Source of the DNA: Gemmatimonadota bacterium
Lineage (GTDB): Bacteria > Gemmatimonadota > Gemmatimonadetes > Longimicrobiales > Gaopeijiaceae
Length of the DNA stretch: 64,000 nt
Assembly (NCBI GenBank): GCA_039589315.1
Contig: JBDHHQ010000003.1
Location: 96,001 to 160,000 of the forward strand
Direction of reading: 5' to 3'
Part shown: positions 1 through 64,000 of the stretch, one piece after another
Numbering within the stretch: position 1 is the first letter of the stretch
Layout of the letters: each line of letters begins with the position of its first letter
Translations under genes and position numbers: made by a program
The notes under the pieces: model-generated
What the model was told of the DNA's origin: nothing
What the model saw: only the letters and a program-made list of their open reading frames with translations
Database searches by the model: none

Positions 1-1
1 C

Positions 2-238
2 GTGGCCACGCTGGTCATCATCTTGTTCGGGGCACCGCTCGCCACCAGCGCCAAGCGCGGCGGCAGCGCGTACGGGATCGGCCTGGCCCTGGCCTCGGTG
101 ATCCTCTACATGTCGCTGTTCAAGGTGGCTCTCGCCGCCGGATCGGCCGGCGCCATGCCCCCGCAGCTGGCGGCATGGACGCCCAACGCCGTCTTCCTGG
201 TCACGGGACTGCTTCTGCTGGCCCGCGTTCGCACCTGA
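2..238 (+). CDS. LptF/LptG family LPS export permease, C-terminal part (truncated by window edge)
   Basis: Hydrophobic helices with the pattern LFGAPLA..KRGG..G......LAAWTPNAVF, typical of the LptF/G C-terminus. Confidence 0.8.
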   Translation: MATLVIILFGAPLATSAKRGGSAYGIGLALASVILYMSLFKVALAAGSAGAMPPQLAAWTPNAVFLVTGLLLLARVRT

Positions 239-285
239 GGGTCCCCGGCGGATCGGACCCGAGTGGGGCGCGTCCATCCGGCCCG

Positions 286-1179
286 CTACGGGCGCCACCC
301 TTCGAGCCCAGCACAGAAGCTCGGCGCCAGCTCACCGGTACCCACTTCCTGCACCGGACCACGGAGCGTGACCTCGAACCGCTCGGTCACCTCCACGTCG
401 AACCGGCCGCCGTCCATGAACACGGCCAACTGGCCAGGAGGCAGAAGGCCGTTCCGCACGGCCGCGGCCGCCACCGCGCACGAGCTCGTGCCCGACGCCG
501 AAGTGGGACCGACGCCCCGCTCCCAGATCCGGATACGCACCGCGGTCTCCCCCGCAGGCCAGGCGAGCTGGACGTTGGTGCCGTTCCGGAACGCCGGGTG
601 GGTGGCCAACGCCGGCCCGAGCTCGTGCAGCACCTGGTCGGACAGGTCGTCGGTGAACACGACGCAGTGGGGATTGCCCACCGAAACCGGGATGATGGCC
701 ACCGGCCCGGCAGGGAGGCGTATGCGGCCATCATCGTCCAGCGCCTCGCGATCCAGGTCGACCGCTGCGGGGTCGAACGAGACCTGTCCCATCTCGACCG
801 AGACGTCGTGCTCGCCGTCCTCCGTGCGACCGTGTACCCGCATGCCCACCACCCCGCCACCCACCTCCACCCGGAAGGGCTCGTCGCCTACCATGCCGGT
901 CGACGCCAGAAACGTCGCGTAGACGCGCAGTCCGTTGCCGCTCCGCTCGAACTCGGATCCGTCCGGGTTGAACATGCGGAGCCGCCTGACCGCGCCCACG
1001 GGAGGAAGCTCCAGGACGATGCCGTCGCTGCCCACACCCTCCCACCGGTGGCAGACGGCTTGCACGGCGGCCGGGTGTAGCGTCCACGCGGTACCGCTGG
1101 TGAAGACCAGGTAGTCGTTACCGAGGCCGTGGGCCTTGAAGTACCGGCGGCCAGCCCCAGGGAGCGCTGAACCCGTCAT
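286..1179 (-). CDS. dapF: Diaminopimelate epimerase family protein (Ser/Ser active-site variant)
   Basis: KAHGLGNDY, NPDGSE.ERSGNG, GNPHCV, NGTNV, IWERGVG.TSASGTS motifs. Confidence 0.9.
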   Translation of the reverse strand: MTGSALPGAGRRYFKAHGLGNDYLVFTSGTAWTLHPAAVQAVCHRWEGVGSDGIVLELPPVGAVRRLRMFNPDGSEFERSGNGLRVYATFLASTGMVGDEPFRVEVGGGVVGMRVHGRTEDGEHDVSVEMGQVSFDPAAVDLDREALDDDGRIRLPAGPVAIIPVSVGNPHCVVFTDDLSDQVLHELGPALATHPAFRNGTNVQLAWPAGETAVRIRIWERGVGPTSASGTSSCAVAAAAVRNGLLPPGQLAVFMDGGRFDVEVTERFEVTLRGPVQEVGTGELAPSFCAGLEGWRP

Positions 1180-1230
1180 GGCCCTACCCCCCGTGCTCCG
1201 GTGGCACGCCGCCCAGGCACGGCGCGCCGC

Positions 1231-2802
1231 TCAGAACAGTGCCTTGTTGCCGGGATACCAGCGGACGCCGGTACGAAGGGACAGAGAGGTCGCGACCCCG
1301 GCGGAGTACTCCACATCCACGGTGTTTCCCGTGGACCGCAAGATGTCCTCGGCGTCCTTCCGGGACCACGAGACCGTGTCTCCGCCGGTGGCGACGGCAC
1401 GGAAGACGAGGCCGGCGAAGATGCCCGTTGTCGGTCCCAGATCGTACGTCAGATCAGCGAACAGGTGCCCGCCCGGGGCGAACCAGGTGCGGTCCGTCCA
1501 CTCCACCTGGGGGGGATTCTCCGCGATGGGGTCGGCCAGCTGGTTGTTGCTGCCCCGATCCAGCTCGAGGCGCTGCCACGTGAACGTCGGGCCGAAGCCC
1601 AACTGGGCGTTCCACGTGTCCCCGTTGAGCACGTCGAAGGCGAACCAGAGATCTGCGCCCACGCTCTGGAAGTTCCGGTCGAAGGTCTGGGTCAGCAACG
1701 TCGGGGTCTGGTAGGTGCCGGTCGAGGACGCGGCTCCGCCGAACAGCGAGACACCGAAGAACCCGAACCTCCCGGTGTTCCACCGGACGCTCCCTTCGAT
1801 GCCGGGCCCTGTGCCGACCTCCTCCGTATAGAACGTGGCCCGAGGGTCCCGGCCGTTGGGTCGGATCAACACGGTCCCGTCGTAGAGCGTGGACGTGCCC
1901 CGTGCGCTCAGGGCGAGCGAGAGTGTCCAACGCGGACCGATGGGCGCGTGGTCGTCCAGCCCCAGCGCCGGGCCTCGCCCATCCTCGGTGTAGATCCGCA
2001 GGACTCCGTACCGTCCCATGTCGCCGTAGAGTACGCCCGCTTCGATGGGCGGCACCAGCTCGAATCGGTCGACCCGCTGCGGGTCCATGGCGATCAGGCT
2101 GCTGATGGCGTCCTGCATGAGGAGGTCGTCCACGACCACCTGCACCATGTGGCAGCTCGGCCCGTTCGCGAAGCGGCGGCGGAAGCGGTTGCTTTCGATG
2201 CAGATCGAGTCGGGGCGCTGCCGCACCGTCAGGCCCGGGACGCGGGCGGCTGCCACGAGGTCGCCCATCGTGGCTACCCGGGTGCGCACGGCATCCACCT
2301 CCTCCGGGCTCATGCCGTCGAAGCGGCTTCCCCTGGCGACCCTGGCGTCGACCTCCCGCGACCGGGCCGTCACGGAAAGGCCCGCGACCTCGATGGGACG
2401 GGTCGCGATCCGAAACTCCACCATGACCCGCTCGCCGGCGGTGACGACGAGGGAGTCCGACTGCAGTCCGTAGCCGATGTGCCGGACCTGGATCTCGTAG
2501 GATCCCGGCCGCAACCGGTCCAGGCGAAACTGTCCGAGGTCGTCGGTCACCTGGGTCCCGGGCACGCCCGCCGCGCCCACCGTCGCACCCTCCACCGATT
2601 CGTTCGTCTCGGCGTCCAGCACGCGTCCGATCACGGTGGCCTCGAGGCTCTGGGCCCGGATGTCGACCGCGCCCTGGGGCGCCAATGCCACGGCCAGGGC
2701 CAGGGCCCCCAGGGGCAGGGGCCGGCGGAGGCACCGAAGCGTTGCCCGGGGCTGCCGCGAGGGCGAGGCGCTCCCGCTCAATGGCGGGCCGATGGCGGGC
2801 AT
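1231..2802 (-). CDS. Exported protein: carboxypeptidase-regulatory-like domain + TonB plug-like domain + short beta-barrel
   Basis: Signal peptide; GRVLDAETNESVEGATV..TDDLGQF..HIGY; plug-like FELV....AGVLYG....GVLRIYT; amphipathic C-terminal strands. Start uncertain (ORF-track start 2847 overlaps the riboswitch). Confidence 0.65.
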   Translation of the reverse strand: MPAIGPPLSGSASPSRQPRATLRCLRRPLPLGALALAVALAPQGAVDIRAQSLEATVIGRVLDAETNESVEGATVGAAGVPGTQVTDDLGQFRLDRLRPGSYEIQVRHIGYGLQSDSLVVTAGERVMVEFRIATRPIEVAGLSVTARSREVDARVARGSRFDGMSPEEVDAVRTRVATMGDLVAAARVPGLTVRQRPDSICIESNRFRRRFANGPSCHMVQVVVDDLLMQDAISSLIAMDPQRVDRFELVPPIEAGVLYGDMGRYGVLRIYTEDGRGPALGLDDHAPIGPRWTLSLALSARGTSTLYDGTVLIRPNGRDPRATFYTEEVGTGPGIEGSVRWNTGRFGFFGVSLFGGAASSTGTYQTPTLLTQTFDRNFQSVGADLWFAFDVLNGDTWNAQLGFGPTFTWQRLELDRGSNNQLADPIAENPPQVEWTDRTWFAPGGHLFADLTYDLGPTTGIFAGLVFRAVATGGDTVSWSRKDAEDILRSTGNTVDVEYSAGVATSLSLRTGVRWYPGNKALF

Positions 2803-2810
2803 GATACCTT
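2802..2810 (+). promoter_or_regulatory. Possible extended -10 element (TGnTACCTT) for the metH leader
   Basis: TGATACCTT matches TGnTAnnnT about 20 nt upstream of the riboswitch. Confidence 0.35.
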
Positions 2811-2828
2811 TCTGTTCAGGTGATTCGT

Positions 2829-2880
2829 CCGGGGTGATTTGCGGCATATTGCGGCCCTGTCAAAGAAACCGCTAAAAAGC
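2829..2880 (+). ncRNA. SAM-II (SAM_alpha-type) riboswitch aptamer
   Basis: CGGGG-UGAUUU-GCGGCAUA-UUGCGG-CCCUG-UCAAAGAAA-CCGCUAAAAAG. P1 is CGGGG/CCCUG, followed by the conserved UGAUUU loop. Pseudoknot UUGCGG/CCGC(U)AA has the bulged U. Lies upstream of metH. Confidence 0.82.
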
Positions 2881-2886
2881 CACGTC

Positions 2887-2921
2887 CTCGGCGCAGCTCT
2901 TGCGGCGAGCTTTTTCTTTTT
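2887..2921 (+). terminator. Intrinsic terminator (riboswitch expression platform)
   Basis: Hairpin CTCG-G-CGCA[GCTCT]TGCG-G-CGAG followed by CTTTTTCTTTTT, a rare T-run in this GC-rich DNA. Confidence 0.75.
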
Positions 2922-3007
2922 GACCACCTGCTCCGTCGGTGGCCGGAAGGGCGAATCGTCGCCGCACCGCCCCGGGTCGTCCCCCGGTCGAAAGGAACGC
3001 GGGCCCC

Positions 3008-6708
<3,701 letters not shown>

Positions 6709-6712
<4 letters not shown>

Positions 6713-8583
6713 GCGCACGGGAGCTGCGGGAGCTCATCGAGGACGGCCGCGTCCATGTGATGGACGGCGCCATGGGTACGATGCTCTACGCCCGGGGCGT
6801 CTTCGTGAACGTGTGCTATGACGAGCTCAACGTCACCGAGCCCCGCCTGGTGCAGGACGTCCACGAGGCGTACGTGAGCGCCGGGTCCGAGATCATCGAG
6901 ACCAACACGTTCGGGGCCAACCCCGTCAAGCTGTCGAGCTGGGGGCTCGACGAGCGGACCGAGGAGATCAATCGGGCCGCAGCGCAGCTGGCCCGGGCCG
7001 CGGCCCGTGGGAAGGCCACCGTGCTCGGTGCCGTCGGGCCGCTGGGGATCCGCATCGAGCCGTGGGGCCCCACGTCACGCGCCGAGGCCCAGGCCCTCTT
7101 CCGACGCCAGCTCCAGGGGCTCCTCGAGGGTGGGGCGCACGGCTTCGTGCTCGAGACGTTCAGCGACCTCAGCGAGCTCGAGCAGGCGTACCGGGCCGCC
7201 CGCGATCTGTGTGATTTGCCCGTGTTCGCCCAGATCACGGTGGGCGAAGACGGAGCCACCGCGTACGGAACCGCGCCGGAGGTGGCGGCCTGGACGATGG
7301 CCGACTGGGGCACCGACGTGGTGGGCCTCAACTGCTCGGTGGGACCCGCCGTCATCCTGGACGCCGTGGAGCGCATGGCAGAGGTCACGGACCGGCCCCT
7401 CTCGGCACTGCCCAACGCCGGACTGCCCCGAGCGGTGGGCGACCGGATGATCTACATGGCGAGTCCCGAGTACATGGCCCAGTACGCGCGCCGGTTGCTC
7501 GAGGCAGGCGTGCGCTTCGTTGGGGGCTGCTGCGGGACTACGCCGGATCACATCAGCCGTATACGGGACACCGTCGCGTCGGTGCAGCCCAGGCCGGTCA
7601 CGGTGGGGATAGGCGCGGCACGGGTGCCCCCTGCCCCGCCGGGCCTCGAGGAGTCGCCCCTGGCCTCGCGGTCCGCGTGGGGGCGCAAGCTCTCCACCGG
7701 CTCCTTCGTAACGAGCGTCGAGGTCATGCCAGGGCGCGGCTGGGACGCAGGCCGGCTCGTCGAGGCGGCGCGGGCCCTGCATCGGGCCGGTGTCGACGCG
7801 GTCGCGATTCCGGACAGCCCGCTCGCGCAGGGCCGGATGGCTGCGGTACCTGCCGCCCTGGTGGTGGAGCGAGACGTGGGCATCGAGACCCTGGTCCACT
7901 ATACCTGCCGAAACCGCAACATGATCGGCATGGTGAGCGACCTTCTCGGAGCGGCCGCGGCGGGACTCCGCAACGTCCTGCTCGTCACCGGAGACCTTCC
8001 CACCGAAGGTCCGTACGCCCAGGCCACGCCCGTCTTCGACATCGACTCCATCGGCCTCACGAACGTCGTGCACCATCTGAACCGGGGCGTGGACCCCGGT
8101 GGCAGCTCCATCGGCGAAGCCACCCGCTTCGTGATCGGCGTGGCCTTGAATCAGGGTGCCCGGGACATGGAGCGAGAGCTGGAGCGCTTTGCCTACAAGG
8201 TCGAAGCCGGTGCCCACTTCGCGGTCACTCAGCCCGTCTTCGCCGTGGAGGATCTGGCCCCCTTCCTCGAGCGGAGCAAGGCCTGGGCGATTCCGGTCGT
8301 CGCTGGCGTCTGGCCGTTCACCTCCCTCCGGAACGCCGAGTTCCTGGCCAACGAGGTTCCCGGGGTGCGGGTGCCGGACTCCGTGGTCCGGCGCATGCGA
8401 GACGCTGACGCCCGGGGTCAGGAGGCCGCGCAGCGAGAGGGCATGGCCATCGCCAACGAGGTCATCGAGGCCGTCCGGCCGCTGGTGGCGGGGGTCCACG
8501 TGGGCACGCCGGGACCCGTCACGGAAGCCATAGAGCTGCTGGCTTCGACGGACGTGATCCCCCTTTCGGGAACGGGCCGCTGA
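6709..8583 (+). CDS. yitJ: Bifunctional homocysteine S-methyltransferase / 5,10-methylene-THF reductase
   Basis: [14 protein letters not shown] and GGCCGTTP, then an MTHFR domain ([19 protein letters not shown]); ATGA overlap with metH. Confidence 0.92.
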
Positions 8584-8715
8584 CCGGAAGCTCCGGACGG
8601 TCGCAACGGAGGGCGCGCTAAGCCCCGCGGGTGAGTCGTCGATACCCATTGAAGAGGGGTCGAACGCTCGACCGTTCGACCGGAGCATCGACAGCACCCT
8701 GGTAGGCAGGCTGCA

Positions 8716-9402
8716 ATGGGCACGGTACTGGCAAAGCGCTCGCTCTGGACGGCGATCGCCGAGAATTCATTCCCGTTCTTCGAAGCTGACGGATTCCGCA
8801 ACGAAGTCGTGGATCGGTTGGAGGCCTACGCGGAGCGTGTGGGTGGTCAGGTCGAGGAGCTCCCGCCCGTGGAGGACTCCGGCGAGATCTTCCGTGTCCA
8901 CCTCGACGACTTGCCCTTCCCCGACGGACCCGGTCGGGGGTGCGTCGAGGTGACGGCCTACCGGGCCTTCGGCCAACTCCACCTCTCGCTGGTGGTGGAG
9001 CACGATCGGCTCTTCCGCTCGCTCGACGGTCGGTCCGGCAGCCGTCTCTTCCTGCACGACTACAAGTTCGTTCGTGCCTACGGGCCGGAGAACCCACCGA
9101 GCCCGGACGAGATCGATGACGCGCTGACGGGCGTGGAGCGGGCCCGTACGGTCGTTCAGCGGCGGAACCAGGCAGCCGGCTCCAGCCGCAGCCCCTTCGC
9201 CCGCATCCGGATCGCCTTGCGCGCCTCCGCCGAGGCCGCCCTCCCGCCCTGGGGCATGGGCCTGGGTGGAGACGAGGAAGCGGCACCCGTGACCCAGGGG
9301 CGGGCAACCGTCATCAAGGCGCTGCAAGAGGAGCGTCCCCGCCCGGTGAAGATCCGGATCCGGCGACGGAAGGACGACGCGGAGGGGCCGGCGGACGACT
9401 GA
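8716..9402 (+). CDS. Hypothetical protein
   Basis: 228-aa ORF with protein-like composition filling the gap; no recognised motif. Confidence 0.6.
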   Translation: MGTVLAKRSLWTAIAENSFPFFEADGFRNEVVDRLEAYAERVGGQVEELPPVEDSGEIFRVHLDDLPFPDGPGRGCVEVTAYRAFGQLHLSLVVEHDRLFRSLDGRSGSRLFLHDYKFVRAYGPENPPSPDEIDDALTGVERARTVVQRRNQAAGSSRSPFARIRIALRASAEAALPPWGMGLGGDEEAAPVTQGRATVIKALQEERPRPVKIRIRRRKDDAEGPADD

Positions 9403-9529
9403 GCCCGACCCTCCTCTCGCTTCGACGCGGAGAGGGGCCCGACACCCCAGGGGCTGGTGCCGAGGGACCCCGGAGTAAACATTTGTGTACGGCTCTCGGA
9501 CGGACACCGCACCCCAGGAGGATTCGGGC

Positions 9530-10168
9530 ATGTCCGAACCACAACCCCCGCAACGAAACCCCTTGGCGATCGCCGTGCTGGTGACGGCGGGCGCGATGGC
9601 GAGTGGCGGCTGTTCACTCGCCTCCGAGGGAACCGCCCCCTTCGAGCGGCCGCGGCCGGAGGCGCGTGGGGAGACACCGGGCAGCGACTCCGGAGGGCAC
9701 GCGACAGGGGAGCCCGACCCCACGGTCGGTGCCACGACTTCACCGGCGGCGGAAGGCGCCCTGCCCCGGCCGGAGCTGAAGAGTCGCTACGGCAACCCCG
9801 AGTCGTATGTCGTCTTCGGGCAGCGGTACGAAGTGCTGGACTCGAGCCGGGGGTACGTACGGGAAGGCATCGCGTCGTGGTACGGCGAGCCGTTTCACGG
9901 CCGACGCACCTCGAACGGCGAGGTCTACGACATGCACGCCCTCACCGCCGCCCACAAGTCCCTGCCGCTCCCGACCTACGTTCTGGTCACCAACCTCGAG
10001 AACGGCCGCCAGGTGGTCCTCCGCGTAAACGATCGTGGGCCCTTCCACGGCGGCAGGATCATCGACGTGTCATTCTCGGCGGCGCAGAAGCTCGGGATGA
10101 TCGGGCCCGGGACGGCGCGCGTGGAGGTTCGCGCCCTGGACCCACCGGCGACTGACCGGGGCCGGTAG
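9530..10168 (+). CDS. rlpA: Septal ring lytic transglycosylase RlpA family lipoprotein (no SPOR domain)
   Basis: Lipobox SGGC; GIASWYG..FHGRRTSNGEVYDMHALTAAHKSLP, RVNDRGPF; AGGAGG RBS. Confidence 0.92.
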   Translation: MSEPQPPQRNPLAIAVLVTAGAMASGGCSLASEGTAPFERPRPEARGETPGSDSGGHATGEPDPTVGATTSPAAEGALPRPELKSRYGNPESYVVFGQRYEVLDSSRGYVREGIASWYGEPFHGRRTSNGEVYDMHALTAAHKSLPLPTYVLVTNLENGRQVVLRVNDRGPFHGGRIIDVSFSAAQKLGMIGPGTARVEVRALDPPATDRGR

Positions 10169-10237
10169 CGCAGTGTCGCCGCCGTCCCACCGCGCGCCGA
10201 CCGGGCCACCGGACTCGCCCTCCTAGGCGGAGCGACC

Positions 10238-11176
10238 GTGCGCATCGGCATCGACCTCGGCGGCACGAAGACCGAGATCATCGGGCTCTCGGCTCACGGC
10301 GAGGAGCTCGGACGCCGCAGAACCGCCACCCCCCGAAGCTACGACGGCTCCCTTGATGCCATGGTCGATCTCGTGACGTGGATCGAGGCGGAGACCGGTC
10401 AGCGGGGAAGCGTGGGCGTGGGAATCCCGGGCGCCCTCTCACCGTCGACCGGCAACGTGAAGAACGCCAATTCCACCTGGCTCATCGGCCACCCCCTGGC
10501 CGAGGATCTCGCGGCGGCATTGGCGCGTCCGGTGAGAGTGATGAACGACGCCAACTGCTTCGCTCTTTCGGAGGCGACCGACGGAGCCGGCGCCGGCGCC
10601 GACGTGGTCTTCGGCGTGATCCTGGGTACAGGGGTCGGGGGTGCGATCGTCGTGGACGGACGGTGCCTGGAAGGACCCAACCGTATCGCGGGAGAGTGGG
10701 GCCACAATCCGCTCCCGTGGCCCCGCCCCGCCGAGCTCCCGGGACCCGCGTGCTACTGCGGCAAGCAGGGATGCATCGAGACGTTCGTCTCCGGGCCGGG
10801 GCTCGAGCGAGACCACCGCACCGTGACGCGGGAGGATCTGGCCAGCCCGGAGATCACGGAGAGGGCAAGCGCCGGCGACGCTGGCGCGACCGAGGCCCTG
10901 CGAAGGTACGAGGACCGTCTCGCTCGGGCTCTCGCCTCTGTCATCAACATCGTGGACCCGGACGTCGTGGTCCTCGGCGGCGGCATGAGCAACCTGCCGA
11001 GTCTGCCCGAATCGGTCGCGGCGGTCGTGCCGCGCTACGTCTTCTCCGACGAGGTGCGAACCCGGATCGTTCGCAACCGGCACGGCGATTCCAGTGGAGT
11101 CCGGGGAGCCGCCTGGCTCTGGTCCGAGGGGTCGGACCCGGAGAGAGCGGCCGGTCGCCGGACGGGCAAGCCTTGA
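10238..11176 (+). CDS. mak: ROK family sugar kinase (manno/fructokinase)
   Basis: IGIDLGGTK, NDANCFALSEA.DGAG, GEWGHNPLP, CYCGKQGCIE. Confidence 0.9.
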   Translation: MRIGIDLGGTKTEIIGLSAHGEELGRRRTATPRSYDGSLDAMVDLVTWIEAETGQRGSVGVGIPGALSPSTGNVKNANSTWLIGHPLAEDLAAALARPVRVMNDANCFALSEATDGAGAGADVVFGVILGTGVGGAIVVDGRCLEGPNRIAGEWGHNPLPWPRPAELPGPACYCGKQGCIETFVSGPGLERDHRTVTREDLASPEITERASAGDAGATEALRRYEDRLARALASVINIVDPDVVVLGGGMSNLPSLPESVAAVVPRYVFSDEVRTRIVRNRHGDSSGVRGAAWLWSEGSDPERAAGRRTGKP

Positions 11177-11190
11177 CGGGGTAGGCACCC

Positions 11191-13872
11191 CTAGCCGCGG
11201 AGCGCCTCCCGGAGAGCCGCGGCCAGTGTCGACTTCTCGAACGGCTTCTCCACCAGAGCGACCTGGTCGTCCAGCCGCCCTTCACCCGCCAGGACGTCCC
11301 TCGAATAACCGGAGCTGTACAACACCCGCAGTTCGGGCCTGCGCCTGCGGGCCTCGTCGGCGAGCTGGGCCCCGGTGGTCCCGCCCGGTAGCACGAGGTC
11401 GGTGAAGAGCAGGTCCACCTCCGGCTCCCCCTCCAGGATCGCCAGAGCCGCCTCGGCTTCCTCGGCCTCGAAGGTGTCGTAGCCGAGCCGTTTGATCAGT
11501 CGGACAACGAGACGCCGCACGTCCGGGTCGTCTTCCACCACCAGGATCACCGCGTCGCCATCCGACGCCTCGGCGACGGGAGCGACCGGGAGAGAGACGG
11601 TGGACCGACTGCCCCCCGCCCGGGGCATGTAGAGACGGACGGTGGTCCCCAGCCCCGGCTCGCTCTCGATGGAAATGTGCCCCCCCGACTGGCTGACGAA
11701 TCCGTACACCATGCTCAACCCGAGACCGCTTCCCTTGCCCACCTCCTTGGTGGTGAAGAAGGGCTCGAAGGCGTGCTCGAGGATCTCCGAAGGCATCCCG
11801 GCCCCGTCGTCCTTCACCTCCAGCAGGACGTACTCGCCCGCTGGAGCGCCGCCCGACAGAGTCTGTCCGTCGTCCAGTACGGCGTTCGACGCGCGGATTT
11901 CCAACCGTCCGCCCCGCGGCATGGCGTCCCGGGCGTTCAGCACCAGGTTCAGGATCGCGTTCTCCATCTGGGGGCGGTCCGCGCGCAGCGTCCAGAGGTC
12001 CGCGGCGACGCTGGACCGCACGTCGATGGCCTCCCGCAGACTGGCGGTGAGCAGATCCTGCATCTCGGTGAGCAGCGCGCCCAGGTCCACGACGGTGGGC
12101 CGGAGCGTCTGACGCCTGGAAAAAGCCAGGAGGCGCTGGGTCAGGGTGGCGCCGCGCCGCGTGGCATCCATGGCCGCCTCCAACGCGCTCAACGCCTTGT
12201 GTCCCTCTCCGAGGTCGGCCCTCACGAGCTCCAACCCGCCCATGATGACCGTCATGAGGTTGTTGTAGTCGTGCGCCACGCCGCCGGTCAGCTGGCCGAC
12301 CACCTCCATCTTCTGGGACTGCCGCAGCTGGTCCTCGGTATGCCGGCGTCGCGTGATGTCCTCGATGACGAAGACGAAGTAGGCCGGCTCCCCCCCTTCG
12401 TCGCGCAGGAGCGCGACGGTCAAGTTGCCCCAGACGGTGCCGCCGTCCTGTCGCAAGTATCGTTTCTCCATGCTGAACGACTCCAGCTCCCCCGCCAGGA
12501 CCCGCCTGAGACGCTCAGCGGTCTCGCCCCTGTCTTCCGGGTGCGTGAAGGATTCGTAAGGGACGTTCAGCAGATCGGCCCGATCGTAGCCGAGTATCTC
12601 CGCGCCGCGCTTGTTGACCCTGAGGAGGCGGCCGTCCACATCGACGTGCGCGATCCCTACCGCCGCCTGCTCGAAGGTGCTCCTGAACCGCACCTCGCTC
12701 TCCCGCATGGCCTCCTCGGCCACGACTCTGTCCGTCAGGTCGGTCGCCACGCCGGTGACGCCGGTGACGTCACCGGCCTCGTCGACGATCGGGGTATAGG
12801 CCGTCTCCCAGACCAACTCCCCCACACGGACCGTCGCCTTCACGACCTCGCCGTCCAAGGCACGGCGAATCTCGTCCCGGATCCCGGGGTACAGATCGAA
12901 GGCCGATTGTCCCACCACCTGACCCGGCTCCAACCCCAGCGCCTCCAGTCCCTGGCCCTCCGAGAGGGTGAACCGGCCGTCCCGGTCCAAGGCGAAGAAG
13001 ACGATGGGTGCGTTGGACACGATGGTGGCGATCCAGGTCTCCGCCCGCCGCAGCTCGTCCTCGGTGAGACGACGCGCGGCCTCCACGGTCGAGAGCACCT
13101 GGGCCTGCCGTCCGTACGTTCCCAGCAGCAGGTCGAGCGCACCCCGGTCCCGGTCCGGGGCATACCCGGGCATGGTGGGCGCGACCCTGACCAGGTACCA
13201 CGCAGCCAGGGGCCAGACGATGACCCCTGCCACCGACTTCTGCACCAAGGTGATCCCGACGGGGTCCAGGAGTCCGCCCCAGCCGAACGCGACGACGCGG
13301 AACGTCAACGTGTCCGTCCACAGGGCCGCCAGCAAAGCCAGGCCCGGGGTGACCCAGGTCGGGGTTCTCGGCAGGAAGTTGGTCACGGTCTGGTAGACCA
13401 CCACGATCGCCGTCAGGCTCAGCGCGAACGCCGCGAGAGAGCCGATCGTGATGGACGGGGACCGGGCCAGGGAGCGGTGGTCCGCCGCGAGACCGGCGAT
13501 GGTGCCGCCGCCGGGCAGGGAGAGGTGGCCGGCCTGGAGAAGCTGAAGGCCCAGCGCCAGCACGCTCACGCCCAGGACGCCGAAGAGGGTGATGCGGGCA
13601 GCGGCCGTGCCCTGGACCACGTAGATGGCGAGCATGCCCAGGAGCGCAGCGGGGACGAGGACCACCGACACGATGATCACGTCGACGCCCGGCAGCGCCT
13701 CGACGAAGACGCCTACGGGGCCGAGCGTGTGCAGGATGGTCACGATGGCCGCCAGGCAGAGCATCAAGGGCGCCAGGCCATATCTGGGACTGAGCCGGTG
13801 CAGCCACAGAACCACGCCGCACAGCACGATCAGATCGACGACGACCAGAAGAATGTTGTTCAAGGCGCTCAT
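11191..13872 (-). CDS. Hybrid sensor histidine kinase: multi-TM input domain, 2 PAS domains, HisKA, HATPase, receiver
   Basis: QKME.VGQLTGGVAHDYNN H-box, NLVLNARDA, FEPFFTTK.VGKGSGLGLS, receiver LVVEDD..DLLFTDLVLP. Confidence 0.95.
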   Translation of the reverse strand: MSALNNILLVVVDLIVLCGVVLWLHRLSPRYGLAPLMLCLAAIVTILHTLGPVGVFVEALPGVDVIIVSVVLVPAALLGMLAIYVVQGTAAARITLFGVLGVSVLALGLQLLQAGHLSLPGGGTIAGLAADHRSLARSPSITIGSLAAFALSLTAIVVVYQTVTNFLPRTPTWVTPGLALLAALWTDTLTFRVVAFGWGGLLDPVGITLVQKSVAGVIVWPLAAWYLVRVAPTMPGYAPDRDRGALDLLLGTYGRQAQVLSTVEAARRLTEDELRRAETWIATIVSNAPIVFFALDRDGRFTLSEGQGLEALGLEPGQVVGQSAFDLYPGIRDEIRRALDGEVVKATVRVGELVWETAYTPIVDEAGDVTGVTGVATDLTDRVVAEEAMRESEVRFRSTFEQAAVGIAHVDVDGRLLRVNKRGAEILGYDRADLLNVPYESFTHPEDRGETAERLRRVLAGELESFSMEKRYLRQDGGTVWGNLTVALLRDEGGEPAYFVFVIEDITRRRHTEDQLRQSQKMEVVGQLTGGVAHDYNNLMTVIMGGLELVRADLGEGHKALSALEAAMDATRRGATLTQRLLAFSRRQTLRPTVVDLGALLTEMQDLLTASLREAIDVRSSVAADLWTLRADRPQMENAILNLVLNARDAMPRGGRLEIRASNAVLDDGQTLSGGAPAGEYVLLEVKDDGAGMPSEILEHAFEPFFTTKEVGKGSGLGLSMVYGFVSQSGGHISIESEPGLGTTVRLYMPRAGGSRSTVSLPVAPVAEASDGDAVILVVEDDPDVRRLVVRLIKRLGYDTFEAEEAEAALAILEGEPEVDLLFTDLVLPGGTTGAQLADEARRRRPELRVLYSSGYSRDVLAGEGRLDDQVALVEKPFEKSTLAAALREALRG

Positions 13873-14001
13873 AGGGAGCCGGCGATCCCGTTGTGGGAGG
13901 GTGACCCAGCGAACGATGGATCGGGCTGGAGGATTTGGAAAGTCCCCGACGCCCGGTGCCGCGCGCCCGCCACGCCGGAAGCTCGGCGGAGGACGCCCGC
14001 G

Positions 14002-14349
14002 CTACCCGTCTTCGCGCTCGACACCCAGGAAGACGTTGACCAGCGAGATCACGAGTGAGCCGAGGAATGCCGACTTGAAGTCCGTCACGGAGAGGGCGCG
14101 CGTGAACGCGTCCGTGAGCATGAGCATCGCTGCGTTGACCACCAGCGAGAAGAGGCCGAGGGTCAGCAGGATGAACGGCAGGGTCAAGATCTTGATCACG
14201 GGCTTCACCAGCGCGTTCACCGCGCTGAGGACCAACGCCACGACCACGACTTCACCGAAGACCGGCGAGAGTTGAATGCCGTTGATCAGCGTCGCGGCCA
14301 GCCAGAGGGCCACGGCGTTGGCGAAGATCCGAAATAGCAGGCTTCTCAT
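14002..14349 (-). CDS. Phage_holin_4_2 / YvlD-like 4-TM membrane protein
   Basis: VNALVKPVIKILTLPFILLTLGLFSLVVNA signature. Confidence 0.85.
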   Translation of the reverse strand: MRSLLFRIFANAVALWLAATLINGIQLSPVFGEVVVVALVLSAVNALVKPVIKILTLPFILLTLGLFSLVVNAAMLMLTDAFTRALSVTDFKSAFLGSLVISLVNVFLGVEREDG

Positions 14350-14401
14350 GAGTCCCTTTGCGTGGCAGGGCGAGCCCCCTGGGCGGAGGCTCACGCGCGC
14401 T

Positions 14402-15298
14402 TCACGGTAAGGCATCCTCGTCCAAGCGCTCCACCGCCGCAAGGATGTCCCCCAGCTTCTGATGAACTCGGCGGAAGCCGAGGTTGCTCACATAGACCTT
14501 GTCCGCGCCGACCCGGCAGAGGGCTCTCAGCGTGCGGGCGCAGATCTCGGTGGGCGTGGCCCCCTCCGCGAACTCCCGGGTCAGCGCGGCCACCGGCACG
14601 GGAAAGAAGGAGCTCAAGCGCTCCAACGTCCGGGGGTTGGCGCTCCGGTAGAAGAAGACTCCGAATGCCGCCGGCATGTCCGGCGCCCGGCTGTGCAACT
14701 CGTTCACGAAGGCTTCGAGGGCCGGCAGGCTGTGGTGCGAAACGACCTGGGTCAGGATGAACTCGGCCTCGAAGTCGCCTCGCGTGACGAAGCCCACCTG
14801 CTCCGCGGGATCGCGGTGAGGATTGGCCCAGCCGCCCAGCACGAGCTCCGGGACCGCCTCGCGGATTCGCTGCCGCAGCTCGTTGGCGTGGGGCAGGCAG
14901 CGTGCCGGTCCAACGGAGGGATCGCCTCCCAACACCGTGAGAGCCGGGAACCCCAGGGACGCCGCTCGACGGGCGAACATGAGGCAGTAGTCGAGGGGGT
15001 GCTTGCAGGTGAGGAAGGGCACCACCTGCTCGAACCCCACCTCGCGGCCCAGATTGTAGCTCAGGTGTGTCAGGCTCTCCTCTTCCTGCGCGCCGACTGC
15101 GTTGTCGGTGAGGAAGACCGGTGTGCCGTTCCGGGTCAGATGCCGGAGGGAGTGCCGCATGTCGATCCAGACGTCCATGCCCTCCTCGAGGGAGAGCCGG
15201 CTCTTGGGCGGACGCAGCTCCACCGAGGTCATGGGCCCGGGTTCCCGGAGACGCGTGAGCACCGGAGACGTGCGCCGCACCTCACCGCCACCGCTCAA
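14402..15298 (-). CDS. Divergent methylenetetrahydrofolate reductase-like (MetF-fold) protein
   Basis: SVELRPPK, FLTDN, PFLTCK, TVLGGD, GGWANP, FILTQV motifs in MTHFR order. Confidence 0.7.
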   Translation of the reverse strand: MSGGGEVRRTSPVLTRLREPGPMTSVELRPPKSRLSLEEGMDVWIDMRHSLRHLTRNGTPVFLTDNAVGAQEEESLTHLSYNLGREVGFEQVVPFLTCKHPLDYCLMFARRAASLGFPALTVLGGDPSVGPARCLPHANELRQRIREAVPELVLGGWANPHRDPAEQVGFVTRGDFEAEFILTQVVSHHSLPALEAFVNELHSRAPDMPAAFGVFFYRSANPRTLERLSSFFPVPVAALTREFAEGATPTEICARTLRALCRVGADKVYVSNLGFRRVHQKLGDILAAVERLDEDALP

Positions 15299-16641
15299 GG
15301 TCGTTGCTCGGGAGGACCGACCAGCGCGGCCACGGCCTCGGCCTCGGTCGGTAGCTCACTGGTGAGACGCTCGGGACCGTCCTCGCCGATGAGCACGTCG
15401 TCCTCGATGCGGACGCCCAGGTCGGCGTACGGTCCCGCCCGGTCGCCCACGTGAGGGGGGAAGTAGAGGCCTGGCTCCACCGTGAGCACCATACCCGGCT
15501 CCAACAGCCTGCTCGAGCCGTCGTTCGCGTAGTCGCCGACGTCATGCACTTCCAGCCCCAGCCAGTGACCGGTCTGGTGTGGATAGAAGGCTCGATAGTC
15601 CTCCGATGCCACGATCTGGTCCACCGACTCGGCGAGCACCCGCAGGTCTCTCAAGCCCTCGGCTATCACGCCGACCGCCGCGTCGTGGACGCCGGCCACG
15701 GGCGCCCCGGGCCGCGCCGCCTCGATGGCCGCACGGCGCGCTCGGTCGACGACGTCGTACACGTCGCGCTGCCGCGACGAGAAGGAGCCGGACACGGGAA
15801 ACGTGCGGGTGATGTCGGCCGAATAGTGGTCCACCTCCGCGCCGGCGTCCACAAGGAGCAAGTCACCGGCGGACAGCCGCGCGCGATTGGCCACGTAGTG
15901 CAGCACGCACGCGTTCCCGCCAGAGGCGACGATGCTGGCGAACGCGGGGCCTTCGCCGCCTCCCGCCCGAAAGCGCCCGTCCAGAAGCGCCTCCAGCTCC
16001 CACTCCCCCACACCCGGTGCCGTAGCCTCGGCCAACCGACGGAAGCCCTCGACGGTAAGGGACGCAGCCCGGCGGATGCAGTCCAGCTCCTTCGGGTCCT
16101 TGTGGACGCGTAGCTCGCTCAGGATCTCGCCGGGGTCCACCACCGACCGCGGTCCCTGGCCCTTGCGGGCGCCACGACGCCGAGACCAACGCAGCGCTTC
16201 GACGACGAGCCGCTCCACGCGCTCCTGGCCCCCCAGGCGGTAATTCACCCTGCGAGCACCGTGGAGCAGCCCGGGCAGTCGCTCTTCCAGCTCGGCCAGG
16301 GGAAAGGCGGCGTCCGCGCCGAACGCGTCACGAGCGGCCTCCGGCCCCAGACGAGTACCCGACCACTGCTCGGCCTCGGCATCCCGCTCCCGGACGAAGA
16401 GCACGAATCGCTCCTCGTCGGCGTGGTCCCTCAGGACCGCGACGACGCCCGGCTCCTCCATCCCCGTGACGTAGAGCAGCTCACTGTCCGGCCGGTACCG
16501 GTACTCGGAGTCCCCGGAACGGAACTTCACGGGGGAAGCCGGCAACACCATGGCGCCGCCGTCCAGACGCTCGAAGACCCGGTTCCTTCGGCCGGAGAAC
16601 GTCTCGGCGTCGAAGCCGGCCCGGAAATGCTCCAGTCCCAT
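15295..16641 (-). CDS. pepP: Xaa-Pro aminopeptidase (M24B)
   Basis: AMP_N domain; LHY, DAGAE..YSADITRT, GHWLGLEVHDVG, TVEPGLY, GVRIEDD. Confidence 0.93.
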   Translation of the reverse strand: MGLEHFRAGFDAETFSGRRNRVFERLDGGAMVLPASPVKFRSGDSEYRYRPDSELLYVTGMEEPGVVAVLRDHADEERFVLFVRERDAEAEQWSGTRLGPEAARDAFGADAAFPLAELEERLPGLLHGARRVNYRLGGQERVERLVVEALRWSRRRGARKGQGPRSVVDPGEILSELRVHKDPKELDCIRRAASLTVEGFRRLAEATAPGVGEWELEALLDGRFRAGGGEGPAFASIVASGGNACVLHYVANRARLSAGDLLLVDAGAEVDHYSADITRTFPVSGSFSSRQRDVYDVVDRARRAAIEAARPGAPVAGVHDAAVGVIAEGLRDLRVLAESVDQIVASEDYRAFYPHQTGHWLGLEVHDVGDYANDGSSRLLEPGMVLTVEPGLYFPPHVGDRAGPYADLGVRIEDDVLIGEDGPERLTSELPTEAEAVAALVGPPEQRP

Positions 16642-16661
16642 GCCCAATCCAGACCCGTCGT

Positions 16662-18776
16662 TCAGCGGGAGGCGGTCACCGCCTCCGCCTCATCGATGAG
16701 GAAGTGGACCAACCAGCTCCGGATCCTCTCCAGGCGATCGACCAGGAGCCACGGCTCGCCGGTACGCGAGAGGCCATGCGAGGACCGCGGGTATCGCACC
16801 AGCTCGGCGGGGATGCCCCGCTTCCTCAGCGACAGGTACCACTGCTCCGCGTCCTGCATGGGCGTCCTGTAGTCTTCCTCGCTGTGGATGACCAGCGTGG
16901 GCGCGGTGACGTTCTCCACGTAGGAGATGGGCGAGAGTCTGCGGTACAGGGCCCGCTGCTCCCAGGGCGCACCACCGAACTCGAACTCGGTGAGACCCGG
17001 CACGTCACTGGTCCCCCACCAGCTTTCCCAGTTCGAGATGGACCGGGAGGTCACAGCGGCGCTGAAGCGGTCGGTCGTGGCCGTGAGCCAGTTGGTCATG
17101 AATCCCCCGTAGCTCCCGCCGGCCACGCCCAGGCGGCCCGGATCCACCTCGGGATAGCGGGCGAGGGCCGCGTCGAGCCCTGTGAGAAAGTCCTCCCGAT
17201 CCAGGATTCCCCATTGACCCCTCGTGGCATGCTCGAAGGCGTTGCCGTAGCCCGACGAACCGCGGGGGTTCGTGTAGAGGACGAAGAAACCCGCCGCAGA
17301 GAGCACGTGAAAGGTCGGAAAGAACCTGTTGCCGTAGGCCGAGTGCGGTCCGCCGTGGATCTTGAGCACCAGAGGATAACGTCCGCCGGCCTCGAAGCCG
17401 ACCGGCTTGATGATCCACCCCTCGATCTGGGCGCCATCCTGCACGGTCCAGGTGATCCGCTCGGCATCCATCAGCGCGAGCTCATTGGCCAAGGCGTCGT
17501 TGAAGGCCGTCGCCTGAACCTCCTCCGTCCCGTCACCCCGGGCCACGAACAGCTCGACAGGAGAGGTGACGTCGGTCGCCGCGTACGCGAGGACGGCCCC
17601 GTCCCGGCTGAAGGACAGATCACGGAGCTGTCGGTCGCCGTCCGTGATCTGTTGCACCCCCCCACCCGAGGCGGCCATCCGGAACGCATGGGCGTTGCCG
17701 CCGATCCTCGCGCCCCAGGTGAACGCGAGTCCGTCGGCGCTCCACTGTACGGGACCCGGCTCGAGGGGCCAATCCTCGGTGACGTTCGTGGGTACGCCGC
17801 GGGTCGTCCCGTCGGGGCCCAGCTCTGCCACCCAGACGTCGGTCTCGGCGCCCCGCTGCGACGTGGTCAGCCAGGCCAGCCGCGTCCCGTCCGGAGAGAC
17901 CGCGGGCGATCGCTGTGAGCCCGGGGCGTCGGCGACTCGGCGGGCTGATCCACCCGCCGCCGAAACGACCCAGAGGTCGACGTCGGGCTCGGCACGGTAT
18001 CCGTCGTCCTCCAGCTCGTCGCCCGCGAAGTAGACATGCAGGCTGTTGCCCGCCCAGGTGACGTCCTCGACGTCGAACGGTCCTCGGGTCAGCTGCCGTG
18101 ACTCGCCGCCCTCCGAGGAAACCACGAACAGCTGGCGCTTCCCTCGCGCGGACCGGTCAGGCAGAAGGCCAGCGGTCCCATCCCGCTTGTACCGCAGAGA
18201 CGTGATGACCCGTCCGTCGAAGCGACCCGCGTCCAGCGTCCGGGTCACGGCGTCCCCCGCGATCCACCCCTCCCGCTCGGACTCGGCGTCACCCGATCCC
18301 TCCGGCACTCGGGTGAACGCGATCCTGGACCCGTCTGGCGACCATACGGGGGAGCCGTCCACACCCGCGATGTGGAAGGCCTCTCCGACGGCTGCCGCAT
18401 CCATCCGCAGGAACCAGACGTCGTTGGGGTCGTCGCCGCGCTGCGACTTGAAGGACAACATGGCACCGTCCGGCGACCACACCGGATCGGAGGACTCCTC
18501 CGTGGGCGAGGTGAGGCGGAAGGGTCCGCCCGACGGTCGCCCGGCGTCCAGGCCCTGGAGCCAGATCTCCCTGTGGCGGCGGTTCTCCTCCTCGAGGACG
18601 GTGGTCAGGGTGAACGCCACCATGTCTCCGGAGGGAGCCACGGCCACCTGGTCCACCCGGGACAGCCGGTAATAGTCGGCCGGCGCGAAGCCCCGTGCCT
18701 GACCGGCGACGGGGGTCACGAGCACAATGGCGAGGAGGGAGGCAGCGCACGCCCCCCTCACACTGCGGTAGTCCAT
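16662..18776 (-). CDS. S9 family (prolyl oligopeptidase/acylaminoacyl) peptidase, exported
   Basis: Signal peptide; WSPDG propeller repeats; IHGGPH, GGSYGG nucleophile, EEDYR, SHG. Confidence 0.93.
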   Translation of the reverse strand: MDYRSVRGACAASLLAIVLVTPVAGQARGFAPADYYRLSRVDQVAVAPSGDMVAFTLTTVLEEENRRHREIWLQGLDAGRPSGGPFRLTSPTEESSDPVWSPDGAMLSFKSQRGDDPNDVWFLRMDAAAVGEAFHIAGVDGSPVWSPDGSRIAFTRVPEGSGDAESEREGWIAGDAVTRTLDAGRFDGRVITSLRYKRDGTAGLLPDRSARGKRQLFVVSSEGGESRQLTRGPFDVEDVTWAGNSLHVYFAGDELEDDGYRAEPDVDLWVVSAAGGSARRVADAPGSQRSPAVSPDGTRLAWLTTSQRGAETDVWVAELGPDGTTRGVPTNVTEDWPLEPGPVQWSADGLAFTWGARIGGNAHAFRMAASGGGVQQITDGDRQLRDLSFSRDGAVLAYAATDVTSPVELFVARGDGTEEVQATAFNDALANELALMDAERITWTVQDGAQIEGWIIKPVGFEAGGRYPLVLKIHGGPHSAYGNRFFPTFHVLSAAGFFVLYTNPRGSSGYGNAFEHATRGQWGILDREDFLTGLDAALARYPEVDPGRLGVAGGSYGGFMTNWLTATTDRFSAAVTSRSISNWESWWGTSDVPGLTEFEFGGAPWEQRALYRRLSPISYVENVTAPTLVIHSEEDYRTPMQDAEQWYLSLRKRGIPAELVRYPRSSHGLSRTGEPWLLVDRLERIRSWLVHFLIDEAEAVTASR

Positions 18777-19107
18777 CGGGTCTCCGGATTGCAGGTCGAC
18801 GGCGGGCGGCGGGCCCGCACGTTCGCTGCCGACCGGATGGCCCTCGTTGCCGTGCCTGGACGGCCGGAAGCGGGTGGAACTTATCCGTTTTCAGGGGTCG
18901 GCCTCAAGGCGCCGGCGCCGGCGGGGCACGACGGTCGTGGCGAGTCTGGGCGAGCGGAGCCCGTGCCGGGTTCCGCTCTCGGCTCGGCACGCGTTATCGT
19001 GTGCGGGCCCGCGGGGGTCTTGTGCGGGTCCGCCGGACCGGATGTGAGCCCGCGGCGCAGCGGCCGGCGGTCCTGCTCGAGTAGCCGCGGAAGAGCGAGG
19101 AGAGACT

Positions 19108-21228
19108 TTGCGGAGCGCCGTGATCATCGGGGCCGGGCTCGTCCTGTCGGCAACCGCCCCCCTGCTCCCGAGCGCGGGGCCCGTTCGTGCTCAGGAACCC
19201 GCGCCGGACAGCCTTCCTCCGGTCACCGTCGACACCTTGGTCGTTCAGGTGCTTCGCACCCCGGTGGAGCTGGGCAACGTGCCCTTCTCCGTGTCCACCG
19301 CCGGAGTCGAAACCCTGCGGAGGGGCAAGGCCGGAGTCTCACTCGAGGAAGCCCTGCAGGCAGTCCCCGGCGTCCAGCTCCAGAACCGCTACAACTACTC
19401 GACGGGAGAGCGGGTCGCGGTGCGGGGCCTGGGCGCCCGCGCCCAGTTCGGCGTCCGTGGTCTCAAGGTGCTGATCGACGGGATTCCAGCTACGCTACCG
19501 GACGGCCAGTCCACCCTCGATCACCTGGACCTGGGCTCGTTGGGCCGGGCGGAGATCCTGCGGGGACCCGCATCGGCCCTGTACGGCAACGCCTCCGGGG
19601 GGGTGCTGTCGTTCTCCACTGCGCCACCCCCGACCACCCCGTTTCGCCCCGACGTGCTGATCGTCGGCGGAAGCGACGGACTGTTTCGGCTGCAGGGTAC
19701 CGCGGCCGGGACGGCCGGTGCCACGCGGTACCTGGCCAACGTGGCGTGGCTCGGCTACGACGGATTCCGTACCAACCCCCTGGAGCCGGAGGGCCAACCC
19801 TACAGCCGCGCGGAACGCCTGAACGTCAATGGCCAGCTCTCGTGGAACGTCTGGGGCGGCAGGCTCGGCCTGACGGTCAACGCCCTTCGCCTGGATGCCG
19901 AGAACCCAGGGTCGCTGTCGGATTCGCTGCTCGCGGTGGGAGATCGCGAGGCGTTCCGTTTCAACGTCATTCAGCAGACCCGGAAGGAGGTGAGCCAGGG
20001 CCAGGCCGGCGTGAGCTGGGAGGGTCCGGTGGGCTCGCTTCGGGGCCAGATCACCGCGTACGGCATCACGCGAACGCTGGACAACCCAATCCCGCCGGTG
20101 GTGATCGACCTCGGTCGTCTGGCGGGAGGAGTGAGAGCCACCCTGGGGAGCGGCTCGGTGCGGTCGGAGGAGCGGGCCGGTTGGCTCGTCGGCGCCGACC
20201 TCGAGCTCCAGCGCGACGACAGGCTCAACTACGACAACGACGGCGGCGAGCGAGGCGAGGTCGTATTGGACCAGCTCGAGCGCGTGCGGGGGGTGGGTGT
20301 CTTCGCCCAGGGAGGCCTGGGAGTGGGATCGCGACTCCGTGTGGTCGGCGCCCTCCGTTACGACCGGTCGAGCTTCGAGGCCGACGACCGCCTTCCCGCA
20401 CGCTTTCCCGGACAGGGCCTCGAGGACGCATCCGGTGACCGCACCATGGACGCCCTGAGCCCTTCGGTCGGCATCAGCCTGGACGCCGGATCGGGACAGA
20501 CCGCCTTCGTCAGCGCCTCGTCGCTCTTCGGAACGCCGACGACCACCGAGCTCGCGAACCAGCCGGATGGCTCCCGCGGCTTCAACCAGGAGCTCGACCC
20601 ACAGACGGGCTTCACGCTGGAAGCCGGTGCGCGGGGGCGCTTGGGTGGGTCGGCCGGATACGAGATCGCCTTCTTCCGCACGCAGCTCGAGGGCGAGCTC
20701 ATTCCGTTCGAGTCGCCGGACCAGCCGGGCCGGACCTTCTTCCAGAACGCGGGATCGTCTCGGTACCGAGGCGTGGAGGCCTCTCTGTTCGGCTCCGCGG
20801 GTAGGGGAGTGAGCGGGAGGGTCACCTATACGTTCACGGACGCCGAGTTCGAGGACTACGTGGTCGACGGCGAAGATCTGCGCGGCAACAAGATCCCGGG
20901 TCAGGCTCCGCACCGAGTGGAGGCCCTGCTACGCATCGATCAGGGGAGGGGCTATGGCGAGCTCCGGTATCTCTTCATGGACGCAATCCCGGTGAATGAC
21001 CGGAACACGGCGTCTTCCGACGGCTACGGTCTCGTGGACCTTCGGGGGGGATTCGCCGACCTGGCCCTTGGCCGGCTGGTGCTGTCGCCCTTCGTGGGGG
21101 TGAACAACCTGTTCGACGAGACCTACGTGGCGTCCGTGGTGGTCAACGCGTTCGGCGGCCGGTTCTTCGAGCCGGGCCCCACCCGGACCCTCTACGTGGG
21201 CCTGTCGGCCGGCTGGCCGGGAGGCTGA
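19108..21228 (+). CDS. TonB-dependent receptor
   Basis: Signal peptide; plug (VRGLG..IDGIP, EILRGPASALYGNASGGV); C-terminal VNNLFDETY..PGPTRTLYVG. Confidence 0.92.
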   Translation: MRSAVIIGAGLVLSATAPLLPSAGPVRAQEPAPDSLPPVTVDTLVVQVLRTPVELGNVPFSVSTAGVETLRRGKAGVSLEEALQAVPGVQLQNRYNYSTGERVAVRGLGARAQFGVRGLKVLIDGIPATLPDGQSTLDHLDLGSLGRAEILRGPASALYGNASGGVLSFSTAPPPTTPFRPDVLIVGGSDGLFRLQGTAAGTAGATRYLANVAWLGYDGFRTNPLEPEGQPYSRAERLNVNGQLSWNVWGGRLGLTVNALRLDAENPGSLSDSLLAVGDREAFRFNVIQQTRKEVSQGQAGVSWEGPVGSLRGQITAYGITRTLDNPIPPVVIDLGRLAGGVRATLGSGSVRSEERAGWLVGADLELQRDDRLNYDNDGGERGEVVLDQLERVRGVGVFAQGGLGVGSRLRVVGALRYDRSSFEADDRLPARFPGQGLEDASGDRTMDALSPSVGISLDAGSGQTAFVSASSLFGTPTTTELANQPDGSRGFNQELDPQTGFTLEAGARGRLGGSAGYEIAFFRTQLEGELIPFESPDQPGRTFFQNAGSSRYRGVEASLFGSAGRGVSGRVTYTFTDAEFEDYVVDGEDLRGNKIPGQAPHRVEALLRIDQGRGYGELRYLFMDAIPVNDRNTASSDGYGLVDLRGGFADLALGRLVLSPFVGVNNLFDETYVASVVVNAFGGRFFEPGPTRTLYVGLSAGWPGG

Positions 21229-21258
21229 GCGGTAGCGTCGGCACGGCGCCTGCCCGCA

Positions 21259-22374
21259 TCAGCCCGCCATCGCCCGGAAGAACTCACCGTGCCCATCGAC
21301 GATACGCCGCTGGGCGTCCGGGTCGGGCTCCAGCGACCAGTTCCCCCGCTCGAACGTGCCCCCGAGGAGGATCCCGTCGCTGCGCGGGATCATGTAGAGT
21401 CCCCCCGCCAGCGTGACGTAATCCACGTCGTCCTGCGGCACCAGCACATGGAGCTGGCCCTTCACCGGCACGAGCTCCTCGTCGCCGAAGAGGGCTCGGG
21501 CACCGAGCCCCGTGCAGTTCATGATGACGTGCTCGGGCAAGCTCATGACGTCGTCCATGCCGCGCAGCTCCCTCACCACGACGTCGCCACCGGCACGACG
21601 CACCTCGTGGAGCATCTCGCGAAGGTAGATGTGGGGCTCGATGACCATGGTCAGAAAGCGGAGCGCGTGACGATCGCCGAAGGGGTGCTCGCCGGGCGAC
21701 AAGCTCTCCAGCCCCGGATACAGCTCGGCGATCTCCTCGATCCAGGAGGGTCGGCTCACGGGTCGATCGCCGAAGACGTAGCTGTCCAGCCAACGAATCC
21801 CGAACCGGGCCCGGGGGACGTCCTGGAAGTGGCGGTGCGCCAGCCGCGATGCGTCCCGGAACGCACGGCCGAAGTCACCGGTCATGTTCGACGCCTCCGC
21901 TACCGACGTCGGTGCCCACAGTCCGCCGGCTACGTTGGACGTGGTGCGCGGCGGAAGATCGCGGGCGTAGATCGTCACCTGCCAGCCGCGGCGCTGCAGC
22001 AGACGGGCCGTCGCCAACCCCACCGCACCGCAGCCGAGCACGGCGGCACTCCGGTCTTCCGCATGCATGGCTTCGACCACTGCCTGTTCGGCGGTGCCCC
22101 AGGAGAGGGTGATGCCGGCGCCACCGTGGCCGTAGTCGTGGACCACCAGCTTGTCGTCCATCCGCTCGGCCTCGACCCGGAAGCCGCTCGGCCGGTAGGG
22201 GCGGAGCCCCACCACGGTCCTGATCACCCGGTCCCGCGAAGCTCGTACCGGCACGTGCGACCGGCGCGGCGCTGCGGTGGCCGGCCCCGGTCCACTCCCC
22301 CGCCCGGAGCAACCCGAGGCCAGGGCGGCCAGCGCGGCCGCTCCGGACGATCGTAGCCATCGCCTGCGGTCCAT
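21259..22374 (-). CDS. Tat-exported lipoprotein, D-amino-acid oxidase family (circularly permuted)
   Basis: MDRRRWL..LASGC twin-arginine/lipobox; VGLRPYR, HDYGHGGAGITLSWG, GCGAVG, TSNVAGG, NCTGLGA, PVKGQ. Confidence 0.85.
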   Translation of the reverse strand: MDRRRWLRSSGAAALAALASGCSGRGSGPGPATAAPRRSHVPVRASRDRVIRTVVGLRPYRPSGFRVEAERMDDKLVVHDYGHGGAGITLSWGTAEQAVVEAMHAEDRSAAVLGCGAVGLATARLLQRRGWQVTIYARDLPPRTTSNVAGGLWAPTSVAEASNMTGDFGRAFRDASRLAHRHFQDVPRARFGIRWLDSYVFGDRPVSRPSWIEEIAELYPGLESLSPGEHPFGDRHALRFLTMVIEPHIYLREMLHEVRRAGGDVVVRELRGMDDVMSLPEHVIMNCTGLGARALFGDEELVPVKGQLHVLVPQDDVDYVTLAGGLYMIPRSDGILLGGTFERGNWSLEPDPDAQRRIVDGHGEFFRAMAG

Positions 22375-22692
22375 TCCGCCTCCCGGTTGAGCCGAAGTGC
22401 CCTCTGCGGCACGGTAGCGAACTCGCGGGTCCGCCGCAGCCCCGGTCCCTTCTCGGTCCTGGGGAAGCCGTGGCCCGGGTGGGCCCCGAGCCAGCAGGGA
22501 CGCGCCCGGCGCACGGGCCCCCTGGACCGTCAGCGGCTCGTCGCCAGCACCCGCCACGTACCGCGCATGGAACCGTCGCGGAATTCTGCGGATTGTGTAT
22601 TATCGAGTCGTCGATGCGGGTACGCAGCGCCTCCGCCCCTCTTGGCGCCCTGGCCCGCCGCAGAGTCCTCACTGGCTCCCGAGGAGGTCCCC

Positions 22693-23541
22693 ATGGGTTC
22701 CTACAGCCACCCCGAAGTCCTCGTTTCCACCGATTGGGTCGCCGAGCATGCGAACGACCCGAACGTGGCCGTCGTCGAGGTGAACGTCGACACCGAGCTC
22801 TACGATCAAGGTCACATCCCGGGCGCGATCGGCTGGAGCTGGAAGACTCAGCTCAGCGACAACGTGCGGCGGGACATCCTCTCCAAGGCCGATCTGGAGG
22901 CCCTGCTCTCCAGCTCCGGGGTCGGCACCGACTCCACCGTCATCCTCTATGGCGACAGCAACAACTGGTTTGCCGCCTGGGCTTTCTGGCAGCTCAAGGT
23001 CTACGGTCACCCGGACGTGAGGCTCATGGACGGCGGGCGGAGGAAGTGGGCTGCAGAGGGCCGCGCCATGACGACGGACGCTCCGGCGATCTCGCCCACG
23101 AGCTACATCGCCGCCGAGGCGGACAACTCACTCCGCGCCTTTCTGCCCGAGGTCCGGACAAGCGTCCAGAGCGGCGCCATCGAGCTCGTGGACGTCCGCA
23201 GCCCGGCCGAGTTCAGCGGCGAGATTCTGGCGCCTCCAGGCCTCCCGGAGACCTGTCAGCGAGGGGGGCACATCCCCGGTGCGTCGAACATCCCCTGGGG
23301 CAAGGCGGTGAACGACGACGACGGGACGTTCCGCACGGTCGACGAGCTCATCGACATCTACCGGACCGCTGGAATCACGGGAGAGAAGCCCATCGTCGCC
23401 TACTGCCGGATCGGTGAGCGGAGCAGCCATTCCTGGTTCGTGCTGAGGTACCTGATCGGCTACGACGACGTGAAGAACTACGACGGCTCCTGGACGGAGT
23501 GGGGAAACCTGGTCGGAGCCCCCGTGGAGCGGGGGAACTGA
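22693..23541 (+). CDS. Tandem-domain rhodanese (thiosulfate sulfurtransferase, CysA/SseA type)
   Basis: LVSTDW, GHIPGA twice, active site YCRIGERSS, YDGSWTEWG; GAGGAGG RBS. Confidence 0.93.
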   Translation: MGSYSHPEVLVSTDWVAEHANDPNVAVVEVNVDTELYDQGHIPGAIGWSWKTQLSDNVRRDILSKADLEALLSSSGVGTDSTVILYGDSNNWFAAWAFWQLKVYGHPDVRLMDGGRRKWAAEGRAMTTDAPAISPTSYIAAEADNSLRAFLPEVRTSVQSGAIELVDVRSPAEFSGEILAPPGLPETCQRGGHIPGASNIPWGKAVNDDDGTFRTVDELIDIYRTAGITGEKPIVAYCRIGERSSHSWFVLRYLIGYDDVKNYDGSWTEWGNLVGAPVERGN

Positions 23542-23627
23542 GGCGGCACCTCCACGGGCCCGTGACGTTCCGGCGCTGGACCGCCGAGGCGCCGCACTAG
23601 AAACGCGCCTCCGCACAGGGGTATCAT

Positions 23628-23662
23628 GAGGGCCCCGGCCGACCCAGGCGGCCGGGGCCCTC
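23628..23662. repeat. Perfect 14-bp GC-rich inverted repeat (hairpin) between the rhodanese gene and glnS
   Basis: GAGGGCCCCGGCCG-ACCCAGG-CGGCCGGGGCCCTC. Confidence 0.7.
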
Positions 23663-23791
23663 GTCGTCTCGGATCCGACCCACGTCGTCGGTGCCGGGCG
23701 ACGTGCCGACCACGTCGCGAACGGCAGCCGCGCGCCCGTGTTTCAGCCTCGCCCAAGAGGGCCATGCGGGAACCCGGCGGGTACATCCGAG

Positions 23792-26290
23792 ATGAGCGCA
23801 GACCTTCGAGGGAGAGCCCCCGTGGCCGAATCCAACGATACCGGGGACCGGGGGGCGGCCGAGAACGCCCTGTCCGGGTCCCCCACACCGCGCCGCGCAG
23901 ACGACCCCGAAGCCCGAGCGCTCCGGGGGGGCGCGGAATCCGCGGCTGGGAGCGAGGGCGATGGGGCGCCTTCGCCCAGGCTACGCACCGACTTCGTGCG
24001 TGCCCAGGTCGAGGAGGACAACCGCACGGGCCTGTATGGTGGGAGGGTGCATACGCGGTTCCCGCCGGAGCCCAACGGATTCCTCCACATCGGTCACTCC
24101 AAGTCGATCTGCCTGAACTTCGGGATCGCGGAAGAGTACGGGGGCGCCTGCAATCTCCGCTTCGACGACACGAACCCGGAGACCGAGGACATGGCCTACG
24201 TCCGGGCCGCGGAGAAGGACATCCGCTGGCTGGGGTTCGAGTGGGACGGCCTCTTCTTCGCCAGCGACTACTTCGAGCAGCTCTACGACTTCGCCGAGAC
24301 GCTGATCCGCAAAGGCAAGGCCTACGTCGACAGCCTGACGGAGGAGGAAATCCGGGAACACCGCGGGACGGTGACGGAGCCGGGCCGTCCGAGTCCGTAC
24401 CGGGATCGCTCGGTGGAGGAGAACCTGGACCTGTTCCGGCGCATGCGGGCCGGTGAGTACGAGGACGGAGCCCACGTGCTCCGGGCCAAGATCGACATGG
24501 CCTCGCCCAACATGATCATGCGCGACCCGGTGCTGTACCGGATCCGTCACGCGAGTCACTACCGGACCGCCGACGAGTGGTGCATCTACCCGCTCTACGA
24601 CTTCACCCACTGCCTCTCCGACGCCCTGGAAGACATCACCCACTCGGTGTGCACGCTCGAGTTCGAGAACAACCGGGAGCTGTACGACTGGGTGCTGGAC
24701 GAAGTGGGGTACACGGACCCCCGCCCCCATCAGTACGAGTTCAACCGGCTGAACCTGGACTACACCGTCACGAGCAAGCGCAAGCTCATTCCGCTGGTCG
24801 AGGAAGGGCGCGTCAGCGGTTGGGACGATCCGCGGATGTCCACCCTGGCCGCGTTTCGGCGGCGCGGGGTCACGCCTGAGGCCATCCGGGCGTTTTGCGA
24901 CATGATCGGCGTCGTCAAGAGCGACAGCCGTGAGGATCTGGCCAAGCTGGAGTACGCCATCCGCGACGATCTCAACCGGAAGGCCCCCCGCGTCATGGGC
25001 GTGCTCGAGCCGCTGCGCGTGGTCGTCACGACCTTCCCCGATGAAGAGACCGACTGGCTGGATGCGCCGTACTATCCCCGCGACGTACCGCTCGAGGGGT
25101 CCAGGAAGGTGCCGTTCACCCGGGAGATCCTCATCGAACGGTCGGACTTCCAGGAGGATCCTCCCAAGGGATGGCGCCGTCTGGCACCGGGGTGGGAGGT
25201 GCGCCTTCGATACGGGTACGTCATCGAGTGCGAAGAAGTCGTGAAGGACGACAGTGGCCGCGTCGTGGAGCTCCGCTGCTCGCACGACCCGGGGAGTCGG
25301 GGCGGCAGCGCGCCTGACGGGCGCAAGATCAAGGGAACGATCCACTGGGTGTCCGCCGACCACGCCCTCCCCGCCGAAGTGAGGCTCTACGACCGGCTGT
25401 TCACCGAGCCGGATCCCCAGGCGGGCCCCGAGGGCACCGACCTCAGCGACTTCGTGAACCCCGAGTCCCTGGTGGTGGCGGCAGGCGCCCGGCTGGAGCC
25501 GAGCATTGCCGAAGACGATCCGGATACCCGGTACCAGTTCGAGCGTTTGGGCTACTTCTGGCGAGACCCAGTGGACTCGACGGCCGACGCTCTCGTGTTC
25601 AATCGGATCGTTACGCTGCGCGATACGTGGGCCAAGCGGGCCACCCAGGTACCGGAGCCCACCGCCCCGACGAAGCGGACGGAGGGCGGTACCGCACCAC
25701 GGACCGAGGCGGGCGCTTCCCGACGGCCGTCGCCTCCGACCCTGGGGCCAGAGGGACAGGCCCGCTTCGACAGATTCAGGGGCGAGCTCGGCGTCTCCCA
25801 CGACGATGCCCGCGGCCTGGCGGCCAACCCCGTCCTTTCGCGCTATCTCGACGAGGCGGTGGACGCCGGGGCCCCGGCCCCCGCCGCGGCGAGGTGGCTG
25901 GTGAACGAGCTTCTACGGGAAGCCAAGGACACGCCCCTCGAATCGTTGCCGGTGAGCGGGGTGAACGTGGCCGAGCTGCTCTCGCTCGTGGCCGATGGCA
26001 CCCTGTCCGTGGGTATCGCCCGAGAGGTGTTCGCCGACATGGTCGGAGGCGGCGGACGCCCGTTCGATATCGTGGAGCGGCGAGGCCTGCGCCAGATTTC
26101 CGACGACGACGCCCTGTCTCCCCTCATCGCCACGGTCGTGGACGAGCACCCCGACGAGGTCCGACGCTACCGGGAAGGCAAGTCGGCCCTGCTGGGGTTT
26201 TTCGTGGGCAAGGTCATGCGAGGCTCCGGTGGCAAGGCCAACCCCGAGCGCGTGCGGGCTCTGCTCGCGCGGGCGCTGGAGGAGGTCTAG
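23792..26290 (+). CDS. glnS: Glutamine--tRNA ligase with C-terminal GatB/YqeY domain
   Basis: TRFPPEPNGFLHIGH, LRFDDTNP, TSKRK, FERLGYF; C-terminal ..LLGFFVGKVMRGSGGKANP YqeY domain. Start uncertain. Confidence 0.95.
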   Translation: MSADLRGRAPVAESNDTGDRGAAENALSGSPTPRRADDPEARALRGGAESAAGSEGDGAPSPRLRTDFVRAQVEEDNRTGLYGGRVHTRFPPEPNGFLHIGHSKSICLNFGIAEEYGGACNLRFDDTNPETEDMAYVRAAEKDIRWLGFEWDGLFFASDYFEQLYDFAETLIRKGKAYVDSLTEEEIREHRGTVTEPGRPSPYRDRSVEENLDLFRRMRAGEYEDGAHVLRAKIDMASPNMIMRDPVLYRIRHASHYRTADEWCIYPLYDFTHCLSDALEDITHSVCTLEFENNRELYDWVLDEVGYTDPRPHQYEFNRLNLDYTVTSKRKLIPLVEEGRVSGWDDPRMSTLAAFRRRGVTPEAIRAFCDMIGVVKSDSREDLAKLEYAIRDDLNRKAPRVMGVLEPLRVVVTTFPDEETDWLDAPYYPRDVPLEGSRKVPFTREILIERSDFQEDPPKGWRRLAPGWEVRLRYGYVIECEEVVKDDSGRVVELRCSHDPGSRGGSAPDGRKIKGTIHWVSADHALPAEVRLYDRLFTEPDPQAGPEGTDLSDFVNPESLVVAAGARLEPSIAEDDPDTRYQFERLGYFWRDPVDSTADALVFNRIVTLRDTWAKRATQVPEPTAPTKRTEGGTAPRTEAGASRRPSPPTLGPEGQARFDRFRGELGVSHDDARGLAANPVLSRYLDEAVDAGAPAPAAARWLVNELLREAKDTPLESLPVSGVNVAELLSLVADGTLSVGIAREVFADMVGGGGRPFDIVERRGLRQISDDDALSPLIATVVDEHPDEVRRYREGKSALLGFFVGKVMRGSGGKANPERVRALLARALEEV

Positions 26291-26451
26291 ACGCACCTGC
26301 GCGCATCTCCTCTCTGCGCGCCGGGCCGGGCCGTCCGTCCACCTCAGCCGGTCCGGGCGTGGCGGCGAACGCCCGAGGGCGCGGGCACGGCCCTCGTCGC
26401 CAGGGGTATATTCGGGAGTCAGCAGCGATTCCCAGGGAGGGCACGGGAACG

Positions 26452-27417
26452 ATGGCCAACCCCGCCTATCTCGCCCTTGGCAGTGCGGAGCTCCGACGCC
26501 GAGCCGATGAGGCCCTAGCCGCTCTGGCCGACTGTCGCCTTTGCCCCCGCGACTGCGGCGTCGACCGGCTGCGCGGCAAGTGGGCCGCCTGCAAGACCGG
26601 CCGCTACGCGGTCGTGAGCAGCGCGTTCCCCCACCTCGGCGAGGAGGACTGCCTGCGCGGTTGGAACGGATCCGGCACGATCTTCTTCGCCCACTGCAAT
26701 CTGCGCTGCGTCTTCTGCCAGAACTACGACATCTCCCAGGGCGTTCGGCCCGGCCGACCCGAGGGAGGCACGCCGCCCGAGGCCATCGCGGCCGCCATGT
26801 TGTCGCTGCAAGCCCAGGGCTGCCACAACATCAACTTCGTCACTCCGGAGCACGTGGTACCCCAGGTGCTGGAGGCCCTCGTGTCCGCCGTGGACGGAGG
26901 GCTCCGGCTCCCCATCGTCTACAACACCAGTGCCTACGACGCCCTGGAGAGCCTGGACTGGCTGGACGGGGTCGTGGATGTCTACATGCCCGACTTCAAG
27001 CTGTGGAGCGCCTCGGCCAGCCGCACCTACCTGAAGGCCGAAGACTACCCCGAGGCCGCCCGAGCTGCCATTCGTGCGATGCACCGGCAGGTGGGTCCCC
27101 TGGTCATCGACGCCGATGGACTCGCGTCTCGAGGGCTGCTGATCCGCCACCTGGTCATGCCGGGCCTTTTGGCCGAGACGCGGGCCATCCTGGAGTGGAT
27201 CGCCGGGCAGCTGGGCCCCGGCACGTACGTGAATCTGATGGATCAGTACTACCCTGCAGGGAAGGTGTCGAAGCACGCCTACCCGGAGATCGACCGACGT
27301 CTCGAGAGCACGGAGCTCGACCAGGCACGAGCGATGGCCCAGGAGTTGGGCCTGGGGAGGCTGGACGAGCGGCGTCCCCATCCGTCGCTGCGAGCCCGAC
27401 GCTGGATCGCTATGTGA
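26452..27417 (+). CDS. pflX: PflX-like radical SAM protein
   Basis: CRLCPRDC, HLGEEDCLRG..GSGTIFF, CNLRCVFCQN, GCHNINFVTP, IRHLVMPG. Confidence 0.9.
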   Translation: MANPAYLALGSAELRRRADEALAALADCRLCPRDCGVDRLRGKWAACKTGRYAVVSSAFPHLGEEDCLRGWNGSGTIFFAHCNLRCVFCQNYDISQGVRPGRPEGGTPPEAIAAAMLSLQAQGCHNINFVTPEHVVPQVLEALVSAVDGGLRLPIVYNTSAYDALESLDWLDGVVDVYMPDFKLWSASASRTYLKAEDYPEAARAAIRAMHRQVGPLVIDADGLASRGLLIRHLVMPGLLAETRAILEWIAGQLGPGTYVNLMDQYYPAGKVSKHAYPEIDRRLESTELDQARAMAQELGLGRLDERRPHPSLRARRWIAM

Positions 27418-27460
27418 GTCGACCGGCGAAATCTACCATGTCCTGCCAACCGCCCCACCC

Positions 27461-28576
27461 ATGACATCGAGAGCCACGACCTTCGAGGGCGCCCACCCGA
27501 CGCGGTACTGGCATCGTCTCGACGACGGGCGCACCGAGTGCGACCTCTGCCCTCGAACATGCCGGCTCCGGGAGGGACAGCGCGGACTGTGCTTCGTACG
27601 TGCCTGCCAAGACGGACGGATCGTCCTCACCACGTACGGTCGATCCAGCGGGTTCTGCGTCGATCCCATCGAGAAGAAGCCGCTGAGCCACTTCTTGCCG
27701 GGGACGCCTGTGCTGTCCTTCGGCACGGCAGGCTGCAACCTCCAGTGCGCATTCTGCCAGAACTGGTCCATCTCCAAGTCGCGGGACGTGGACACGCTGG
27801 CCGACCGTGCGCTACCCGAGACGGTGGCCAGAGCCGCGGCCGAGCTCGGCTGCCGGAGCGTCGCCTACACCTACAACGACCCGATCATCTTCCACGAGTA
27901 CGCCATCGACGTGGCGAGGGCCTGCCGGGAGCGGGGCGTCCAGTCGGTGGCGGTGACCGCAGGATACGTGAATCCGAAGCCCAGAGCCGAGTTCTACCGA
28001 TACATGGACGGGGTCAACGTCGACCTGAAGGCCTTTTCCGAAGACTTCTATCGCAGGATCTGCAAGGGCCGCCTCGCTCCGGTCCTCGAAACGCTCCGGT
28101 ACCTCAAGCACGAGACGGCGGTCTGGCTGGAGATCACCAACCTCGTGATCCCGGGCGAGAACGACGAGGACGACGAATTCGACGCCATGAGCCGGTGGGT
28201 CGTGGCGGAGCTCGGCCCTGACGTGCCCCTGCACTTCACCGCGTTCCACCCCGACTTTCGCATGCTCGACCACCCCCGCACCCCACCGGCCACCCTCATG
28301 CGGGCACGGCAGATCGCCCTGGCGAACGGCGTCCGCCATGCCTACACGGGCAACGTCCGCGACCCGGACGGCCAGAGCACGTTCTGCCACGTCTGCGGTC
28401 AGGTCCTCATCGGCCGAGACGGCTACCGGATTTCCGAGTGGAATCTGTACGGTGAGGGGGCGTGTCGCGGCTGCGGCACGGCGTGTGCGGGCGTCTTCGA
28501 AGGCGCTCCGGGAGAGTGGGGAGCGAGGCGGCTGCCGGTGTGGCTAGCGAGCTTCCGAAGGGAATCGTCGGCGTAG
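27461..28576 (+). CDS. amrS: AmmeMemoRadiSam-system radical SAM enzyme
   Basis: CDLCPRTC, DPIEKKPL.HF.PG, GCNLQCAFCQNW, LHFTAFHPD, YTGNV, C-terminal CxxC pairs. Confidence 0.9.
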   Translation: MTSRATTFEGAHPTRYWHRLDDGRTECDLCPRTCRLREGQRGLCFVRACQDGRIVLTTYGRSSGFCVDPIEKKPLSHFLPGTPVLSFGTAGCNLQCAFCQNWSISKSRDVDTLADRALPETVARAAAELGCRSVAYTYNDPIIFHEYAIDVARACRERGVQSVAVTAGYVNPKPRAEFYRYMDGVNVDLKAFSEDFYRRICKGRLAPVLETLRYLKHETAVWLEITNLVIPGENDEDDEFDAMSRWVVAELGPDVPLHFTAFHPDFRMLDHPRTPPATLMRARQIALANGVRHAYTGNVRDPDGQSTFCHVCGQVLIGRDGYRISEWNLYGEGACRGCGTACAGVFEGAPGEWGARRLPVWLASFRRESSA

Positions 28577-28607
28577 GGCTCGCCGGAGGATCGTCCGCAG
28601 CGGCGAT

Positions 28608-29228
28608 TCATGTCCTGCTCTTTTGTCGAGACGCACGCGCCCCCCCGAACACCCGCGTCACCACCGCCCGCATCCGCGCCGTGTGCGAGCCCTCCCAGTA
28701 GATCCGTTCGCACTCGGGGCATTGAACGAAGGAGGCTTCCCGTTCGAGAACCCTCGCGGGCACCCTTCGCTCCACGGCCTCCGGGTCGGCCCGCACGAGA
28801 ACGCCATTGCACACGCGGCACCGGGTGAAGAGGCGAACGGGCGCCTCCAGGCCGAACGCGGCCGCCACCTCGACGAGTTGATCGAGCGGCTTGTCGGCCT
28901 CGACAACCAGGCACCCCTCGACCCGCCATTCCTCCGGGAGCTTCCGGTCCCGGGTCAGGATGTACCGCCCCTCCACCAGCGCCCGCCTCACGAGCTCGGC
29001 GTCTGGGATCCGGTCGTCGTAGGCCGTGTCGAACCCCAGCGTCCGCAGCCAGCGAGCCAGACGGCCGAGCATGGCGTCGGCGAAGAAACGAGGTCGGTCC
29101 GCGGTGATGGGCGGACCCAGACGTTGCTCCAGACCCACCCGGGCGCCGCACGTGCATTGGATCGTACGGCCGAACTGGAACAGGGTGACGTCGTACTGGC
29201 GGCCGCAGCCGGAACACCGAATGGCCAT
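28608..29228 (-). CDS. Mut7-C (PIN-fold) RNase domain protein with an extra N-terminal zinc ribbon
   Basis: RFFADAMLGRLARWLR..GFD, LTRDR, RCRVCN..CPEC.RIYWEGSH; N-terminal CSGC..CTCG. Confidence 0.88.
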   Translation of the reverse strand: MAIRCSGCGRQYDVTLFQFGRTIQCTCGARVGLEQRLGPPITADRPRFFADAMLGRLARWLRTLGFDTAYDDRIPDAELVRRALVEGRYILTRDRKLPEEWRVEGCLVVEADKPLDQLVEVAAAFGLEAPVRLFTRCRVCNGVLVRADPEAVERRVPARVLEREASFVQCPECERIYWEGSHTARMRAVVTRVFGGARASRQKSRT

Positions 29229-29626
29229 GACGGTGGGTCTCAGGAGGAGCCGTGGCGCAGGGAAGGCGTGTGGGCCCCGGGGCCCATGGCCCTGCCCGCC
29301 ACGTAGCAATAGCCTCGGCCGGCCCGCCGGTCCAACGCTCCTGGTGACCCACGCGGCCGGCCGGCCCGGCGCCGACTCCGCGACCGTCGTGCCCGACCGT
29401 CGCGAGCGCGAGCTCGATCGGCACGCCGAGCCCGGCGGCGTCTCGAGGGGGCTGGACGTCCCACGCGCTCCGCCTTGCCGGCGCCCGAGCGTCACCCTAG
29501 GCTGCCGTCCGGGAACCGGAGCCGAGAGCTCCAGGTCCACGGAAGGCCCGGATAGCTGGTCCCGAGCCGGCCCCGCGTGCATCGGGCCGCGGGCGCATGA
29601 TTCCACGAAAAGCCGAATTCGCGCAT

Positions 29627-30262
29627 ATGAGGATCGCAGTGCTTGGCGCCGGAAACGTCGGTGGCACACTCGGCCGGGCGTGGCTGGGCGCCGGTCACGA
29701 GGTCGTCTTCGGCGTGCGCGACGCCGGCAGCGTGAAGGAGAAGGCCCTCGCGGCAGAGACGGGAGCGGTGGTCGTGGGCTTGGCCGAGGCGGTGGAGGGA
29801 GCGGACGTCGTGGTCCTCGCGATTCCCTTCCGGGCGGTGGGCGGTGTGCTCGAGAAGACCGGTCCGCTGCACGGGAAGGTCGTGGTCGACACCACGAACC
29901 ACCTCGACTGGACCTACGGCCTTCGTGTGGCCACGGAGCGGTCCGCGGCCGAGGAGATCCAGGACATGATCCCCACGGCCAGGATCGTGAAGGCGTTCAA
30001 CACGATCGGCCACGAGCACATGGCCGACCCCCTGTTCGGTGACGTACCGGCGGACATGTTCGTGTGCGGGAACGACGAGGCGGCCCGATCGCGGGTCATG
30101 GGATTGGCCCAGGACATCGGCTTCGAGCCCGTGGACGCCGGAGGACTGAGCCATGCTCGGGCCCTGGAGCACCTTGCTGTGCTCTGGATCTTCCTCTCCA
30201 CGTCCGGTGCCCAAGGCCGCGACATCGCCTTCAAGCTGTTGCGGACGAAGGCATCGCCGTGA
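29627..30262 (+). CDS. NADPH-dependent F420 reductase-like dinucleotide-binding protein (NpdG family)
   Basis: IAVLGAGNVG, VVDTTN, VKAFNT, CGND..A, GFEPVDAG.L..AR.LE. Confidence 0.85.
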   Translation: MRIAVLGAGNVGGTLGRAWLGAGHEVVFGVRDAGSVKEKALAAETGAVVVGLAEAVEGADVVVLAIPFRAVGGVLEKTGPLHGKVVVDTTNHLDWTYGLRVATERSAAEEIQDMIPTARIVKAFNTIGHEHMADPLFGDVPADMFVCGNDEAARSRVMGLAQDIGFEPVDAGGLSHARALEHLAVLWIFLSTSGAQGRDIAFKLLRTKASP

Positions 30263-30311
30263 CTCATCCCGCGACCCGCGCACGCGGGTGACGAGGCACT
30301 GACCAACGAGC

Positions 30312-31505
30312 ATGCTGCTGCCCACGCCCTTCCACTCTCGGACTTCCGCCCTTTGTAGGAGCGCCAGGTGGCGCAACTGGTCGGGCTACGCGTCGGTCGT
30401 CGCGTACGAAGCGACGCACGAGTACGAGTACTACGCGGTGCGCAACGGGTCGGCGCTCTTCGACGTGTCGCCGCTCCGCAAGTACGAGATCGGCGGACCG
30501 GACGCCGCCCTACTGGTGAGCCGGATAATCACGCGGGACCCGACCCGGTGTCGAGTGGGGCAGGTGCTCTACACCACCTGGTGCGATGAAGCCGGGAAGA
30601 TGATCGACGACGGCACCGTCCAGCGATTGGAGCCGGACCTGTTCCGGATCACCTCCGCCGACCCGAATCTCCGGTGGTTCCAGGACTGCGGTCTCGGGAT
30701 GGACGCCACCACTCGGGACGTCACCGTGGATCTGGCGGCCCTGGCGCTGCAAGGCCCGACCTCCCGGGAGATCCTGAAGAGCCTGGTCACGGGAGTGGAC
30801 CTCGACGCCCTCCGCTTCTTCCACCTGGCAGACGGGACCGTCGGGCAGATCCCCGTTACCGTGTCCCGGACCGGCTACACCGGCGATCTGGGCTACGAGC
30901 TATGGGTCGCGCCGACCCACGCCGAGGCGCTTTGGGACGCCCTGATGGAGGCGGGGCGCGGTTACGGGATCGCCCCGGCCGGGCTGGACGCGCTGGACAT
31001 CGCCCGCATCGAAGCGGCGCTGATCCTCAAGGAGGTCGACTACGTCTCCACCACGACAGCGTTGATCGAATCGAGGAAGTCCTCACCCTTCGAAGCCGGC
31101 CTGGGGTGGACAGTGCAGCCCGGCGGGAGAGCGGGCTTCGTCGGCGCACGGGCGCTACGGGCCGAGGCGGAGAGCCCCTCGAGGTGGGCCCTGGCCGGTA
31201 TCGAGGTGGATTGGCCGGCCATCGAGAAGTTGTTCAATGCGGTCAACTTGCCTCCGCTCGTAGCCGGTGCGGCGTCTCGCGCCGCCGTACCGCTGTACGG
31301 CCGGGGACGGCAGATCGGCTACGCCACCAGCTCGACGTTTTCGCCCATCCTCAAACGGTACGTCGCGCTGGCAACGATCGAGCGCGACTTCGCCACACCG
31401 GGCTCGCGCATCGACTTCGAGCTCACGGTGGAGTTCGCACGCCACAAGGTGCCGGCCCGCGTCGTCGACACTCCCTTCTTCGATCCCGAGCGGAAGCGAG
31501 CGTAG
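30312..31505 (+). CDS. GcvT-family folate-binding aminomethyltransferase-like protein
   Basis: TPFH, FDVSP, IDDGTV, LQGP, SRTGYTGDLGYE, RIEA, PFFDP. Confidence 0.9.
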   Translation: MLLPTPFHSRTSALCRSARWRNWSGYASVVAYEATHEYEYYAVRNGSALFDVSPLRKYEIGGPDAALLVSRIITRDPTRCRVGQVLYTTWCDEAGKMIDDGTVQRLEPDLFRITSADPNLRWFQDCGLGMDATTRDVTVDLAALALQGPTSREILKSLVTGVDLDALRFFHLADGTVGQIPVTVSRTGYTGDLGYELWVAPTHAEALWDALMEAGRGYGIAPAGLDALDIARIEAALILKEVDYVSTTTALIESRKSSPFEAGLGWTVQPGGRAGFVGARALRAEAESPSRWALAGIEVDWPAIEKLFNAVNLPPLVAGAASRAAVPLYGRGRQIGYATSSTFSPILKRYVALATIERDFATPGSRIDFELTVEFARHKVPARVVDTPFFDPERKRA

Positions 31506-31507
31506 CC

Positions 31508-33115
31508 GTGGCCCACAGGTATGACGCCATCGTGATCGGGGCCGGACACAACGGGCTGGTGCACGCGGCGTATCTGGCCCGGGCAGGACTCGACGTGCTG
31601 GTGCTGGAGCGCCGCCACCTCGTGGGGGGCGCCACCGTCACCGAGGAGCTGTTTCCCGGCTTCAAGTACAGCGTGTACTCCTACGTGGTCAGCCTGATGC
31701 GGCCGGACATCATTCGGGAGCTCGACCTCCCTCGGCACGGGCTCACCATCCTTCCCCTGGAGAGCACGCTGACGCCGCTGCCGGACGGCGACTGCCTGTA
31801 CCGCGACGCCGACCGCTACCGCACGTGGCGCGATATCGCTCGCTTCTCGGTGCGCGACGCGGAGGCGTACGAGGAGTACGGCCGGACCCTCTTCTTCATG
31901 GCTCGGGCCGTCAAGTACCTGCTGGGGATCGCGCCCCCTGATCCGACCCGGGTCCGCCCGAAAGACCTGTCGGGGATGCTGGGCCTCGCGAGGCACATGC
32001 TGGGTCTGCGCAAGGACGAGCTCCACGCGCTGGTCAAGCTCATGACCATGAGCGCAGCCGACTTCCTGGACGAGTGGTTCGAGACCGACGTGCTCAAGGC
32101 CACCCTGTCGGCCAGCGGCATCATCGGCACGTTCCTGGGACCCCGGTCCCCGGGGACGGCCTACGTGCTCCTTCACCACTACATGGGCGAGATCGACGGG
32201 CATTTTCGGGCGTGGGGCTTCGCCAAGGGCGGAACGGGCGCACTGGCGAATGCCGTGGCGGGAGCCGCCCGTGAGCTGGGTGTGGAGGTGCGCACGGACT
32301 CACCCGTAGCCCACGTGGTGGTACGGAACGGCCGCGCCACGGGCGTGGCTCTGGAGAACGGCGACGTGCTCGAGGCGAAGATCGTCTCCTCGAGCCTCGA
32401 TCCCCGGCAGACCTTCCTGAGGCTGTTGGACGCCTCCGTGCTCCCTGACGAACTGGTGACCGCCGTCGGCAAGTTCAAGTTCCGGGGCTCGTCGGGGAAG
32501 GTGAACCTGGCTTTGGACGCGGCGCCGGACCTGGCCTGCCTGCCCGGCCACGGTCCGCATCTTCGGGGCGCCATCTCCATCAGCCCCTCCGTCGATTACC
32601 TGGAGCGGGCCTACGACGACGCCAAGTACGGTGACTTTTCCCGCGCGCCCTACATGGACGTCATCATCCCGTCGATGATCGACCCGGAGATGGCTCCCCC
32701 CGGCAAGCACGTCATGTCGTGCTTCGTGCAGTACGCGCCCTACGAGCTGCGCGAGGGAACCTGGGAAGAGAAACGAGAGGCGTTCGGCGACACGGTGATC
32801 GATACGCTGTCCCGCTACATGCCGAAGCTGAAGGAGATCATCCTGCATCGTCAGGTGGTGACGCCCTGGGACATCGAGCAGACGGTGGGTCTCTCGCAAG
32901 GCAACATCTTCCAGGGCGAGCTGAGCCTGTCGCAGCTCTTCTTCCTGCGACCCGCCCCGGGCCACGCCGAGTATCGGACGCCGGTGCGCGGCTACTACCA
33001 ATGCGGCTCGGGCACCCACCCCGGGGGCGGCATCATGGGGGCGCCGGGGCGCCTCTCGGCCACCGCTGTACTCAGGGACCTGCGCCGGCCAGGGGGCCGC
33101 AAAGGCCAGACGTGA
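31508..33115 (+). CDS. PYROXD2 / phytoene-desaturase-like FAD oxidoreductase (paralogue A)
   Basis: YDAIVIGAGHNGL, VLERR..GGA, APPGKH, GNIFQGE, CGSGTHPGGG; GTG start 2 nt after the previous stop. Confidence 0.9.
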   Translation: MAHRYDAIVIGAGHNGLVHAAYLARAGLDVLVLERRHLVGGATVTEELFPGFKYSVYSYVVSLMRPDIIRELDLPRHGLTILPLESTLTPLPDGDCLYRDADRYRTWRDIARFSVRDAEAYEEYGRTLFFMARAVKYLLGIAPPDPTRVRPKDLSGMLGLARHMLGLRKDELHALVKLMTMSAADFLDEWFETDVLKATLSASGIIGTFLGPRSPGTAYVLLHHYMGEIDGHFRAWGFAKGGTGALANAVAGAARELGVEVRTDSPVAHVVVRNGRATGVALENGDVLEAKIVSSSLDPRQTFLRLLDASVLPDELVTAVGKFKFRGSSGKVNLALDAAPDLACLPGHGPHLRGAISISPSVDYLERAYDDAKYGDFSRAPYMDVIIPSMIDPEMAPPGKHVMSCFVQYAPYELREGTWEEKREAFGDTVIDTLSRYMPKLKEIILHRQVVTPWDIEQTVGLSQGNIFQGELSLSQLFFLRPAPGHAEYRTPVRGYYQCGSGTHPGGGIMGAPGRLSATAVLRDLRRPGGRKGQT

Positions 33116-33119
33116 GCCC

Positions 33120-34688
33120 ATGAGCCTGGACACGATCGTCATCGGCGCGGGGCACAACGGGCTCGTCGCGGCTGCCTATCTGGCCAGGGCCGGCCAGAAG
33201 GTCCTCGTCCTCGAGCGGCGTGACGTGCTCGGTGGCGCGGCAGCCACCGAAGCGCTCTTCCCCGGCTACCGCGTCAACACGGGCGCCCCGGACGCCGGAC
33301 TGTTCCTGCCGCGGATCGTGGATGAGTTGAAGCTGCAGGCGCGCGGGCTGGAGCTGATCGAGAGCCCCGCGGCCGTCTGCGCGCTCCAGCCCGGAGGGCG
33401 GGCGCTGACGCTCTGGCGCGACGTCGCCAGGAGCCGCGACGAGATCGCCGCCTGGTCGCCCCGGGATGCAGAACGGTATCCCGACTTCGTGGACTACATG
33501 GGCCGGATGGCGAGCGCCCTCCGCGGCACGAGCACCCTGACGCCCCCGGATCCGCACGACGGATCGGCGCGGGAGCTCCTCGGCTGGCTAAGGCCGGCTC
33601 TGCGACTCAAGGGAATGGGCCGGCGGGACATGATGGAGTTCCTTCGCATCCTGCCCATGTCCGCGGCCGAGCTGCTCGGCGACTGGTTCGAGAACGATGC
33701 GTTGAAGGGGGCGCTGGGCACCAGCGCGGTCCTGGGCAGCATGCAGGGCCCCCAGGCGTCCGGCACCGCGTTCCGGTTGCTGTACCACTACCAGGGGGCG
33801 GAGAACGGTGGCTTCCGCTCGTCCGCCTTCGTCCGAGGCGGGATGGGCCGCCTTGCGGAGGCACTCGCCGCCGCCGCACGCGAGCACGGCGCGGAGATTC
33901 GATCCGGAGCGAGCGTCGCTCGCGTGCTGGTGGAAGGCGACACGGCCGTCGGCGTGCGGCTCGAAACCGGGGACGAGCTCGCCGCGCGCCGCGTGGTTTC
34001 GTGCGTCGACCCCCGTCGAACCCTGCACGGGCTCCTCGGCGCTCCCGCCCTCGGACCGGAGCTCAACCGTAGAGTCGGCAACATCCGCTACCGGGGAAGC
34101 ACGGCGGTCCTGCACCTGGCGTTGGACGGCCTCCCGAGCGTCCCCGGCGTGACCGGTGTGGAGCCGATCACCGCGCACATCGTCGTGAGTCCCAGCCTGG
34201 TCGATCTGGAACGGGCGTACGATGACGCCAAGTACGGGCGCTTCTCGGCCCGCCCGTGCCTCGACATGGTGATCCACACGCTTCTGGATCCCGCGCTGGC
34301 GCCGCCCGGCCGCCACACGATGTCCGCGACCGTGCGGTACGCCCCCTACGATTTGAGGGACGCGGGGTGGGACGAGCAGCGAGGCCGGTTGGCGGATACG
34401 ATCCTTGGACTCCTCGACGAGTACGTCCCCGAGGTGCGCCCCCGTATCCTGCACCAGCGCCTCCTCACGCCCCTCGACTGGGAGCGAGAGTACGGGTTGA
34501 CCGAGGGAGGTACCTACCACGGCCAGATGGACCTGGACCAGCTCCTGTTCATGCGACCCGTGCCCGGCTGGGGGCGGTACCGGACTCCGGTGGCCGGGCT
34601 CTACCTGTGTGGATCGGGGACGCACCCCGGAGGCGGGGTGACGGGAGCTCCGGGCTTCAACGCGGCTCGGGAGGTGTTGCGCGACTGA
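33120..34688 (+). CDS. PYROXD2 / phytoene-desaturase-like FAD oxidoreductase (paralogue B)
   Basis: IVIGAGHNGL, YDDAKYG, APPGRH, CGSGTHPGGGVTGAPG. Confidence 0.9.
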   Translation: MSLDTIVIGAGHNGLVAAAYLARAGQKVLVLERRDVLGGAAATEALFPGYRVNTGAPDAGLFLPRIVDELKLQARGLELIESPAAVCALQPGGRALTLWRDVARSRDEIAAWSPRDAERYPDFVDYMGRMASALRGTSTLTPPDPHDGSARELLGWLRPALRLKGMGRRDMMEFLRILPMSAAELLGDWFENDALKGALGTSAVLGSMQGPQASGTAFRLLYHYQGAENGGFRSSAFVRGGMGRLAEALAAAAREHGAEIRSGASVARVLVEGDTAVGVRLETGDELAARRVVSCVDPRRTLHGLLGAPALGPELNRRVGNIRYRGSTAVLHLALDGLPSVPGVTGVEPITAHIVVSPSLVDLERAYDDAKYGRFSARPCLDMVIHTLLDPALAPPGRHTMSATVRYAPYDLRDAGWDEQRGRLADTILGLLDEYVPEVRPRILHQRLLTPLDWEREYGLTEGGTYHGQMDLDQLLFMRPVPGWGRYRTPVAGLYLCGSGTHPGGGVTGAPGFNAAREVLRD

Positions 34689-34861
34689 GGACACCAACCC
34701 GCCCCCTGTCGCCCGGCACGGCACGAGGCAGCACGTGCAGTCCCCCCGCTTCGTCCGTATTGTCGGATCCGCAGCATCACGCTGCTTCGTCCGTCGCCAG
34801 GCAGGACTCCACCGTAACGAATCCAACAGGTGCAACCAGCGGGTCTGAAGAGGAGATCACC

Positions 34862-36013
34862 ATGACAGCAGCCTTCGACATGTCGTCGATCCAGCGGGGC
34901 GCGAGACTCCGGAGATCACCGTACTTCGAGGCGACGCAGCGGCACGGCTGCCTCGCGTACACGGTGTACAATCACATGTTCTTGCCCACGCGCTACGACG
35001 ACCTCGAGGCGGAGTACGAGAAGCTCCTGCAGGACGTCACCGTCTGGGACGTGAGCGTGGAGCGTCAAGTGGAGATCACCGGTCCCGACGCGTTCGCCTT
35101 CACCAACCAGCTCACGCCTCGGGACCTTGGGAAATGTGAGGTCGGTCAGGGCAAATACGTGATCCTCACGGCGGAGGACGGCGGCATCGTCAACGACCCC
35201 GTGCTGCTCCGTCTGGGAGAGAATCACTTCTGGCTCGCGCTCGCCGACAGCGACGTGCTGCTGTGGGCGAAGGGGGTCGCGCTGAACTCGGGACTCGACG
35301 TGGACATCGGGGAGCCCGACGTCTCACCGATGCAGATTCAAGGACCCAAGTCCAAGCAGGTCGTCGCGAAGCTGTTCGGGCAGGACGTGTTGGATCTGCG
35401 GTACTACTACTTCCTCGAAACGGATCTGGACGGGATTCCGGTCGTGGTCACCCGCACCGGCTGGAGCGGTGAGGTCGGGTACGAGATCTACCTGCGCGAC
35501 GGCAGCCGGGGCGTGGAGCTGTGGGAGAGGGTCATGGACGCTGGGCGGGAGCACGGCATCGCGCCCACCGGACCTTCGGACATCCGGCGCATCGAGGCGG
35601 GCATCCTGAACTTCGGCATCGACATCACCCTGGACACCAACCCGTTCGAGGTCGGCCTCGGCTGGCAGGTGGAGCTCGAACAGGAGGCGTCGTTCATCGG
35701 TCGCGCAGCGTTGGAGCGGATCAAGGCCGAGGGGCCGTTGCGCCGGCTGGCCGGCATCGAGATCGACGGTGAGCGCCTCGACCTCAACACGACGCGGTGG
35801 CCCGTCCAGGTGGACGAACGCGACGTGGGCTTCGTCACTTCGGCGGTGTACTCGCCGCGGCTCGGGAAGAACATCGGCTACGCCATGCTGCCGGCCGATC
35901 GGGCCGCCCTGGGCACCCGCCTGACCGTTCGCGTCCCGGACGCGGGCGACCGGTCGGCCACGGTCGTGGCCCGGCCGTTCGTCGATCCCGGAAAGGAGAT
36001 CCCGAAGTCGTAA
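34862..36013 (+). CDS. DmdA-like (GcvT family) THF-dependent demethylase
   Basis: RLRRSPY, YTVYNHMFLP, WDVSVERQVEI, NDPVLL, ADSDVL closely follow the DmdA pattern; GAGGAG RBS. Confidence 0.85.
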   Translation: MTAAFDMSSIQRGARLRRSPYFEATQRHGCLAYTVYNHMFLPTRYDDLEAEYEKLLQDVTVWDVSVERQVEITGPDAFAFTNQLTPRDLGKCEVGQGKYVILTAEDGGIVNDPVLLRLGENHFWLALADSDVLLWAKGVALNSGLDVDIGEPDVSPMQIQGPKSKQVVAKLFGQDVLDLRYYYFLETDLDGIPVVVTRTGWSGEVGYEIYLRDGSRGVELWERVMDAGREHGIAPTGPSDIRRIEAGILNFGIDITLDTNPFEVGLGWQVELEQEASFIGRAALERIKAEGPLRRLAGIEIDGERLDLNTTRWPVQVDERDVGFVTSAVYSPRLGKNIGYAMLPADRAALGTRLTVRVPDAGDRSATVVARPFVDPGKEIPKS

Positions 36014-36017
36014 CGGG

Positions 36018-37262
36018 CTACCGGCCCAGGAATCTCAGGCCGAGAGCGGCGGCGAGGCCCAGGCCCACCACCAGACCGGCGATCTGGAGCGCTCGCTGTC
36101 GCACGCGGCCGGAGCCCGCAGACTCGTCCGAAGCGGCCTCCGTTCTCCGGATCCCCGTTCGGGTCAGGTCGTACACCCACGCCAGGACAAGGGCGATCGG
36201 GAAGCCCGCCAGAGCCACCCACACGAGCCCGTCGAACGCCCAGTCCGGGAAAGGCAAGGAGTCCCAGACGATGCCGGCGCCCTCCAAGGTTACGAACGCC
36301 AGCCCCAGGTACGCCACCGCCACCTGGTACACCCGTCGCCGGCGCAGCTCCCACAGGAACCCCGCCACCGTGCCGGTAGGCTTGGCCGCCAGGTCCCGGT
36401 CTGTTCGTTCGCCGCGGAGCCGGCGGGCCACCGTCGACGCCGAGGGTCGGCGCTCCGCCGCCTTCGAGAGGCACGCCTCCACGATGTCGGCCATGTCGTT
36501 GGGCACGCCGGGGCGGAGCGCGGCGAGAGACGCCGCGGGTGTCCGCAGATGCGCGCTCACGAGCTGTACGCCGGAAAGACCCGGGTAGGGACCGTCTCCG
36601 GTGATGAGCTCGTACGCCATGATGCCCAGGGCGTAGACGTCGCTCTCCTCGACCGCGGACTCACCGCGCAGCTCCTCGGGGCTGAGGTGCCGCGGATCCC
36701 CCAGTAGCTCACCGGCGCGGGTCAGGCGCGTCACGGCGGCCCCGCTGTGGACCATAACCGCCGCGAGTCCGAAGTCGGTCAGCACGACCCGGCCGGTCCC
36801 CCGCTCCCGGATCACGTTGCCCGGCCGCACGTCCCGGTGCACGATCCCCTTGGCGTGCGCCGCCTCCAGGGCGGAGGCCACCTGCTCCAACACGTCCCGG
36901 GCAGCGACCGGGTCCATGGGGCCGGCCATCTCCAGCTCCTGGGCCAGCGTGTGCCCCTCGATGTACTCCATGACCAGATACGGCACGCCGTCGGACAGCG
37001 CGCCCACGCGGTGGACGCCCGCTACGTTTCGGTGTTGGATGCGTGCCGAGGACCGGCCCTCTCGCTCGAACCGTTTGCGCGCCACTTCCTCGGCGGCGAG
37101 GGACGGCAGCAGCACCTTGATGGCGACGGCCCGCTGGAGGGCACGCTCCCGGGCCAGATACACGCTGGCTTGATCGCCTTCGCCCAGAATCCTCTCGATG
37201 TCGAACTCGGCACCGAGCTCCTGGGTCAGGCGTTCGTCGAGCGGTGATGGGCTATCGGTCAT
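36018..37262 (-). CDS. Hanks-type Ser/Thr protein kinase with C-terminal TM helices
   Basis: VAIKVL, HRDVRPGN, TDFGLA, SPE, SDVYALG; C-terminal ELRRRRVYQVAVAY.. TM segment. Confidence 0.9.
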   Translation of the reverse strand: MTDSPSPLDERLTQELGAEFDIERILGEGDQASVYLARERALQRAVAIKVLLPSLAAEEVARKRFEREGRSSARIQHRNVAGVHRVGALSDGVPYLVMEYIEGHTLAQELEMAGPMDPVAARDVLEQVASALEAAHAKGIVHRDVRPGNVIRERGTGRVVLTDFGLAAVMVHSGAAVTRLTRAGELLGDPRHLSPEELRGESAVEESDVYALGIMAYELITGDGPYPGLSGVQLVSAHLRTPAASLAALRPGVPNDMADIVEACLSKAAERRPSASTVARRLRGERTDRDLAAKPTGTVAGFLWELRRRRVYQVAVAYLGLAFVTLEGAGIVWDSLPFPDWAFDGLVWVALAGFPIALVLAWVYDLTRTGIRRTEAASDESAGSGRVRQRALQIAGLVVGLGLAAALGLRFLGR

Positions 37263-37314
37263 GGCGCCTCGGGGGCCGGGGACGGAGGGAACTTGCCGAT
37301 CCTGCCCGCCACGT

Positions 37315-37869
37315 TCAAGAGCGGGCCACGGGCGAGCGACGGACAGGCCCCAGGTATCGGTCGAGCCAGTCCAGCGTCTCACGGACGATGCCCGTGCCCT
37401 GCGGGACGTGTCCCCCGTTGAACAGCACGTGCCTCTTGTCCTCGGCGGGTGTGCCCAGCATGTCGCACAGCGGCTTCTGTCCGGTCTCGACGGGCAGCGC
37501 GTAGTCTCCTCGGCCATTGATCATCAACACGGGTGTCGTGACCCGGGGCTCGTAGTTCCAGGGTACGACGAAGGGCTGCTCGTGCTGCATGTGCGTCGCG
37601 TCGTACCCACCCCCCACCCAGACCGCGGCCTTGAATCGTCGCTCGATGGCCAGCCTGTAGGAACCGTGTTCGGAGCCGGCGCTGAGCCCGAGGCAGGCCA
37701 GCCGCTCCCCGTCGATGTCGTCACGCTCCATCAGGTGGTCCACCGTCCGGCTCAGATCCTGGTTGTGCCGGATCTTCCTTTGCCTCCGCTCAGCAGGTCC
37801 CCGGGAGCCCATCCCTCCCCCGCCGAGCTTCACGAGGATCTCGTAGTGGGAGACGGTTTGGCCAATCAT
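37315..37869 (-). pseudogene. Internally deleted remnant of a kinase...alpha/beta-hydrolase multidomain gene
   Basis: First ~21 aa (MIGQTVSHYEILVKLGGGGMG) are a kinase N-terminus, joined to a hydrolase C-terminus (GLSAG, PVLMING..D, GGH, LDWLDRYLGPV). Confidence 0.72.
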
Positions 37870-37968
37870 GCACCTGGGAGTCGGGGGCCAGCCAGCGCCG
37901 GGAGGGGGCCGGGGCGCTCAACCAGGAAGATGCTCGCCATCGGTGAGAGCCGGCAAGAAACAGATCCC

Positions 37969-38592
37969 CTAGTGGCCGTCCTTGCGTCGCACCTTCACCG
38001 CCACCGAAGCCAGCTGCACGTGGACCCTGGTCTCCCCCAGATCCCTCCGACCCGAATCGCCCCACACGGTCCACCGGGCCACAAGCCCGTTGTTGGTGGT
38101 GTTTTGGCAGATGTCGCTCGGATGACTTCGGCACAGCCCTTCGTGCTGGGCCCGGTCGCTGGCGACGACCTCCGGGGTCAGGCTGACCTTCGTCTTTCCC
38201 TTGATCAGGAGAGACGTGGAGTCGGCGACGGACAACTGGAGCTGGGGCAGCTCGCTGATCTTCCATCCGTCCTCTGCGGTGAACAGCACGAGCGTATCGG
38301 CGCCGGCGATCCAGGTGGAGTCCGGGATCGTCTCGACCGCGATCATCTCCAAATCGACGACGAGCGCCGTGCTGTCTTCGGTCAACCGCCTGGCCGCCGT
38401 GAGCCACACCGAAACGGCGTTCCCGTCGAACTCCATGTCGCCGCGAACGCTGTCGGGCGGAACGAAGGTGCCGGCGATGGGCGGGATCTGGCACTGTCGG
38501 GTGCGGGTGCCGTCCGAGCACGACGCCAATTGGGCTCCCAGGGGAGGCGCCAGAAGCGTCGCCAGACACCAGGCCACGAAAGCTCTCTGCAT
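37969..38592 (-). CDS. Hypothetical secreted protein
   Basis: GAGGAGG RBS; signal peptide ..LLAPPLGA-Q; beta-rich mature part with two Cys pairs. Confidence 0.65.
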   Translation of the reverse strand: MQRAFVAWCLATLLAPPLGAQLASCSDGTRTRQCQIPPIAGTFVPPDSVRGDMEFDGNAVSVWLTAARRLTEDSTALVVDLEMIAVETIPDSTWIAGADTLVLFTAEDGWKISELPQLQLSVADSTSLLIKGKTKVSLTPEVVASDRAQHEGLCRSHPSDICQNTTNNGLVARWTVWGDSGRRDLGETRVHVQLASVAVKVRRKDGH

Positions 38593-39104
38593 GATGAACC
38601 TCCTCGAGCCACGACGAGCGTCGCCGTGGCAGGCGACTGCGGGAGCCAGACCGCCAGAGCATCGGGGTGTGGAAGGATTCATCCGTTTACACACCCGCGT
38701 CAAGTGCGCAGCACTGGATACGTCATCGCGTTTCCTTCGCCATATGCCTTTGCACCGTTGGGATCAGGGACGACTCGCCTCATCCGTCCGCAACGCGCCC
38801 CGAGATCGATCTGCTCGAAGAGATTCGAAAACATGTGGCGGCGATCTGGTGCTGGCCGCAGTCCGCTCGAGGCGGGGCCGCATAGGCCAGATGACGAGAG
38901 GGCGCCCCATCCCACACGCCGCAGAGGTCGGGGCCGGCGGCGAGGGCGAGGTAGGCCGAGCGGTCGACGGCGGCACCGAAGGACGGCGGCGTTGCAAAGG
39001 GCGGGTCTGGTCCCGGAGATTGGGCGGGCCAGAGGTCGTCGACGCGACCGTCCCCGGGGCCGACGCGTCCCGCCCAACCCTCGTGCCTTGAAGGAGTCTC
39101 GAGA

Positions 39105-40127
39105 ATGCGATCCGCACCGATTGGCCTGGCGTTCGTCACCCTCGTCCTGAGCGCTTGCGCACCGGACGACACCACGCCGCCTGCCACCACGGAAGCGGCG
39201 GCTCCTGCGGCGGTCCCCGACCCCGACGTGGTCATCGGCGCCGACCAGACCCACAACCGGTTCAGCGCAAGGGTCCCGCCGGTGGCGACCGTCGCTTCGG
39301 GAGCCGTGGTCGAGGTCCACACGAAAGAGGCCACGGACGGACAGTTCGACCCGACGTCCACGGCCGACGACGTGGCGACGCTCGACTTCGGCCCCATCCA
39401 CCCGCTGACCGGCCCGGTGTACGTCGAAGGCGCCGAGCCGGGCGACGTCCTCGCCGTGACCCTCCTGGAGATCGAGGTGGGACCCTGGGGCTGGGCGGCC
39501 ATCGCACCCGGTTTCGGCTTCCTCGCCGACCAGTTCACCGAACCCTGGCTCAGGACGTTCGAGATCCCGAAGGGCGCCACGGAGGTGCGGTTCAACGAAC
39601 GGATCCGGATCCCGCTGGCGCCGTTCCCCGGCGTGATGGGCGTGGCCCCGGCCACCGACTCGCTCCTCTCCACGATTCCGCCCCGGGCCAACGGTGGAAA
39701 CATGGACAACCGACACATGACGGCGGGCACCACGGTCTACTTCCCGGTCTTCGTGGAGGGGGCGCTATTCTCGGTGGGCGACACCCATGCCGCCCAGGGC
39801 GACGGGGAGGTGTCGGGCACCGCCATCGAGGCGCCCATGCGGATCCGGTACAGGGTGGAGCTGGTCAAGGGGGGCCGGCCCATCCAGGAGCCACAATACG
39901 AGACGGCGGACTTCTATGCGGTAACCGGCTTCGCCACCACGCTCGACGAGGCGGCGAGGAAGGCGGCGCTGTACATGATCGACTACCTGACGGCAGAGCA
40001 CGGCCTGACCCCGGAGGAGGCCTACGTTCTCGCCTCCCTCGCCGCCGATCTGAAGATCTCCGAGGTCGTCGATGTCCCCCACGTGCTCGTGAGCATGCAC
40101 ATGCCGAAGGCCGTGCTGGGTACCTGA
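39105..40127 (+). CDS. Acetamidase/formamidase family lipoprotein
   Basis: Lipobox LSAC; HPLTGPVYVEGAEPGD, GGNMD, GDTHAAQGDGE. Confidence 0.9.
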   Translation: MRSAPIGLAFVTLVLSACAPDDTTPPATTEAAAPAAVPDPDVVIGADQTHNRFSARVPPVATVASGAVVEVHTKEATDGQFDPTSTADDVATLDFGPIHPLTGPVYVEGAEPGDVLAVTLLEIEVGPWGWAAIAPGFGFLADQFTEPWLRTFEIPKGATEVRFNERIRIPLAPFPGVMGVAPATDSLLSTIPPRANGGNMDNRHMTAGTTVYFPVFVEGALFSVGDTHAAQGDGEVSGTAIEAPMRIRYRVELVKGGRPIQEPQYETADFYAVTGFATTLDEAARKAALYMIDYLTAEHGLTPEEAYVLASLAADLKISEVVDVPHVLVSMHMPKAVLGT

Positions 40128-40169
40128 GTCGGGAGCCGGGACACCGTCACCGGCATCCGTGGTCGCGCG

Positions 40170-40904
40170 CTACAACTCTCTCCGTACGCGAGTGGCCGCC
40201 ATGGCCAGCAGGCGGTGCACCTCGATGAGGATGGCGTCGTCGTAGGCATTGTAGTCGATGAGCGGGTTCTCCCACGACATGTCGCGGAAGACCTCCCCGA
40301 TCACCTTCGCGGTGATCACGAGCGCAGGCTGCCGCTCGTGGAACTCTTCCGTCTCTTCCACCGTGGCCTGTCTGAGGGCGCAGTACAGCGTCCACGTCCG
40401 AGCGACGTCGGGACATCGCCGGCCCTGCGAGCGATCCCATACCAGCTCGTCGCTCAGGATTCCGGCCGTGCGCTCGATGATGGCGAGATCCTCATGCGTC
40501 GGAGGCGCGTCCTCGTCGAACTGGAACCAGAAGCTCAGGTCCACGCCCTCGACGACGGCGTCCTCGACCAGGACCCACGCCACCTGGGTCTTCATGACGG
40601 GTGCGGGGTCGGGCTCGTAGGGGGAGCTCTCGACCTCGACGCCGAGCCGAGGCCAGCCCGGTATCTGCAGGGCCCCAATCCACGTCACGTCCACGGGAAC
40701 AGCCATGGGAGCGTCGCCTCCCACGACCGGCTCGTCGGGCGTGAGCTGCAGGGTCCCACGCCCCTCGTCGAATCCGCGGCAGTCCCCCTGGAAGCTACCG
40801 TCGGCCTGCCCGGCCAGCTCGCACTGGACCCGCTGGGCGGGGAGATGCGAAGGGCCAGAGAGGCCCCCGCCCCAGAGGGTGGCGAGGATCAGCAGCTGTC
40901 TCAT
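40170..40904 (-). CDS. Exported hypothetical protein with C-terminal DUF6197-like domain
   Basis: Signal peptide; WDR...R.CP....WTLYCAL, LIDYN pattern. Confidence 0.6.
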   Translation of the reverse strand: MRQLLILATLWGGGLSGPSHLPAQRVQCELAGQADGSFQGDCRGFDEGRGTLQLTPDEPVVGGDAPMAVPVDVTWIGALQIPGWPRLGVEVESSPYEPDPAPVMKTQVAWVLVEDAVVEGVDLSFWFQFDEDAPPTHEDLAIIERTAGILSDELVWDRSQGRRCPDVARTWTLYCALRQATVEETEEFHERQPALVITAKVIGEVFRDMSWENPLIDYNAYDDAILIEVHRLLAMAATRVRREL

Positions 40905-40926
40905 TAGAGCTCCCCGGCGGGCAGAC

Positions 40927-42801
40927 CTACCACGCGATGCCGTAGTCGTCACCGTGGTGGCTCGAGCCGCCCCAGAAGCTCCCATGCTCCCAGTCGAAGA
41001 ATAGGGCGTTGATGGGGCCGGAGGTTCGCTCCCGGAAGGTCAGGTCGTAGCCCATGGCCCCGAGCTCCTTCACGACCCAGGGTGGCGTCTGCTCCTGCAC
41101 CAGCATCCGGCCGGGGCTGGACTCGTGATCCCCGAACGATCCACGAAGCTGAAAGGTGTTCATGTTGGCCGCTTCCACGGCCTCCTGAACGTTCATGTCG
41201 AACTCGACGACGTTCAGGAAGAACTGCAGCAGGTTCTGGTCCTGCCCGTCGCCGCCCTGGACGGCGAAGGACAGGAAGGGCTTGCCGTCCCTGAGCGCCA
41301 TGCTCGGCGTCAAGGTGGCCCGGGGGCGCTTGCCCGGCTCGATCACGTTGTAGGGGTTCTCACGCTCGTCCAGGACGAAGCTCTGCGCACGTTGACTGAG
41401 ACCCACACCCGTCTCTCCCGCGATCACCGCCGGGATCCACCCACCCGAGGGAGTCACCGAAACCACCCAACCCTCGGTGTCGGCCGCCTGGATGGACGTC
41501 GTGCCGGCGTAGAAGGCGTTCTCGAAGTCCTGCACCTCTTCGGGGCTGGCCTCCGGCGTGACGATGCGGTCCGTGCGCCAACCCTCGAGGAAGCGCTGGA
41601 ACGGGTTCGTCCCGCCCTGGAAGGGGTAGGGATCGCCCGGCCCGATCTCCGGGTCGTTCCGCTCCCAGTCGATCTGCTGGATCCGCAGCTTGGCGTAGTC
41701 CTTCGAGAGGAGGCCCTGGATGGGCTCCTCCGGGGGAAAGTAGGGATCTCCGTAGTAGAAGTCCCGATCCGCGAAGGCCAGGTTCATGACCTGGTAGAGG
41801 GTGTGGAGATAACGCGAACTGTTATACCCCATGCCCTTGAGATCGAAGTTCTCGAGCATGTTCAGAGCCTGGAGCAGAACGGGTCCCTGAACCCAGGTCG
41901 TCAGCTTGTAGACCTCGATGTCCTTGTAGGTCGTCATCACCGGCTCTTCGATGTAGACCTGCCAGTTGTCGAGGTCCTCCATGGTGATCAGGGCGCCGGC
42001 TTCCCGGGCTCCCCGGACGAACGCCTCGGCGATGTCGCCCCGGTAGAAGCGGTCGTAGGCCGCGTAGATGGCCTCCTTCCGGGCTTTGCCCGCCGCCAGC
42101 GCTCGTGCCTCGGCCTCCACTAGGCTCGCGAGCGTTCGGGCCAGGTCGGGCTGCCGGAAGATCTCTCCCTCTCGGGGGCCCGGGTGGTCGGGGTCGTCGG
42201 GGTGCGTGAGATAGACCCTGGCGGAGGTTGGCCACTCCCGGATCTCGTCCGCGCTGCTGTTGATGCGCCGTATGGGATCGGCCTCCATGGGATACCCCTC
42301 GGCCAGCTGGATCGCCGGACCCAGCACGTCGGCGAGGCGCAGCGTCCCGTACTCGGCCAACATGGTCATGAGGCCCCCGGGCGTACCCGGGGTGACGGCC
42401 GACAGGGGACCGGAGCTCGGCGGGTACGCGTGTCCCTTCTCCTCGTAGAAGTCGACTGTGGCACCGCTGGGAGCCACGCCCAGGGCGTTGATGCCGATCA
42501 CCTTCCTCTCGCCCGGGTGGTAGATCAGCGCCTGGGTCTCACCGCCCCAGCTGAGCACGTCCCACATGGTGGCGGTGGCGGCCAGCATGGCAGCGGCCGC
42601 ATCGACGGCGTTGCCGCCCTTCTGAAACATCATGGCTCCGGCCGTGGCGCCGAGGGGCTTGCCGGTGATGGCCATCCAGTGGCTGCCGTGGAGGACGGGC
42701 TTGGCGGTGCGTTGCGCCGCGGCATCGACCGGAACGGCCAGCGTGACCACCGTTGCCAAAACCAGGCCTCCCAGGGCCGCGAGCGGACGAGCGTTGTTCA
42801 T
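40927..42801 (-). CDS. ggt: Gamma-glutamyltransferase, exported
   Basis: GGNAVDAA, GTTSIQAAD Thr nucleophile, PGKRPRATLTP, GGDGQ. Confidence 0.92.
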   Translation of the reverse strand: MNNARPLAALGGLVLATVVTLAVPVDAAAQRTAKPVLHGSHWMAITGKPLGATAGAMMFQKGGNAVDAAAAMLAATATMWDVLSWGGETQALIYHPGERKVIGINALGVAPSGATVDFYEEKGHAYPPSSGPLSAVTPGTPGGLMTMLAEYGTLRLADVLGPAIQLAEGYPMEADPIRRINSSADEIREWPTSARVYLTHPDDPDHPGPREGEIFRQPDLARTLASLVEAEARALAAGKARKEAIYAAYDRFYRGDIAEAFVRGAREAGALITMEDLDNWQVYIEEPVMTTYKDIEVYKLTTWVQGPVLLQALNMLENFDLKGMGYNSSRYLHTLYQVMNLAFADRDFYYGDPYFPPEEPIQGLLSKDYAKLRIQQIDWERNDPEIGPGDPYPFQGGTNPFQRFLEGWRTDRIVTPEASPEEVQDFENAFYAGTTSIQAADTEGWVVSVTPSGGWIPAVIAGETGVGLSQRAQSFVLDERENPYNVIEPGKRPRATLTPSMALRDGKPFLSFAVQGGDGQDQNLLQFFLNVVEFDMNVQEAVEAANMNTFQLRGSFGDHESSPGRMLVQEQTPPWVVKELGAMGYDLTFRERTSGPINALFFDWEHGSFWGGSSHHGDDYGIAW

Positions 42802-43086
42802 GACTTCTCCTTGGTTCTATCGTAGCGGCAGACCCTCGCGCGGCAGCGCGGCCCAGCGGTGGGACGCCAGCGCGGCGCGAGGTCACGGTCATGATGCTGC
42901 CGGTGCGGCTCGTCAGCAAGGAAGCGCGGCGACATGCTGGGGGACCCGAGGCACCGCAGCCCTGCGTTGGACGCGTCCCGTGCGGGGCAACACGGAGAGC
43001 CGCCCCGCGTATGAGCAGAGAGTCGCCGCTTCCGTGCGGGCCGCCGGCCCCCTACCACCGCCACCTCGACCTCCAGTCTCACGACG

Positions 43087-43464
43087 ATGCGACCGCTGAT
43101 GGCAGCAGCTCTCGGCACCGTGGCCCTGGCGGCATGCACCTCCTTGGCCGGCGTGGAGCTCACCGGCGTCCGGCGCTTCACGCCCCTTCCTGCATACTCC
43201 GACTGGTGGACGGAAACCGAGGCGTGCTCCGGTCGAGCCGCGGACTTCGGCCGCATCGAGTGGTGGGAGGCCGAGACGATCACGGTGAACAAGCAGATCG
43301 TGCTGGCTCACTGGGAGAAACCCCACAAGATCACGTTGACGCGCTTTCATGTGGCTACCGCGAGTGTCGTGAGGCACGAGATGCTGCACGACCTGCTCGA
43401 CGGCGACCCGAACCATGCCGACGAGGCCTGGCAGGCGTGCGGTGTCAGCGGTGTGAACGGCTGA
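43087..43464 (+). CDS. Small lipoprotein with HExxH (zincin-like) motif
   Basis: Lipobox LAAC; VVRHEMLHDLL..DPNH. Confidence 0.65.
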   Translation: MRPLMAAALGTVALAACTSLAGVELTGVRRFTPLPAYSDWWTETEACSGRAADFGRIEWWEAETITVNKQIVLAHWEKPHKITLTRFHVATASVVRHEMLHDLLDGDPNHADEAWQACGVSGVNG

Positions 43465-43878
43465 TCACGCCGATGCGTCCCCGGCGAAGGTGTAGCACCA
43501 GGCCTCCCCTTCCAGGACCGTCGTGCCCTCCTGGGTGACCACGTGGACCCCGAGCCGACATACCGGCTTCGTTTCGTGGACCGAGCGGACTTCGGCACGG
43601 GCCGTGATCGTATCTCCGATGTACACGGGAGCGGTGAACTTCCAGTCCTGGCTCAGGAACACCGTCCCCGGACCGGGCAGGTCCATGGCCACCAGGGCGT
43701 GCAGCAGCCCGGTGGTGAGCCCCCCCTGGACGACGCGACGCCCGAACCGGGTCGCGGCGACGAAGGCATCGTCGAAGTGCAGCGGATTGTAGTCACCGGT
43801 GATCTCGGCGAAGAGTCGAACGTGGTCCTCGGTGAGCGTCAACGTGCGGGTCGCGGTGTCTCCGACGGACAGCGGCAT
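43465..43878 (-). CDS. MaoC family (R)-hydratase/dehydratase
   Basis: FAEITGDYNPLHFD, PGPG, FTAPVYIGD. Confidence 0.92.
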   Translation of the reverse strand: MPLSVGDTATRTLTLTEDHVRLFAEITGDYNPLHFDDAFVAATRFGRRVVQGGLTTGLLHALVAMDLPGPGTVFLSQDWKFTAPVYIGDTITARAEVRSVHETKPVCRLGVHVVTQEGTTVLEGEAWCYTFAGDASA

Positions 43879-44070
43879 GGCGCGTGCTCCTCGTGCTTGC
43901 GGGCGGACTGGAGGTCCCTATTGTGGGGGATTCACCACGATCCCACACGTTGCGAGGTAGCGCCCTTCGGCATGAGCGCCCCCCCGAACCTGCAGGAGCT
44001 TCCAGCTGGGTGGAAGGCCCCGGTCGCGGCCGGCGCAACGCCGAGGGCCGGGACCGAGTCCTCCTCGGCC

Positions 44071-44898
44071 GTGACGCGGCGAACCCGCCTGCTAGCGGCT
44101 CTGGCGCTGAGCGCGATCCCGGCCGGGCTGCTGCCGGACACGGCCGACGCGCAACCGGCGAGCCAGGGCTCCGTCCTCGTCGAGTACATCGCCCATGCCA
44201 GCTTCCGCGTGACGTCGCCCGCGGGGCATGCGGTGGTCATCGACCCCTATGCGAGCCGGGTCTGGCTGGGATACGACTACCCGGCCGAGCTGGGCGCCTC
44301 TACCGTGCTCGTCACCCACCCGCACTACGACCACGACGGCGGGCGCTTCCGGGGGCTGGATGTCCCCTGGGATCCCGAGACGCGGGTCATCGACGGGCCG
44401 GGCGAATACGAGATCGGCGACCTGGCAATCCGGGGCGTCCGTGGCAAGCACGCGGACCCGTATGGGAAGGAGTTCGGCCAGGTCAACACGATCTTCGTGC
44501 TGGAGGCGGCCGGGATCCGCATCGCCCACGTCGGGGACAACGGCCCGCTGACGGAGCAGAACGTCAGGGAGATGGGCCGGGTCGACGTGCTCATGCTGCC
44601 CATCGACGGAGACTATCACATCCTGGCTGAAGCGGAGATCCAGGCCATCCTCGAAGCGGTACGGCCCCGCCTGCTCGTGCCCATGCACTACCGGATTCCG
44701 GCCCTCGAGTCGGATCCGGAGAGCCCGTCGGACCTGGGTCCAATAGACCCCTGGTTGGACGGCAAGGACGGGGTGCGCCGACTGTCCTCCCACCGCCTCG
44801 AGCTGAGCAGCTCCGGGCTCAGCCAGGCGCCGTCCATCGTCGTCTTCACACACTCGCCCGAGGTCGGGGCTTCGTCGCCCGAAGGAGACCACTCGTGA
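44071..44898 (+). CDS. Exported MBL-fold metallo-hydrolase
   Basis: Signal peptide; HASF, IDPY, THPHYDH, HVGD, PMHY. Start inferred at GTG 44071. Confidence 0.85.
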   Translation: MTRRTRLLAALALSAIPAGLLPDTADAQPASQGSVLVEYIAHASFRVTSPAGHAVVIDPYASRVWLGYDYPAELGASTVLVTHPHYDHDGGRFRGLDVPWDPETRVIDGPGEYEIGDLAIRGVRGKHADPYGKEFGQVNTIFVLEAAGIRIAHVGDNGPLTEQNVREMGRVDVLMLPIDGDYHILAEAEIQAILEAVRPRLLVPMHYRIPALESDPESPSDLGPIDPWLDGKDGVRRLSSHRLELSSSGLSQAPSIVVFTHSPEVGASSPEGDHS

Positions 44899-46586
44899 CC
44901 GCCACCAGCCTGCCCGGCCGCCTGGGACCCTTGCTCGCGCCCCTGTTGGTCCTCGCCGTCAGCGCCTGCGGCGAGGGGAACGGGCCGGAGCCCACGACCA
45001 TGGCGGGTGCCTCCGACGTCGAGACTCGCCTCGCGCAGTACGCGACCGTCCGGCTCACGACCGACATGTCCGTCCTCAGCGACGACGAGCGGGCCATGAT
45101 CCCCCTTCTCATGGAGGCCATGACGCCCATGGACGAGGCGTTCTGGGTCCAGGCGTTCGGCTCGGAGGAGGCGCTCCTGGGATCCATCGCGGACGCCGCG
45201 ACGCGACGGCTCGTCGAGATCAACTACGGTCCGTGGGACCGGCTCGCGGGCGACGAGGCGTTTCTGCCGAGCGTGGGGGTCAAGCCCAGAGGCGCCAACC
45301 TGTACCCGCCCGACATCACTCCGGAGGAGTTCGAAGTGGCGGTGGCCGCGGCGGACGACGGGGGCGAAGCCTTGCGCAGCCTCTACACGCTGGTCCGCCG
45401 GGACGACGACGGCAGCCTCATGACGATTCCGTATCACCAGGCGTTTGCCGAGCAGCACCGTAGGGCAGCCGAGCTGCTCCTGGAGGCCGCGTCCCTCGCT
45501 CCCCAGGCCAGCCTACGGAAGTACCTGGAGCTCCGCGCCCGCGCGTTCATGGACGACGAGTACCGGGAGAGCGACATGGCGTGGCTGGACATGAAGGACA
45601 ACCGCCTGGACGTGGTGATCGGACCCATCGAGGTCTACGAGGACCAGCTGAACGGGTTCAAGGCCGCCCACGAGGGCTACGTGCTGGTCAAGGACATGGA
45701 GTGGAGCGAGCGCCTGGCCCGCTTCGCCCAGTTCCTGCCGGCGCTCCAGGAAGGACTTCCCGCCCCGGACGCCTACAAGCAGGAGCGGCCTGGGACGAAT
45801 GCCGAGCTCAACGCGTACGATGTCCTTTACTACGCGGGCCACGCGAACGCAGGATCCAAGACCATCGCCATCAACCTGCCCAACGACGAGACGGTGCAGC
45901 TGGCCAAGGGTACGCGGCGACTTCAGCTCAAGAACGCCATGCGGGCCAAGTTCGACGAGATCCTGGTTCCCATCGCAGAGGTCCTGATCGCGGATGACCA
46001 GCGGCCGCACGTCACGTTCGACGCCTTCTTCGGGAACACGATGTTCCATGAGGTGGCGCACGGCCTGGGGATCAAGAACACGATCAACGACCGGGGGACG
46101 GTGAGGGAAGCGCTGCGCGAGCACTATTCGCCGATGGAGGAGGGCAAGGCCGACGTGCTCGGCCTGTACATGGTGACGCAGCTCTTCGACCAGGACGAAA
46201 TGACCGAGGGCGACCTACGCGACAACTACGTCACCTTCATGGCCAGCATCTTCCGGTCGGTGCGCTTCGGGGCGTCGAGCGCCCACGGGCGGGCGAACAT
46301 GGTGCGCTTCAACTTCTTCCAGGAGCGGGGCGCATTCGTGCGGGACGAGGCGACGGGCACCTACCGGGTGGACTTCGAGCATCTGCGGCGCGCCATGGCG
46401 GAGCTCTCGGAGCTGATCCTCACTCTCCAGGGGGACGGGAACCACCAGGGCGCCGGTGCTCTGCTCGCCGAGCAGGGACGCGTCGGGCCGGGGCTTCAGG
46501 CGGATCTGGACCGGCTGGCCGAGGCGGGGATTCCCGTCGACCTCGTCTTCGAGCAGGGGATGAGCGTGTTGGGAGGCGGCGGCTGA
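44895..46586 (+). CDS. Dipeptidyl peptidase III (M49) family lipoprotein, HExxH type
   Basis: Lipobox VSAC; INYGPWDRL, GPIEVYED, NLPND, FHEVAHG, EEGKAD; GTGA overlap with the upstream gene. Confidence 0.88.
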   Translation: MTATSLPGRLGPLLAPLLVLAVSACGEGNGPEPTTMAGASDVETRLAQYATVRLTTDMSVLSDDERAMIPLLMEAMTPMDEAFWVQAFGSEEALLGSIADAATRRLVEINYGPWDRLAGDEAFLPSVGVKPRGANLYPPDITPEEFEVAVAAADDGGEALRSLYTLVRRDDDGSLMTIPYHQAFAEQHRRAAELLLEAASLAPQASLRKYLELRARAFMDDEYRESDMAWLDMKDNRLDVVIGPIEVYEDQLNGFKAAHEGYVLVKDMEWSERLARFAQFLPALQEGLPAPDAYKQERPGTNAELNAYDVLYYAGHANAGSKTIAINLPNDETVQLAKGTRRLQLKNAMRAKFDEILVPIAEVLIADDQRPHVTFDAFFGNTMFHEVAHGLGIKNTINDRGTVREALREHYSPMEEGKADVLGLYMVTQLFDQDEMTEGDLRDNYVTFMASIFRSVRFGASSAHGRANMVRFNFFQERGAFVRDEATGTYRVDFEHLRRAMAELSELILTLQGDGNHQGAGALLAEQGRVGPGLQADLDRLAEAGIPVDLVFEQGMSVLGGGG

Positions 46587-46607
46587 CGACCTGACGGGCG
46601 CCGGTGA

Positions 46608-46706
46608 GGGCTTCTCTCGTCTCTCCTGCGTGGCCACGGTCCCGGCCAGGCGACGAGCCCGGGTCTCAGGCCGCTTCGCGCTCACGATCCACCGGACGTA
46701 CTCAGA
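46608..46706 (-). pseudogene. Fragment of a YdeI/OmpD-associated (OmdA) domain
   Basis: EYVRWIVSAKRPETRARRL matches the family signature; no intact upstream domain and no proper stop. Confidence 0.6.
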
Positions 46707-46904
46707 CGTGTCGGTCATCCGTTCAGGTGGCTCCTCTCCCTGAGCTCGAAGCACGTCGGACCCGTCCGATCAGGGATCCCGACTGGGCTGGGTGCCGCCG
46801 CCCCTCTCGCGACCCGGCCCCGCTTCGGGGGCGGTTGGGACCCCAGCGATCCACAACACGGGCGCTTGCGCGAACCCGGAACCCGGGCAGCGGGTTTGGT
46901 AGAC

Positions 46905-48125
46905 ATGATGAGCCGAAATCACGAGGCCCACCCAGACGCCCTGGGCCGCTTCGACCAGTCGTTCTTCGTTCGCATGACCCTTTCCTTCCTGGGCTTTCTG
47001 TTGGCCGTGGCCGTGATCGAGCTGGGCCTTCGTTTCGCCTTCGAGGTATACGACTTCCGTCAGCGGCAGGACGGGGCGACGCAGATCGCGGCCGAGCGCC
47101 TCGCGAACGACGTGCGGTCCATCATGCTCAATCGCGGTGGGCCGGTCGCTTCGCGCACCGTCTACCCGATACTGCAGCGCAACTACGAGGTGGCCGGGCT
47201 CTCGGTGGCCATCGAGCCCGCAGCGGTCACGAGCTCGTCGATCCGGGCCGTCTTCGGCTTCGAGCCGCTCGGCCTGCCCCCGTCCTGGCGGGAGGGGACG
47301 CATCACGAGAGCCGCGTGGAGCTCCGCGCCGAGGAGTTCTGCTTGCAGTGCCACGGCGAGGCAGGGGTGGGCGACGTCCTGGGAACGGTGACCGTCCGGA
47401 GCTATCTGGACACGAGTCTCGAGGGGTGGTGGGACGACGTGCGGCTGTCGGTCCCGCTCAACTTCGTGAAGATCGTGGTGAACGTCGCCATCCTCTTCCT
47501 CCTGCTCCGCACCCTGATGACGCCGCTCCTCTCCCTCCGGGCTGCCGTGGCCCGCCTCGCGAAGGGAGCCGGGGGACTCACGACCCGGGCGGACGTGGTG
47601 TCCGCGGACGAGTTCGGTCAGCTGGCCAATGACCTCAACGCCTTCCTCGACCGCGTACAGGAGATCATCGCGGACCTCGAGGTGGCGGTCACCCGGATGA
47701 TGGCGTTGAACGGCCGCCTCGAGGGCGTGAGCGTGCGAGGTCGGGCCCACGTGGCGCGCCTGAGTGGCCTGCTGCACTCGTCCGTGGTCACGATGGGGCA
47801 TGGGATGCTCGCCACCAATCCGGACGGGGTCTCGGACCTCCATCGACTCGTCGATGAGCTGGAACGACGGGTCGGCGCGAGCGACGAAGATGGCCAGCGG
47901 AAGCTCCGCAGGTTGCGGCAACGACTCGAGGGGATCCGCCGTGAGTGGCGGCGCTACGGCCGGATCCGGAGCGACCTCCCGCGCCTCGTCGAGGAGGTGC
48001 ACGAGGTGCGCCACGTGATGCAGGAGGTGGGCTTCCTCGAGGATCAGCTCGCCGGTGTCATGGAGGCGGGTCGCAGGGTGCTCGGTCGTCTGGCGGGCCC
48101 GGCCGGCGAGGAGCAGTCCGCGTAG
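46905..48125 (+). CDS. Membrane sensor: periplasmic c-type heme domain (CLQCH) + HAMP + helical tail
   Basis: Two TM helices flanking CLQCH; HAMP DEFGQLANDLNAFLD; no kinase or MCP signature recognised. Confidence 0.75.
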   Translation: MMSRNHEAHPDALGRFDQSFFVRMTLSFLGFLLAVAVIELGLRFAFEVYDFRQRQDGATQIAAERLANDVRSIMLNRGGPVASRTVYPILQRNYEVAGLSVAIEPAAVTSSSIRAVFGFEPLGLPPSWREGTHHESRVELRAEEFCLQCHGEAGVGDVLGTVTVRSYLDTSLEGWWDDVRLSVPLNFVKIVVNVAILFLLLRTLMTPLLSLRAAVARLAKGAGGLTTRADVVSADEFGQLANDLNAFLDRVQEIIADLEVAVTRMMALNGRLEGVSVRGRAHVARLSGLLHSSVVTMGHGMLATNPDGVSDLHRLVDELERRVGASDEDGQRKLRRLRQRLEGIRREWRRYGRIRSDLPRLVEEVHEVRHVMQEVGFLEDQLAGVMEAGRRVLGRLAGPAGEEQSA

Positions 48126-48167
48126 CGGCCTTCCCGAGTCGGGAATCCGACCAGCGAGCGGACCAGG

Positions 48168-48701
48168 CTACCAGTCGGACGCCGCTTCCTCCTCCTCGAT
48201 CTTGCGGATCTCCGACTGGAGACGCTCCCACTCGTCGGAGCTCACGGCGGCGCCGACGGGCTGTGGCTCCCGCGACCGGATGCTCCGCCGAAGCACCAGC
48301 CCCACCAACACCCCGCCCATCACCAGCGCCATGACGGGCGTCAGATACCCGACCCAGTTGAAGCCCTCCAGGGGCGGGGCGATCAGAACGGCCTTCCCGT
48401 ACTCGGTCACGAACTCGTCGAGAATCGCGTCCTCGGTCGCGCCCCCCTCCAGAAGCTGGAGCATCCGGGCGGACCAGCGGGGAGAGACTCCGCACTGCAT
48501 GTTCAGCTGACAGGTGTGGAGGTCGAGTGTGCATCCACAGCTGCAACGCAGGCTCTGCTCCAGAACGCGGAGCTTCGCCCCGAGCTCGCCCTCGTGGTTG
48601 TGCGTGTAGGTGGTCGACGGGTCGTAGGCCGCATGCTCGGGGCCGGTCGACTGAGGACCGCCCTGTATGGCGGTTGCCAGGAGGATCGCCGTGATCTTCA
48701 T
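48168..48701 (-). CDS. ccmH: Cytochrome c biogenesis CcmH/CycL-like protein
   Basis: LRCSCGC..., ILDEFVTEYG..VL.APP..GFNW..Y..P followed by a TM helix. Confidence 0.75.
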   Translation of the reverse strand: MKITAILLATAIQGGPQSTGPEHAAYDPSTTYTHNHEGELGAKLRVLEQSLRCSCGCTLDLHTCQLNMQCGVSPRWSARMLQLLEGGATEDAILDEFVTEYGKAVLIAPPLEGFNWVGYLTPVMALVMGGVLVGLVLRRSIRSREPQPVGAAVSSDEWERLQSEIRKIEEEEAASDW

Positions 48702-48875
48702 CCGTTCCTGCTCGTCTGTGATTGTCCCACGCCCGTCGAAGCTCCGGCTCTCATACCGCCTTCGGGCGAGTCGGGTCCCTGCCAGCGAACCCGGGACGAT
48801 GGAGCGGCGAGCCAGGGGCCAGCGCCGCGCTGTCCTTCACGGTACCCACTCCTCCCGGCTGGAGGAAGAGGCCAC

Positions 48876-49946
48876 CTACGGCACGGGCATGCGGCCCACC
48901 GCAGCTTCCACCAATGAACCGAAGTAGAGCGAGCCTCCCACTTGTTCCACGCTGGAGATCTGGCGGTAGCGGGCCCGAGGATCCTGGGGGGCGTCGGCGA
49001 CGCTACCACGAGCGTCCAGGCGGAGGATGAACCCGTACTCGCCGGGAACGGGCAGGAACGACTCGGGGAGACGCCAGATGAGCCGGCGCATGAACCTGCT
49101 CTGCAGGAGGGACTGATCCAACTCGGCGTTTCTCGGCGCAATGAGCGCCAACCAGAACCCATTCCGCCCGTTGGACGAGATCCCATCCGGGAAGCCCGGG
49201 AGGTTCTCGATCACCACCTCCGAGGTTCCCGCCCGCTCTCCGGCCACCCATACCCGCCGAACGCGGTACTTGCCGGTCTCCACGACCATCACGGACTGCT
49301 GGTCTGGGCTCACGGCAACTCCGTTGGCGAAGTAGAGGCTGTCGAGGACGAGTCGGGTGTCGCCGGAGGCCGGATCGTAGGCGAGGAGCCGCCCGTTGGG
49401 CCGGTGCTCCAGCAGTTCGGCCCAGTACATGTCGAGGGGGAACTTCCGCGAGGTGTCGCTGAAGTAGATGGTCCCGTCCGCGGCCACGTCCACGTCATTG
49501 GTCAGCCGGAACGGGACCCCGCCCTCTTCGGTGGTCAGGACCGTAGCCTGGCCGTCGGGCGAGATGGACAGGAGGCCGCGAAACGCGTCCGCCACGATGA
49601 GGTTGCCGGCGCCATCGAAGTCGAGCCCGAGGGGGCGGCCTCCCGTGGTCGCGAAGTCCTCGGCGCCGCTTCCGTCGGGAGCCAGCCGAACGATGCGGCC
49701 GTCCTCCACTCCGCCGTAGATGCGCCCCTGGCGGTCCACCGCCACGTCCTCCGGTCCCACGCCCATCCCTTCGCCCAGGCGCTGGATCGCGGCCAACCGT
49801 TGGTTCGGGCGGTACAGGCCGGTTAGCCGGGGTGGGTTCGGTGGGGTCCACTCCACCGGATCGATGGGGACCGGAGCCTGGAGCAGGTAGGCCAGGCCGA
49901 GCAAGACGCCGGCGATCATGAGGATCAGGAGGATTCGGGCGAACAT
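48876..49946 (-). CDS. SMP-30/strictosidine-synthase-like (APMAP-type) beta-propeller protein
   Basis: GPEDVA, GGRPLGL, TNDVD, IYFSD, LYFANGVA, NLPGFPDGI. Confidence 0.92.
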   Translation of the reverse strand: MFARILLILMIAGVLLGLAYLLQAPVPIDPVEWTPPNPPRLTGLYRPNQRLAAIQRLGEGMGVGPEDVAVDRQGRIYGGVEDGRIVRLAPDGSGAEDFATTGGRPLGLDFDGAGNLIVADAFRGLLSISPDGQATVLTTEEGGVPFRLTNDVDVAADGTIYFSDTSRKFPLDMYWAELLEHRPNGRLLAYDPASGDTRLVLDSLYFANGVAVSPDQQSVMVVETGKYRVRRVWVAGERAGTSEVVIENLPGFPDGISSNGRNGFWLALIAPRNAELDQSLLQSRFMRRLIWRLPESFLPVPGEYGFILRLDARGSVADAPQDPRARYRQISSVEQVGGSLYFGSLVEAAVGRMPVP

Positions 49947-49998
49947 CGCTTCCTCTCAACGTGGGTCGGACCGTACGGCGCGATCCGGAATGATCGTT

Positions 49999-50862
49999 CT
50001 ACAGCGTTTCCGCCGGGACGGCCAGGACAGGGCACGGCGAGCGGCGGATCACACGCTCGGTCGTACTGCCGGTCAGGGCATCCATGAATCCGCGGCGGCC
50101 TTCAGTGACCATCACGACCAGGTTGGCCATGAAGTCATCGGCCGCCATGACGATCTCGTGAGCGACGTCACCAGATCGCGTCTCGTGCTCGAATCTCCAC
50201 CGATCGTCCGCCGGGAGGTCCAGCTCGGGTGCACCGTCCGGGCTTCCGACGTGAAACAGGGTGATGGTCGGCGATCCACCGCCTCCGTAGCCGTCGACGG
50301 CGTTCATCGCCGCGTCCACGCCCGGCTCGGGAGCCGGGTCCCGCGCTACCGGGACGAGGATCCGATCCAGGGTGACGGCTCCGTCCGCCTCGGCCACACA
50401 TCCCCGGGCGCCGTTGGGGACGAAGAGGGTGGTCACCGCCGCGTGGCGAGCCAGCGGCTCGGCCACCGAGCCCTGAATGAACCGGTCCAGCCCCTCCCGT
50501 CCGGCGGTGGCCAGCACCAGCATGTCGGTCATGTGATCCGCCATGTACGCGAGGATGCCGTCCACGACACCCCTGCCGCGGATCGACACCTTCTCCACCT
50601 GCACGCCCAGCTCGGACAGCACGGCGCTCCGTCCGGCCCCCGGCTCCAGCAGTTTCCACCGCTCGAGCATTTCGCGAACCCCTGGAAACTGGTGCCAATC
50701 CGACTGGCCCCCCTCGCCGCCGGCGTGTAACAGGGTCAGCCGCGCTTTGTGACGAATCGCCAGTCGCAGCGCGTGCGCGAAGGCCGTTACGCTCCCCGGA
50801 CCGAAGTCGGTGGGGTGAAGGATGGACGCGTAGCGCAAAGGCGTCCAGGACGGTCCCGACAT
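49999..50862 (-). CDS. Tandem universal stress protein
   Basis: ILHPTDF, LTLLH, GSVAE; second domain GSTTERVIRRSPCPVLAV. Confidence 0.9.
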   Translation of the reverse strand: MSGPSWTPLRYASILHPTDFGPGSVTAFAHALRLAIRHKARLTLLHAGGEGGQSDWHQFPGVREMLERWKLLEPGAGRSAVLSELGVQVEKVSIRGRGVVDGILAYMADHMTDMLVLATAGREGLDRFIQGSVAEPLARHAAVTTLFVPNGARGCVAEADGAVTLDRILVPVARDPAPEPGVDAAMNAVDGYGGGGSPTITLFHVGSPDGAPELDLPADDRWRFEHETRSGDVAHEIVMAADDFMANLVVMVTEGRRGFMDALTGSTTERVIRRSPCPVLAVPAETL

Positions 50863-51280
50863 GGATTGGCTCGGTCTCCCGTGAGGATCTCTCGTGGCGG
50901 TGCCGGCCACGGCCGTGTCGACGTTCCGACCACGGTGGCCCTGCCCGCACGACCCGTCAAGGCGAACGTCTCGGACAATTGCAAGGTTCGGGCCGGGAGG
51001 GTCGATCTTGCCTGTCCGAGGCGGGGCTTCGTGGATCCCTCGCCCCCCGGCGGACCAACGCGCATCGCCGCGCCTCGCCCCTACCCGCCGCCGCCCTCTG
51101 GCCAACGGCGATGACGGGCTCTAACGTCGGACACGATCGGGTCCACCCACCCGCCTCGCCCTCCGGCGACTGGCCCGGTCGCAGGTCGGTTCCGCCCTCC
51201 CCACATGGCGGAAATCGCCTGGCATTTCCCCGTAGGTAACGAGGGATCGGACAGACGGGTCGCTGACAAGGAGGAGTGGT

Positions 51281-52072
51281 ATGGACGCGCAGGACTCGGG
51301 ACGATGGGTCTGGTACGACCTCATGACGACGACACCGGAGGCGGCGGAGAGCTTCTATCGGGCCGTCGTGGGCTGGGGGATCGAGGAGTGGGACGGACCG
51401 ACGCCGGACACCCCCTATCACATGTGGACCACATCCGAAGGGGCGATCGGTGGCGTGGTCCAGCTCCCGGAGGAGGCGCAGGCGGCGGGGGCACCACCCC
51501 ACTGGCTCGCTTACGTGTGTGTCTCCGACGTTGACGCCGTCGTGACGAAGGCCACCCAGCTCGGTGCCGCCGCGCTCATGCCCGGCATGGACATTCCCGG
51601 CGTGGGACGCATCGCCACCCTGCGGGACCCCCAGGGCGCGGTGTTCGCCGTTTACACGCCGGCGGGAGATCCGCCCGGCCACGGCGGCGCGCCCCGCCTC
51701 GGGGAGTTCAGCTGGCACGAGCTCGCCACCACCGACCAGTCGGCGGCGTTCGACTTCTACCACGAGCTGTTCGGCTGGGAGAAGACCGACGCGATGGACA
51801 TGGGTGAAGACGGGATGTACGACATGTTCGGCGCCCACGGCGACACCTATGGTGGCATCTTCTCCAAGCCGGCAGAGATGCCGGGGCCACCGGCGTGGAT
51901 GTTCTACGCCATGGTGGAGGACATCGCCCGGGCGGTGGAGGCGGTGACGGCCAACGGGGGGCAGGTGCTCAATGGCCCCATGGAGGTCCCCGGTGGGGAC
52001 CAGATCGCCCAGTGCATGGATCCGCAGGGCGCCATGTTCGCCATCCACGCGAAGGCCACGGCCTCGGCCTGA
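51281..52072 (+). CDS. Tandem VOC/glyoxalase family protein
   Basis: Two repeats of W.(D/E)L.T......FY...GW ... DPQGA.F; AGGAGG RBS. Confidence 0.92.
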   Translation: MDAQDSGRWVWYDLMTTTPEAAESFYRAVVGWGIEEWDGPTPDTPYHMWTTSEGAIGGVVQLPEEAQAAGAPPHWLAYVCVSDVDAVVTKATQLGAAALMPGMDIPGVGRIATLRDPQGAVFAVYTPAGDPPGHGGAPRLGEFSWHELATTDQSAAFDFYHELFGWEKTDAMDMGEDGMYDMFGAHGDTYGGIFSKPAEMPGPPAWMFYAMVEDIARAVEAVTANGGQVLNGPMEVPGGDQIAQCMDPQGAMFAIHAKATASA

Positions 52073-52239
52073 AGCGGAGGCGGCGGTGCACCCGTTCGTG
52101 GTGCGCCGCCGCCATGCTGGCCCCACGTTCCGAACCGTAGCCGCCCGAGCCCGGGCCGGGGCCGCCCGACCCAACGGGTGGGTGAGGCGTCGGGGCGTCC
52201 CGACGCCCGGTCGCCGTCGGTGCGCCTACCCACGGCCTC

Positions 52240-53337
52240 TCATCCGGCCGGCACTTGGTCACCTCGCCGCGCCAGCCACACGCCCCAGGTCAGGACCGGG
52301 ATCACGTACACCACCAGGAACGCCCACGTCAGCGTGCCGTAGCCCCGGGCGATCAAGTCCACCAGGCCGACCCGGGCCAATAGGGCCGCACCCAGCAGGA
52401 ACCCGACTGCCACGACGGGCCGCACCAGCCTCGGCAAGTGAGTGCCGCGCTCTGCGAAGACGGACTCCACCCGCTCGTTGACCGCGTGGATGAAGCCGGT
52501 TCCGGTTTCCACCAGGGTGCCGAAGAGGACGAGCTGGAAGGTGAGCTGGAAGGTACGCGATCCCAGCGCCTCGAGGACGAAGTTGGCCGGCACCGCCCGG
52601 TCGAGAACGGCCGGGTAGAGACCCACCATGGCCACGTAGAACAGGAAGGCCGGCACGATGGCGATGACGCCGGCCAGCAGTCCCGCCCCCACGGCTTCGC
52701 GGCGGGTCTCGATGTGGCGGACGGCGAACAGAACGGCCGGAATGACCGCCAGGTTGTAGGCCGCGTACTCGACGCCGCCCCGGAGCCAGGCCCCCTCGAG
52801 CCCGCTGGCCGAAAACGCGGCCGCGATGTCACCGCCGAAGCGGGCCACCGCCCAGATCACCAGCACGAGGTAGACGGCGTACAGCAGAAACGACCACCCG
52901 GCCAGGAATCGCTCGATCAGGTCACTCCCGAAGAACACGAGCACGCCTACGGCCGCCATGATGCCCACGACACCCACGGCATACGGCAAGCCGAAGGTCT
53001 CCTCGAGGATGGATCCCGCGGCCGCGGCGACGACCGCCAGCACGATGAGCATCAACAGGATGTAGCAGACTTCGAAGACGACCCACCCCCGGCCGAGGAG
53101 ACCCTTGAAGAACGTGCGGTAGTCGTACGCACCCCACAGGCGAGCCAGCTCGAACGTCACCGCACAGACCAGGCTCCAGATGACGGCCGACACGAGCAGC
53201 ATCGCGGCCAGGCCGCTGACGGGTCCGAGCAGCAGAAAGAACTCGACGATTTCCCGGCCCGTGCCGTAGCCGCCGGCGATCACCACTGACTGGAAGACCA
53301 TGCCGGGGAGGAAGTACTTTTTGAAGACCAGCGGCAC
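52240..53337 (-). CDS. YkvI-like polytopic membrane protein (putative transporter)
   Basis: IAGGYGTGREIVEFF motif; about 10 TM helices; LIARGYG. Confidence 0.8.
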   Translation of the reverse strand: MPLVFKKYFLPGMVFQSVVIAGGYGTGREIVEFFLLLGPVSGLAAMLLVSAVIWSLVCAVTFELARLWGAYDYRTFFKGLLGRGWVVFEVCYILLMLIVLAVVAAAAGSILEETFGLPYAVGVVGIMAAVGVLVFFGSDLIERFLAGWSFLLYAVYLVLVIWAVARFGGDIAAAFSASGLEGAWLRGGVEYAAYNLAVIPAVLFAVRHIETRREAVGAGLLAGVIAIVPAFLFYVAMVGLYPAVLDRAVPANFVLEALGSRTFQLTFQLVLFGTLVETGTGFIHAVNERVESVFAERGTHLPRLVRPVVAVGFLLGAALLARVGLVDLIARGYGTLTWAFLVVYVIPVLTWGVWLARRGDQVPAG

Positions 53338-53480
53338 GCGGCCAGCTCCTGGGTTCTCGGGGAACGATTGGGTCGAAGGTGGTGTTCAGCCGGAGTGGGA
53401 CGCAACGGGCCAGGCGCGGTGAGACCGCCGTCCACGGGAACCGGACGATCCTGGACCAGACCAGAATGCGGAGGGCGTTG

Positions 53481-54062
53481 ATGGAGGATTCACGGGTGAC
53501 TCGGGCCGGATGGGCGCTCGCGCTGGTCTCGACCGTGGGAGTGGGCGCTTGCGGTGGGGGGGTGGCGGTGAACTCGGACTACGACCCGGGCGCGGACTTC
53601 GCCAGCTACAGCACCTACGCCTGGGCCGAGCGGACGGACCGGGGCGACGACGATCCCCGGGTCTACAACGCCATCACGATGCAGCGCGTGAAGACCGCCG
53701 TGGACCGGGCCCTCGGCGCCAAGGGCTACACCGAAGCCAGCGGCGCCGCCGACTTCTACGTCGCGTGGCATGGGGCCATCGAAGGCCAGATGAGCTACCA
53801 GACCATCAACAGCCACTACGGCTACGGCTGGGGCTGGTACGGCGGCATGGGGGTCGGCACGTCGAATACCTACGTCAACGAATGGGACGAGGGGACGCTT
53901 CTCGTCGACATCGTCGACGCCGGCACCAATCAACTGGTCTGGCGCGGCACGGCGACCGGGACGGTCGAGCCCGACCTGTCTCCGCAGGAGTCCCAGGCCC
54001 GACTCGACGACGCGGCGGCCAAGCTGTTGCAGACCTTTCCGCCCGAAGGCACCGGCGGCTGA
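53481..54062 (+). CDS. DUF4136 lipoprotein
   Basis: Lipobox VGAC; DYDPGADF..Y.TYAW, EGTLLVDIVDA..NQLVWRG, FPP. Confidence 0.9.
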   Translation: MEDSRVTRAGWALALVSTVGVGACGGGVAVNSDYDPGADFASYSTYAWAERTDRGDDDPRVYNAITMQRVKTAVDRALGAKGYTEASGAADFYVAWHGAIEGQMSYQTINSHYGYGWGWYGGMGVGTSNTYVNEWDEGTLLVDIVDAGTNQLVWRGTATGTVEPDLSPQESQARLDDAAAKLLQTFPPEGTGG

Positions 54063-54202
54063 CGCGCCTGGCGGCACGGCCGTAAGGGGTCGTCCGCCAC
54101 CCGACCGTCCTCCTCCCCCTCCCCACCTTCGCGGGGCCCCGACGATGAAACGGGCGGCCCGCGCCCGGCCCCGGTGTCCAAGCGGCCAGGGGCCCCGAGT
54201 CG

Positions 54203-55597
54203 TCAGGGGTTCCCCATCCCTATTACGCGGCCCCCGATGAAGAGCTGGAATCCCAACAGCAGCTTGACGCGGAAGAAGGAGATGCTCCCGTCCGGGATCG
54301 GGGCGATAACGCCCCCACCCCCCGTGTCGCCGTCCGCCACGCCCTCGTGTGGGATCGTGTCCTGTCCGTAGGCCAGGGCGGTCCCGAGGGTCAGGTCGAA
54401 GGACCGGAAGTGCAGGCCGGCGCCCAGGGTCAGGTGGTACAGATCCCAGGTGGCCACGCTCACCGTCTGACGGTCGCCCGGAGGCGCCGCCGAAAAATCG
54501 GTACGGAGGCTGCCGTATCCGGTGACCGCTTCAGAGAACGCATACTCGGCGCCGGCACCGGCGTTGAACACGCTCCTGAGCTCGCCCTGCAGGGGAATGC
54601 GTAGCGTGTCGCCCTGCGTCTGACTGCGGAACGCCTGGGTCTCCACCACGTCGTAGGTCTCCACGGACCCGAACCACTCGGCCGTCACATGGACCGCACC
54701 GCCGGTCAACGAGTAGCTCACTCCGGCCGAAAGGGACCAGGGCGTCTTCCAGCTCGCACGCAGTTCCTTCTGGCTGGAAGCGGCGAGTCGCGGCTCCTGT
54801 TCAGAGCCCGACGGTGTGTGTTCGAAGGTGGTGCCGTTGGACGCCGACTCGCCGGAGCCGGAAAGCCGGAGGGCGGGCGTCGTGACCGCGCCCCCGAGCC
54901 CCCACTTCCCGACTTCCGCCTTGATGCCCGCCTTCCACAGAAGGCGCCAGGCCGTGTACTCGAAGTCCTGACTCTGGAAGGACCCCCTGAGCTCGGGCAA
55001 CTGTGAGAACGACTCGAGAACCCGATTCAGCTCCGTGCTCTGGGATCGAATGCTCAGGAAGTGGGTGATGCCCACGCCCACGTGGGGTGCGACGGGATAG
55101 GCCCACGACAGCCCGACCCAGGTCTCCGTCACGCGGTGGTCCAACACCGCCTCCTGCACACCGCCCACGCTGTCCGGGTCGGTGTCCACGACGGCGCGCG
55201 GGTCCACCAGCCTCCCCGCCAGCCGCGTACGGAGTCTGTTCCGGGTGAAGGCCGAGTACGACAGACTGCTCTTCCCGAACCAACCCAGGGGGAGATTGCC
55301 CGCGATGAAGTCCGGACTCACGTCCAGACGGCGGGAGTGGAGATCGGGCTCGGTCGCGACACCGCTCAACGTGATCCACGTGTGCTGGAATCCGTTGGCC
55401 GTGATGAGGAACGCCGGCTGATCTACGAGCCCGAGCGCCCCCGGGTTGTAGAACGCCGCGGACGGATCGTCCACGGCGCCGACGATGAGGCCGCCGAGCA
55501 GATCGCCCCGCGCCCCGAACTGCTCCGTCCAGTGGTGGGCGTCCTGGGCGAGGAGCGGACCGGGCGGGAACGCGGCCAGGACGATCAGAAGTGCCAT
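54203..55597 (-). CDS. FadL/TodX-like outer-membrane beta-barrel
   Basis: Signal peptide; GAR...LGG...G.VDDPSAAFYNPGAL N-terminal motif; amphipathic strands. Start may be 55636. Confidence 0.7.
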   Translation of the reverse strand: MALLIVLAAFPPGPLLAQDAHHWTEQFGARGDLLGGLIVGAVDDPSAAFYNPGALGLVDQPAFLITANGFQHTWITLSGVATEPDLHSRRLDVSPDFIAGNLPLGWFGKSSLSYSAFTRNRLRTRLAGRLVDPRAVVDTDPDSVGGVQEAVLDHRVTETWVGLSWAYPVAPHVGVGITHFLSIRSQSTELNRVLESFSQLPELRGSFQSQDFEYTAWRLLWKAGIKAEVGKWGLGGAVTTPALRLSGSGESASNGTTFEHTPSGSEQEPRLAASSQKELRASWKTPWSLSAGVSYSLTGGAVHVTAEWFGSVETYDVVETQAFRSQTQGDTLRIPLQGELRSVFNAGAGAEYAFSEAVTGYGSLRTDFSAAPPGDRQTVSVATWDLYHLTLGAGLHFRSFDLTLGTALAYGQDTIPHEGVADGDTGGGGVIAPIPDGSISFFRVKLLLGFQLFIGGRVIGMGNP

Positions 55598-55811
55598 TCG
55601 TCGGACGTACGGCGCAGCCGGAAGGTGATGGGCCATGGAGGCGTCGAGGACTCGTGGGAGTGCCAATCGGGGTCCGCGCTCGCCGCGCCCCCCGTTCGTC
55701 CCCGAATGTGGATCGCCTGGCCACCGGCCGCCACCGCAAGGGGGGCTGGCTCTTCCTCAGGGCTCCGGTGTACCCTGGCCTCGATCCCCGCCCATCCATG
55801 CGGAGTACGCC

Positions 55812-56267
55812 GTGCCCCAACGCGACTACATCCTCCGAATGATCGAGCAGATGGGGCAGGTCCTCATCGCCCTCCGCAACCGGGTCCTGGGCCGTTCGGT
55901 CACCACCCAGGAGCTCGCCGAAGGGTTCTCGCAGGTCGTGGCCCACACCGGTATCGACGTCGACCTGGCCAGGTCGGCGACGCCGGAGACGCTCCAGCTC
56001 CTGGTGGCTCCGACGGGAGAGGTGGAGCCCGGACGGTGTTGGCTCGTTGCGGAGATGCTGACGGTGGACGGACTTCACGCCGAGTCCGAAGACCGCGAGG
56101 CCGATGCCGTCGCTGCCTACGAGCGAGCGATGGCGCTCTTCAGCCTGCTGGAGCCGGGCGGCGCATTCCTCGTGGGACTGCCGGAGGCGGCCGAGCGCAT
56201 CGAGGACCTGACCCAGCGCCTCGCGCGGCTTCCGGACGCCCATCGAAACGGCTCCCCGCCGGCCTGA
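55812..56267 (+). CDS. DUF6483-like helical protein
   Basis: N-terminal QRDYILRMIEQMGQVL. Confidence 0.7.
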   Translation: MPQRDYILRMIEQMGQVLIALRNRVLGRSVTTQELAEGFSQVVAHTGIDVDLARSATPETLQLLVAPTGEVEPGRCWLVAEMLTVDGLHAESEDREADAVAAYERAMALFSLLEPGGAFLVGLPEAAERIEDLTQRLARLPDAHRNGSPPA

Positions 56268-56276
56268 CCCACGCCC

Positions 56277-58019
56277 GTGTCGCACCCCGAGAGCCTCCAG
56301 CACGCCTTCGAGCGCGTCGCCGCCGACTTCCCCGATCGGGGCATCGCGGTCTACGACCGTCGAGGCCGGCACCGCGAACACCGGCGCTATCCGGAGGTCG
56401 TTGCAGCGGCCCGGGCGTTCGCGGGCAAGTGGGCAGCGCTCGGCGCCTCGCCCGGTGAGCCGGTCCTGGTGAGCCTGCCGACGTCGTGGGACTGGTTCGA
56501 CGCCTGGCTGGGCGCCCTCTTCCTGGGCGCCCACCCGGTCGCCATGGCGCCGGCGCCGGCGTTCGGAGCGGCCGAGGGTCACGTGCGGAGGATCGCGAGC
56601 ATCCTGGAGGGGTTGGGCGCCGGTCGGGCGGTGGTATCCGACGCGGTGCGCGACGAAGCCCGCCGCCTCGGGGAAGAGCACGTCGTTCGCGCTGCGGTGA
56701 CCCCGAGCGAGTTGAGGACGGTCACGCCGGCCGCAGTCGTACCCCCGGCCCCCGCCCCGGGCGACCTGGCGTTCCTGCAGCTCACCAGCGGGTCGACCGG
56801 CCTACCGCGGGCGGTCATGATCCCCCATCGCGCCGCGCTCCACAACGCCATGGCCATCGACTACGCCATCGGCGCCCCGCAGAACACGCAGGCGCGAGCG
56901 TTCACGGAGTCCATCGTGTCGTGGCTGCCCCTCCATCACGACATGGGACTGGTCGGGTGCTTTCTCCTGGCCGTGAGGTACGGGTACGCGCTGACCCTCT
57001 TCCAGCCCGCCACTTTTCTGGCACGCCCTCACCTCTGGCTCGACGAGATGAGCGGCGGCCCCGCGTGCATGACCACGGCTCCCAACTTCGCCTACCAGCT
57101 CTGCGTGGAGCGGGTCGCCGAGCGTCGCCTCGAGGAGCTGGACCTCGCGTCGGTGCGGAACGCCATGACGGGCGCAGAGATGATCCGTCCCGAGACCGTG
57201 GGTGCCTTCCTCGACCTCTTCGGACCCCGGGGCTTCGGCACGTCGACCTTCCGCCCCTGCTATGGGCTCGCGGAAGCCACGCTGGCCGTCACCTTCGACC
57301 AGTCGGGGGGAGAGGTACGCACTCGGCCGGCCCCCGAGGACACCGATCGATCGCTGGGCCTTCGGGACGTCGTGTGCAACGGGCCGCCGGTGCTCGACAC
57401 CGAGGTGCGGATCTGCGGCCCGGGCGACGTGCCGCGACCGGAGGGTGCGGTGGGCGAGGTCCAGATCCGCGGCCCCGGGGTGTTCGGGGGATACCTCCAC
57501 GAACCCGAGGCCACGGCCGCGACCCTGCGAAAGGGGTGGCTCTGCACCGGGGACCTGGGCTTCCTGGACGCGGGGGAGCTCTACCTGACGGGCCGCACCA
57601 AGGACCTGCTCATCATCCGCGGCCACAACTTCATGCCCCACGAGCTGGAGTGGGTCGCCGAGGGAGTCACAGGGGGTGGCGGCGCGGTCCGGGCGGGCGC
57701 CTTTTCCGTGGCCGCAGGCCCCACGGGCGAGGAAGCCGTGCTGGTCGTCGAGGCACACGACGTCGATGCGGCCCGCCTCGGAGCCCTGGGCCGGGAGATC
57801 CGGGACTCCGTTGGCCGGAGCCTCTCACTGACGTTGGCCGACCTGGTGTTCGTGCGACGAGGGCGACTGCCCCGCACCACAAGCGGCAAGGTCAAGCGCC
57901 GGCAGCTCCGCGAGCGGTACCTGCGCGGAGAGCTCGACCGACTCGAGGTGCCTGGAGGCCAGGGCGGTGGTTCCGGCGCCCGCACGCCGCGCAACGAGAA
58001 TCACGAGGGCACGCCATGA
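56277..58019 (+). CDS. Fatty acyl-AMP ligase (FAAL)
   Basis: FLQLTSGSTG, SWLPLHHDMGL, PNFAY, PCYGLAEATLAVT, TGDLG, PRTTSGK. Confidence 0.9.
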   Translation: MSHPESLQHAFERVAADFPDRGIAVYDRRGRHREHRRYPEVVAAARAFAGKWAALGASPGEPVLVSLPTSWDWFDAWLGALFLGAHPVAMAPAPAFGAAEGHVRRIASILEGLGAGRAVVSDAVRDEARRLGEEHVVRAAVTPSELRTVTPAAVVPPAPAPGDLAFLQLTSGSTGLPRAVMIPHRAALHNAMAIDYAIGAPQNTQARAFTESIVSWLPLHHDMGLVGCFLLAVRYGYALTLFQPATFLARPHLWLDEMSGGPACMTTAPNFAYQLCVERVAERRLEELDLASVRNAMTGAEMIRPETVGAFLDLFGPRGFGTSTFRPCYGLAEATLAVTFDQSGGEVRTRPAPEDTDRSLGLRDVVCNGPPVLDTEVRICGPGDVPRPEGAVGEVQIRGPGVFGGYLHEPEATAATLRKGWLCTGDLGFLDAGELYLTGRTKDLLIIRGHNFMPHELEWVAEGVTGGGGAVRAGAFSVAAGPTGEEAVLVVEAHDVDAARLGALGREIRDSVGRSLSLTLADLVFVRRGRLPRTTSGKVKRRQLRERYLRGELDRLEVPGGQGGGSGARTPRNENHEGTP

Positions 58020-58249
58020 CGGACGACAACAGGGTCAAGGCGCTCCACATCCTCGCCGAGATCAGCGGAGTGGACCGTGACGAGCTGGAGCCGGGCATGT
58101 CGCTGGCCGGTGACCTGGGCATCGACTCGCCCAGGGCACTCCAGCTGCTCGTGGATCTGGAAGAGGGGCTCGACATCGAGATCTCGGACGAGGACGCCGC
58201 TCGCATGGACACGGTGGGCGACGTCCTGCGCTTCCTGGAGACCCGGTGA
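58016..58249 (+). CDS. Acyl carrier protein
   Basis: 77 aa, acidic; DLGIDS phosphopantetheine site; LEE..DIEISDE..TVGD; ATGA overlap with FAAL. Confidence 0.92.
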   Translation: MTDDNRVKALHILAEISGVDRDELEPGMSLAGDLGIDSPRALQLLVDLEEGLDIEISDEDAARMDTVGDVLRFLETR

Positions 58250-58322
58250 CGGGCGCGTTACCTCCTCGCCTCGGATCCCCCACGGGGATCGGTCGCGACG
58301 GTCACGCCCGTGGACGCGGGGC

Positions 58323-59072
58323 GTGAGACTCCGACCGGACACACGGGCGGGGCGCCTGGCCCTGGGCGTCGCCGGCTGGGTCCTCCGCCGGGCGATCGGC
58401 CTCCTGTCCCGGACCTGGAGCACCCGCATCGTGGACGGGGCGGTGCATCTGGAAGCGGTGCTGGCACGACCCGAGCCCGTCATCCTCACGTTCTGGCACA
58501 ACCGGGCGGTCATGGCGACGCCCTTCCTCAAGGCCCGCCTCCACGACGCCGGTAGCACCGTGGCCGTGCTGGCCAGCGCTTCCCGCGACGGGGAGCTGGC
58601 GACTCGGACCCTCCGCCCGTGGGGCGTACACGTCGTGCGGGGATCTGCCACCCGGGGAGGACGCGAGGCCCTCTGGGGCACGTACCGGGCGCTCCGGAAG
58701 CTGGGCGCGTCTCCGGTCGTGATCCCGGACGGTCCTCAGGGTCCGCCCTACGTCTACAAGGCCGGGGTCCTGCACCTGGCCCGCCTGTCGCGAGCGCCCA
58801 TCCTGCCCCTGGCCTTCGCGTGCGACCGCTACTGGAGCATCGGATCCTGGGACCGGCTCATGGTCCCCCGCCCGTTCGCGCGGGTCTTCGTGGCGCTGGC
58901 GCCGCTGCAGCGTATCCCCAGGGAGCTGGACGACGATGACGTGGAGGCCGCCCGAGTCCGGCAGGAGACGCTCCTCAACGAGGCGTCCAGGACGGCGGAG
59001 ACGGCTGCCGGAATACCCGCATCGCTCGCCCCGCCGCCGGGGGCAGATGAGGGACCGGATCTGGCGCCCTGA
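58323..59072 (+). CDS. DUF374 / LpxJ-like lysophospholipid acyltransferase
   Basis: FWHNR, LASASRDGE, VVRGSATRGG, PDGPQGP, SWDRLMVPRPF. Start uncertain. Confidence 0.88.
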   Translation: MRLRPDTRAGRLALGVAGWVLRRAIGLLSRTWSTRIVDGAVHLEAVLARPEPVILTFWHNRAVMATPFLKARLHDAGSTVAVLASASRDGELATRTLRPWGVHVVRGSATRGGREALWGTYRALRKLGASPVVIPDGPQGPPYVYKAGVLHLARLSRAPILPLAFACDRYWSIGSWDRLMVPRPFARVFVALAPLQRIPRELDDDDVEAARVRQETLLNEASRTAETAAGIPASLAPPPGADEGPDLAP

Positions 59073-59082
59073 GGGGCGGAGC

Positions 59083-59808
59083 CTACGGCGGCGGTGGCGC
59101 GACCTCGATCCGCACGATGTGGTCCAACTCCGGGAAGTCGCGGTCCAGATGGGCGTTCCCTTCGGTCAGCATGCGCTCCTGGTCCCCGCGGCGCATGCCG
59201 CCACCGGCATCCTCGCCGAAGCCGCTGTACAGCCCGTCGACCACGTCCATGCCGGTGGTCACGCGACCGAACGGGGCGAACCCGGTGGCGTCGAGCTGCG
59301 TGTTGTCCACCAGATTGATGTAGATCTGCGTGTGGCGCGTGTCCGGCTCGGTGAAGGCATAGGCCAGCGTGCCCCGCTCGTTGCTCGCGACGACCGGGTC
59401 GTCGACCAGCGTGCGGCCCCGCCAGGCGGCGGTGACCTCAGGGTCGCCGGGGATGCCGAATTGGGCGATGAACCCCTCCACGACGCGGAAGAAGCGGGAG
59501 TCGTCGTAGAAGCCGTGGCGCGCCAGGTTGTAGAACCGGTCCGCCCCGCGGGGCGCCCAGGCCCGCACCACCTGTACCGAGAACTCCCCCTTCGTCGTCT
59601 CGAAGCGTGCCAGGAAGGTGTCCGGCGCCGCGGTTCGCCACGGCGGCGCCTCGGGATCCATGAGGACCGCGCGCAGGTCGGTGGCGGCGTCCGCCGGGGC
59701 CGCGCCTGCGGCCACCTCGCCTGTCTCCGCTTCGTCGGTCCGATCGGCCGGACCACAGGCTGCGTACGCCACCGACAAGCTGACCACCAATAGGAGCTTG
59801 CCGCTCAT
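59083..59808 (-). CDS. Cyclophilin-type peptidyl-prolyl isomerase, lipoprotein
   Basis: Lipobox YAAC; FETTKG, WAPRG.DRF, FFRVV.GFIAQFG, QIYINL.DN..LD..GFAPFG. Confidence 0.92.
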   Translation of the reverse strand: MSGKLLLVVSLSVAYAACGPADRTDEAETGEVAAGAAPADAATDLRAVLMDPEAPPWRTAAPDTFLARFETTKGEFSVQVVRAWAPRGADRFYNLARHGFYDDSRFFRVVEGFIAQFGIPGDPEVTAAWRGRTLVDDPVVASNERGTLAYAFTEPDTRHTQIYINLVDNTQLDATGFAPFGRVTTGMDVVDGLYSGFGEDAGGGMRRGDQERMLTEGNAHLDRDFPELDHIVRIEVAPPPP

Positions 59809-60788
59809 GGACGGCTGGCCCTCCCTCGCGTCTTCAGTCCCGTGAGAGCGCCGTCGACCAGGTTGTAGGCGGCCTTGCGCGACAGTCCCTCCGGATCGCG
59901 TTCGCCCCACGGTGTCGAGGCCAGGCCCAGAGCGGCCACCTTCTCGTACTCGAACATGACCGCGATGGCCCGGGCGAGCTCTTCGCTGGTCGGGCCGTCG
60001 GGGACGGTCAGGGGGTGCCCTGCCACCTCGCGAGGATCCAGCACGTCCATGTCGACGTGGACGTAGATCACGTCTGTCAGATCCGACAGCCGCTCCATCT
60101 GGGCGCGCACCGCCGCACCGGCCCTCCGGATGTCGGCGGTCGACAGCGTCTGGGCCTCCGAGCGGTCAAGGAGATCCTGCTCGAGTGGATCCACGTCCCT
60201 GAGCCCGCCCATCACGATATGCCGGGTGGGCACGGGCGGATCCAGGCCTGACTTCCGCCGCAGGTTCTCCAGCGCAAGGCCCGCGGAGACCGCCACGGGC
60301 ATCCCCCCGAGCATCCCGCTCAACGTCGTCTCCGGCGTGTTGAAGTCGCCGTGCGCATCGATGAACACGAGACCGACCTTCAGGGGCAAGTCGTCGGATC
60401 CGGACTCCTGAAGCCCACCCAACACCCCGATCACCGACGTGCAGTTGGAGAGGAGACCCACCGACACGAAGCCCTCTCGCCGGTTGTCCGCCACGAGCTC
60501 GGCCAGGTGACCGTTGGCGAGACCCATACGGTGCCATTCACCGTAGTCGTCTTCCTCGTCCGGGAGCAGGCGCACCGTCGTCGTCGGCCCCAACTCCACG
60601 CCCCGGTCCTGCAGGCTCGCCTCGAGCCCCCCCGCCTGAAGGTAGTCCGGGCCTCCGGAGAGCTCGGGCACGTTGCGCGCCCCGGAGTACGGCATCTTGA
60701 CCAACGCGACGCGGGGAGCCCGCTCCTGTGCTGCAAGCGGGCCGAGGCCCAGCAGAACCAGCAGGACGCCTGTTCCCAAGGCTTTCAT
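59805..60788 (-). CDS. Arginase/ureohydrolase family protein with signal peptide
   Basis: FIDAHGDFNTPET, YVHVDMDVLD; signal MKALG..LAAQ. Alternative GTG start at 60815. Confidence 0.88.
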   Translation of the reverse strand: MKALGTGVLLVLLGLGPLAAQERAPRVALVKMPYSGARNVPELSGGPDYLQAGGLEASLQDRGVELGPTTTVRLLPDEEDDYGEWHRMGLANGHLAELVADNRREGFVSVGLLSNCTSVIGVLGGLQESGSDDLPLKVGLVFIDAHGDFNTPETTLSGMLGGMPVAVSAGLALENLRRKSGLDPPVPTRHIVMGGLRDVDPLEQDLLDRSEAQTLSTADIRRAGAAVRAQMERLSDLTDVIYVHVDMDVLDPREVAGHPLTVPDGPTSEELARAIAVMFEYEKVAALGLASTPWGERDPEGLSRKAAYNLVDGALTGLKTRGRASRP

Positions 60789-60811
60789 CACGATCCTCCG
60801 TGTCTCCTGAT

Positions 60812-61690
60812 TCACATCGCGGGCCCGGGACGCCCGAGGTGAGGGTGTGTGCTATCCTGCGGCGTGCCGCCCGCCTGCGCCAACCGTCCCAGGAAACGGG
60901 TAACGCACTCGACCCACCGCTCCGGCCGCTCCAGGTGCACCGCGTGGCCCGCGTCGGGGACGGGCTCGTGGACCGCGTTCGGGATCGCCGTGGCCAATTG
61001 CCGGCCGATGTCCGTGAACTTGCGGTCCAGAGCCCCGGTGAGCACGAGGGTCGGCGCGGTGATTCCGCTGAGGCGGTCCCAGAAGGAGGGCTGCGCGCCG
61101 GTGCCGAGACCCCGCAGACAGGCCGCCAAGGCCGTCGGGTCGTTCCCAAGCCGGCGGGAACGCTCGGTCTCGCGGGTCGCCTCGCTCAACGCCAGTTGCG
61201 TCGCGAAGATGGGTTGGGACATCCATGCGTCCACGAAGGCCGGGACCCCGCGCGCCAGGATCAGACGGGCTAGCCGGTCGTCTCGATGGCGTCGGGCTGC
61301 TCGCTCGGCGGGGGTGGCCAACCCCGGCGACGCGCTTTCCAGCACCAACGCTTCCACTCGCTCGGGGCGCAGCACCGCCGCCGCCAGGGCGATGCGACCG
61401 CCCATGGAATAGCCCATCCAGAGCGCGCGTTCGGCCGAAGCACGGTCCAGGATCGCGGTCAGGGCGTCCAGGACCGCCGTCACTCGGTACGCTTCGGGCG
61501 CGGCGGGTCCGTCCGCGGCTCCGTGTCCGGGCAGATCCGGCACCAGCAGGCGCCGATGAGGTGCGACTCCGTGCAGGCAGGCCTCGGGCCAAGCGAGGCC
61601 CGACCCGGTGAACCCGTGGATCAGAAGGGCCGGCGGCCCGGAGCCCAGGGAGCGGACCGGCAGCTCCTCCGCCGCGGTGTCACCGCTCAA
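60812..61690 (-). CDS. menH: MenH (SHCHC synthase)-like alpha/beta hydrolase
   Basis: LIHGFTGS, DLPGHG, GYSMGGR, LESASPG, R...D, G.LDRKF, AGHAVHLE; TTG start overlapping the ankyrin stop. Confidence 0.75.
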   Translation of the reverse strand: MSGDTAAEELPVRSLGSGPPALLIHGFTGSGLAWPEACLHGVAPHRRLLVPDLPGHGAADGPAAPEAYRVTAVLDALTAILDRASAERALWMGYSMGGRIALAAAVLRPERVEALVLESASPGLATPAERAARRHRDDRLARLILARGVPAFVDAWMSQPIFATQLALSEATRETERSRRLGNDPTALAACLRGLGTGAQPSFWDRLSGITAPTLVLTGALDRKFTDIGRQLATAIPNAVHEPVPDAGHAVHLERPERWVECVTRFLGRLAQAGGTPQDSTHPHLGRPGPAM

Positions 61691-62442
61691 CCCCGCTCTC
61701 CACCACGGCGCTCTTCGGCCGCCAGCAGCTCGGCGATCTCGGCGTGGCCGCCTTCCTCTGCCCAACTCCGAGGCGTCGCGCCGAATCTGGGATCCCTCGC
61801 TGTCAGGGCCGCGCCCTGCTCAACCAGCCAGGTGACCATCTCCTCGTGGCCGCCCAGAGCCGCCCAATGCAGTCCCGAGGCACCGAAGAAGCCGGTGGCG
61901 TCGATCTGGGCCCCCTTCTCCGCAAGCAGGCGGGCCACCTGCAGGTGACCGTTCCGAGCCGCCGCGTAGAAGGCGTCCGACACCACATCTCCCCTTCGGT
62001 ACGCCGTGTCGGCCGGCCACTGGTCCGGAGGCGCCACGGTCAGTCGAGCCTGCGCGGAGCCGGGCACCGGCTCCGTGCCCTGAAACGACGCCGCCACGGT
62101 CTCCAGGTCCCCGAGGCTCGCGGCCGTCCACAGGTTCAATCCAGCGGCGCCTCGGTCCAGCAACACGGTGGCTACTCGGCGGCTCCCCATTGTAGCGGCC
62201 CACTGGAACGGGGTGTGGCCCCACTCGCAGCGCGCCTCCAGGGAGGATCCTCGATCCAGCAACGTCCGAGCCGCCTCCGCCGCGTCGACCTCGGCGGCCT
62301 CGTGGAGGAGCGTCTTCTCCGAGGCTCCCCTGGCGTGCACCAGCTCCGGGTCCTCGTCGAGGAGTCCCAACAGGGCCTCCGTGTCCCCCTCCCGGAGTGC
62401 CCGTGCGGCCCGGCTCAGCCGGGTCTCTGCGCCGCGCGTCAC
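61687..62442 (-). CDS. Ankyrin repeat protein
   Basis: TLLHEAA, GHTPFQWAA, AARNGH, SGLHWAALGGH, GATPRSWAEEGGH. Confidence 0.92.
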   Translation of the reverse strand: MTRGAETRLSRAARALREGDTEALLGLLDEDPELVHARGASEKTLLHEAAEVDAAEAARTLLDRGSSLEARCEWGHTPFQWAATMGSRRVATVLLDRGAAGLNLWTAASLGDLETVAASFQGTEPVPGSAQARLTVAPPDQWPADTAYRRGDVVSDAFYAAARNGHLQVARLLAEKGAQIDATGFFGASGLHWAALGGHEEMVTWLVEQGAALTARDPRFGATPRSWAEEGGHAEIAELLAAEERRGGERG

Positions 62443-63293
62443 CGTGAATCGGCCCAGGCGTCGGTGAACGCCTCGATCGACTCGAGCGCGGCGTGCAGGG
62501 CGCGGCCGTCGGCGTCGGCGGCGGGCTCGTACGCGCTCAACGTCAGTGACGTGACCGCGGCTTCGCGTGCGATGCCCGACAGAATGGTCACGAGCTCACC
62601 CAGTCGCAGGCCGTCTGGAGCCGCGAAGTGGTTGGCCCGGCCATCCCGTGGGTCCAGGACGTCCAGATCCAGATGGACGTGCAGCGAACGGACCCGCCGC
62701 CTCATCTCCTCGAGGACGGCGGCCAACCCTTGGCTGACGATGGCGGGCTCGAGCAGTCGCACGGCAGTATTCAGAATGTGGACAGCTTCGGGCGGGTCGA
62801 GATCCCGCACGCCCAGCAGGACGAGGTCCGCGTCGGACAGCGGCGCGAAGCCGGGGACCGAAGCGGCCATCGTCTGCCAACAGCGTCCCCCCAGTACCGA
62901 CAGGGCCATGCCGTCCAGGAAGCCACTCGCGGAGGTCTCCGGTGTGTTGAGGTCCCCGTGGCTGTCGAACCAGAGCAGCCCCACTGGGCGGTCCAGCCCC
63001 GAGACCACGCCCACGGACGCGAAGCAGTTTCCGGAGAGGATCAGGGGCAATCGCCCGTGGGCCCGAGCCTCGCGCACATGGTGAGACAGCGCCCGGGCCA
63101 GCGAGAACGCGGTAGCGGTCTCGGCCTGAATGGGGCCGCCCTCCGCCTCGACAGTCACGATCGTGACCTCGTGTCCCCGCGCCTCGAGACGCCGTGCCAA
63201 CCCTGCCTCCAGGATTCGTTCCGGCCCCGCGCCCATGCGAACGCCGCGTGCGCCCGAATCGTACGGAACGCTGAGGATCTGGACACCGATCAT
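62439..63293 (-). CDS. Arginase/ureohydrolase family protein (cytoplasmic)
   Basis: VPYDSG..GMGAGP, WFDSHGDLNTPET, HVHLDLDVLD. Confidence 0.9.
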   Translation of the reverse strand: MIGVQILSVPYDSGARGVRMGAGPERILEAGLARRLEARGHEVTIVTVEAEGGPIQAETATAFSLARALSHHVREARAHGRLPLILSGNCFASVGVVSGLDRPVGLLWFDSHGDLNTPETSASGFLDGMALSVLGGRCWQTMAASVPGFAPLSDADLVLLGVRDLDPPEAVHILNTAVRLLEPAIVSQGLAAVLEEMRRRVRSLHVHLDLDVLDPRDGRANHFAAPDGLRLGELVTILSGIAREAAVTSLTLSAYEPAADADGRALHAALESIEAFTDAWADSR

Positions 63294-63294
63294 G

Positions 63295-63906
63295 TCAGGC
63301 TCCCTGTCGCTCGCTCCGAAGGCGGGGAATGAACCGGGGCACCGCGGCCTGGTACCGGCGATACTCGTCACCGAACCGGTCCACCAGCTCCCGCTCTTCC
63401 AGAACCACCACCGCGTAGAGCGCCGCCAATGTGAAGGCCGCGGTCAGGTACACGACCAGATAATTGGTCATCAGGGCCGTTCCCACGACGCTCACCGAGA
63501 TCCCCAGATACCGGGGATGTCGCACGCGGCCGTAGATCCCGTCGCGCAAGAGCCGGCCCCGGTCGCCGGCCGACTGCAGCTCGGGCACGCCCGCGAGGAC
63601 CCTGAACTTCAAGTGGTCCTTCGCCAGCTTGTCGATCCAGACCCCGACGGCGAACAGGCCGAGCCCCGGGATCGCCAGTGGCCACGCCAATCCGAGGTCC
63701 ACGGCCATGACGGGATCCCTGAGGTAGAACACGGCACCTGCCATGATCAGCATCGGCGGTATGAGGATCCAGTAGGTGCGGGCGACGCCGACCCGTCGCC
63801 AGAACCCGATCAACGGATGCACCACGATCCAGAACAGCACTGCCGGCGGAAGGAAGGCCGTCATCCACAAGCCCAGGAAGTACCGCACGCCCTCCAGGAT
63901 ACTCAT
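63295..63906 (-). CDS. Isoprenylcysteine carboxyl methyltransferase / PEMT family membrane protein
   Basis: L...GIY..VRHPRY, EERELV.RFG.EY..Y...VPRFIP. Confidence 0.9.
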   Translation of the reverse strand: MSILEGVRYFLGLWMTAFLPPAVLFWIVVHPLIGFWRRVGVARTYWILIPPMLIMAGAVFYLRDPVMAVDLGLAWPLAIPGLGLFAVGVWIDKLAKDHLKFRVLAGVPELQSAGDRGRLLRDGIYGRVRHPRYLGISVSVVGTALMTNYLVVYLTAAFTLAALYAVVVLEERELVDRFGDEYRRYQAAVPRFIPRLRSERQGA

Positions 63907-63925
63907 TGTCCCTGACAACTATATG

Positions 63926-63941
63926 ATGGTACCATGGTACC
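63926..63941. promoter_or_regulatory. Palindromic, tandemly repeated candidate operator
   Basis: ATGGTACC-ATGGTACC tandem; GGTACCATGGTACC is a perfect 14-bp palindrome just upstream of the ICMT gene. Confidence 0.4.
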
Positions 63942-64000
63942 GTGACTCCACGAGAACCCCGACCCGGATTGCCACCCATGTCCCCTGGCCGCAGAAGCCG

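Follow-up and report, generated by a model that had tools for sequence, protein, structure and literature searches.

A SAM-II aptamer in the leader of metH, ending about 110 nt short of the ribosome-binding site (RBS) and followed by a hairpin and a U-rich tract, raises the question of how ligand binding could be passed on to the gene. The locus occupies 2821–2921 on the forward strand of the 64,000-nucleotide stretch of DNA analyzed here, which is called the window throughout. A first-pass annotation had read it as a SAM-II riboswitch that attenuates transcription of metH-yitJ in a probably non-proteobacterial host. It assigned the antiterminator to the aptamer's A-rich tail and the terminator's U-tract, and took SAM-II to be a class that usually occludes an RBS.

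Since terminators are frequent after SAM-II in the literature, the RBS-occlusion premise fails, and so does any novelty of the terminator. Corbino 2005 (PMC1273637) and Barrick & Breaker 2007 have terminators often lying 3′ of SAM-II, and in alpha- and beta-Proteobacteria mostly so, and Scheuer 2022 (PMC9373788) and Sherlock 2022 (PMC9481103) agree; as to hosts, Corbino et al. (PMC1273637) give alpha-proteobacteria, a few other proteobacteria, and the Bacteroides group. The SAM-II element of S. meliloti metZ is predicted, in the passages of Scheuer 2022 (PMC9373788) on that gene, to terminate transcription upon SAM binding and thereby yield the sRNA RZ. Sherlock 2022 (PMC9481103), in its account of tandem arrangements, has a SAM-II unit preceding a terminator stem in 149 SAM-II/SAM-V tandems and in many of 44 SAM-II doublets. 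Terminator wiring of SAM-II is not new.

A SAM-II Aptamer in the metH Leader

The Rfam family RF00521 (SAM_alpha, SAM-II aptamer) matches 2821–2895 on the + strand over its full length (model positions 1–79). The first-pass annotation had named a search with this covariance model as a check on its reading, and the search bears out the aptamer call: at 38.5 bits the match exceeds the gathering score of 36 (E 3.8e-5 for the whole 64-kb window and all 4227 families) and is the sole Rfam match within the window. When the window's own genome is searched with this family, the same site is returned at E 9.3e-7, and the same search returns a match in 0 of 14 control genomes.

Like SAM-II as described for the metA motif (RF00521; PMC1273637), the window copy has an H-type pseudoknot, a P1 stem, a GAUUU L1, a UUGC:GC-U-AA P2b, and an A-rich L3, and the hallmarks that had been claimed for this leader are all in place. 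The P1 stem-loop spans 2830–2859 (+), with CGGGGU at 2830–2835 paired to GCCCUG at 2854–2859 in six standard pairs, two of them G·U. In its loop are L1, with GAUUU at 2836–2840 ahead of a variable stretch (GCGGCAUA), and UUGCG at 2849–2853, the 5′ strand of the pseudoknot. L3 (UCAAAGAAA, 2860–2868, +) follows, with AAA columns that are invariant or almost so. The pseudoknot (P2b) 3′ strand, CCGC-U-AA with the A-run and a final GC, occupies 2869–2880 (+) and is the switching segment of the aptamer; UUGCG pairs with its CGC-U-AA at 2870–2875. The aptamer's 3′ end reads AAAAAGCC and, in contrast to RBS-occluding SAM-II types, contains no Shine–Dalgarno (SD) sequence.

Conservation was assessed on an alignment of 56 distinct SAM-II sequences from the phylum, comprising the window copy and 55 other matches. 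In the annotated P1 and pseudoknot structure, 91.9% of cells are standard pairs, as against 30.9–48.6% when partners are slid. Changes on both sides occur at four pairs (19 cells), and 0 of 500 shuffles reached the observed pairing or covariation score; the first-pass annotation had pointed to covariation in relatives as evidence to look for, and the aptamer pairs provide it. In P1, 93.4% of cells pair, and two pairs show compensatory changes. The pseudoknot is 90% paired and its GCUAAA is invariant; three of its five pairs are constant throughout the sample, and the other two have changes on both sides.

Against this background the window copy behaves as a regular member. Its 11 pairs in P1 and the pseudoknot are without exception standard, its residues agree with the alignment in 15/15 invariant columns, and no departure was noticed at the 14 nearly invariant ones; the conserved nucleotides include GAUUU of L1, GCUAAA, and the A-rich L3. 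The P1 of the window copy is CGGGG/CCCUG; the usual form in the phylum sample is CGUGG/CCACG. We conclude that the aptamer is a genuine SAM-II (RF00521) member, beyond chance resemblance, and on its sequence SAM binding is predicted.

Gene Context, Lineage, and Distribution

The match lies 113 nt 5′ of metH on the same strand. The metH gene (3008–6712, +) encodes a complete cobalamin-dependent methionine synthase of 1234 aa with five Pfam domains, preceded by an SD-like GAAAGGAA at 2990–2997 (+). It is followed by a yitJ-like gene (6553–8583, +) with S-methyl_trans and MTHFR domains; its listed TTG start overlaps metH, and the true start probably lies after 6712. These assignments agree with the metH-yitJ order and the distant RBS that had been called from the DNA. 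Upstream, a divergent gene (1231–2802, −) with its ATG at 2802 encodes a signal-peptide-like N-terminus and a CarboxypepD_reg domain. A scan for sigma-70-like promoters found none in 2400–3200. A search of sequencing runs for 2500–3900 returned no RNA run containing this DNA, only DNA runs that share a small part of its words.

The proposal of a non-proteobacterial host likewise holds as probable, with one protein and the leader architecture as its basis. When the first 300 residues of MetH were compared with named species genomes, the three best matches by E-value were Gemmatimonadales or Gemmatimonadetes MAGs at 65–68% identity, with matches from other phyla close behind at 59–65%. RF00521 is present ~45–150 nt upstream of metH in 4/5 such named MAGs. 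The window thus differs from the known SAM-II hosts, Proteobacteria and Bacteroidetes, in a host that is probably Gemmatimonadota, and its score is near the cut-off.

Across the phylum the family is common and unevenly spread. Among order-level relatives it is found in 18 of 41 genomes (12 above the cut-off), and among genomes sampled across the phylum in 107 of 151 (101 above the cut-off). Two families are nearly saturated, with 65/71 and 31/31 genomes; several sampled families have none, for example 0/13 genomes. The window's own family is patchy, with RF00521 in 7/24 genomes of the order-level sample and 1/16 of the phylum sample.

This patchiness, together with the score, is what speaks for chance resemblance or a decayed relic in which aptamer and hairpin are both without function. 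The margin over the RF00521 cut-off is only 2.5 bits, and the almost identical copy in the same-genus genome G001 scores 34.4 bits, below the cut-off. We regard such a reading as extremely improbable: the invariant and nearly invariant columns are kept, every P1 and pseudoknot pair is standard, the element sits upstream of metH exactly where SAM-II sits in relatives, and it is almost unchanged in G001.

Downstream genes were summarized as the longest ORF starting ≤520 nt from each of 55 SAM-II matches; left out of this count were L088 and L097 (too short) and L090 (a duplicate of L089). S-methyl_trans ORFs of metH or yitJ type account for 38/55 and metK for 3/55. Cys_Met_Meta_PP, AA_kinase, MTHFR, GHMP kinase, Pantoate_transf, Aminotran_1_2, Response_reg, and RimK occur once each, PALP and Abhydrolase_1 twice each, and two ORFs have no family. 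The remaining downstream ORFs are mostly methionine/cysteine pathway enzymes. The counts include two unpublished genomes (G025 = L091, G096 = L129), and no statement rests on these alone.

A second SAM-II leader was seen on another contig of the same genome (C121), where a tandem of SAM-II, a hairpin, and a canonical SAM-I precedes a 387-aa ORF. That ORF matched no Pfam or NCBIfam family; in the Atlas it falls in hypothetical clusters only at 0.93–0.94, and YbjN/CesT leads appear below 0.9.

A Terminator Hairpin Adjoins the Aptamer

The hairpin and U-rich tract that had been noted downstream of the aptamer lie at 2887–2909 and 2910–2921, both on the + strand. The hairpin, CUCG-G-CGCA / UGCG-G-CGAG, has 8 base pairs, one G·G mismatch, and a GCUCU loop (−12.2 kcal/mol), and starts 7 nt past the aptamer's switching strand. 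The U-tract, C U5 C U5, puts 10 U in 11 nt directly 3′ of the hairpin and is the expected site of transcript release. The window thus contains a GC-rich hairpin followed by a U-tract on the same strand as the downstream gene, the defining arrangement of an intrinsic terminator. No + strand gene ends upstream, the neighbor being divergent, and the hairpin and U-tract are therefore not the terminator of a preceding gene.

Support for the terminator is comparative because neither a simple scan for terminator-like sites (1 vs. 0.5 ± 0.7 in shuffles, not significant alone) nor folding of the whole leader (no better than shuffles, z +0.86) singles it out. In G001 both stem arms are identical, with loop AUUUCU for AGCUCU and a tail that also differs. 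For the phylum, we analyzed 57 distinct leaders of ~150 SAM-II matches in the sample. In our own scan, 47 of the 57 have a single hairpin of ≤ −9 kcal/mol with a U-rich tail, and in 45 of the 57 a hairpin with U-tail ends ≤60 nt from the Rfam match; the corresponding controls gave 1/53 coding segments, 2/57 reverse complements, and 8/57 shuffles. In the phylum sample, an aptamer with a terminator behind it is the normal arrangement.

By eye, the window's terminator (CCUCGGCGC...GCGGCGAG) looks like those of L128, L110, and L101. A scan of 20 related loci for other Rfam families recovered RF00521 alone (13 matches); the regions past the terminators in those 20 loci contain no known Rfam family, and neither L097 nor L098 has a SAM-I or SAM-IV. 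The "bi-mechanism" SAM-II/SAM-V and SAM-II/SAM-I-IV tandems, as described in the tandem sections of PMC9481103, resemble the window in that an intrinsic terminator stem invariably follows the SAM-II unit, and differ from it in that the window has one aptamer only.

Attenuation as the Likely Control Mode

We consider it likely, judging from sequence, that 2821–2921 acts as a SAM-II OFF switch on the metH-yitJ operon by transcription attenuation. This was also the control mode favored in the first-pass annotation, and it is the most likely one: the terminator adjoins the aptamer and the pseudoknot 3′ strand has no SD. An RBS-occlusion route is absent from the window, with no SD in the aptamer's 3′ end and the SD-like site ~110 nt downstream.

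The nearest described systems place the element in the same way. Like terminator-type SAM-II such as S. meliloti metZ, as presented in the metZ passages of PMC9373788, the window has the leader of a methionine/SAM gene with a terminator between P2 and the ORF, an order that implies an OFF switch. The ligand-binding fold would be the same as in RBS-occluding SAM-II (Sargasso Sea metX, the crystallized form) and SAM-V, as family membership suggests. Those two differ from the window in that, according to the comparison given in PMC9373788, they sequester the SD in the pseudoknot 3′ strand; the window's strand has none.

In the proposed mechanism, SAM binding would lock P1 (2830–2835 with 2854–2859) and the pseudoknot/triplex (2849–2853 with 2870–2875, plus L1). 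The terminator 5′ arm (2887–2895) would then be free for 2901–2909, and RNA polymerase would release the transcript within 2911–2921. Without SAM, an alternative pairing would occupy one terminator arm, and transcription would continue into metH. The following analyses concern which pairing could play this part.

Candidate Antiterminators

The pairing originally proposed joins the tail AAAAAGC (2874–2880) to GCUUUUU (2909–2915): without SAM the tail would hold the U-tract as an antiterminator, and SAM would withdraw the tail and let the terminator work. One part of this claim stands, since the 7-nt complementarity is exact. In addition, the pseudoknot/triplex of the bound state takes up A2874–A2875 and probably further residues of the A-run, and in L101 (G002) the same strand complements the U-tract and 5 nt past it (GCUGC-U-AAAAAG with CUUUUUGCAGC). 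The antiterminator role is not supported. The terminator hairpin lies inside this helix, with G2909 as the sole shared base, and both can coexist; the scan indeed returned helix and terminator as one nested hairpin, 2874–2915, at −13.3 kcal/mol vs. −12.2 kcal/mol for the stem alone. In intrinsic termination, the U-tract still belongs to the RNA:DNA hybrid while termination is being decided, and A-tracts upstream that pair with the U-tract are known to make terminators stronger rather than weaker. Because the helix nests around the terminator and uses the U-tract, it cannot block termination. Moreover, every SAM-II has an A-rich tail and every terminator a U-tract, a match expected by construction, and in G001 the partner reads GCGUUUU, the inserted G breaking the helix. 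We judge this antiterminator very unlikely and read GCUUUUU at 2909–2915 (+) as a basal extension of the terminator hairpin, one that is interrupted in G001.

For the attenuation mechanism that we favor, a first candidate, AT1, energetically the best, would have the terminator 5′ arm invade P1, with CCGGGG at 2829–2834 pairing with CCUCGG at 2886–2891. In its longer form the 5′ strand CG.CCGGGG (2826–2834, +), from the P1 5′ side, pairs with CCUCGG.CG (2886–2893) of the terminator 5′ arm; the outer pairs (2826–2827) are uncertain in the transcript because the promoter scan found no sigma-70-like site. Among folds of the growing transcript, the P1 hairpin has the lowest energy as far as 2880; for 3′ ends at 2890–2909, AT1 takes over (−20.2 to −24.8 kcal/mol), with GCGG:CCGC nested inside it. 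Enforcing the terminator at 2909 gives a best fold of −24.3 kcal/mol, and the AT1 and terminator states are near isoenergetic. At equilibrium without SAM, a transcript ending there has the terminator pairs with a probability of ~0.7, AT1 with 0.26, and P1 with 0.24. Because the terminator already reaches ~0.7 without ligand, the switch would have to be kinetic, or be leaky.

G001 retains and extends AT1 (GGGGUG vs. CACCCC). In the window, whose sequence here is GC-rich, complementarity between the 5′ strand of P1 and the terminator's 5′ half is not above shuffles (P = 0.23 and 0.34); the same test gave P = 0.05 and 0.12 in G001, 0.55 and 0.50 in L101, and 0.014 and 0.014 in L092. In truncated folds of relatives, L1's variable stretch also pairs with the 5′ arm of the terminator (GCCGCCG:CGGCGGC, CGGCAGC:GCUGCCG, GACGCG:CGCGUC). 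An L1-loop antiterminator of that kind was considered for the window and set aside: UGCGGC of L1 forms only 5 of the terminator's pairs.

A second candidate, AT2, pairs the pseudoknot 3′ strand and A-run with the terminator loop and 3′ arm. Its 3′ strand, GCUCUU-GCGG (2896–2905, +), lies against CCGC-UA-AAAAGC (2869–2880), with GCGG opposite CCGC and GCUCUU opposite AAAAGC. In the window it reaches −5.5 kcal/mol and a probability of ~0.01, and the complementarity of the pseudoknot 3′ strand to the next 60 nt is unremarkable (P = 0.28). The same 60-nt test over all rows gave P ≤ 0.05 in 18/56, a count in which L093, L116, and L132 are anchored on a wrong GCUAAA-like motif.

AT2 occupies the position of a class-wide conserved site. 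The pseudoknot 3′ strand and A-run find their complement in the loop and 3′ arm of the terminator in many metH leaders, as in GUCGCUAAAAAGC vs. GCGUUUUUGGCGAC in L108; the class-wide duplex has 11–13 bp and energies down to −17 to −18.6 kcal/mol, and 0 of 300 shuffles were as good. All 15 of 15 GUCGC-type leaders carry GCGAC, GCGGC, or GCGAU in the terminator, the complement lying mostly at ~0.6 of terminator length. Because these leaders are homologous, their agreement reflects conservation rather more than covariation arising independently. When each leader's own terminator was examined for a 5-nt complement of its NNNGC strand, 24/44 had one, vs. 31% for non-cognate pairs and 30% for shuffles; a single homologous subfamily accounts for most of this excess, and the window has no such 5-nt site. 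AT2 can be seen as the window's weak form of this pairing, which many leaders of the class have in strong and conserved form. From these comparisons we would rank AT1 first, take AT2 as a remnant or helper, and leave the 2874–2880:2909–2915 helix as a basal extension of the terminator.

The same results bear on the reading that the terminator is constitutive or SAM-independent, with the aptamer acting through RNA stability, a riboswitch-derived sRNA, or translation at a distance, comparable to S. meliloti metA. No antiterminator is statistically supported in the window, where the terminator has a probability of ~0.7 without ligand. As reported in the metA passages of Scheuer 2022 (PMC9373788), no SAM-II-driven antiterminator is predictable for the validated terminator past the S. 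meliloti metA riboswitch. The parallel is imperfect, in that the S. meliloti metA aptamer, as given there, has GAGG where the window's aptamer 3′ strand has no SD. The window's terminator also begins 7 nt past the switching strand. The 11–13-bp complement of the pseudoknot 3′ strand, with its −17 to −18.6 kcal/mol, lies in the distal half of the terminator in many same-class leaders, which argues that the phylum's terminators are wired to the aptamer. We therefore hold a SAM-independent terminator to be unlikely here.

Discussion

The SAM-II assignment and the downstream terminator emerge from this analysis with attenuation as the likely link between them. For the phylum as a whole, we offer a more tentative picture, possible though less probable than its alternatives. 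In Gemmatimonadota, SAM-II would be the main SAM sensor, with a terminator loop and 3′ arm that complement the pseudoknot 3′ strand and A-run over 11–13 bp (GUCGCUAAAAAGC with GC(G)UUUUUGGCGAC); the antiterminator would capture the distal half of the terminator and not its 5′ arm. In the window's lineage this pairing would be reduced to a remnant of 4+5 bp, and the 5′ arm's invasion of P1 may have taken over the switching.

We found no description of such a SAM-II expression platform in the searched literature. Nor did that literature, with the Rfam species list outside the search, yield anything on SAM-II in Gemmatimonadota, and the class's host range in this phylum may be undocumented in print.

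The element itself annotates metH-yitJ regulation in an uncultured Gemmatimonadota lineage and, taken alone, adds little new. The analysis also shows that SAM-II, named "alpha-proteobacterial" in Rfam, is widespread in Gemmatimonadota (107/151 sampled genomes) and mostly accompanied by a terminator. This comparative set from the phylum could be used to work out how a ~50-nt pseudoknot aptamer drives an intrinsic terminator.

Candidate Antiterminator Designs in Related Leaders

SAM-II leaders sampled across the phylum differ in how the aptamer could engage the terminator. Leaders of metH (L108, L114, L115, L120, L127, L128, L133, and further metH leaders of this class) carry a conserved 11–13-nt complement within the terminator loop and 3′ arm, whose partner is the pseudoknot 3′ strand plus the adjoining A-run (GUCGCUAAAAAGC). 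By sequence, this complement is a well-defined predicted antiterminator that would capture the distal half of the terminator. Other leaders place the complementarity elsewhere: In the metK leaders L103 and L104, in L084–L087 and L100, and in L093 and L094, the variable part of L1, the loop segment inside P1, has its complement in the 5′ arm or the loop of the terminator. The complements vary from one group to the next (CGGCAGC:GCUGCCG, GCCGCCG:CGGCGGC, and GACGC(G):(C)GCGUC), and such potential L1-loop pairing suggests yet another antiterminator design in the same phylum.

Tandem Arrangements

Four leaders from same-order genomes (L084, L085, L087, and L094) contain a small ORF of 31–43 codons located 3′ of the SAM-II aptamer and terminator, 45–300 nt past the SAM-II match. 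Each ORF includes a run in which 5–8 of 8 consecutive codons encode Met or Cys (e.g., MCMMMCM), a feature found in 4 of 58 loci under a criterion set in this analysis. A second strong terminator follows the ORF, and a Met/Cys pathway gene lies beyond it: Cys_Met_Meta_PP, PALP, a homoserine-acetyltransferase-like Abhydrolase_1, or AA_kinase. These four leaders seem to place a riboswitch and a putative Met/Cys leader-peptide attenuator in tandem. The small-ORF regions matched no Rfam family, and a literature search on methionine-codon leader-peptide attenuation returned nothing relevant. The corresponding region is also Met-rich in L086 and L093.

A tandem of another kind occurs in the window's own genome, where a SAM-II aptamer, a hairpin, and a SAM-I aptamer are matched in succession on the minus strand of contig C121 (~9791–10033; locus L002, 1332–1574). 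This second SAM-II copy scores 35.7 bits, slightly below the cut-off, and is of the type carried by two same-family genomes (L097 and L098). Next come a GC-rich 10-bp hairpin, whose tail reads CUUUCCUUU, and the sole SAM-I in the genome, a canonical four-helix aptamer that scores 64.6 bits with RF00162. The P1 3′ strand of SAM-I overlaps the Shine–Dalgarno sequence of a 387-aa ORF, which matched no Pfam or NCBIfam family. Because the genome carries ~5% contamination, this contig may be of foreign origin. The tandems described in the available portion of Sherlock 2022 (PMC9481103) are SAM-II/SAM-V and SAM-II/SAM-I-IV, whereas SAM-II with canonical SAM-I is not among them; Barrick & Breaker 2007 found no species with both SAM-II and SAM-I.

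Genes Downstream of SAM-II

High-scoring SAM-II matches with terminators (49.6–60.6 bits; L106, L111, L130, and L113) also precede panB (Pantoate_transf) and genes for a response-regulator receiver protein, a GHMP kinase, and a class I/II aminotransferase. Their link to methionine is not obvious, with the GHMP kinase possibly representing homoserine kinase.

In the window, the yitJ-like ORF as listed, with a TTG start (6553–6757 region), overlaps the metH end by 160 nt. Since residue 69 is the first one covered by its Pfam match, translation probably starts just past the metH stop at 6712.

Leader Flanks

Directly 3′ of the window's U-tract, the sequence forms a further potential hairpin (GACCACC/GGUGGCC; 2922–2944). 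In a same-genus genome, the 3′ arm reads GGUGGUC, replacing the window's A·C mismatch with an A–U pair.

On the upstream side, an ACAAYYGA motif lies ~3–5 nt 5′ of P1 in most leaders of the class (columns 1–11 of an alignment of 56 distinct phylum SAM-II sequences, plus the preceding 12 nt), and the window carries GGTGATTCG at this position. The motif is possibly a −10-like promoter element, in which case transcription would start at the foot of P1.

Follow-up and report, generated by a model that had tools for sequence, protein, structure and literature searches.

The minus-strand open reading frame at 11191..13872 encodes a hybrid sensor histidine kinase with the layout VUPS-PAS-PAS-HisKA-HATPase_c-REC, and we consider it likely that this protein is a membrane receptor whose N-terminal module, assigned by profile match to Pfam family PF20973 (VUPS, "Vitamin uptake-like sensor"), senses a small molecule and passes the signal to His534 and then to Asp825. 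The DNA comes from a Gemmatimonadota bacterium (assembly GCA_039589315.1, contig JBDHHQ010000003.1, positions 96,001-160,000 of the forward strand) whose genome is a MAG, 95% complete with 5% contamination; coordinates are those of the window, the whole 64,000-nt stretch that was analysed, and all features of the kinase lie on its minus strand. Taken from the ORF list, the frame is open from an ATG start, translates to 893 aa, carries the Pfam domains described below and has a codon-position GC (GC3 0.89, GC2 0.46) that matches neighbouring real genes; it is a real coding gene. A scan of 10900-14600 for promoters and terminators returned no sites, and an Atlas look-up scored 0.87, a lead only.

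The original prediction had placed about seven transmembrane helices in the first ~230 aa, followed by two PAS domains, HisKA, HATPase and a receiver, and this layout is borne out: hydropathy and the AlphaFold model give seven helices within ~235 residues, and Pfam finds every downstream domain, HisKA falling just under its cut-off. Behind the input domain (residues 3-233, 13174..13866), a cytoplasmic juxtamembrane segment and helical linker (residues 234-285, 13018..13173; column counts) leads into PAS domain 1 (residues 286-383, 12724..13017; PAS_4, 49.2 bits, E = 6.9e-13 with fragment 236-392) and PAS domain 2 (residues 395-510, 12343..12690; best PAS_4 and PAS stretches 400-510 and 395-506). 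The HisKA/DHp region (residues 526-588, 12109..12297) scores 25.0 bits, slightly below the cut-off of 26.9, and its H-box AHDYNN is intact, with His534, by motif position, the putative phospho-acceptor. The HATPase_c catalytic domain (residues 632-751, 11620..11979; 79.9 bits) contains NLVLNARDA (642-650), DDGAGM (688-693), FEPFFTTK (702-709) and GSGLGLS (714-720), which we take to be the N, G1, F and G2 boxes, and the C-terminal receiver (residues 776-887, 11212..11547; Response_reg, 58.0 bits) holds the putative acceptor Asp825, also placed by motif position, in FTDLVLPG. With the H-box His, the four boxes and the receiver Asp all found, the protein has the features of a HisKA-type hybrid histidine kinase, and kinase and receiver appear intact from their motifs.

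Assignment of the N-terminal module to VUPS rests on profile scores well above the family cut-off of 27: 43.2 bits (E = 4.5e-11) for the whole protein, identical in a whole-genome scan, and 47.5 bits (E = 2.2e-12) for residues 1-245, where the match runs from position 2 of the profile to its last, 206. The Pfam match spans residues 20-227 (13192-13815), and as in the family at large a membrane domain of several helices stands at the N-terminus, with the cytoplasmic signalling output behind it. AlphaFold models the input domain with a pLDDT of 95.0 and a pTM of 0.92 and places its helices at 3-26, 34-53, 67-87, 89-118, 139-166, 174-196 and 205-233. In our own alignment of 130 representatives (about 25-85% identity; not the Pfam seed), from which all conservation counts are taken, the query retains 38 out of 42 columns with a conservation of 60% or higher, including H25, R30, G32, Y84, G88, R93, S145, Q161, N165, D187, K212, Y226 and R243; the four differences are L43I, R140S, A144G and D152S.

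Sequence comparisons further indicate that the input domain is homologous to the Vut_1/YhhQ/QPTR transporters yet lies outside their curated families. It scores 19.8 bits as a whole protein and 23.1 bits as residues 1-245 against PF02592 (Vut_1), below the cut-off of 27.2 but aligned in the same register as VUPS; against TIGR00697, 'queuosine precursor transporter', it reaches 22.8 bits (E = 6.7e-5), below the cut-off of 50.95. Profile comparison with Vut_1 was the check proposed with the original prediction: hhalign paired VUPS with a Vut_1 alignment headed by Escherichia coli YhhQ over 160 columns at E = 1.8e-4 and a probability of 48.9% (22-49% across the profile-profile comparisons with Vut_1), matching query residues 66-234 to YhhQ residues 42-209 of 221, whereas reversed-sequence controls gave 15 columns at E = 0.32 and 0.33. 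A VUPS HMM built here scored all 121 Vut_1 proteins at 8.6-21.9 bits, and the 117 reversed copies listed at −6.7 to 5.6 bits; since the reversed controls collapse, the likeness to transporters exceeds chance. Eleven of 156 relatives also match Vut_1 at E ≤ 1e-5 (best 2.1e-11), while BLASTP, run pairwise between the query and YhhQ from a relative in Gemmatimonadota (L003), gave no significant match (E = 3.5).

The order of four Vut_1 motifs, which had been named in the original prediction, is recovered: IYVVQGTAAARITLFG (residues 83-98), SPSITIGSLAAF (138-149), WTDTLTFRVVAFG (185-197) and QKSVAGVIVWPL (211-222) align in that order with stretches of E. coli YhhQ, such that FG...AR of YhhQ corresponds to YV..GT..AR, ARI..AS..AY to SPSITIGSLAAF and SDTLAFFFIAF to TDTLTFRVVAF, with K...P shared. 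YhhQ (b3471; PF02592, COG1738, TIGR00697) is a 221-aa protein which, in the topology described in passages of PMC5372724, has six membrane segments and, like the query, a cytoplasmic C-terminus. The query differs in having an extra N-terminal helix, seven helices in all, and a ~660-aa cytoplasmic signalling extension, and is not a stand-alone six-helix protein. A match to a known sensor family without Vut_1 likeness would have spoken against the original prediction; VUPS is a known sensor family, but a Vut_1-like one. The idea that a relative of a transporter has been reused as a sensor is thus upheld as to its homology and its fusion to PAS-PAS-HK-REC, but not as to its novelty, given that Pfam already holds VUPS.

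Structural comparison of the model points the same way. Against BFVD, the best fold match was a phage protein of the YhhQ family, a siphovirus 'Putative vitamin uptake transporter' (E = 8.3e-4, probability 1.00, TM 0.56), followed by two further rows at a probability of at least 0.99 and the remainder at 0.35 or less. In a PDB-wide fold search, 15 of the top 16 rows were ECF S-components or their solitary kin, led by PanT (Z 9.9, rmsd 4.3, 165 aligned), BioY (9.0), BtuM (8.8) and ThiT (8.5); among these we count 4m5c_A, 4huq_S and 4hzu_S, which we take to belong there from their chain labels. The S-component rows span Z 7.0-9.9, rmsd 4.0-5.2 and 150-170 aligned residues over about residues 27-235 of the model, a range (Z 7-10, below about 13) in which shared helical packing alone can produce matches. 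With Foldseek, the PDB rows were all weak (BioY at probability 0.80) and none reached E ≤ 1e-3, and by sequence residues 1-245 matched no PDB entry at E ≤ 10. Superposition of the model nonetheless suggests that the core of six helices (about residues 27-235) adopts the S-component/Vut_1 fold, and the chains of PanT, BioY, ThiT, RibU, FolT, CbiM/NikM and BtuM are covered almost entirely. The query differs from ECF S-components in its fusion to a kinase, with a sequence identity of 8-15%, and neither mark of a working S-component was found: EcfT as a partner, and AxxxA as a motif of helix 1; the motif is absent from helix 34-53, and 30 of 130 relatives have A...A.

The additional helix H0 (residues 3-26, 13795..13866), recognized from the AlphaFold model, column counts and a predicted dimer interface, carries a membrane-embedded acidic residue, D13, whose column holds E, D or Q in 94 of 130 relatives, and also H25, which hardly varies. 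Homodimer prediction with residues 1-245 gave a score of 0.71 (runs 0.74, 0.71 and 0.69), compared with 0.00 for the best of three controls, relative to a benchmark in which 20 of 30 proteins solved as one-chain pairs attained the mark, against 1 of 23 solved as single chains. The runs agreed in at least 91% of contacts with a partner pLDDT of at least 81, and place the interface at residues 2-20, 33-58 and 94-135 (H0, TM2 and TM4), with TM2-TM2' contacts predicted at residues 38, 41 and 45, which supports, at the level of a model, symmetric dimerization through these helices.

This organization resembles that of the 5TMR-LYT kinases BtsS, YpdA and LytS, which Partipilo and Slotboom 2024 (PMC11109136) describe as S-component-fold 'transceptors' and for which passages of that paper propose an H0 added to the S-component fold, a ligand bound in the bundle and a signal sent via the last helix. 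As described there, these kinases share with the query an N-out H0, a six-helix S-component fold, cytoplasmic signalling domains, a helix 1 lacking the AxxxA docking motif and a predicted dimerization in the membrane. The motifs differ, an NXR between H1 and H2 in 5TMR (passages of PMC11109136) standing against Y..(x)GT..AR, S145, YQ...N, D187 and K212 in VUPS. PF07694 (5TM-5TMR_LYT) gave no row at E ≤ 10 with the whole protein or residues 1-245, although HMMER filters drop most matches above about 0.1 and a very weak likeness could escape, and YhhQ, Vut and COG1738 do not occur in the main text of PMC11109136.

We propose that a small molecule would enter the bundle from the periplasmic side and be bound by conserved polar intramembrane residues, the candidates for contact being S145, D187 and K212 in the outer half and Y84, Q161, N165 and Y226 in the inner half, as grouped by helix topology alone. 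A shift of the last helix would then travel through the juxtamembrane segment, where R243 is nearly invariant (121 of 130 relatives), and then through both PAS domains to reach the DHp helix, changing autophosphorylation at His534, with transfer to Asp825 and onwards to an HPt protein or response regulator; a cognate gene for either was not found near the kinase. An alternative is that the VUPS bundle is a ligand-free anchor that holds or dimerizes the kinase, or reads a bulk property of the membrane, and that the PAS domains do the sensing. The two well-scoring PAS domains between membrane and kinase could indeed be real sensors, and the predicted interface on H0, TM2 and TM4 fits an anchoring role, as does the replacement by Ser of two intramembrane charges common in the family, R140 (83/130) and D152 (90/130). 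Both are also lost in most close orthologues of the query, so the putative site is atypical for the family or perhaps degenerate; co-variation between the two is weak (63/20/27/20, Fisher p = 0.03, among relatives that are not independent). We nevertheless consider an anchor unlikely because the 130 diverse representatives conserve polar and charged residues within the membrane (H25 in 122/129, Y84 in 127/130, D187 in 121/130, Q161 in 115/130, N165 in 108/129 and K212 in 100/129), which is more than a mere anchor would need. Moreover, a 433-aa relative (L009) is a VUPS-GGDEF protein with no PAS match at E ≤ 1e-6, so that in this protein the input has to be the bundle.

The distribution of the domain among proteins fits the preferred reading of VUPS as a small-molecule sensor. 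Among 1.84 billion representatives searched, 239 clusters match at E ≤ 1e-3, and of the full-length matches 128 out of 129 begin by residue 30. A survey of output domains, as had been suggested with the original prediction, covered 156 scanned relatives, 139 of which carry VUPS, and found mostly kinase parts (HATPase_c 105, HisKA 98, Response_reg 14), as well as GGDEF (5), Guanylate_cyc (4) and SpoIIE (1); this N-terminal position together with the mix of outputs is what one would expect from a sensory input module. Fusion of VUPS to PAS, HisKA and HATPase_c is typical, whereas a C-terminal receiver, as in the query, is present in just 14 of the 156. Close homologues are few: a search returned just eight proteins, including the window's own, all of them VUPS-PAS-kinase, and a related-locus search with the single protein returned one locus (L007), with an orthologue at 85% identity.

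A different interpretation is that the protein is a true transceptor, in which VUPS still moves either a vitamin or a queuosine precursor (preQ1, preQ0 or queuine) through the membrane and informs the kinase of the flux. The source genome encodes TGT and QueA, whereas QueC, QueF, Vut_1 above cut-off, ECF S-components (PF12822) and EcfT/CbiQ (PF02361) were not found in this 95%-complete MAG, in which, at 5% contamination, gene absences are weak evidence; by the logic set out in passages of PMC5372724, a genome with TGT and QueA but without QueC and QueF should import a queuosine precursor, and the kinase is the sole Vut_1-like protein of the genome. YhhQ-type proteins function without an ECF module (passages of PMC5372724), and the solitary S-components BioY and BtuM also transport alone (passages of PMC11109136). 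A precedent is CbrA of Pseudomonas, an SLC5-type transporter joined to a histidine kinase and called a 'transceptor' in the abstracts of PMC7096432 and PMC13022988; it is said to transport histidine and report flux to the kinase. CbrA and the query both join a transporter-type membrane domain to PAS and kinase, but CbrA has an SLC5/LeuT-type fold unrelated to the S-component type, and its transport and kinase activities were measured in those reports, whereas VUPS is known here from sequence and models. We consider transport by VUPS very unlikely, for several reasons. The domain is sporadic, found in 4 of 201 Gemmatimonadota genomes and in none of 23 further genomes from the query's family, and full-length QueC was found in just 1 of 24 other genomes of that family; whatever route to queuosine salvage these relatives have, VUPS is not part of it. 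VUPS has its own set of conserved residues and falls below the Vut_1 and TIGR00697 cut-offs, and a toppling transport cycle would be hard to carry out with H0, a predicted dimer and a cytoplasmic tether, by an argument made in passages of PMC11109136. It is a similarly long shot that the VUPS kinase serves as a detector, perhaps also a low-capacity importer, of scavenged queuosine precursors; if this were true, it would tie a tRNA-modification micronutrient to two-component signalling. On that broader view the S-component fold, with an H0 added, would have been drawn into receptors twice and independently, once in 5TMR-LYT and once in VUPS.

The idea of a transporter-derived sensor is already stated in the Pfam name of VUPS, and the query is one more member, from Gemmatimonadota; the design is not new because VUPS is curated in Pfam and the 2024 paper has the same design for 5TMR-LYT. 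Our literature search found no publication describing or testing a VUPS domain, and a preprint on an HD-GYP census contains no mention of it, so a ligand for any VUPS protein would be new. Such a ligand would also make VUPS the second case worked out in which the fold of a micronutrient transporter has become a receptor.

The neighbouring genes point to no ligand at the four loci examined. The kinase shares the window with MetH, HcyMT-MTHFR and a TonB-receptor, and a link to B12 or folate was considered and rejected as unsupported because synteny is limited to the near-identical L007 and the genes lie on the opposite strand or several genes off. A 298-aa ORF at 14402-15298 was likewise dropped as an MTHFR-like candidate, having neither a Pfam nor an NCBIfam match. 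At the phylum's other three VUPS loci the neighbours are unrelated: an alginate-export porin and GT4-P450 at one, an integrase and TetR at another, glycoside hydrolases and a sugar ABC transporter at the third, and the outputs at these three loci differ as well, being GGDEF, none recognized and PAS-HK-REC.

The minus-strand ORF 11191-13872 opens with ATG and runs uninterrupted for 893 amino acids in the ORF list and its translation, with a codon-position GC (GC3 0.89, GC2 0.46) in line with that of neighbouring genes. Hydropathy reveals seven hydrophobic stretches in its first 235 residues, after which Pfam places two PAS domains (residues 286-383 and 395-510), HisKA (526-588; at 25.0 bits slightly below the cut-off of 26.9), HATPase_c (632-751) and Response_reg (776-887). 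By motif position, the phospho-acceptor histidine of the H-box (His534, in AHDYNN) is intact, as are the ATP-lid boxes and Asp825 of the receiver, and the closest kinase-core types are PRK13557 and CckA-type hybrid kinases, with scores under their equivalog cut-offs. The ORF, motifs, hydropathy and Pfam domains thus confirm the original prediction of a hybrid histidine kinase with a membrane input domain, and the four peptide segments that it likened to the queuosine-precursor transporter YhhQ are all present in the translation (residues 83-98, 138-149, 185-197 and 211-222).

Residues 20-227 match PF20973 (“VUPS, Vitamin uptake-like sensor”) at 43.2 bits across the whole 206-position profile, and residues 1-245 alone score 47.5 bits; since the curated cut-off is 27 bits, the domain is a member of this curated sensor family. 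The same region reaches 19.8 bits (whole protein) or 23.1 bits (residues 1-245) against Vut_1 (PF02592; cut-off 27.2), the family of E. coli YhhQ, and 22.8 bits against TIGR00697 (“queuosine precursor transporter”; cut-off 50.95). The HMM, profile and fold tests described below support homology to Vut_1, as predicted, but the domain falls outside Vut_1 proper. The VUPS family name already states the hypothesis of a transporter-like sensor, and Pfam thus already lists this design of kinase input; that receptors can be built on an S-component fold has likewise been published for another family (PMC11109136). The literature searched yielded no paper describing or testing VUPS.

Homology between the VUPS domain and Vut_1/YhhQ is well supported. 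Eleven of 156 scanned VUPS relatives also match Vut_1 at E ≤ 1e-5 (best 2.1e-11), and the VUPS HMM scores all of 121 Vut_1 sequences at 8.6-21.9 bits, compared with -6.7 to 5.6 bits for reversed copies (117 among the matches listed). In profile-profile comparison, an alignment of 130 VUPS domains matched one of 120 Vut_1 proteins at E 9.5e-4 (probability 22%), and a Vut_1 alignment headed by E. coli YhhQ (b3471) gave E 1.8e-4 (probability 49%, 160 columns), while reversal of either alignment left only 15 columns at E 0.32-0.33. The YhhQ-headed alignment pairs kinase residues 66-234 with residues 42-209 of the 221-aa YhhQ, and the four predicted motifs face the corresponding YhhQ stretches in order. 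Pairwise BLASTP of the domain against a Gemmatimonadota YhhQ was not significant. An AlphaFold2 model from the 130-row alignment (pLDDT 95.0, pTM 0.92) has helices at residues 3-26, 34-53, 67-87, 89-118, 139-166, 174-196 and 205-233, with a short hairpin at 56-66. Among predicted viral structures, the model comes closest to a siphovirus protein labelled “Putative vitamin uptake transporter” (TM 0.56, E 8.3e-4, probability 1.00), two further rows having probability ≥ 0.99 and the remainder ≤ 0.35. Foldseek against the PDB returned no row at E ≤ 1e-3, and no solved YhhQ structure surfaced in PDB structure searches with the model. In a PDB-wide fold search, ECF S-components or their solitary kin (including PanT, BioY, BtuM, ThiT, RibU, CbiM and FolT) occupied 15 of the top 16 rows, with 150-170 residues aligned over model residues ~27-235 at Z 7.0-9.9, although a Z below ~13 can arise from helical packing in general. 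These matches fit the placing of COG1738 with the VUT/ECF family by TCDB, as reported in PMC5372724.

Because the kinase must be cytoplasmic, the N-terminus would lie outside and TM7 would run from outside to inside; with its N-terminus out, an extra helix H0 (residues 3-26) therefore leaves a six-helix core, TM2-TM7, that begins and finishes in the cytoplasm. This topology agrees with that of S-components and with the six segments and cytoplasmic C-terminus described for YhhQ in PMC5372724. Within H0, 94 of 130 relatives have E, D or Q at the position of D13, and H25 is almost invariant (122 of 129). Partipilo and Slotboom 2024 (PMC11109136) describe exactly the same layout, H0 plus a six-helix S-component fold, in the 5TMR-LYT kinases BtsS and YpdA, though the sequences are unrelated. 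According to the same paper, BtsS and YpdA lack the AxxxA docking motif and are predicted to dimerize in the membrane, and the proposal is that ligand binds in the bundle and signals via the last helix. The VUPS kinase likewise has no A...A in helix 34-53, and the lack of a detectable EcfT in its genome and a predicted homodimer both fit this layout. Homodimer prediction for residues 1-245 passed with a score of 0.71 (runs 0.74, 0.71 and 0.69; best of three controls 0.00). Of 30 proteins whose solved structures are pairs of one chain, 20 attained that mark, compared with 1 of 23 whose structures are single chains. The runs shared at least 91% of contacts, with partner pLDDT of at least 81, and the predicted symmetric interface comprises H0, TM2, TM4 and the 119-135 loop. 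Dimerization of the membrane domain is thus supported by modelling, short of being shown.

Among 1.84 billion representatives, 239 clusters match VUPS at E ≤ 1e-3, a number that drops to 115 when the limit is tightened to E ≤ 1e-10, and 128 of 129 matches spanning at least 200 residues start within the first 30 residues. The envisaged survey of output domains, covering 156 proteins, indicates that the module serves as an input domain of general use: HATPase_c occurs in 105, HisKA in 98, PAS_9 in 88, GAF_2 in 41, Response_reg in 14, GGDEF in 5, Guanylate_cyc in 4 and SpoIIE in 1. Many of the short sequences probably represent fragments from metagenomes. The kinase keeps 38 of 42 positions conserved in at least 60% of the family. 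It has Ser, however, at position 140, where 83 of 130 relatives have R, and at position 152, where 90 of 130 have D; Ser at 152 recurs in seven of the nine closest sequences, itself counted; the putative site of its clade therefore departs from the family norm. At locus L009 (genome G105), a compact 433-aa VUPS-GGDEF protein (7247-8548, minus strand; VUPS 164.3 bits) is encoded right beside an alginate-export porin and a glycosyltransferase-P450 fusion; it would be easier to use in studies of ligand binding than kinases that also contain PAS domains. At locus L010, in another Gemmatimonadota genome (G020), a 447-aa protein (7437-8777, plus strand) carries VUPS at residues 126-327, and no output domain is recognised in it; the long stretch ahead of VUPS may result from a wrongly called start. 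Its gene adjoins those of a TetR regulator and a phage-type integrase.

The genome holding the kinase is a 6.67-Mb MAG of 288 contigs (95% complete, 5.07% contamination) and is much larger than most family relatives listed (2-4.7 Mb), a same-genus genome measuring 5.8 Mb; given the contamination, some contigs may be foreign. It encodes TGT, QueA and a PTPS/QueD-like protein, on contigs C82, C85 and C12, whereas searches of the 95%-complete assembly did not detect QueC, QueF, Vut_1/YhhQ above cut-off, ECF S-components, EcfT or 5TMR-LYT. Following the logic set out in PMC5372724, such a combination suggests that queuosine precursors have to be salvaged, and the lineage may rely on a precursor importer of a kind not yet recognised. 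The presence of TGT and QueA without QueC, QueF or YhhQ also keeps alive the suggested queuosine-precursor ligand, but we consider it very unlikely that the VUPS kinase is a sensor or transceptor for such precursors: absences in a MAG are weak evidence, and full-length QueC was found in just 1 of 24 other family genomes, yet none of 23 other sampled family genomes has VUPS. VUPS is therefore not the lineage’s general answer to queuosine salvage. The domain is present once in this genome; across the phylum, 4 of the 201 genomes sampled carry it.

Upstream of the kinase, minus-strand genes encode a prolyl oligopeptidase, an Xaa-Pro aminopeptidase, a 298-aa protein and a DUF360/holin-4-like membrane protein, the last separated from the kinase by 129 nt; just 15 nt separate the histidine kinase stop codon from the end of a convergent gene for a ROK kinase, and no response regulator or HPt gene lies nearby. 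No neighbours are common to this locus and the phylum’s three other VUPS loci, or among those three, so gene context points to no ligand. The closest orthologue (85% identity over the domain) is at the near-identical locus L007, where an ORF of equal length (4573-5469) occupies the place of the 298-aa ORF (14402-15298, minus strand); the latter shows a GC3 typical of coding sequence (0.87), shares 4 nt with the Xaa-Pro aminopeptidase gene upstream of it and matches no Pfam or NCBIfam entry, even when thresholds are relaxed. Elsewhere in the window, the 1257-aa B12-dependent methionine synthase MetH (2939-6712, plus strand) precedes a bifunctional homocysteine S-methyltransferase/MTHFR (6553-8583, plus strand; NF006396, 675.8 bits); the ORFs as listed overlap by ~160 nt, and the second gene therefore probably starts later than its first in-frame start codon. 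An 850-aa class Ic Glu/Gln-tRNA synthetase (23738-26290, plus strand) carries a C-terminal GatB/YqeY domain (PF02637, residues 703-847), and a TonB-dependent receptor (19108-21228, plus strand) is most like the PQQ receptor PqqU, at 302.9 bits against an equivalog cut-off of 1200.

Follow-up and report, generated by a model that had tools for sequence, protein, structure and literature searches.

Several described enzymes pair N-methyl oxidation by a flavin enzyme with uptake of the C1 unit by a GcvT-fold folate domain, among them dimethylglycine oxidase (DMGO, PDB 1pj5), dimethylglycine dehydrogenase (DMGDH) and sarcosine dehydrogenase (SARDH) (4p9s, 5l46), and the sarcosine oxidase SoxA/SoxB (1vrq, 2gag). 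In these systems the flavoprotein belongs to the DAO family and is either fused to the GcvT-like domain or, as SoxB, accompanied by SoxD and SoxG. In the GbcAB–DgcAB–SoxBDAG pathway of glycine betaine and the Stc2/HpbA-type pathway of proline betaine a Rieske monooxygenase removes the first methyl group of a quaternary amine and flavoproteins remove the rest, the later steps relying on OYE/FeS-type (DgcA) or DAO-type (Sox) flavoproteins. A GcvT-like domain also forms the C-terminal part of TMAO demethylase (Tdm, PDB 9q5a), where it is fused to a catalytic DUF1989 metal domain. PYROXD2, finally, is a eukaryotic mitochondrial orphan flavoprotein.

Here we describe a bacterial locus that shares with these systems the pairing of flavoproteins with a GcvT-fold protein. 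Unlike the DMGO-type enzymes, its flavoproteins are two paralogs of the CrtI/PYROXD2 type (PF01593) encoded separately from the GcvT-like protein; neither soxD nor soxG is present, unlike in heterotetrameric sarcosine oxidase, and a DmdA-like gene takes the place of the Rieske gene of the GbcAB and Stc2 pathways. The locus lies in a 64,000-nucleotide stretch, the whole of the DNA analysed and hereafter the window (C3:96001-160000 of the source genome). The original prediction had described five co-oriented genes, with two paralogous flavoproteins between two different GcvT-fold proteins. Plus-strand open reading frames confirm the five genes, with intergenic gaps from G1 to G5 of 49, 2, 4 and 173 nt, and the two flavoproteins are indeed paralogs, being 46% identical. 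The genes and their flanks are as follows.

G1, 29597/29627-30262, plus strand: NADP-binding F420_oxidored/NpdG-like protein (ORF call, profiles)
G2, 30312-31505, plus strand: GcvT-fold folate-binding protein (ORF call, profiles)
G3 (PyrA), 31508-33115, GTG start, plus strand: CrtI-fold PYROXD2-like FAD protein (ORF call, profiles, AF2 model)
G4 (PyrB), 33120-34688, plus strand: paralog of G3 (ORF call, profiles)
G5, 34862-36013, plus strand: DmdA-like GcvT-fold protein (ORF call, profiles)
Mut7-C gene, 28608-29669, opposite strand to G1-G5: flanking, unrelated
Ser/Thr kinase gene, 36018-37517, opposite strand to G1-G5: flanking, unrelated

Our main reading, to which we assign a probability of roughly 55%, is that the trio G2-G3-G4 and G5 form a split system for folate-coupled oxidative demethylation in which G5 takes the first methyl group of an onium substrate. 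Four of the five genes, G2 to G5, probably belong to this one system and G1 stands outside it. From the linkage, co-occurrence, folds and family relations observed, we infer every chemical step of the mechanism. G5 would transfer the first methyl group of a fully methylated onium compound, a quaternary ammonium betaine or a sulfonium, directly to THF, a role that a GbcA/Stc2-like Rieske monooxygenase would fill in other lineages. G3, together with its paralog G4, would then use FAD to oxidise an N-methyl group of the tertiary or secondary amine to the iminium, and G2 would convert the formaldehyde or iminium C1 unit to 5,10-methylene-THF, so that formaldehyde is not released. A literature search found no published description of such a system.

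The GcvT-fold folate-binding domain of G2 (GCV_T 206.3 bits, GCV_T_C 50.7 bits) is closer to the GcvT-like domains of C1-releasing enzymes than to true T-proteins in both NCBIfam and PDB searches. In NCBIfam it matches TMAO demethylase best, in the C-terminal part (288 bits), and its top PDB match is the GcvT-like domain of 9q5a (8e-57), followed in rank by T-proteins, dimethylglycine oxidase and SoxA; the GcvT-like domains of DMGO, DMGDH, SARDH and SoxA are matched at 1e-22 to 1e-31. Unlike Tdm, G2 is a stand-alone protein partnered with flavoproteins. Of the residues with which E. coli GcvT contacts THF, G2 is without two, R223 and Y101, the R223 position being occupied by Leu (Ser in G5). 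The change from R223 to Leu, common to G2 and Tdm, is on record for TMAO demethylase, dimethylglycine oxidase having Phe there. The authors of PMC12560246 consider that the use of THF by TMAO demethylase, with its similar substitution, may be vestigial.

A role of G2 or G5 as the T-protein of glycine cleavage was considered and rejected: both score below the gcvT cut-off (TIGR00528, 235.85 bits; G2 143.7, G5 174.8), R223 is replaced in both, gcvH lies on contig C5, and a better, canonical gcvT (329 bits, above the scores of G2 and G5) is found outside the window at C3:32360-33109. The source genome holds only four GCV_T genes, none of them fused to a flavoprotein.

Both flavoproteins match Amino_oxidase (PF01593), G3 with 68 bits and a GxGxxG motif at residues 11-16 and G4 with 90.1 bits. 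Hits to the DAO profile are largely confined to the dinucleotide-binding part at the N terminus (residues 6-43 of G3, 4-111 of G4), and neither protein shows a DAO domain as such. Relatives of G3 are annotated in their source records as 'phytoene dehydrogenase-like protein' or 'NAD(P)/FAD-dependent oxidoreductase'. Scores on the crtI_fam model TIGR02734 (120.1 bits for G3, 150.8 for G4) stay under the cut-off of 238.1, and the CrtO model gives 292 bits versus a cut-off of 1000. The AF2 model of G3 (pLDDT 84.7, pTM 0.88) has a CrtI/CrtD-like fold, its top Foldseek match being 4rep (E 1.8e-24, TM 0.76/0.82), followed by 4dgk (5.9e-22) and 3ka7; flavin amine oxidases (nicotine, putrescine and monoamine oxidases) are among the next-ranked matches. 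The original prediction had pointed to the absence of crtB and gcvH from the window, and this holds: the only genes of the phytoene/squalene-synthase family (SQS_PSY) in the source genome are those of contigs C24 and C113, and none in the window links the flavoproteins to a phytoene synthase.

The two paralogs differ in their rates of change. Between phyla, orthologs of G3 share 64-85% identity; the mean column identity is 76% for G3 and, over 51 orthologs, 53% for the faster-evolving G4; in a quick tree the paralogs of the G4 type (B) form a single clade of 24 rows (SH-aLRT 99), apart from those of the G3 type (A). We propose, from sequence comparison, that G3 is the candidate catalytic amine (N-methyl) oxidase or dehydrogenase and that G4 is either the enzyme of a second step or a partner subunit. 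A homolog of G4 is found in 71 of 80 related loci. Four of the nine loci without it end at a contig edge; the other five, all from Chloroflexota, have DNA at that place and no second flavoprotein gene, which disfavours the heterodimer suggested originally, at least as an obligate one. Prediction of a G2–G3 complex gave weak support for the association of these two proteins.

At least six phyla are represented among these 80 loci (Gemmatimonadota, Chloroflexota, Myxococcota/Deltaproteobacteria, Binatota, Thermodesulfobacteriota, Acidobacteriota and Eisenbacteria). The G2 homolog adjoins the G3 homolog in 78 of them, an arrangement that is therefore beyond chance, although it is not a fixed one: G2 is divergently oriented in the delta/Binatia group, and alphaproteobacterial plasmids carry the genes as A-B-T rather than T-A-B (4/4 inspected). 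Conservation of the gene association, on which the original prediction depended, has thus held in both sets and across the change of order, and comparison supports G2-G3-G4 as a conserved module.

The recurrent neighbours of the module are of an amine-catabolic type. A Rieske oxygenase gene is present in 21 of the 80 loci, its product matching GbcA best in NCBIfam (139-248 bits vs a cut-off of 670) and, in the PDB, 4qup and 3vca (~1e-54), presumably both stachydrine demethylase, as well as the carnitine monooxygenase CntA (1.6e-41); GbcA, Stc2 and CntA are the described proteins closest to it. FolD occurs in four of the 80 loci, all of the single-flavoprotein kind, and on the plasmids the trio is accompanied by genes for class-III aminotransferases and a PotF-like binding protein, along with more Rieske genes of the GbcA-like kind. 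An APC amino-acid permease adjoins the trio in two genomes (L091, L092). The window itself lacks a Rieske gene, and a search of its own genome (95% complete) turned up no GbcA-like one. On this comparative basis the trio and its company of Rieske, FolD, aminotransferase and transporter neighbours are supported, and with them, in part, the reading proposed at the outset. That support does not extend to the NpdG-like gene, which had been counted as a member: since none of the 80 loci carries a G1 homolog (E<=1e-8, >=50% coverage; likewise at 1e-20), G1 is probably a mere neighbour. G1 itself matches F420_oxidored (PF03807, 66.4 bits) and falls below the NpdG cut-off (TIGR01915, 105.5 vs 149.8 bits).

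G5 carries GCV_T and GCV_T_C domains and finds its best model match in DmdA, with a score (NF009133, 392.5 bits) that is 17.5 under the equivalog cut-off of 410. Six relatives score 381.9-405.6 bits, so that the clade lies below the cut-off in 7/7 cases. The protein aligns over 340 residues (7.6e-83) with PDB 3tfh, annotated there as 'GcvT-like Aminomethyltransferase protein', which we take to be Pelagibacter ubique DmdA. In this alignment RTGWSGEVGYEIY of G5 pairs with RSGWSKQGGYEVY of 3tfh, and G5 retains the Trp of the SGW motif, in RTGWSGE, together with the downstream GYE residues. The passages on binding residues in PMC7487153 describe this Trp as key for the interaction with DMSP and the Glu and Tyr as folate-binding; the mapping of that residue numbering onto G5 is our own. 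Being only 17.5 bits short and keeping the key Trp, G5 may be an ordinary DMSP demethylase. What sets its clade apart from DmdA is its position below the cut-off, its tie to the flavoprotein/GcvT trio and its alternation with Rieske genes, and to our knowledge neither such a linkage nor such an alternation is known for DmdA.

Co-occurrence was tallied in 201 genomes of the phylum Gemmatimonadota, including two unpublished ones (G182 and G057, both G3- and Rieske-positive). G3 is present in 97 of them, including every one of the 36 G5-positive genomes, which argues for the DmdA-like gene as a partner of the module, as had been supposed. The 97 G3-positive genomes comprise 32 with G5 only, 52 with a Rieske gene only, 4 with both and 9 with neither; the 104 G3-negative genomes include none with G5 and 2 with a Rieske gene. 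G5 and the Rieske gene are therefore nearly exclusive, both being found in 4 of the 88 G3-positive genomes that have either. The same 13 of 23 genomes carry G3 and G5 in the window's own family, genus g3 has six genomes with both and four with neither, and families f1 and f7 are each uniform, every G3-positive genome being G5-positive and none Rieske-positive. Because related genomes share genes by descent, these counts overstate the number of independent cases. In position, G5 follows the trio in the same direction both in the window and in five of the eight G5-bearing loci (L005, L007-L010), is also located downstream, on the strand of the trio, in L012 and, at ~3 kb, in L006, and is divergent from the trio in genomes G093 and G134 (113-260 nt) and in L004 (~1 kb).

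A SufS/EgtE-like class-V PLP enzyme gene overlaps the start of G5 in L093, lies after G5 in L004 and stands before G2 in L006.

A more specific version of our reading, which we offer tentatively and consider doubtful, concerns the G5 clade: it would be a GcvT-fold betaine:THF methyltransferase acting on a quaternary ammonium compound and no DMSP demethylase, an O2-independent and non-homologous replacement of the Rieske enzyme, with the trio sending the remaining methyl groups to folate and the PYROXD2-type proteins representing a second, independent family of N-methyl oxidases.

The position of G5 also bears on the view that two pathways merely lie side by side, the trio demethylating an amine and G5 acting as an independent demethylase of DMSP or another compound, with folate C1 metabolism, habitat and regulation in common. 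The 173-nt gap preceding G5 is the largest of the cluster, hundreds of kb separate G5 from the trio in family f7 (genomes G058, G082, G100, G196), where the two are unlinked, and G5 is missing from the loci of other phyla. We nevertheless regard independence as unlikely, given that G5 never occurs without G3 in the sampled genomes and co-varies with it within genus g3, that G5 adjoins the trio in two independent arrangements, and that G5 and the Rieske gene so rarely coincide. In another reading the substrate is a sulfur compound. G5 would convert DMSP to methylmercaptopropionate, the flavoproteins would oxidise the S-methyl thioether, a reaction for which FAD-dependent thioether oxidases provide a precedent, and the formaldehyde would pass to G2, amounting to a double demethylation of a sulfonium (DMSP or S-methylmethionine). 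The close match of G5 to 3tfh and the DmdA model and its DMSP-key Trp fit this scheme, as do the PLP enzyme near G5 or G2, of a fold used by C-S lyases, and the permease next to the trio. Against it, the partners of the trio elsewhere (GbcA/Stc2/CntA-like Rieske enzymes, PotF-like protein, class-III aminotransferases) point to nitrogen compounds, and the associations of human PYROXD2 concern N-methyl compounds; we judge it quite unlikely.

It is very unlikely, in our estimate, that the flavoproteins are not demethylases at all and carry out desaturation, isomerisation or reduction of lipid- or isoprenoid-like compounds in the style of CrtI, CrtISO or RetSat, or oxidise C-N bonds other than N-methyl, the GcvT-like protein having another role. 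Their nearest solved folds and sequences are indeed carotenoid desaturases (4rep, 4dgk, the CrtO model), and G2 is without the two THF contacts of E. coli GcvT. However, the carotenoid models score far under their cut-offs, the window has no gene of the phytoene-synthase family, the conserved partner is a GcvT-fold protein among recurrent amine-catabolic neighbours, and fusions with a GFA domain exist.

If the split demethylation reading is true, N-demethylation coupled to folate arose on two or more occasions, with flavoproteins of different families, and about half of the sampled Gemmatimonadota (97/201), together with members of several other phyla, have an unrecognised route for methylated nitrogen compounds. 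The alternation of the DmdA-like and Rieske genes hints that DmdA-type enzymes may act on a further, new class of substrates, which would bear on the use of dmdA-like metagenome genes as markers of DMSP turnover.

It would also give the orphan human mitochondrial PYROXD2 a concrete, testable reaction. In line with N-methyl oxidation, the association results of PMC8109053 and PMC3169529 ascribe as much as 50% of the variance in plasma N6-methyllysine to variants at human PYROXD2, which are also tied to N6,N6-dimethyllysine, N-methylpipecolate, trimethylamine and dimethylamine. The original prediction had hoped for a bacterial handle on this family. G3 shows full-length homology to an oomycete protein that NCBI/UniRef name PYROXD2 (P0129; 42% identity over 560 columns, E 5e-142), to which G4 is 33% identical. 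In the quick tree (root uncertain, no bootstrap), however, the four eukaryotic rows fall outside both trio clades, A and B, and group with a Sphingobium homolog that is present in single copy (SH-aLRT 97). Single-copy bacterial homologs of the Sphingobium type have no GcvT neighbour, and transfer of function to PYROXD2 is therefore less direct. The eukaryotic proteins compared are likewise without a GcvT partner, unlike G3 and G4, and two of them carry a GFA (glutathione-dependent formaldehyde-activating) domain, these two GFA–PYROXD2-like fusion proteins being 50% identical to each other. Two GcvT-flavoprotein fusions were also found, one in frame (P0127), in keeping with the proposed partnership, and the other with the appearance of a frameshift artefact (P0128), each fusion protein coming from a single contig.

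The genes G2, G3 and G4 of the window, encoding a GcvT-like protein (G2) and two PYROXD2-like flavoproteins (G3 and G4), very probably constitute a single functional module, at a probability of about 0.9. They belong to a cluster in DNA of ~69 % G+C, and the ORF coordinates bear out the arrangement reported for it, namely five co-oriented plus-strand genes separated by gaps of 49, 2, 4 and 173 nt.

Genes of the cluster, with Pfam and NCBIfam assignments
29597 (or 29627)-30262, plus strand: G1, F420_oxidored, NpdG-like, under cut-off
30312-31505, plus strand: G2, GCV_T and GCV_T_C
31508-33115, plus strand: G3, Amino_oxidase/CrtI-like, far under all carotenoid cut-offs
33120-34688, plus strand: G4, Amino_oxidase/CrtI-like, far under all carotenoid cut-offs
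34862-36013, plus strand: G5, GCV_T and GCV_T_C, top model DMSP demethylase at 392.5 bits against a cut-off of 410

G3 shares 46 % identity with G4, and the cluster is flanked by unrelated genes for a Mut7-C protein and a Ser/Thr kinase, both on the opposite strand. A promoter and terminator scan of 29300-36300 found no terminator and a lone promoter-like site on the wrong strand, with a result not above that of shuffles; the sole match of an Rfam scan of 28500-36500 was a chance miRNA (E 0.26).

The evidence for a module comes from conservation. A scan with G3 using one genome per species yielded 577 relatives. The 80 top-ranked loci among them, at 64-85 % identity to G3, were retained, and their sources are Gemmatimonadota, Chloroflexota, Myxococcota/Deltaproteobacteria, Binatota, Thermodesulfobacteriota, Acidobacteriota and Eisenbacteria. 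Local tblastn of the five window proteins against these loci places a G2 homolog beside G3 in 78/80, so that the association of PYROXD2-like with GcvT-like genes on which the original prediction relied is kept. The two loci without this neighbour are L073, which begins at a contig end, and L040, which has different genes there; throughout the delta/Binatia group the orientation of G2 is divergent. A second flavoprotein gene follows G3 in 71 of the 80 loci, and four of the nine exceptions are truncated by a contig end. With A and B denoting the orthologs of G3 and G4, five Chloroflexota loci (L018, L023, L031, L067 and L077) have DNA after A yet carry no B; folD lies two genes downstream in four of these five (L023, L031, L067 and L077), which account for all 4 of the 80 loci with folD in that place. 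The NpdG-like G1, originally counted as a member of the system, has a homolog in 0/80 loci even at E 1e-8 and is probably a neighbour outside it.

Plasmids extend this picture. A tblastn search of plasmids with G3 returned 53 records, the best seven of which match at 49-53 % identity in two places each, and the order A, B, 'aminomethyltransferase family protein' is found on all four inspected of those seven (Rhizobium sp. SL42, Parasedimentitalea marina, Fuscovulum ytuae and Shinella zoogloeoides). Single-copy homologs of lower identity, in Sphingobium (42 %) and Rhizobium CIAT894 (37 %), lack a neighbouring GcvT gene. That the three genes of the trio stay together despite changes in order and orientation, and in many phyla, argues strongly for joint function.

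Carotenoid desaturation and amine oxidation are both represented among the structural relatives of G3. The AF2 model of G3 is confident (pLDDT 84.7, pTM 0.88) and lies nearest CrtD (4rep, TM 0.76/0.82), then CrtI (4dgk) and 3ka7; the ranks that follow include nicotine oxidoreductase, 6-hydroxynicotine oxidase, putrescine oxidase and monoamine oxidases. As first reported, the window has neither phytoene/squalene-synthase family genes nor gcvH, both of which sit on other contigs. Across loci, the neighbours of the trio fit amine or betaine catabolism and do not fit carotenoid synthesis. A Rieske oxygenase gene occurs in 21/80 loci (19 Gemmatimonadota, one Terriglobales MAG and one Anaerolineaceae), mostly immediately downstream of the trio. 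Its top NCBIfam model is glycine betaine monooxygenase GbcA, at 139-248 bits against a cut-off of 670, and the closest solved structures are 4qup/3vca, which represent stachydrine demethylase Stc2 (~1e-54), and the carnitine monooxygenase CntA (1.6e-41); this is the quaternary-amine-acting clade. A 679-residue OYE/FeS flavoprotein, whose fold is that of demethylase-type enzymes for dimethylglycine or trimethylamine, adjoins the trio on two alphaproteobacterial plasmids (L087:13633-15669 and L085:15325-17364).

Other neighbours bear on the substrate. A PLP decarboxylase gene follows in 9 of the 80 loci. On the plasmids the neighbourhood further includes a divergently oriented TetR regulator, a class-III aminotransferase, between one and three Rieske genes of GbcA-like type and a PotF-like ABC transporter, joined in Fuscovulum by end-to-end gene overlaps from the aminotransferase through the transporter. 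An APC-family amino-acid permease adjoins the trio in two Gemmatimonadota genomes with a divergent DmdA-like gene (L091:2282-3760 and L092:2225-3592), and a SufS/EgtE/PvdN-like class-V PLP enzyme recurs beside the DmdA-like gene or the trio (L093:4394-5770, L004:1433-2638 and L006:4474-5727). Together, the PotF-like binding protein, the permeases, the aminotransferases, the decarboxylase and the SufS/EgtE-like enzymes suggest an amino-acid-like or polyamine-like substrate. The window's own genome has a 68 % identical SufS/EgtE-like copy on a contig other than that of the cluster (G000:C26:12651-13958), where its context holds nothing but a TonB-dependent receptor. At L092 a creatininase-family gene lies downstream.

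The two flavoproteins evolve at different rates. Mean column identity is an unusually high 76 % among G3 orthologs (70 rows) and 53 % among G4 orthologs (51 rows); end branches span 0.02-0.39 for A and 0.10-0.93 for B. In a quick 59-row tree of A, B and PYROXD2 sequences, with support from SH-aLRT alone and an uncertain root, the B paralogs fall into a single clade of 24 rows (support 99) with the alphaproteobacterial B genes inside it, so the A/B duplication is older than the spread of the module. The Longimicrobiales sequences (window, L005 and L008) and those of two Anaerolineales loci (L013 and L014) are sisters in both A (support 98) and B (support 99), which suggests that the two genes moved together from one phylum to another. 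A and B may form a heterodimer or act one after the other; a separate or accessory role for B is favoured by its rapid evolution and by the five loci that have A alone.

The best match of G2 is the GcvT-like domain of TMAO demethylase, followed by T-proteins, dimethylglycine oxidase and SoxA. When G2 and four further trio GcvT-like proteins were aligned with E. coli GcvT (whose numbering is used here), all five retained Glu195 and all five had Leu in place of Arg223; the Tyr101 column is variable and holds Gln in G2. TMAO demethylase is described as having the identical R223L together with Y101F, and its formaldehyde release is still lowered by THF, although its authors consider that THF use may be vestigial (PMC12560246). 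The absence of Arg223 means that G2 is not a T-protein. That loss does not demonstrate an inability to bind folate; dimethylglycine oxidase, a folate-binding enzyme whose further entries 1pj6 and 1pj7 are its folate complexes, has Phe at the same column.

Complex prediction for G3 with G2, from separate alignments of each, gave a median score of 0.50 (runs 0.47, 0.70 and 0.50) against 0.12 for the best of three controls, with at least 80 % of contacts agreeing between runs and a partner pLDDT of at least 89. In calibration the mark was met by 116/157 solved complexes and 2/215 mismatched pairs, and scores of 0.60 or less came from just 18 of the 157, plus both mismatches that passed; the models thus hint at a G3-G2 complex and are given little weight. 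The genome has four GCV_T genes, namely G2, G5, one on contig C5 and the canonical gcvT, which lies outside the window; no flavoprotein is fused to any of them. Among longer proteins, a search found one in-frame GcvT-flavoprotein fusion, P0127, and a pair of proteins sharing 50 % identity in which a GFA formaldehyde-activating domain precedes the PYROXD2-like domain. A second GcvT-flavoprotein candidate, P0128, was rejected as frameshift-like through residues 260-410, and the tandem A-B fusions P0121-P0126 were set aside, each being from one contig and possibly a gene-call read-through over the 4-nt gap.

The DmdA-like gene G5 and the Rieske gene appear as largely separate companions of the trio. 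In a common set of 201 genomes from the phylum, G3 (E ≤ 1e-120) matched 97, G5 (E ≤ 1e-90) matched 36, and the Rieske gene (E ≤ 1e-80) matched 58, of which 56 were G3-positive. The 97 G3-positive genomes comprise 32 with G5 only, 52 with the Rieske gene only, 4 with both and 9 with neither; the 104 G3-negative genomes include none with G5 and 2 with the Rieske gene. These counts take in two unpublished genomes, G182 and G057, each positive for G3 and the Rieske gene, without which they become 95/199 for G3, 56/199 for the Rieske gene and 50 for 'Rieske only'. Of the 23 genomes in the family to which the window belongs, 13 have G3, the same 13 have G5, and the Rieske gene is in none; one genus there has both G3 and G5 in six genomes and neither in four. 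The proposed link of the DmdA-like gene to the trio gains from G3 being present in 36/36 G5-positive genomes, a pattern that is suggestive and not a statistic because related genomes are not independent. A GbcA-like gene was not found in the window's own genome, which is 95 % complete.

By tblastn G5 is present in 8/80 loci (L004-L010 and L012). It follows G4 co-directionally in the window, L005 and L007-L010, and is likewise same-strand and downstream in L012 and, ~3 kb off, in L006. It is divergent at a distance of ~1 kb in L004, divergent from G2 with 113 and 260 nt between the genes in G093 and G134, both of another family, and far from the trio in a third family (G058, G082, G100 and G196). 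In the closest relative (L005:10387-11535) the gene is in three pieces, with two stops in the tblastn range and the trio intact, reflecting either a pseudogene or assembly indel errors. All seven G5-clade proteins score 382-406 bits, just below the DmdA cut-off. According to our alignment G5 keeps, in RTGWSGE, the Trp that is key for DMSP in DmdA (PMC7487153), and G2 has Tyr there; a DmdA-type Trp would suit any onium group.

We lean towards reading the trio as a folate-linked demethylase in whose pathway G5 also acts. A fully methylated onium substrate would give up one methyl, here through G5 to THF and in other lineages through hydroxylation by the Rieske enzyme; G3 and G4 would then oxidise the remaining N-methyl groups, and G2 would put the iminium or formaldehyde carbon on THF. 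Dimethylglycine oxidase and related enzymes carry out such chemistry; here a different flavoprotein family would perform it in split form. The literature covered, which excludes subscription journals, yielded no description of the trio or of any PYROXD2 reaction, and PMC12478193 mentions none of DmdA, GcvT and phytoene.

Human genetics offers a parallel for PYROXD2. A missense variant at PYROXD2 accounts for 50 % of the variance in plasma N6-methyllysine, and the locus is also tied to N6,N6-dimethyllysine and N-methylpipecolate (PMC8109053); it is further associated with urinary trimethylamine and plasma dimethylamine, lower PYROXD2 expression going with higher trimethylamine levels (PMC3169529). 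Eukaryotic proteins named PYROXD2 were recovered among the longer proteins at 35-42 % identity and 97-98 % coverage; to one of them G3 is 42 % and G4 33 % identical. In the tree, with its uncertain root, the single-copy Sphingobium homolog is joined by the four eukaryotic rows (support 97), away from both the A and the B clade, which makes G3 a close homolog of PYROXD2, short of demonstrated orthology.

Elsewhere in the window, 23738-26290 encodes a class-I Glu/Gln-tRNA synthetase with a C-terminal GatB/YqeY domain. A few kb downstream of the cluster lie a formamidase/acetamidase-family gene (39105-40127) and a gamma-glutamyltranspeptidase gene (40927-42801); a fragment of the latter kind is also found upstream of the trio in L005.

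Follow-up and report, generated by a model that had tools for sequence, protein, structure and literature searches.

A candidate CoA-independent donor route for late acylation of lipid A, encoded by a horizontally acquired FAAL-ACP-LpxJ-type cassette in Gemmatimonadota

According to the accessible part of PMC8460268, typical bacterial fatty acyl-AMP ligases (FAALs) are always found in a PKS/NRPS context. The 64,000-nucleotide stretch of DNA from a Gemmatimonadota bacterium analysed here (the window) carries a FAAL gene followed by genes for an acyl carrier protein (ACP) and for an acyltransferase of the DUF374 family (PF04028), and the question is where the acyl chain activated by this ligase goes. 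A first-pass annotation had proposed a compact module that imports fatty acids, activates them and transfers them to lipid A or another envelope lipid. We have followed up this proposal by sequence comparison, structure modelling and a survey of related genomes and loci.

Layout of the locus

The operon reads in the order small ORF, FAAL, ACP, LpxJ-type acyltransferase (Table 1). The start codon of the ACP overlaps the stop codon of the FAAL as ATGA (58016-58019), and the two genes are translationally coupled. This overlap and the DUF374 gene downstream, confirmed by its PF04028 match, had been read correctly by the first-pass annotation, as had the lack of PKS/NRPS genes: Pfam scans of 48 ORFs of the window gave no domain of the ketosynthase, PKS acyltransferase or condensation type. 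In this screen 52 ORFs had passed a codon-position GC filter, the four left out being short overlapping ORFs, and the gaps outside the scanned ORFs are each shorter than 1.7 kb. Pfam also found no lipid A genes beside the cassette in the window, which counts against a lipid A reading. Three AurF-like proteins used as tblastn queries against the whole genome gave no match at E<=1e-5, so the locus is without an oxygenase.

Table 1. Genes of the locus, with their positions in the window
Feature	Position	Strand	Remarks
DUF4136 family protein	53379..54062	+	PF13590, E 2.9e-41; convergent with the barrel gene
FadL-fold outer-membrane beta-barrel, 464 aa	54203..55597	-	ATG 55597; divergent from the cassette
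Small ORF, 142-151 aa	55812..56267	+	Candidate starts GTG 55812, ATG 55839
Fatty acyl-AMP ligase (FAAL), 580 aa	56277..58019	+	GTG start; Pfam AMP-binding (PF00501), E 9.2e-53
Acyl carrier protein (ACP), 77 aa	58016..58249	+	PP-binding, E 1.8e-10; Ser38 in GIDSP
DUF374/LpxJ-type acyltransferase, 249 aa	58323..59072	+	Likely GTG start 58323; PF04028
Cyclophilin-type peptidyl-prolyl isomerase	59083..59910	-	PF00160, E 1.4e-21; convergent, at the downstream end of the cassette

The small ORF (mechanical frame 55635-56267) ends 9 nt before the FAAL start and is probably co-transcribed with it. It is 79% identical in locus L045 and missing beside the cassette in other phyla. Its assignment to DUF6483 (PF20092) in the first-pass annotation was not borne out, as it matches no Pfam family at E<=0.01 (as 210 aa) or E<=10 (as 141 aa) and no NCBIfam family; PF20092 surfaced only through the rank-13 feature neighbour in the ESM-Atlas, a cluster where 15% of members carry the family. 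We also considered this ORF as the counterpart of the AurF-like gene that occupies the same position in other loci, and rejected it given the empty tblastn search. The DUF4136 gene is syntenic in L045 and has four further paralogues in the genome; we regard it as a neighbour of the system only. The gene for the cyclophilin-type isomerase is syntenic with the cassette only inside the same genus. A regulatory hairpin in the 73-nt spacer between ACP and DUF374 was discarded as not significant (z-score -1.13, with 22 of 200 shuffles folding equally). Scans of positions 53300-60000, uninformative at 70% GC, gave no promoter-like site and a single terminator-like site, which lies inside the barrel gene and is fewer than in shuffled sequences.

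The ligase, its ACP and the acyltransferase

By its best matches, the ligase is closer to FAALs than to acyl-CoA ligases. The top NCBIfam model is 'fatty acyl-AMP ligase' PRK09192 (362 bits, under its 600-bit cut-off), and FAAL-type models score 362, 257 and 239 bits while FadD-type CoA-ligase models reach about 95 bits, every one of these NCBIfam scores being below its curated cut-off. Among the best PDB matches are the entry 3pbk, titled 'Fatty Acyl-Adenylate Ligase', and FadD23/32/28, with E values from 3e-70 to 5e-33; 4-coumarate-CoA ligases follow only at E 1e-27. Relative to five AMP-binding paralogues of the same genome, the protein has a 14-aa insertion after YGLAE, at what we take to be the canonical FAAL-specific site in the N-terminal domain. 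A FAAL-specific insertion is described in the accessible part of PMC11837247. This is the sole FAAL-type gene of the genome, and the ACP encoded next to it is 47-77% identical to its counterparts behind FAAL orthologues at 10 other loci, against only 35-36% for the other two ACPs of the genome. Among FAAL-orthologue loci of the class Thermoanaerobaculia, 28 of 30 have an ACP after the FAAL.

The acyltransferase, read from a mechanical ORF at 58077-59072, has an N-terminal helix and matches PF04028 with 70.4 bits (cut-off 26.8) over residues 77-141; it is the only PF04028 match of the genome. Residues W58, H59, D89, D136, W176 and D177 are invariant across 29 homologues. They mirror, in the same order and with near-identical spacing when compared by published positions, the residues W60, H61, D86, D132, W172 and D173 described as critical in Rickettsia typhi LpxJ in the part of PMC6148475 available to us. 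The AlphaFold2 model of the protein (pLDDT 90.7) retrieved PlsC, LpxM, PatA or GPAT in all 15 Foldseek rows listed through rank 18, with PlsC on top and TMq of 0.43-0.49. H59 is followed by NRAVM, with no D or E at +5, so that the protein has no HX4D motif; the same available text states that this motif of phospholipid acyltransferases is absent from DUF374, and that all assayed DUF374 enzymes are lipid A late acyltransferases.

Modelling of the ACP-DUF374 complex gave a score of 0.73, against 0.01 for the best of three controls, a result that might equally be obtained with a housekeeping ACP. By the tool's own statement, the mark applied to this score is reached by 116 of 157 solved complexes and by two of 215 mismatched pairs. 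At least 97% of the contacts agree among runs, and the pLDDT of the partner is at least 87. On the ACP side, the predicted interface covers residues 38-46, Ser38 among them; on the enzyme side it covers residues 108-122 and 147-155, the invariant RGSxxRGG block. The model supports a placement of Ser38 against the conserved loop of the enzyme that would not be specific for this ACP.

Spread of the cassette and the slot between lpxB and lpxK

In a tree of 76 DUF374 sequences, obtained by a quick search and containing several long branches, the copies from the 27 relatives form one clade (SH-aLRT 93), and the copy in the window groups apart from them in a clade (96) that also holds 10 further FAAL-linked copies. 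It branches with FAAL-linked copies of Acidobacteriota and Planctomycetota, away from its own phylum, and the sisters of this clade are copies in LpxI/LpxB-MsbA-DUF374-WaaA clusters (L052, L054). A single clade for all Gemmatimonadota copies, a group that we named after seeing the tree, was rejected (p-AU 0.006). A search of 400 other sampled Gemmatimonadota genomes for the FAAL, at E<=1e-90, found it in none. The cassette has been acquired by horizontal transfer, and its relatives are found in Acidobacteriota (Thermoanaerobaculia) and Planctomycetota.

The first-pass annotation had named conservation of the FAAL-ACP-DUF374 neighbourhood as a check on its proposal, and the arrangement does recur in three phyla. 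A scan with a 10-sequence DUF374 alignment (an alignment of 29 sequences was too diverse) covered 45 DUF374 loci and found nine, from these three phyla, in which a FAAL immediately precedes DUF374 on the same strand. In Thermoanaerobaculia, the class of G042, a FAAL orthologue is present in 35 of 251 sampled genomes, and FAAL, ACP and DUF374 stand together in 19 of the 30 FAAL-orthologue loci that we fetched. An MsbA-like exporter, whose top NCBIfam model is MsbA_lipidA (520 bits, cut-off 602), lies directly upstream in 13 of these 30. An oxidised acyl chain is suggested for sister cassettes by their genes for a di-iron (AurF/R2lox-like) oxidase or a P450. As in the genome studied here, the linked DUF374 is the only copy in four of five other cassette-bearing genomes.

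The lipid A pathway is represented in the genome by LpxC, LpxB, LpxK, WaaA and one LpxL-family protein. DUF374 is present in 37 of 40 relatives, and all 27 loci fetched from genera of the order other than g1 and g6 show the order LpxB-DUF374-LpxK (26 of 26 when L026, from the unpublished genome G025, is left aside); Pfam verified both flanks in 11 of them and LpxB alone in one more. Neither WaaA nor LpxL was found within the 1.5-kb flanks of DUF374 in the Gemmatimonadota relatives, the actual context being lpxB/lpxK. In the present genome (G000) and in G001 and G006, LpxB lies directly next to LpxK, and the DUF374 slot is empty. The DUF374 of the cassette has replaced the native copy between lpxB and lpxK. 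The loss of the native copy, with the cassette copy kept as the only one, is a natural experiment on the acceptor. The sole DUF374, the empty slot, the lpx context of the family, the placement in the tree, the lack of FAAL matches in the other sampled genomes of the phylum, the gene order in Thermoanaerobaculia with its MsbA-like neighbour, the conserved residues and the complex model together make lipid A the likely acceptor of the acyl chain.

The proposed route, its alternatives and known systems

We consider it fairly probable that the cassette is a CoA-independent donor branch for the late (secondary) acylation of lipid A. The FAAL would adenylate a free fatty acid and load the acyl chain onto the phosphopantetheine of its private ACP, at Ser38. 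At the inner membrane, the membrane-associated DUF374 enzyme would then transfer the chain from this ACP to a lipid A precursor, to which it becomes ester-linked. LpxJ acts in the same way on ordinary acyl-ACP, which is reportedly the donor for the LpxJ enzymes assayed. In this scheme the genes, their conserved order, the phylogenetic placement, the empty slot and the catalytic residues are observed, and we infer the ACP as donor, lipid A as acceptor and the position acylated. The activation and transfer core of the original proposal is therefore supported, by the gene order shared across phyla, the lipid A context, the sole DUF374 copy with its empty native slot, the residues and the complex model.

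The import half of that proposal fared less evenly. The barrel gene (mechanical ORF 54203-55666 on the minus strand, up to TTG 55666) most likely starts at 55597, which gives a signal-peptide-like N-terminus. The protein matches no Pfam family at E<=10, that of FadL included, and its only other sequence match is a weak one to the N-terminal part of PorV/PorQ (E 0.031), but its fold is as had been claimed: a Foldseek search of the PDB with its AlphaFold2 model (pLDDT 80.7, pTM 0.80) has nothing but chains of the FadL family or similar to it at ranks 1-27 (E 3e-14 to 6e-8, TMq 0.51-0.61), and from rank 28 on TMq is at most 0.30. The residues Y50-N51-P52-(G53) are invariant or nearly so in 29 homologues; N33-P34 of FadL is named in PDB titles, and the N-P motif of the barrel may sit where FadL has its NPA hatch motif. 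Besides FadL, TodX, TbuX and CymD channels, the top matches include FadL-like chains from BAM complexes of Bacteroidota, so the barrel could have a role other than transport. That it imports exogenous long-chain fatty acid for the cassette, a view nested in the lipid A reading and not exclusive of it, strikes us as rather unlikely. In its favour are the fold, the motif, the divergent position about 215-240 nt from the operon and a distribution in the family that is patchy, like that of the cassette (4 of 41 genomes, G000 included, hence 3 of 40 relatives). However, of the 40 relatives only the genome from the same genus has the barrel next to the FAAL, a homologue of the barrel and a distant FAAL occur at unlinked places in G010 and G014, no homologue occurs within 5-7 kb of the cassette in eight FAAL-ACP-DUF374 loci of other phyla, and a paralogue is found elsewhere in the genome, on C35. 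With linkage confined to the genus, import coupling is weak, and both an import step and a scavenged origin of the fatty acid are speculative.

Two other readings were weighed. The FAAL could load a salvaged fatty acid on the ACP for DUF374 to re-acylate a lysophospholipid or another lyso-lipid, not lipid A; the three proteins would then correspond to Aas of E. coli, or to AasC/LpaT, its divided form in chlamydiae. The LPLAT fold of the model, with PlsC as top match, is compatible with such repair, as are Mla phospholipid-transport genes after DUF374 in L007 and L050, a DUF374 divergent from an ACP-AMP-binding-PlsC fusion in L123, and the FAAL fusions with lysophospholipid acyltransferases mentioned in the accessible parts of PMC8460268 and PMC12820801. 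We hold this to be improbable, since the assayed members of the family in the available text of PMC6148475 act late on lipid A and the family lacks the HX4D motif of phospholipid acyltransferases, since it sits inside lpx clusters in all 27 relatives and in L052/L054, and since the only DUF374 here coincides with an empty native lpx slot. Alternatively, DUF374 may be a plain LpxJ fed by FAS-II acyl-ACP, with the FAAL-ACP pair supplying another envelope product, for instance together with a Wzy_C-like protein such as other genomes have, and having no more than the operon in common with DUF374. Indeed, 11 of the 30 Thermoanaerobaculia loci have no DUF374 within about 1.2 kb, most of them with a thioredoxin upstream (Pfam-verified in six) and a Wzy_C/O-antigen-ligase-like gene downstream (verified in three), so the pair has a different partner at those loci. 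In G006, a DUF374 of the cassette clade occurs with no FAAL at E<=1e-30, and the clade can evidently work without a private donor. In metagenomes, a scan with the FAAL alignment returned mostly distant FAALs (31-41% identity) and has little statistical weight; only 3 of 80 kept loci held close orthologues, one of them with DUF374. Against so loose an association, the FAAL-ACP-DUF374 order recurs in three phyla and in 19 of 30 loci, Granulosicoccaceae show an independent architecture in which DUF374 is faced by FAAL::ACP fusions with a P450, the operon in the window offers no alternative acceptor enzyme, and Ser38 is predicted to dock on the conserved loop of DUF374; we give this reading little credence.

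Returning to the lipid A route, we found no description of it in the literature searched, and the three-gene route is probably not yet described in print; it would be a further form of the late acylation of lipid A by LpxJ-type enzymes. A wider formulation, which we put forward tentatively and at somewhat less than an even chance, is that FAAL-ACP-LpxJ is a mobile, undescribed branch of the Raetz pathway that bypasses CoA and FAS-II and carries free fatty acid, which may be exogenous or recycled and in sister cassettes may be oxidised, to lipid A as a secondary chain; in this genus it would have fully replaced the native late acyltransferase, with the acyl pattern set by the free fatty-acid pool and a FadL-fold channel maybe supplying it. 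In the textbook view, the acyl chains of lipid A come from FAS-II acyl-ACP. The one well-known exception that we are aware of, AcpXL/LpxXL, still uses FAS-type elongation. If true, the present route would let free fatty acids, be they scavenged, recycled or enzymatically oxidised, enter the outer-membrane anchor with no need for CoA or for de novo synthesis.

Among known systems, AcpXL/LpxXL of Rhizobiales is similar in that lipid A receives a special secondary chain through an ACP and a late acyltransferase that are both dedicated to it. In that system, dedicated FAS-II-type enzymes build the chain on AcpXL, and the acyltransferase is a member of the LpxL family, whereas in the cassette a FAAL would charge the ACP with free fatty acid, and a DUF374 protein is the transferase. 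E. coli Aas and chlamydial AasC/LpaT follow a similar logic, in that an adenylate-forming enzyme charges an ACP with a free fatty acid, which is passed on to a membrane lipid by an enzyme of the LPLAT fold; they use a housekeeping ACP and a PlsC-type HX4D acyltransferase, and their target is a lysophospholipid. The barrel resembles FadL/TodX channels in its predicted fold and perhaps in its invariant N-terminal N-P motif and differs in having no Pfam match and 11-16% identity to the solved channels. The FAAL-ACP starter modules JamA/JamC and CylA/CylB, the latter with the dimetal halogenase CylC (described in the accessible parts of PMC11837247 and bioRxiv 10.1101/2021.01.05.425448), also pair a stand-alone FAAL with a cognate ACP, and sister loci of our cassette add a di-iron protein like CylC; here, however, no PKS/NRPS lies downstream and the acceptor is a lipid A-type acyltransferase, so that the role of FAALs would, if the route is true, be widened beyond PKS/NRPS. 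The closest comparison is with LpxJ, the lipid A 3'-secondary acyltransferase of Helicobacter, Campylobacter, Wolinella and Rickettsia; to our knowledge the enzymes assayed are those of Epsilonproteobacteria and Rickettsia only. The cassette enzyme shares with them PF04028, the six residues and the LPLAT fold without HX4D, and it too sits in an otherwise ordinary Raetz-pathway genome with one LpxL-type enzyme, but its gene follows those of a FAAL and a putative private ACP, and it falls in a clade of its own that has spread horizontally.

Gene layout, ligase and carrier protein

The window, part of a Gemmatimonadota metagenome-assembled genome, has a G+C content of about 70%, and 52 of its ORFs pass a codon-position GC filter. 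The first-pass annotation had described a FAAL overlapping an ACP at an ATGA, a DUF374 gene behind them and no PKS or NRPS nearby. ORF coordinates and profile matches bear out this arrangement, with ATGA as the overlap of the FAAL stop with the ACP start, and the 48 of 52 ORFs covered by the Pfam scan contain no PKS or NRPS domain. A spacing of 9 nt separates the end of a small ORF from the FAAL start; given this gap and the ATGA overlap, the small ORF, FAAL, ACP and DUF374 genes, all on the plus strand, look like one operon. The proposed label of the small ORF, DUF6483 (PF20092), was supported by no profile search: there was no profile match, and one ESM-Atlas neighbour cluster carries PF20092 in 15% of its members. 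The nearest public record, locus L045 from a 'Gemmatimonadota bacterium' MAG, shows seven-gene synteny with the window at 72-83% protein identity. As for the surroundings, the DUF4136 protein has four paralogues in the window's own genome (G000), two arginase-family genes on one strand have overlapping ends with the genes between them and are followed by a PEMT/ICMT-type methyltransferase, and an 850-aa class I Glu/Gln-tRNA synthetase has a C-terminal GatB/YqeY domain.

Coordinates of the features discussed (window positions, unless a fetched locus, L, or a genome and contig, G and C, is named)
Feature	Position	Strand
Class I Glu/Gln-tRNA synthetase	23738-26290	+
DUF4136 protein	53379-54062	+
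Secreted 464-aa protein (FadL-fold barrel)	54203-55597	-
Small ORF, no assigned function	about 55812-56267	+
FAAL	56277-58019	+
ACP	58016-58249	+
DUF374 acyltransferase	58323-59072	+
Cyclophilin, convergent with the cassette	59083-59910	-
Arginase-family gene	59805-60815	-
Alpha/beta hydrolase	60812-61765	-
Ankyrin-repeat protein	61687-62442	-
Arginase-family gene	62439-63371	-
PEMT/ICMT-type methyltransferase	63295-63918	
LpxL-family gene with MsbA-like gene, outside the window	G000:C13:85904-88434	
Barrel paralogue	G000:C35:21783-22994; G001:C177	
AurF-like protein	L046:4116-4952; L048:4127-4966; L049:4035-4892; L050:880-1737; also L185-L187, L199	
P450 and FAAL::ACP fusion, divergent DUF374 (Granulosicoccaceae)	L058:3520-7633; L060:5449-9799	
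DUF374 divergent from 944-aa protein	L123:3021-7397	
FAAL-ACP, thioredoxin upstream (Pfam-verified)	L188, L189, L190, L192, L194, L195, L105	
FAAL-ACP, Wzy_C/O-antigen-ligase-like membrane protein downstream	L191, L192, L195	
Mla-type genes behind FAAL-clade DUF374	L007 (G006:C1:1285510-1289202); L050:4521-7496	
Second, very divergent DUF374	L097 (G044:C172:9840-12261)	

By sequence, the cassette ligase is FAAL-like. Its top NCBIfam models are fatty acyl-AMP ligases, with scores under the curated cut-offs, and its closest solved structures are FAAL-type (7r7e-g, a 'Polyketide synthase' loading domain; 3pbk, titled 'Fatty Acyl-Adenylate Ligase'; 3kxw; FadD23/32/28), 4-coumarate-CoA ligases appearing only from E 1e-27. 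In this protein, the only FAAL-type gene product of its genome, 14 residues absent from five AMP-binding paralogues in G000 are inserted after YGLAE, a position which we take to be the exact site of the canonical FAAL-specific insertion. The location given for that insertion in PMC11837247 agrees with this site. The ACP carries a serine within GIDSP and belongs to a tight family (47-77% identity) found behind FAAL orthologues at ten other loci; it shares only 35-36% identity with the two other ACPs of G000.

The acyltransferase, the lipid A pathway and the origin of the cassette

The acyltransferase matches PF04028 well over threshold. Six of its residues (W58, H59, D89, D136, W176 and D177) are invariant among 29 homologues and correspond, in order and spacing, to six residues of Rickettsia typhi LpxJ at which mutation abolished activity (PMC6148475). 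Structure matches to its AlphaFold2 model (pLDDT 90.7) all belong to the LPLAT superfamily (PlsC, LpxM, PatA, GPAT) among the 15 listed down to rank 18. Modelled together with the ACP, the enzyme gave a complex score of 0.73 (best of 3 controls, 0.01), which passes the mark set by the tool. For that mark the tool gives pass counts of 116 among 157 solved complexes and 2 among 215 mismatched pairs, counts that apply roughly here, our own alignments having been supplied. Contact agreement in these runs was at least 97% and partner pLDDT at least 87. The modelled interface places Ser38 and helix II of the ACP against the invariant RGSxxRGG block of the enzyme and thus would fit acyl-ACP-dependent transfer by DUF374; the complex model does not discriminate the private ACP from AcpP.

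G000 has LpxC, LpxB, LpxK, WaaA and a single LpxL-family gene, and its sole DUF374 copy is that of the window. Since the rest of the Raetz pathway is kept and the cassette copy is the only DUF374, the genome argues that this copy does the lipid A job, and we lean towards late acylation of lipid A as its function. A DUF374 gene is present in 37 of 40 relatives from the same family and order; it lies between lpxB and lpxK, with frequent start/stop overlaps, at every one of the 27 loci fetched from genera outside the two left out of this count, g1 and g6 (26/26 without L026, from the unpublished genome G025). In G000, its congener (G001) and a further compared genome, G006, lpxB directly abuts lpxK and the DUF374 slot is empty. 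The lipid A genes of G000 lie on separate contigs, with lpxC…lpxB-lpxK on C38, waaA on C160 and, on C13, an msbA-lpxL pair in which the sole LpxL-family gene adjoins the best MsbA-like gene.

In a tree of 76 DUF374 sequences, the 27 lpxB/lpxK-linked copies form one clade (SH-aLRT 93), and the window copy falls in a separate clade (96) together with the other FAAL-linked copies, that of G006 and two from Granulosicoccaceae. Sister to the latter clade are three copies within LpxI-…-LpxB-MsbA-DUF374-WaaA clusters. Forcing all the Gemmatimonadota copies together cost 57 log-likelihood units (p-AU 0.006), on a quick-search tree and for a group named after the tree was seen. The FAAL was found in none of 400 other sampled Gemmatimonadota genomes (E<=1e-90); among the 40 nearest relatives its orthologue occurs in the congener only (81% identity), FAAL matches in six others having at most 40% identity. 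The simplest history would be horizontal gain of the FAAL-ACP-DUF374 cassette and loss of the native late acyltransferase. A 10.6-Mb cassette-bearing assembly also holds a second, very divergent DUF374 (L097; branch length 2.9).

Conservation across phyla and possible envelope partners

The neighbourhood comparison proposed in the first-pass annotation was run, and the core order is kept in other phyla. FAAL lies directly upstream of DUF374, on the same strand, in 9 of 45 DUF374-sampled loci, which belong to Gemmatimonadota, Acidobacteriota (Thermoanaerobaculia, 'Multivoradales') and Planctomycetota; in Thermoanaerobaculia, the class of the compared genome G042, 35 of 251 genomes have a FAAL orthologue. 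The 30 fetched FAAL-orthologue loci comprise 19 with FAAL, ACP and DUF374 together and 28 with the ACP. At 13 of the 30 an MsbA-like exporter is immediately upstream; its top NCBIfam model, MsbA_lipidA, stays under the cut-off, which the MsbA of sister cluster L052 attains. Compared with the sister order LpxB-MsbA-DUF374-WaaA, the order MsbA-FAAL-ACP-DUF374 reads as though FAAL-ACP had been inserted between msbA and DUF374. Of five other genomes that carry the cassette, four again have the linked DUF374 as their sole copy. A second architecture, in Granulosicoccaceae, combines a P450 with a FAAL::ACP fusion; both diverge from a DUF374 gene that belongs to the window's clade, and an LpxL-family gene lies downstream at L060. 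On metagenome contig L123, a DUF374 gene is divergent from that of a 944-aa protein in which PP-binding, AMP-binding and PlsC-type acyltransferase domains are joined, an Aas-like fusion with a built-in carrier domain.

Against the lipid A reading, DUF374 is missing within about 1.2 kb of the FAAL at 11 of the 30 FAAL-orthologue loci, six of which have a thioredoxin upstream and three a Wzy_C (O-antigen-ligase-like) protein downstream. This second context is seen at L188-L195, from Thermoanaerobaculia genomes, and on metagenome contig L105. Close metagenomic FAAL orthologues likewise have DUF374 in only 1 of 3 cases, and G006 has a DUF374 of the same clade but no FAAL. Each half can thus work apart, the FAAL-ACP pair with another envelope partner and the window's DUF374 clade without FAAL-ACP. 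Mla-type phospholipid-transport genes stand right behind FAAL-clade DUF374 at two loci (MlaE, in the order STAS-MlaE-ATPase-MlaD in L050). As to the broader proposal, that scavenged or special fatty acids are imported, activated and transferred to lipid A or another envelope lipid, its activate-and-transfer core is supported and the coupling to a FadL importer is not conserved.

The neighbours also bear on the nature of the fatty acid. Directly upstream of FAAL in sister loci, among them 4 of the 30 FAAL-orthologue loci, lies a di-iron protein of about 280 aa, barely over the Pfam AurF threshold and weakly matching the NCBIfam model 'R2-like ligand-binding oxidase', a di-metal family binding fatty-acid ligands. 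The oxidase neighbouring sister cassettes is either this AurF-like protein or a P450, which suggests that there an oxidised chain, made as the free acid, may be re-activated by FAAL. The window has no oxygenase, and the whole G000 genome no AurF-like gene. For cyanobacterial natural products, bioRxiv 10.1101/2021.01.05.425448 describes FAAL-ACP pairs accompanied by dimetal-carboxylate enzymes whose substrate is acyl-ACP.

The divergent barrel and known systems

Neither the 464-aa protein divergent from the cassette nor its 29 homologues match a Pfam family. Ranks 1-27 of the structure matches to its model, built on the alignment of these homologues, hold E. coli FadL, a Pseudomonas FadL homologue, TodX, TbuX, CymD and FadL-like chains of Bacteroidota BAM complexes; the TM-score falls sharply past rank 27, and an N-P motif is invariant in the N-terminal segment. 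The modelled barrel is thus FadL-like by fold, as had been supposed. Its linkage to the cassette is weak: just four of the 41 genomes, one of them G000, have homologues, which adjoin FAAL within the genus only and are absent from the flanks of the 8 cassette loci from other phyla. Both genus genomes hold a paralogue elsewhere (33-35% identity).

None of the titles, abstract openings or passages covered by full-text literature searches describes a FAAL-ACP-LpxJ route. PMC8460268 states that typical bacterial FAALs always occur in PKS/NRPS context and mentions FAAL fusions with lysophospholipid acyltransferases; PMC12820801, in whose main text 'lipid A' does not occur, mentions FAALs beside an LPAT/AGPAT-like domain. 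The closest known systems include LpxJ and AcpXL/LpxXL. Aas is another of them. The cassette would represent a novel form of LpxJ-type late acylation.
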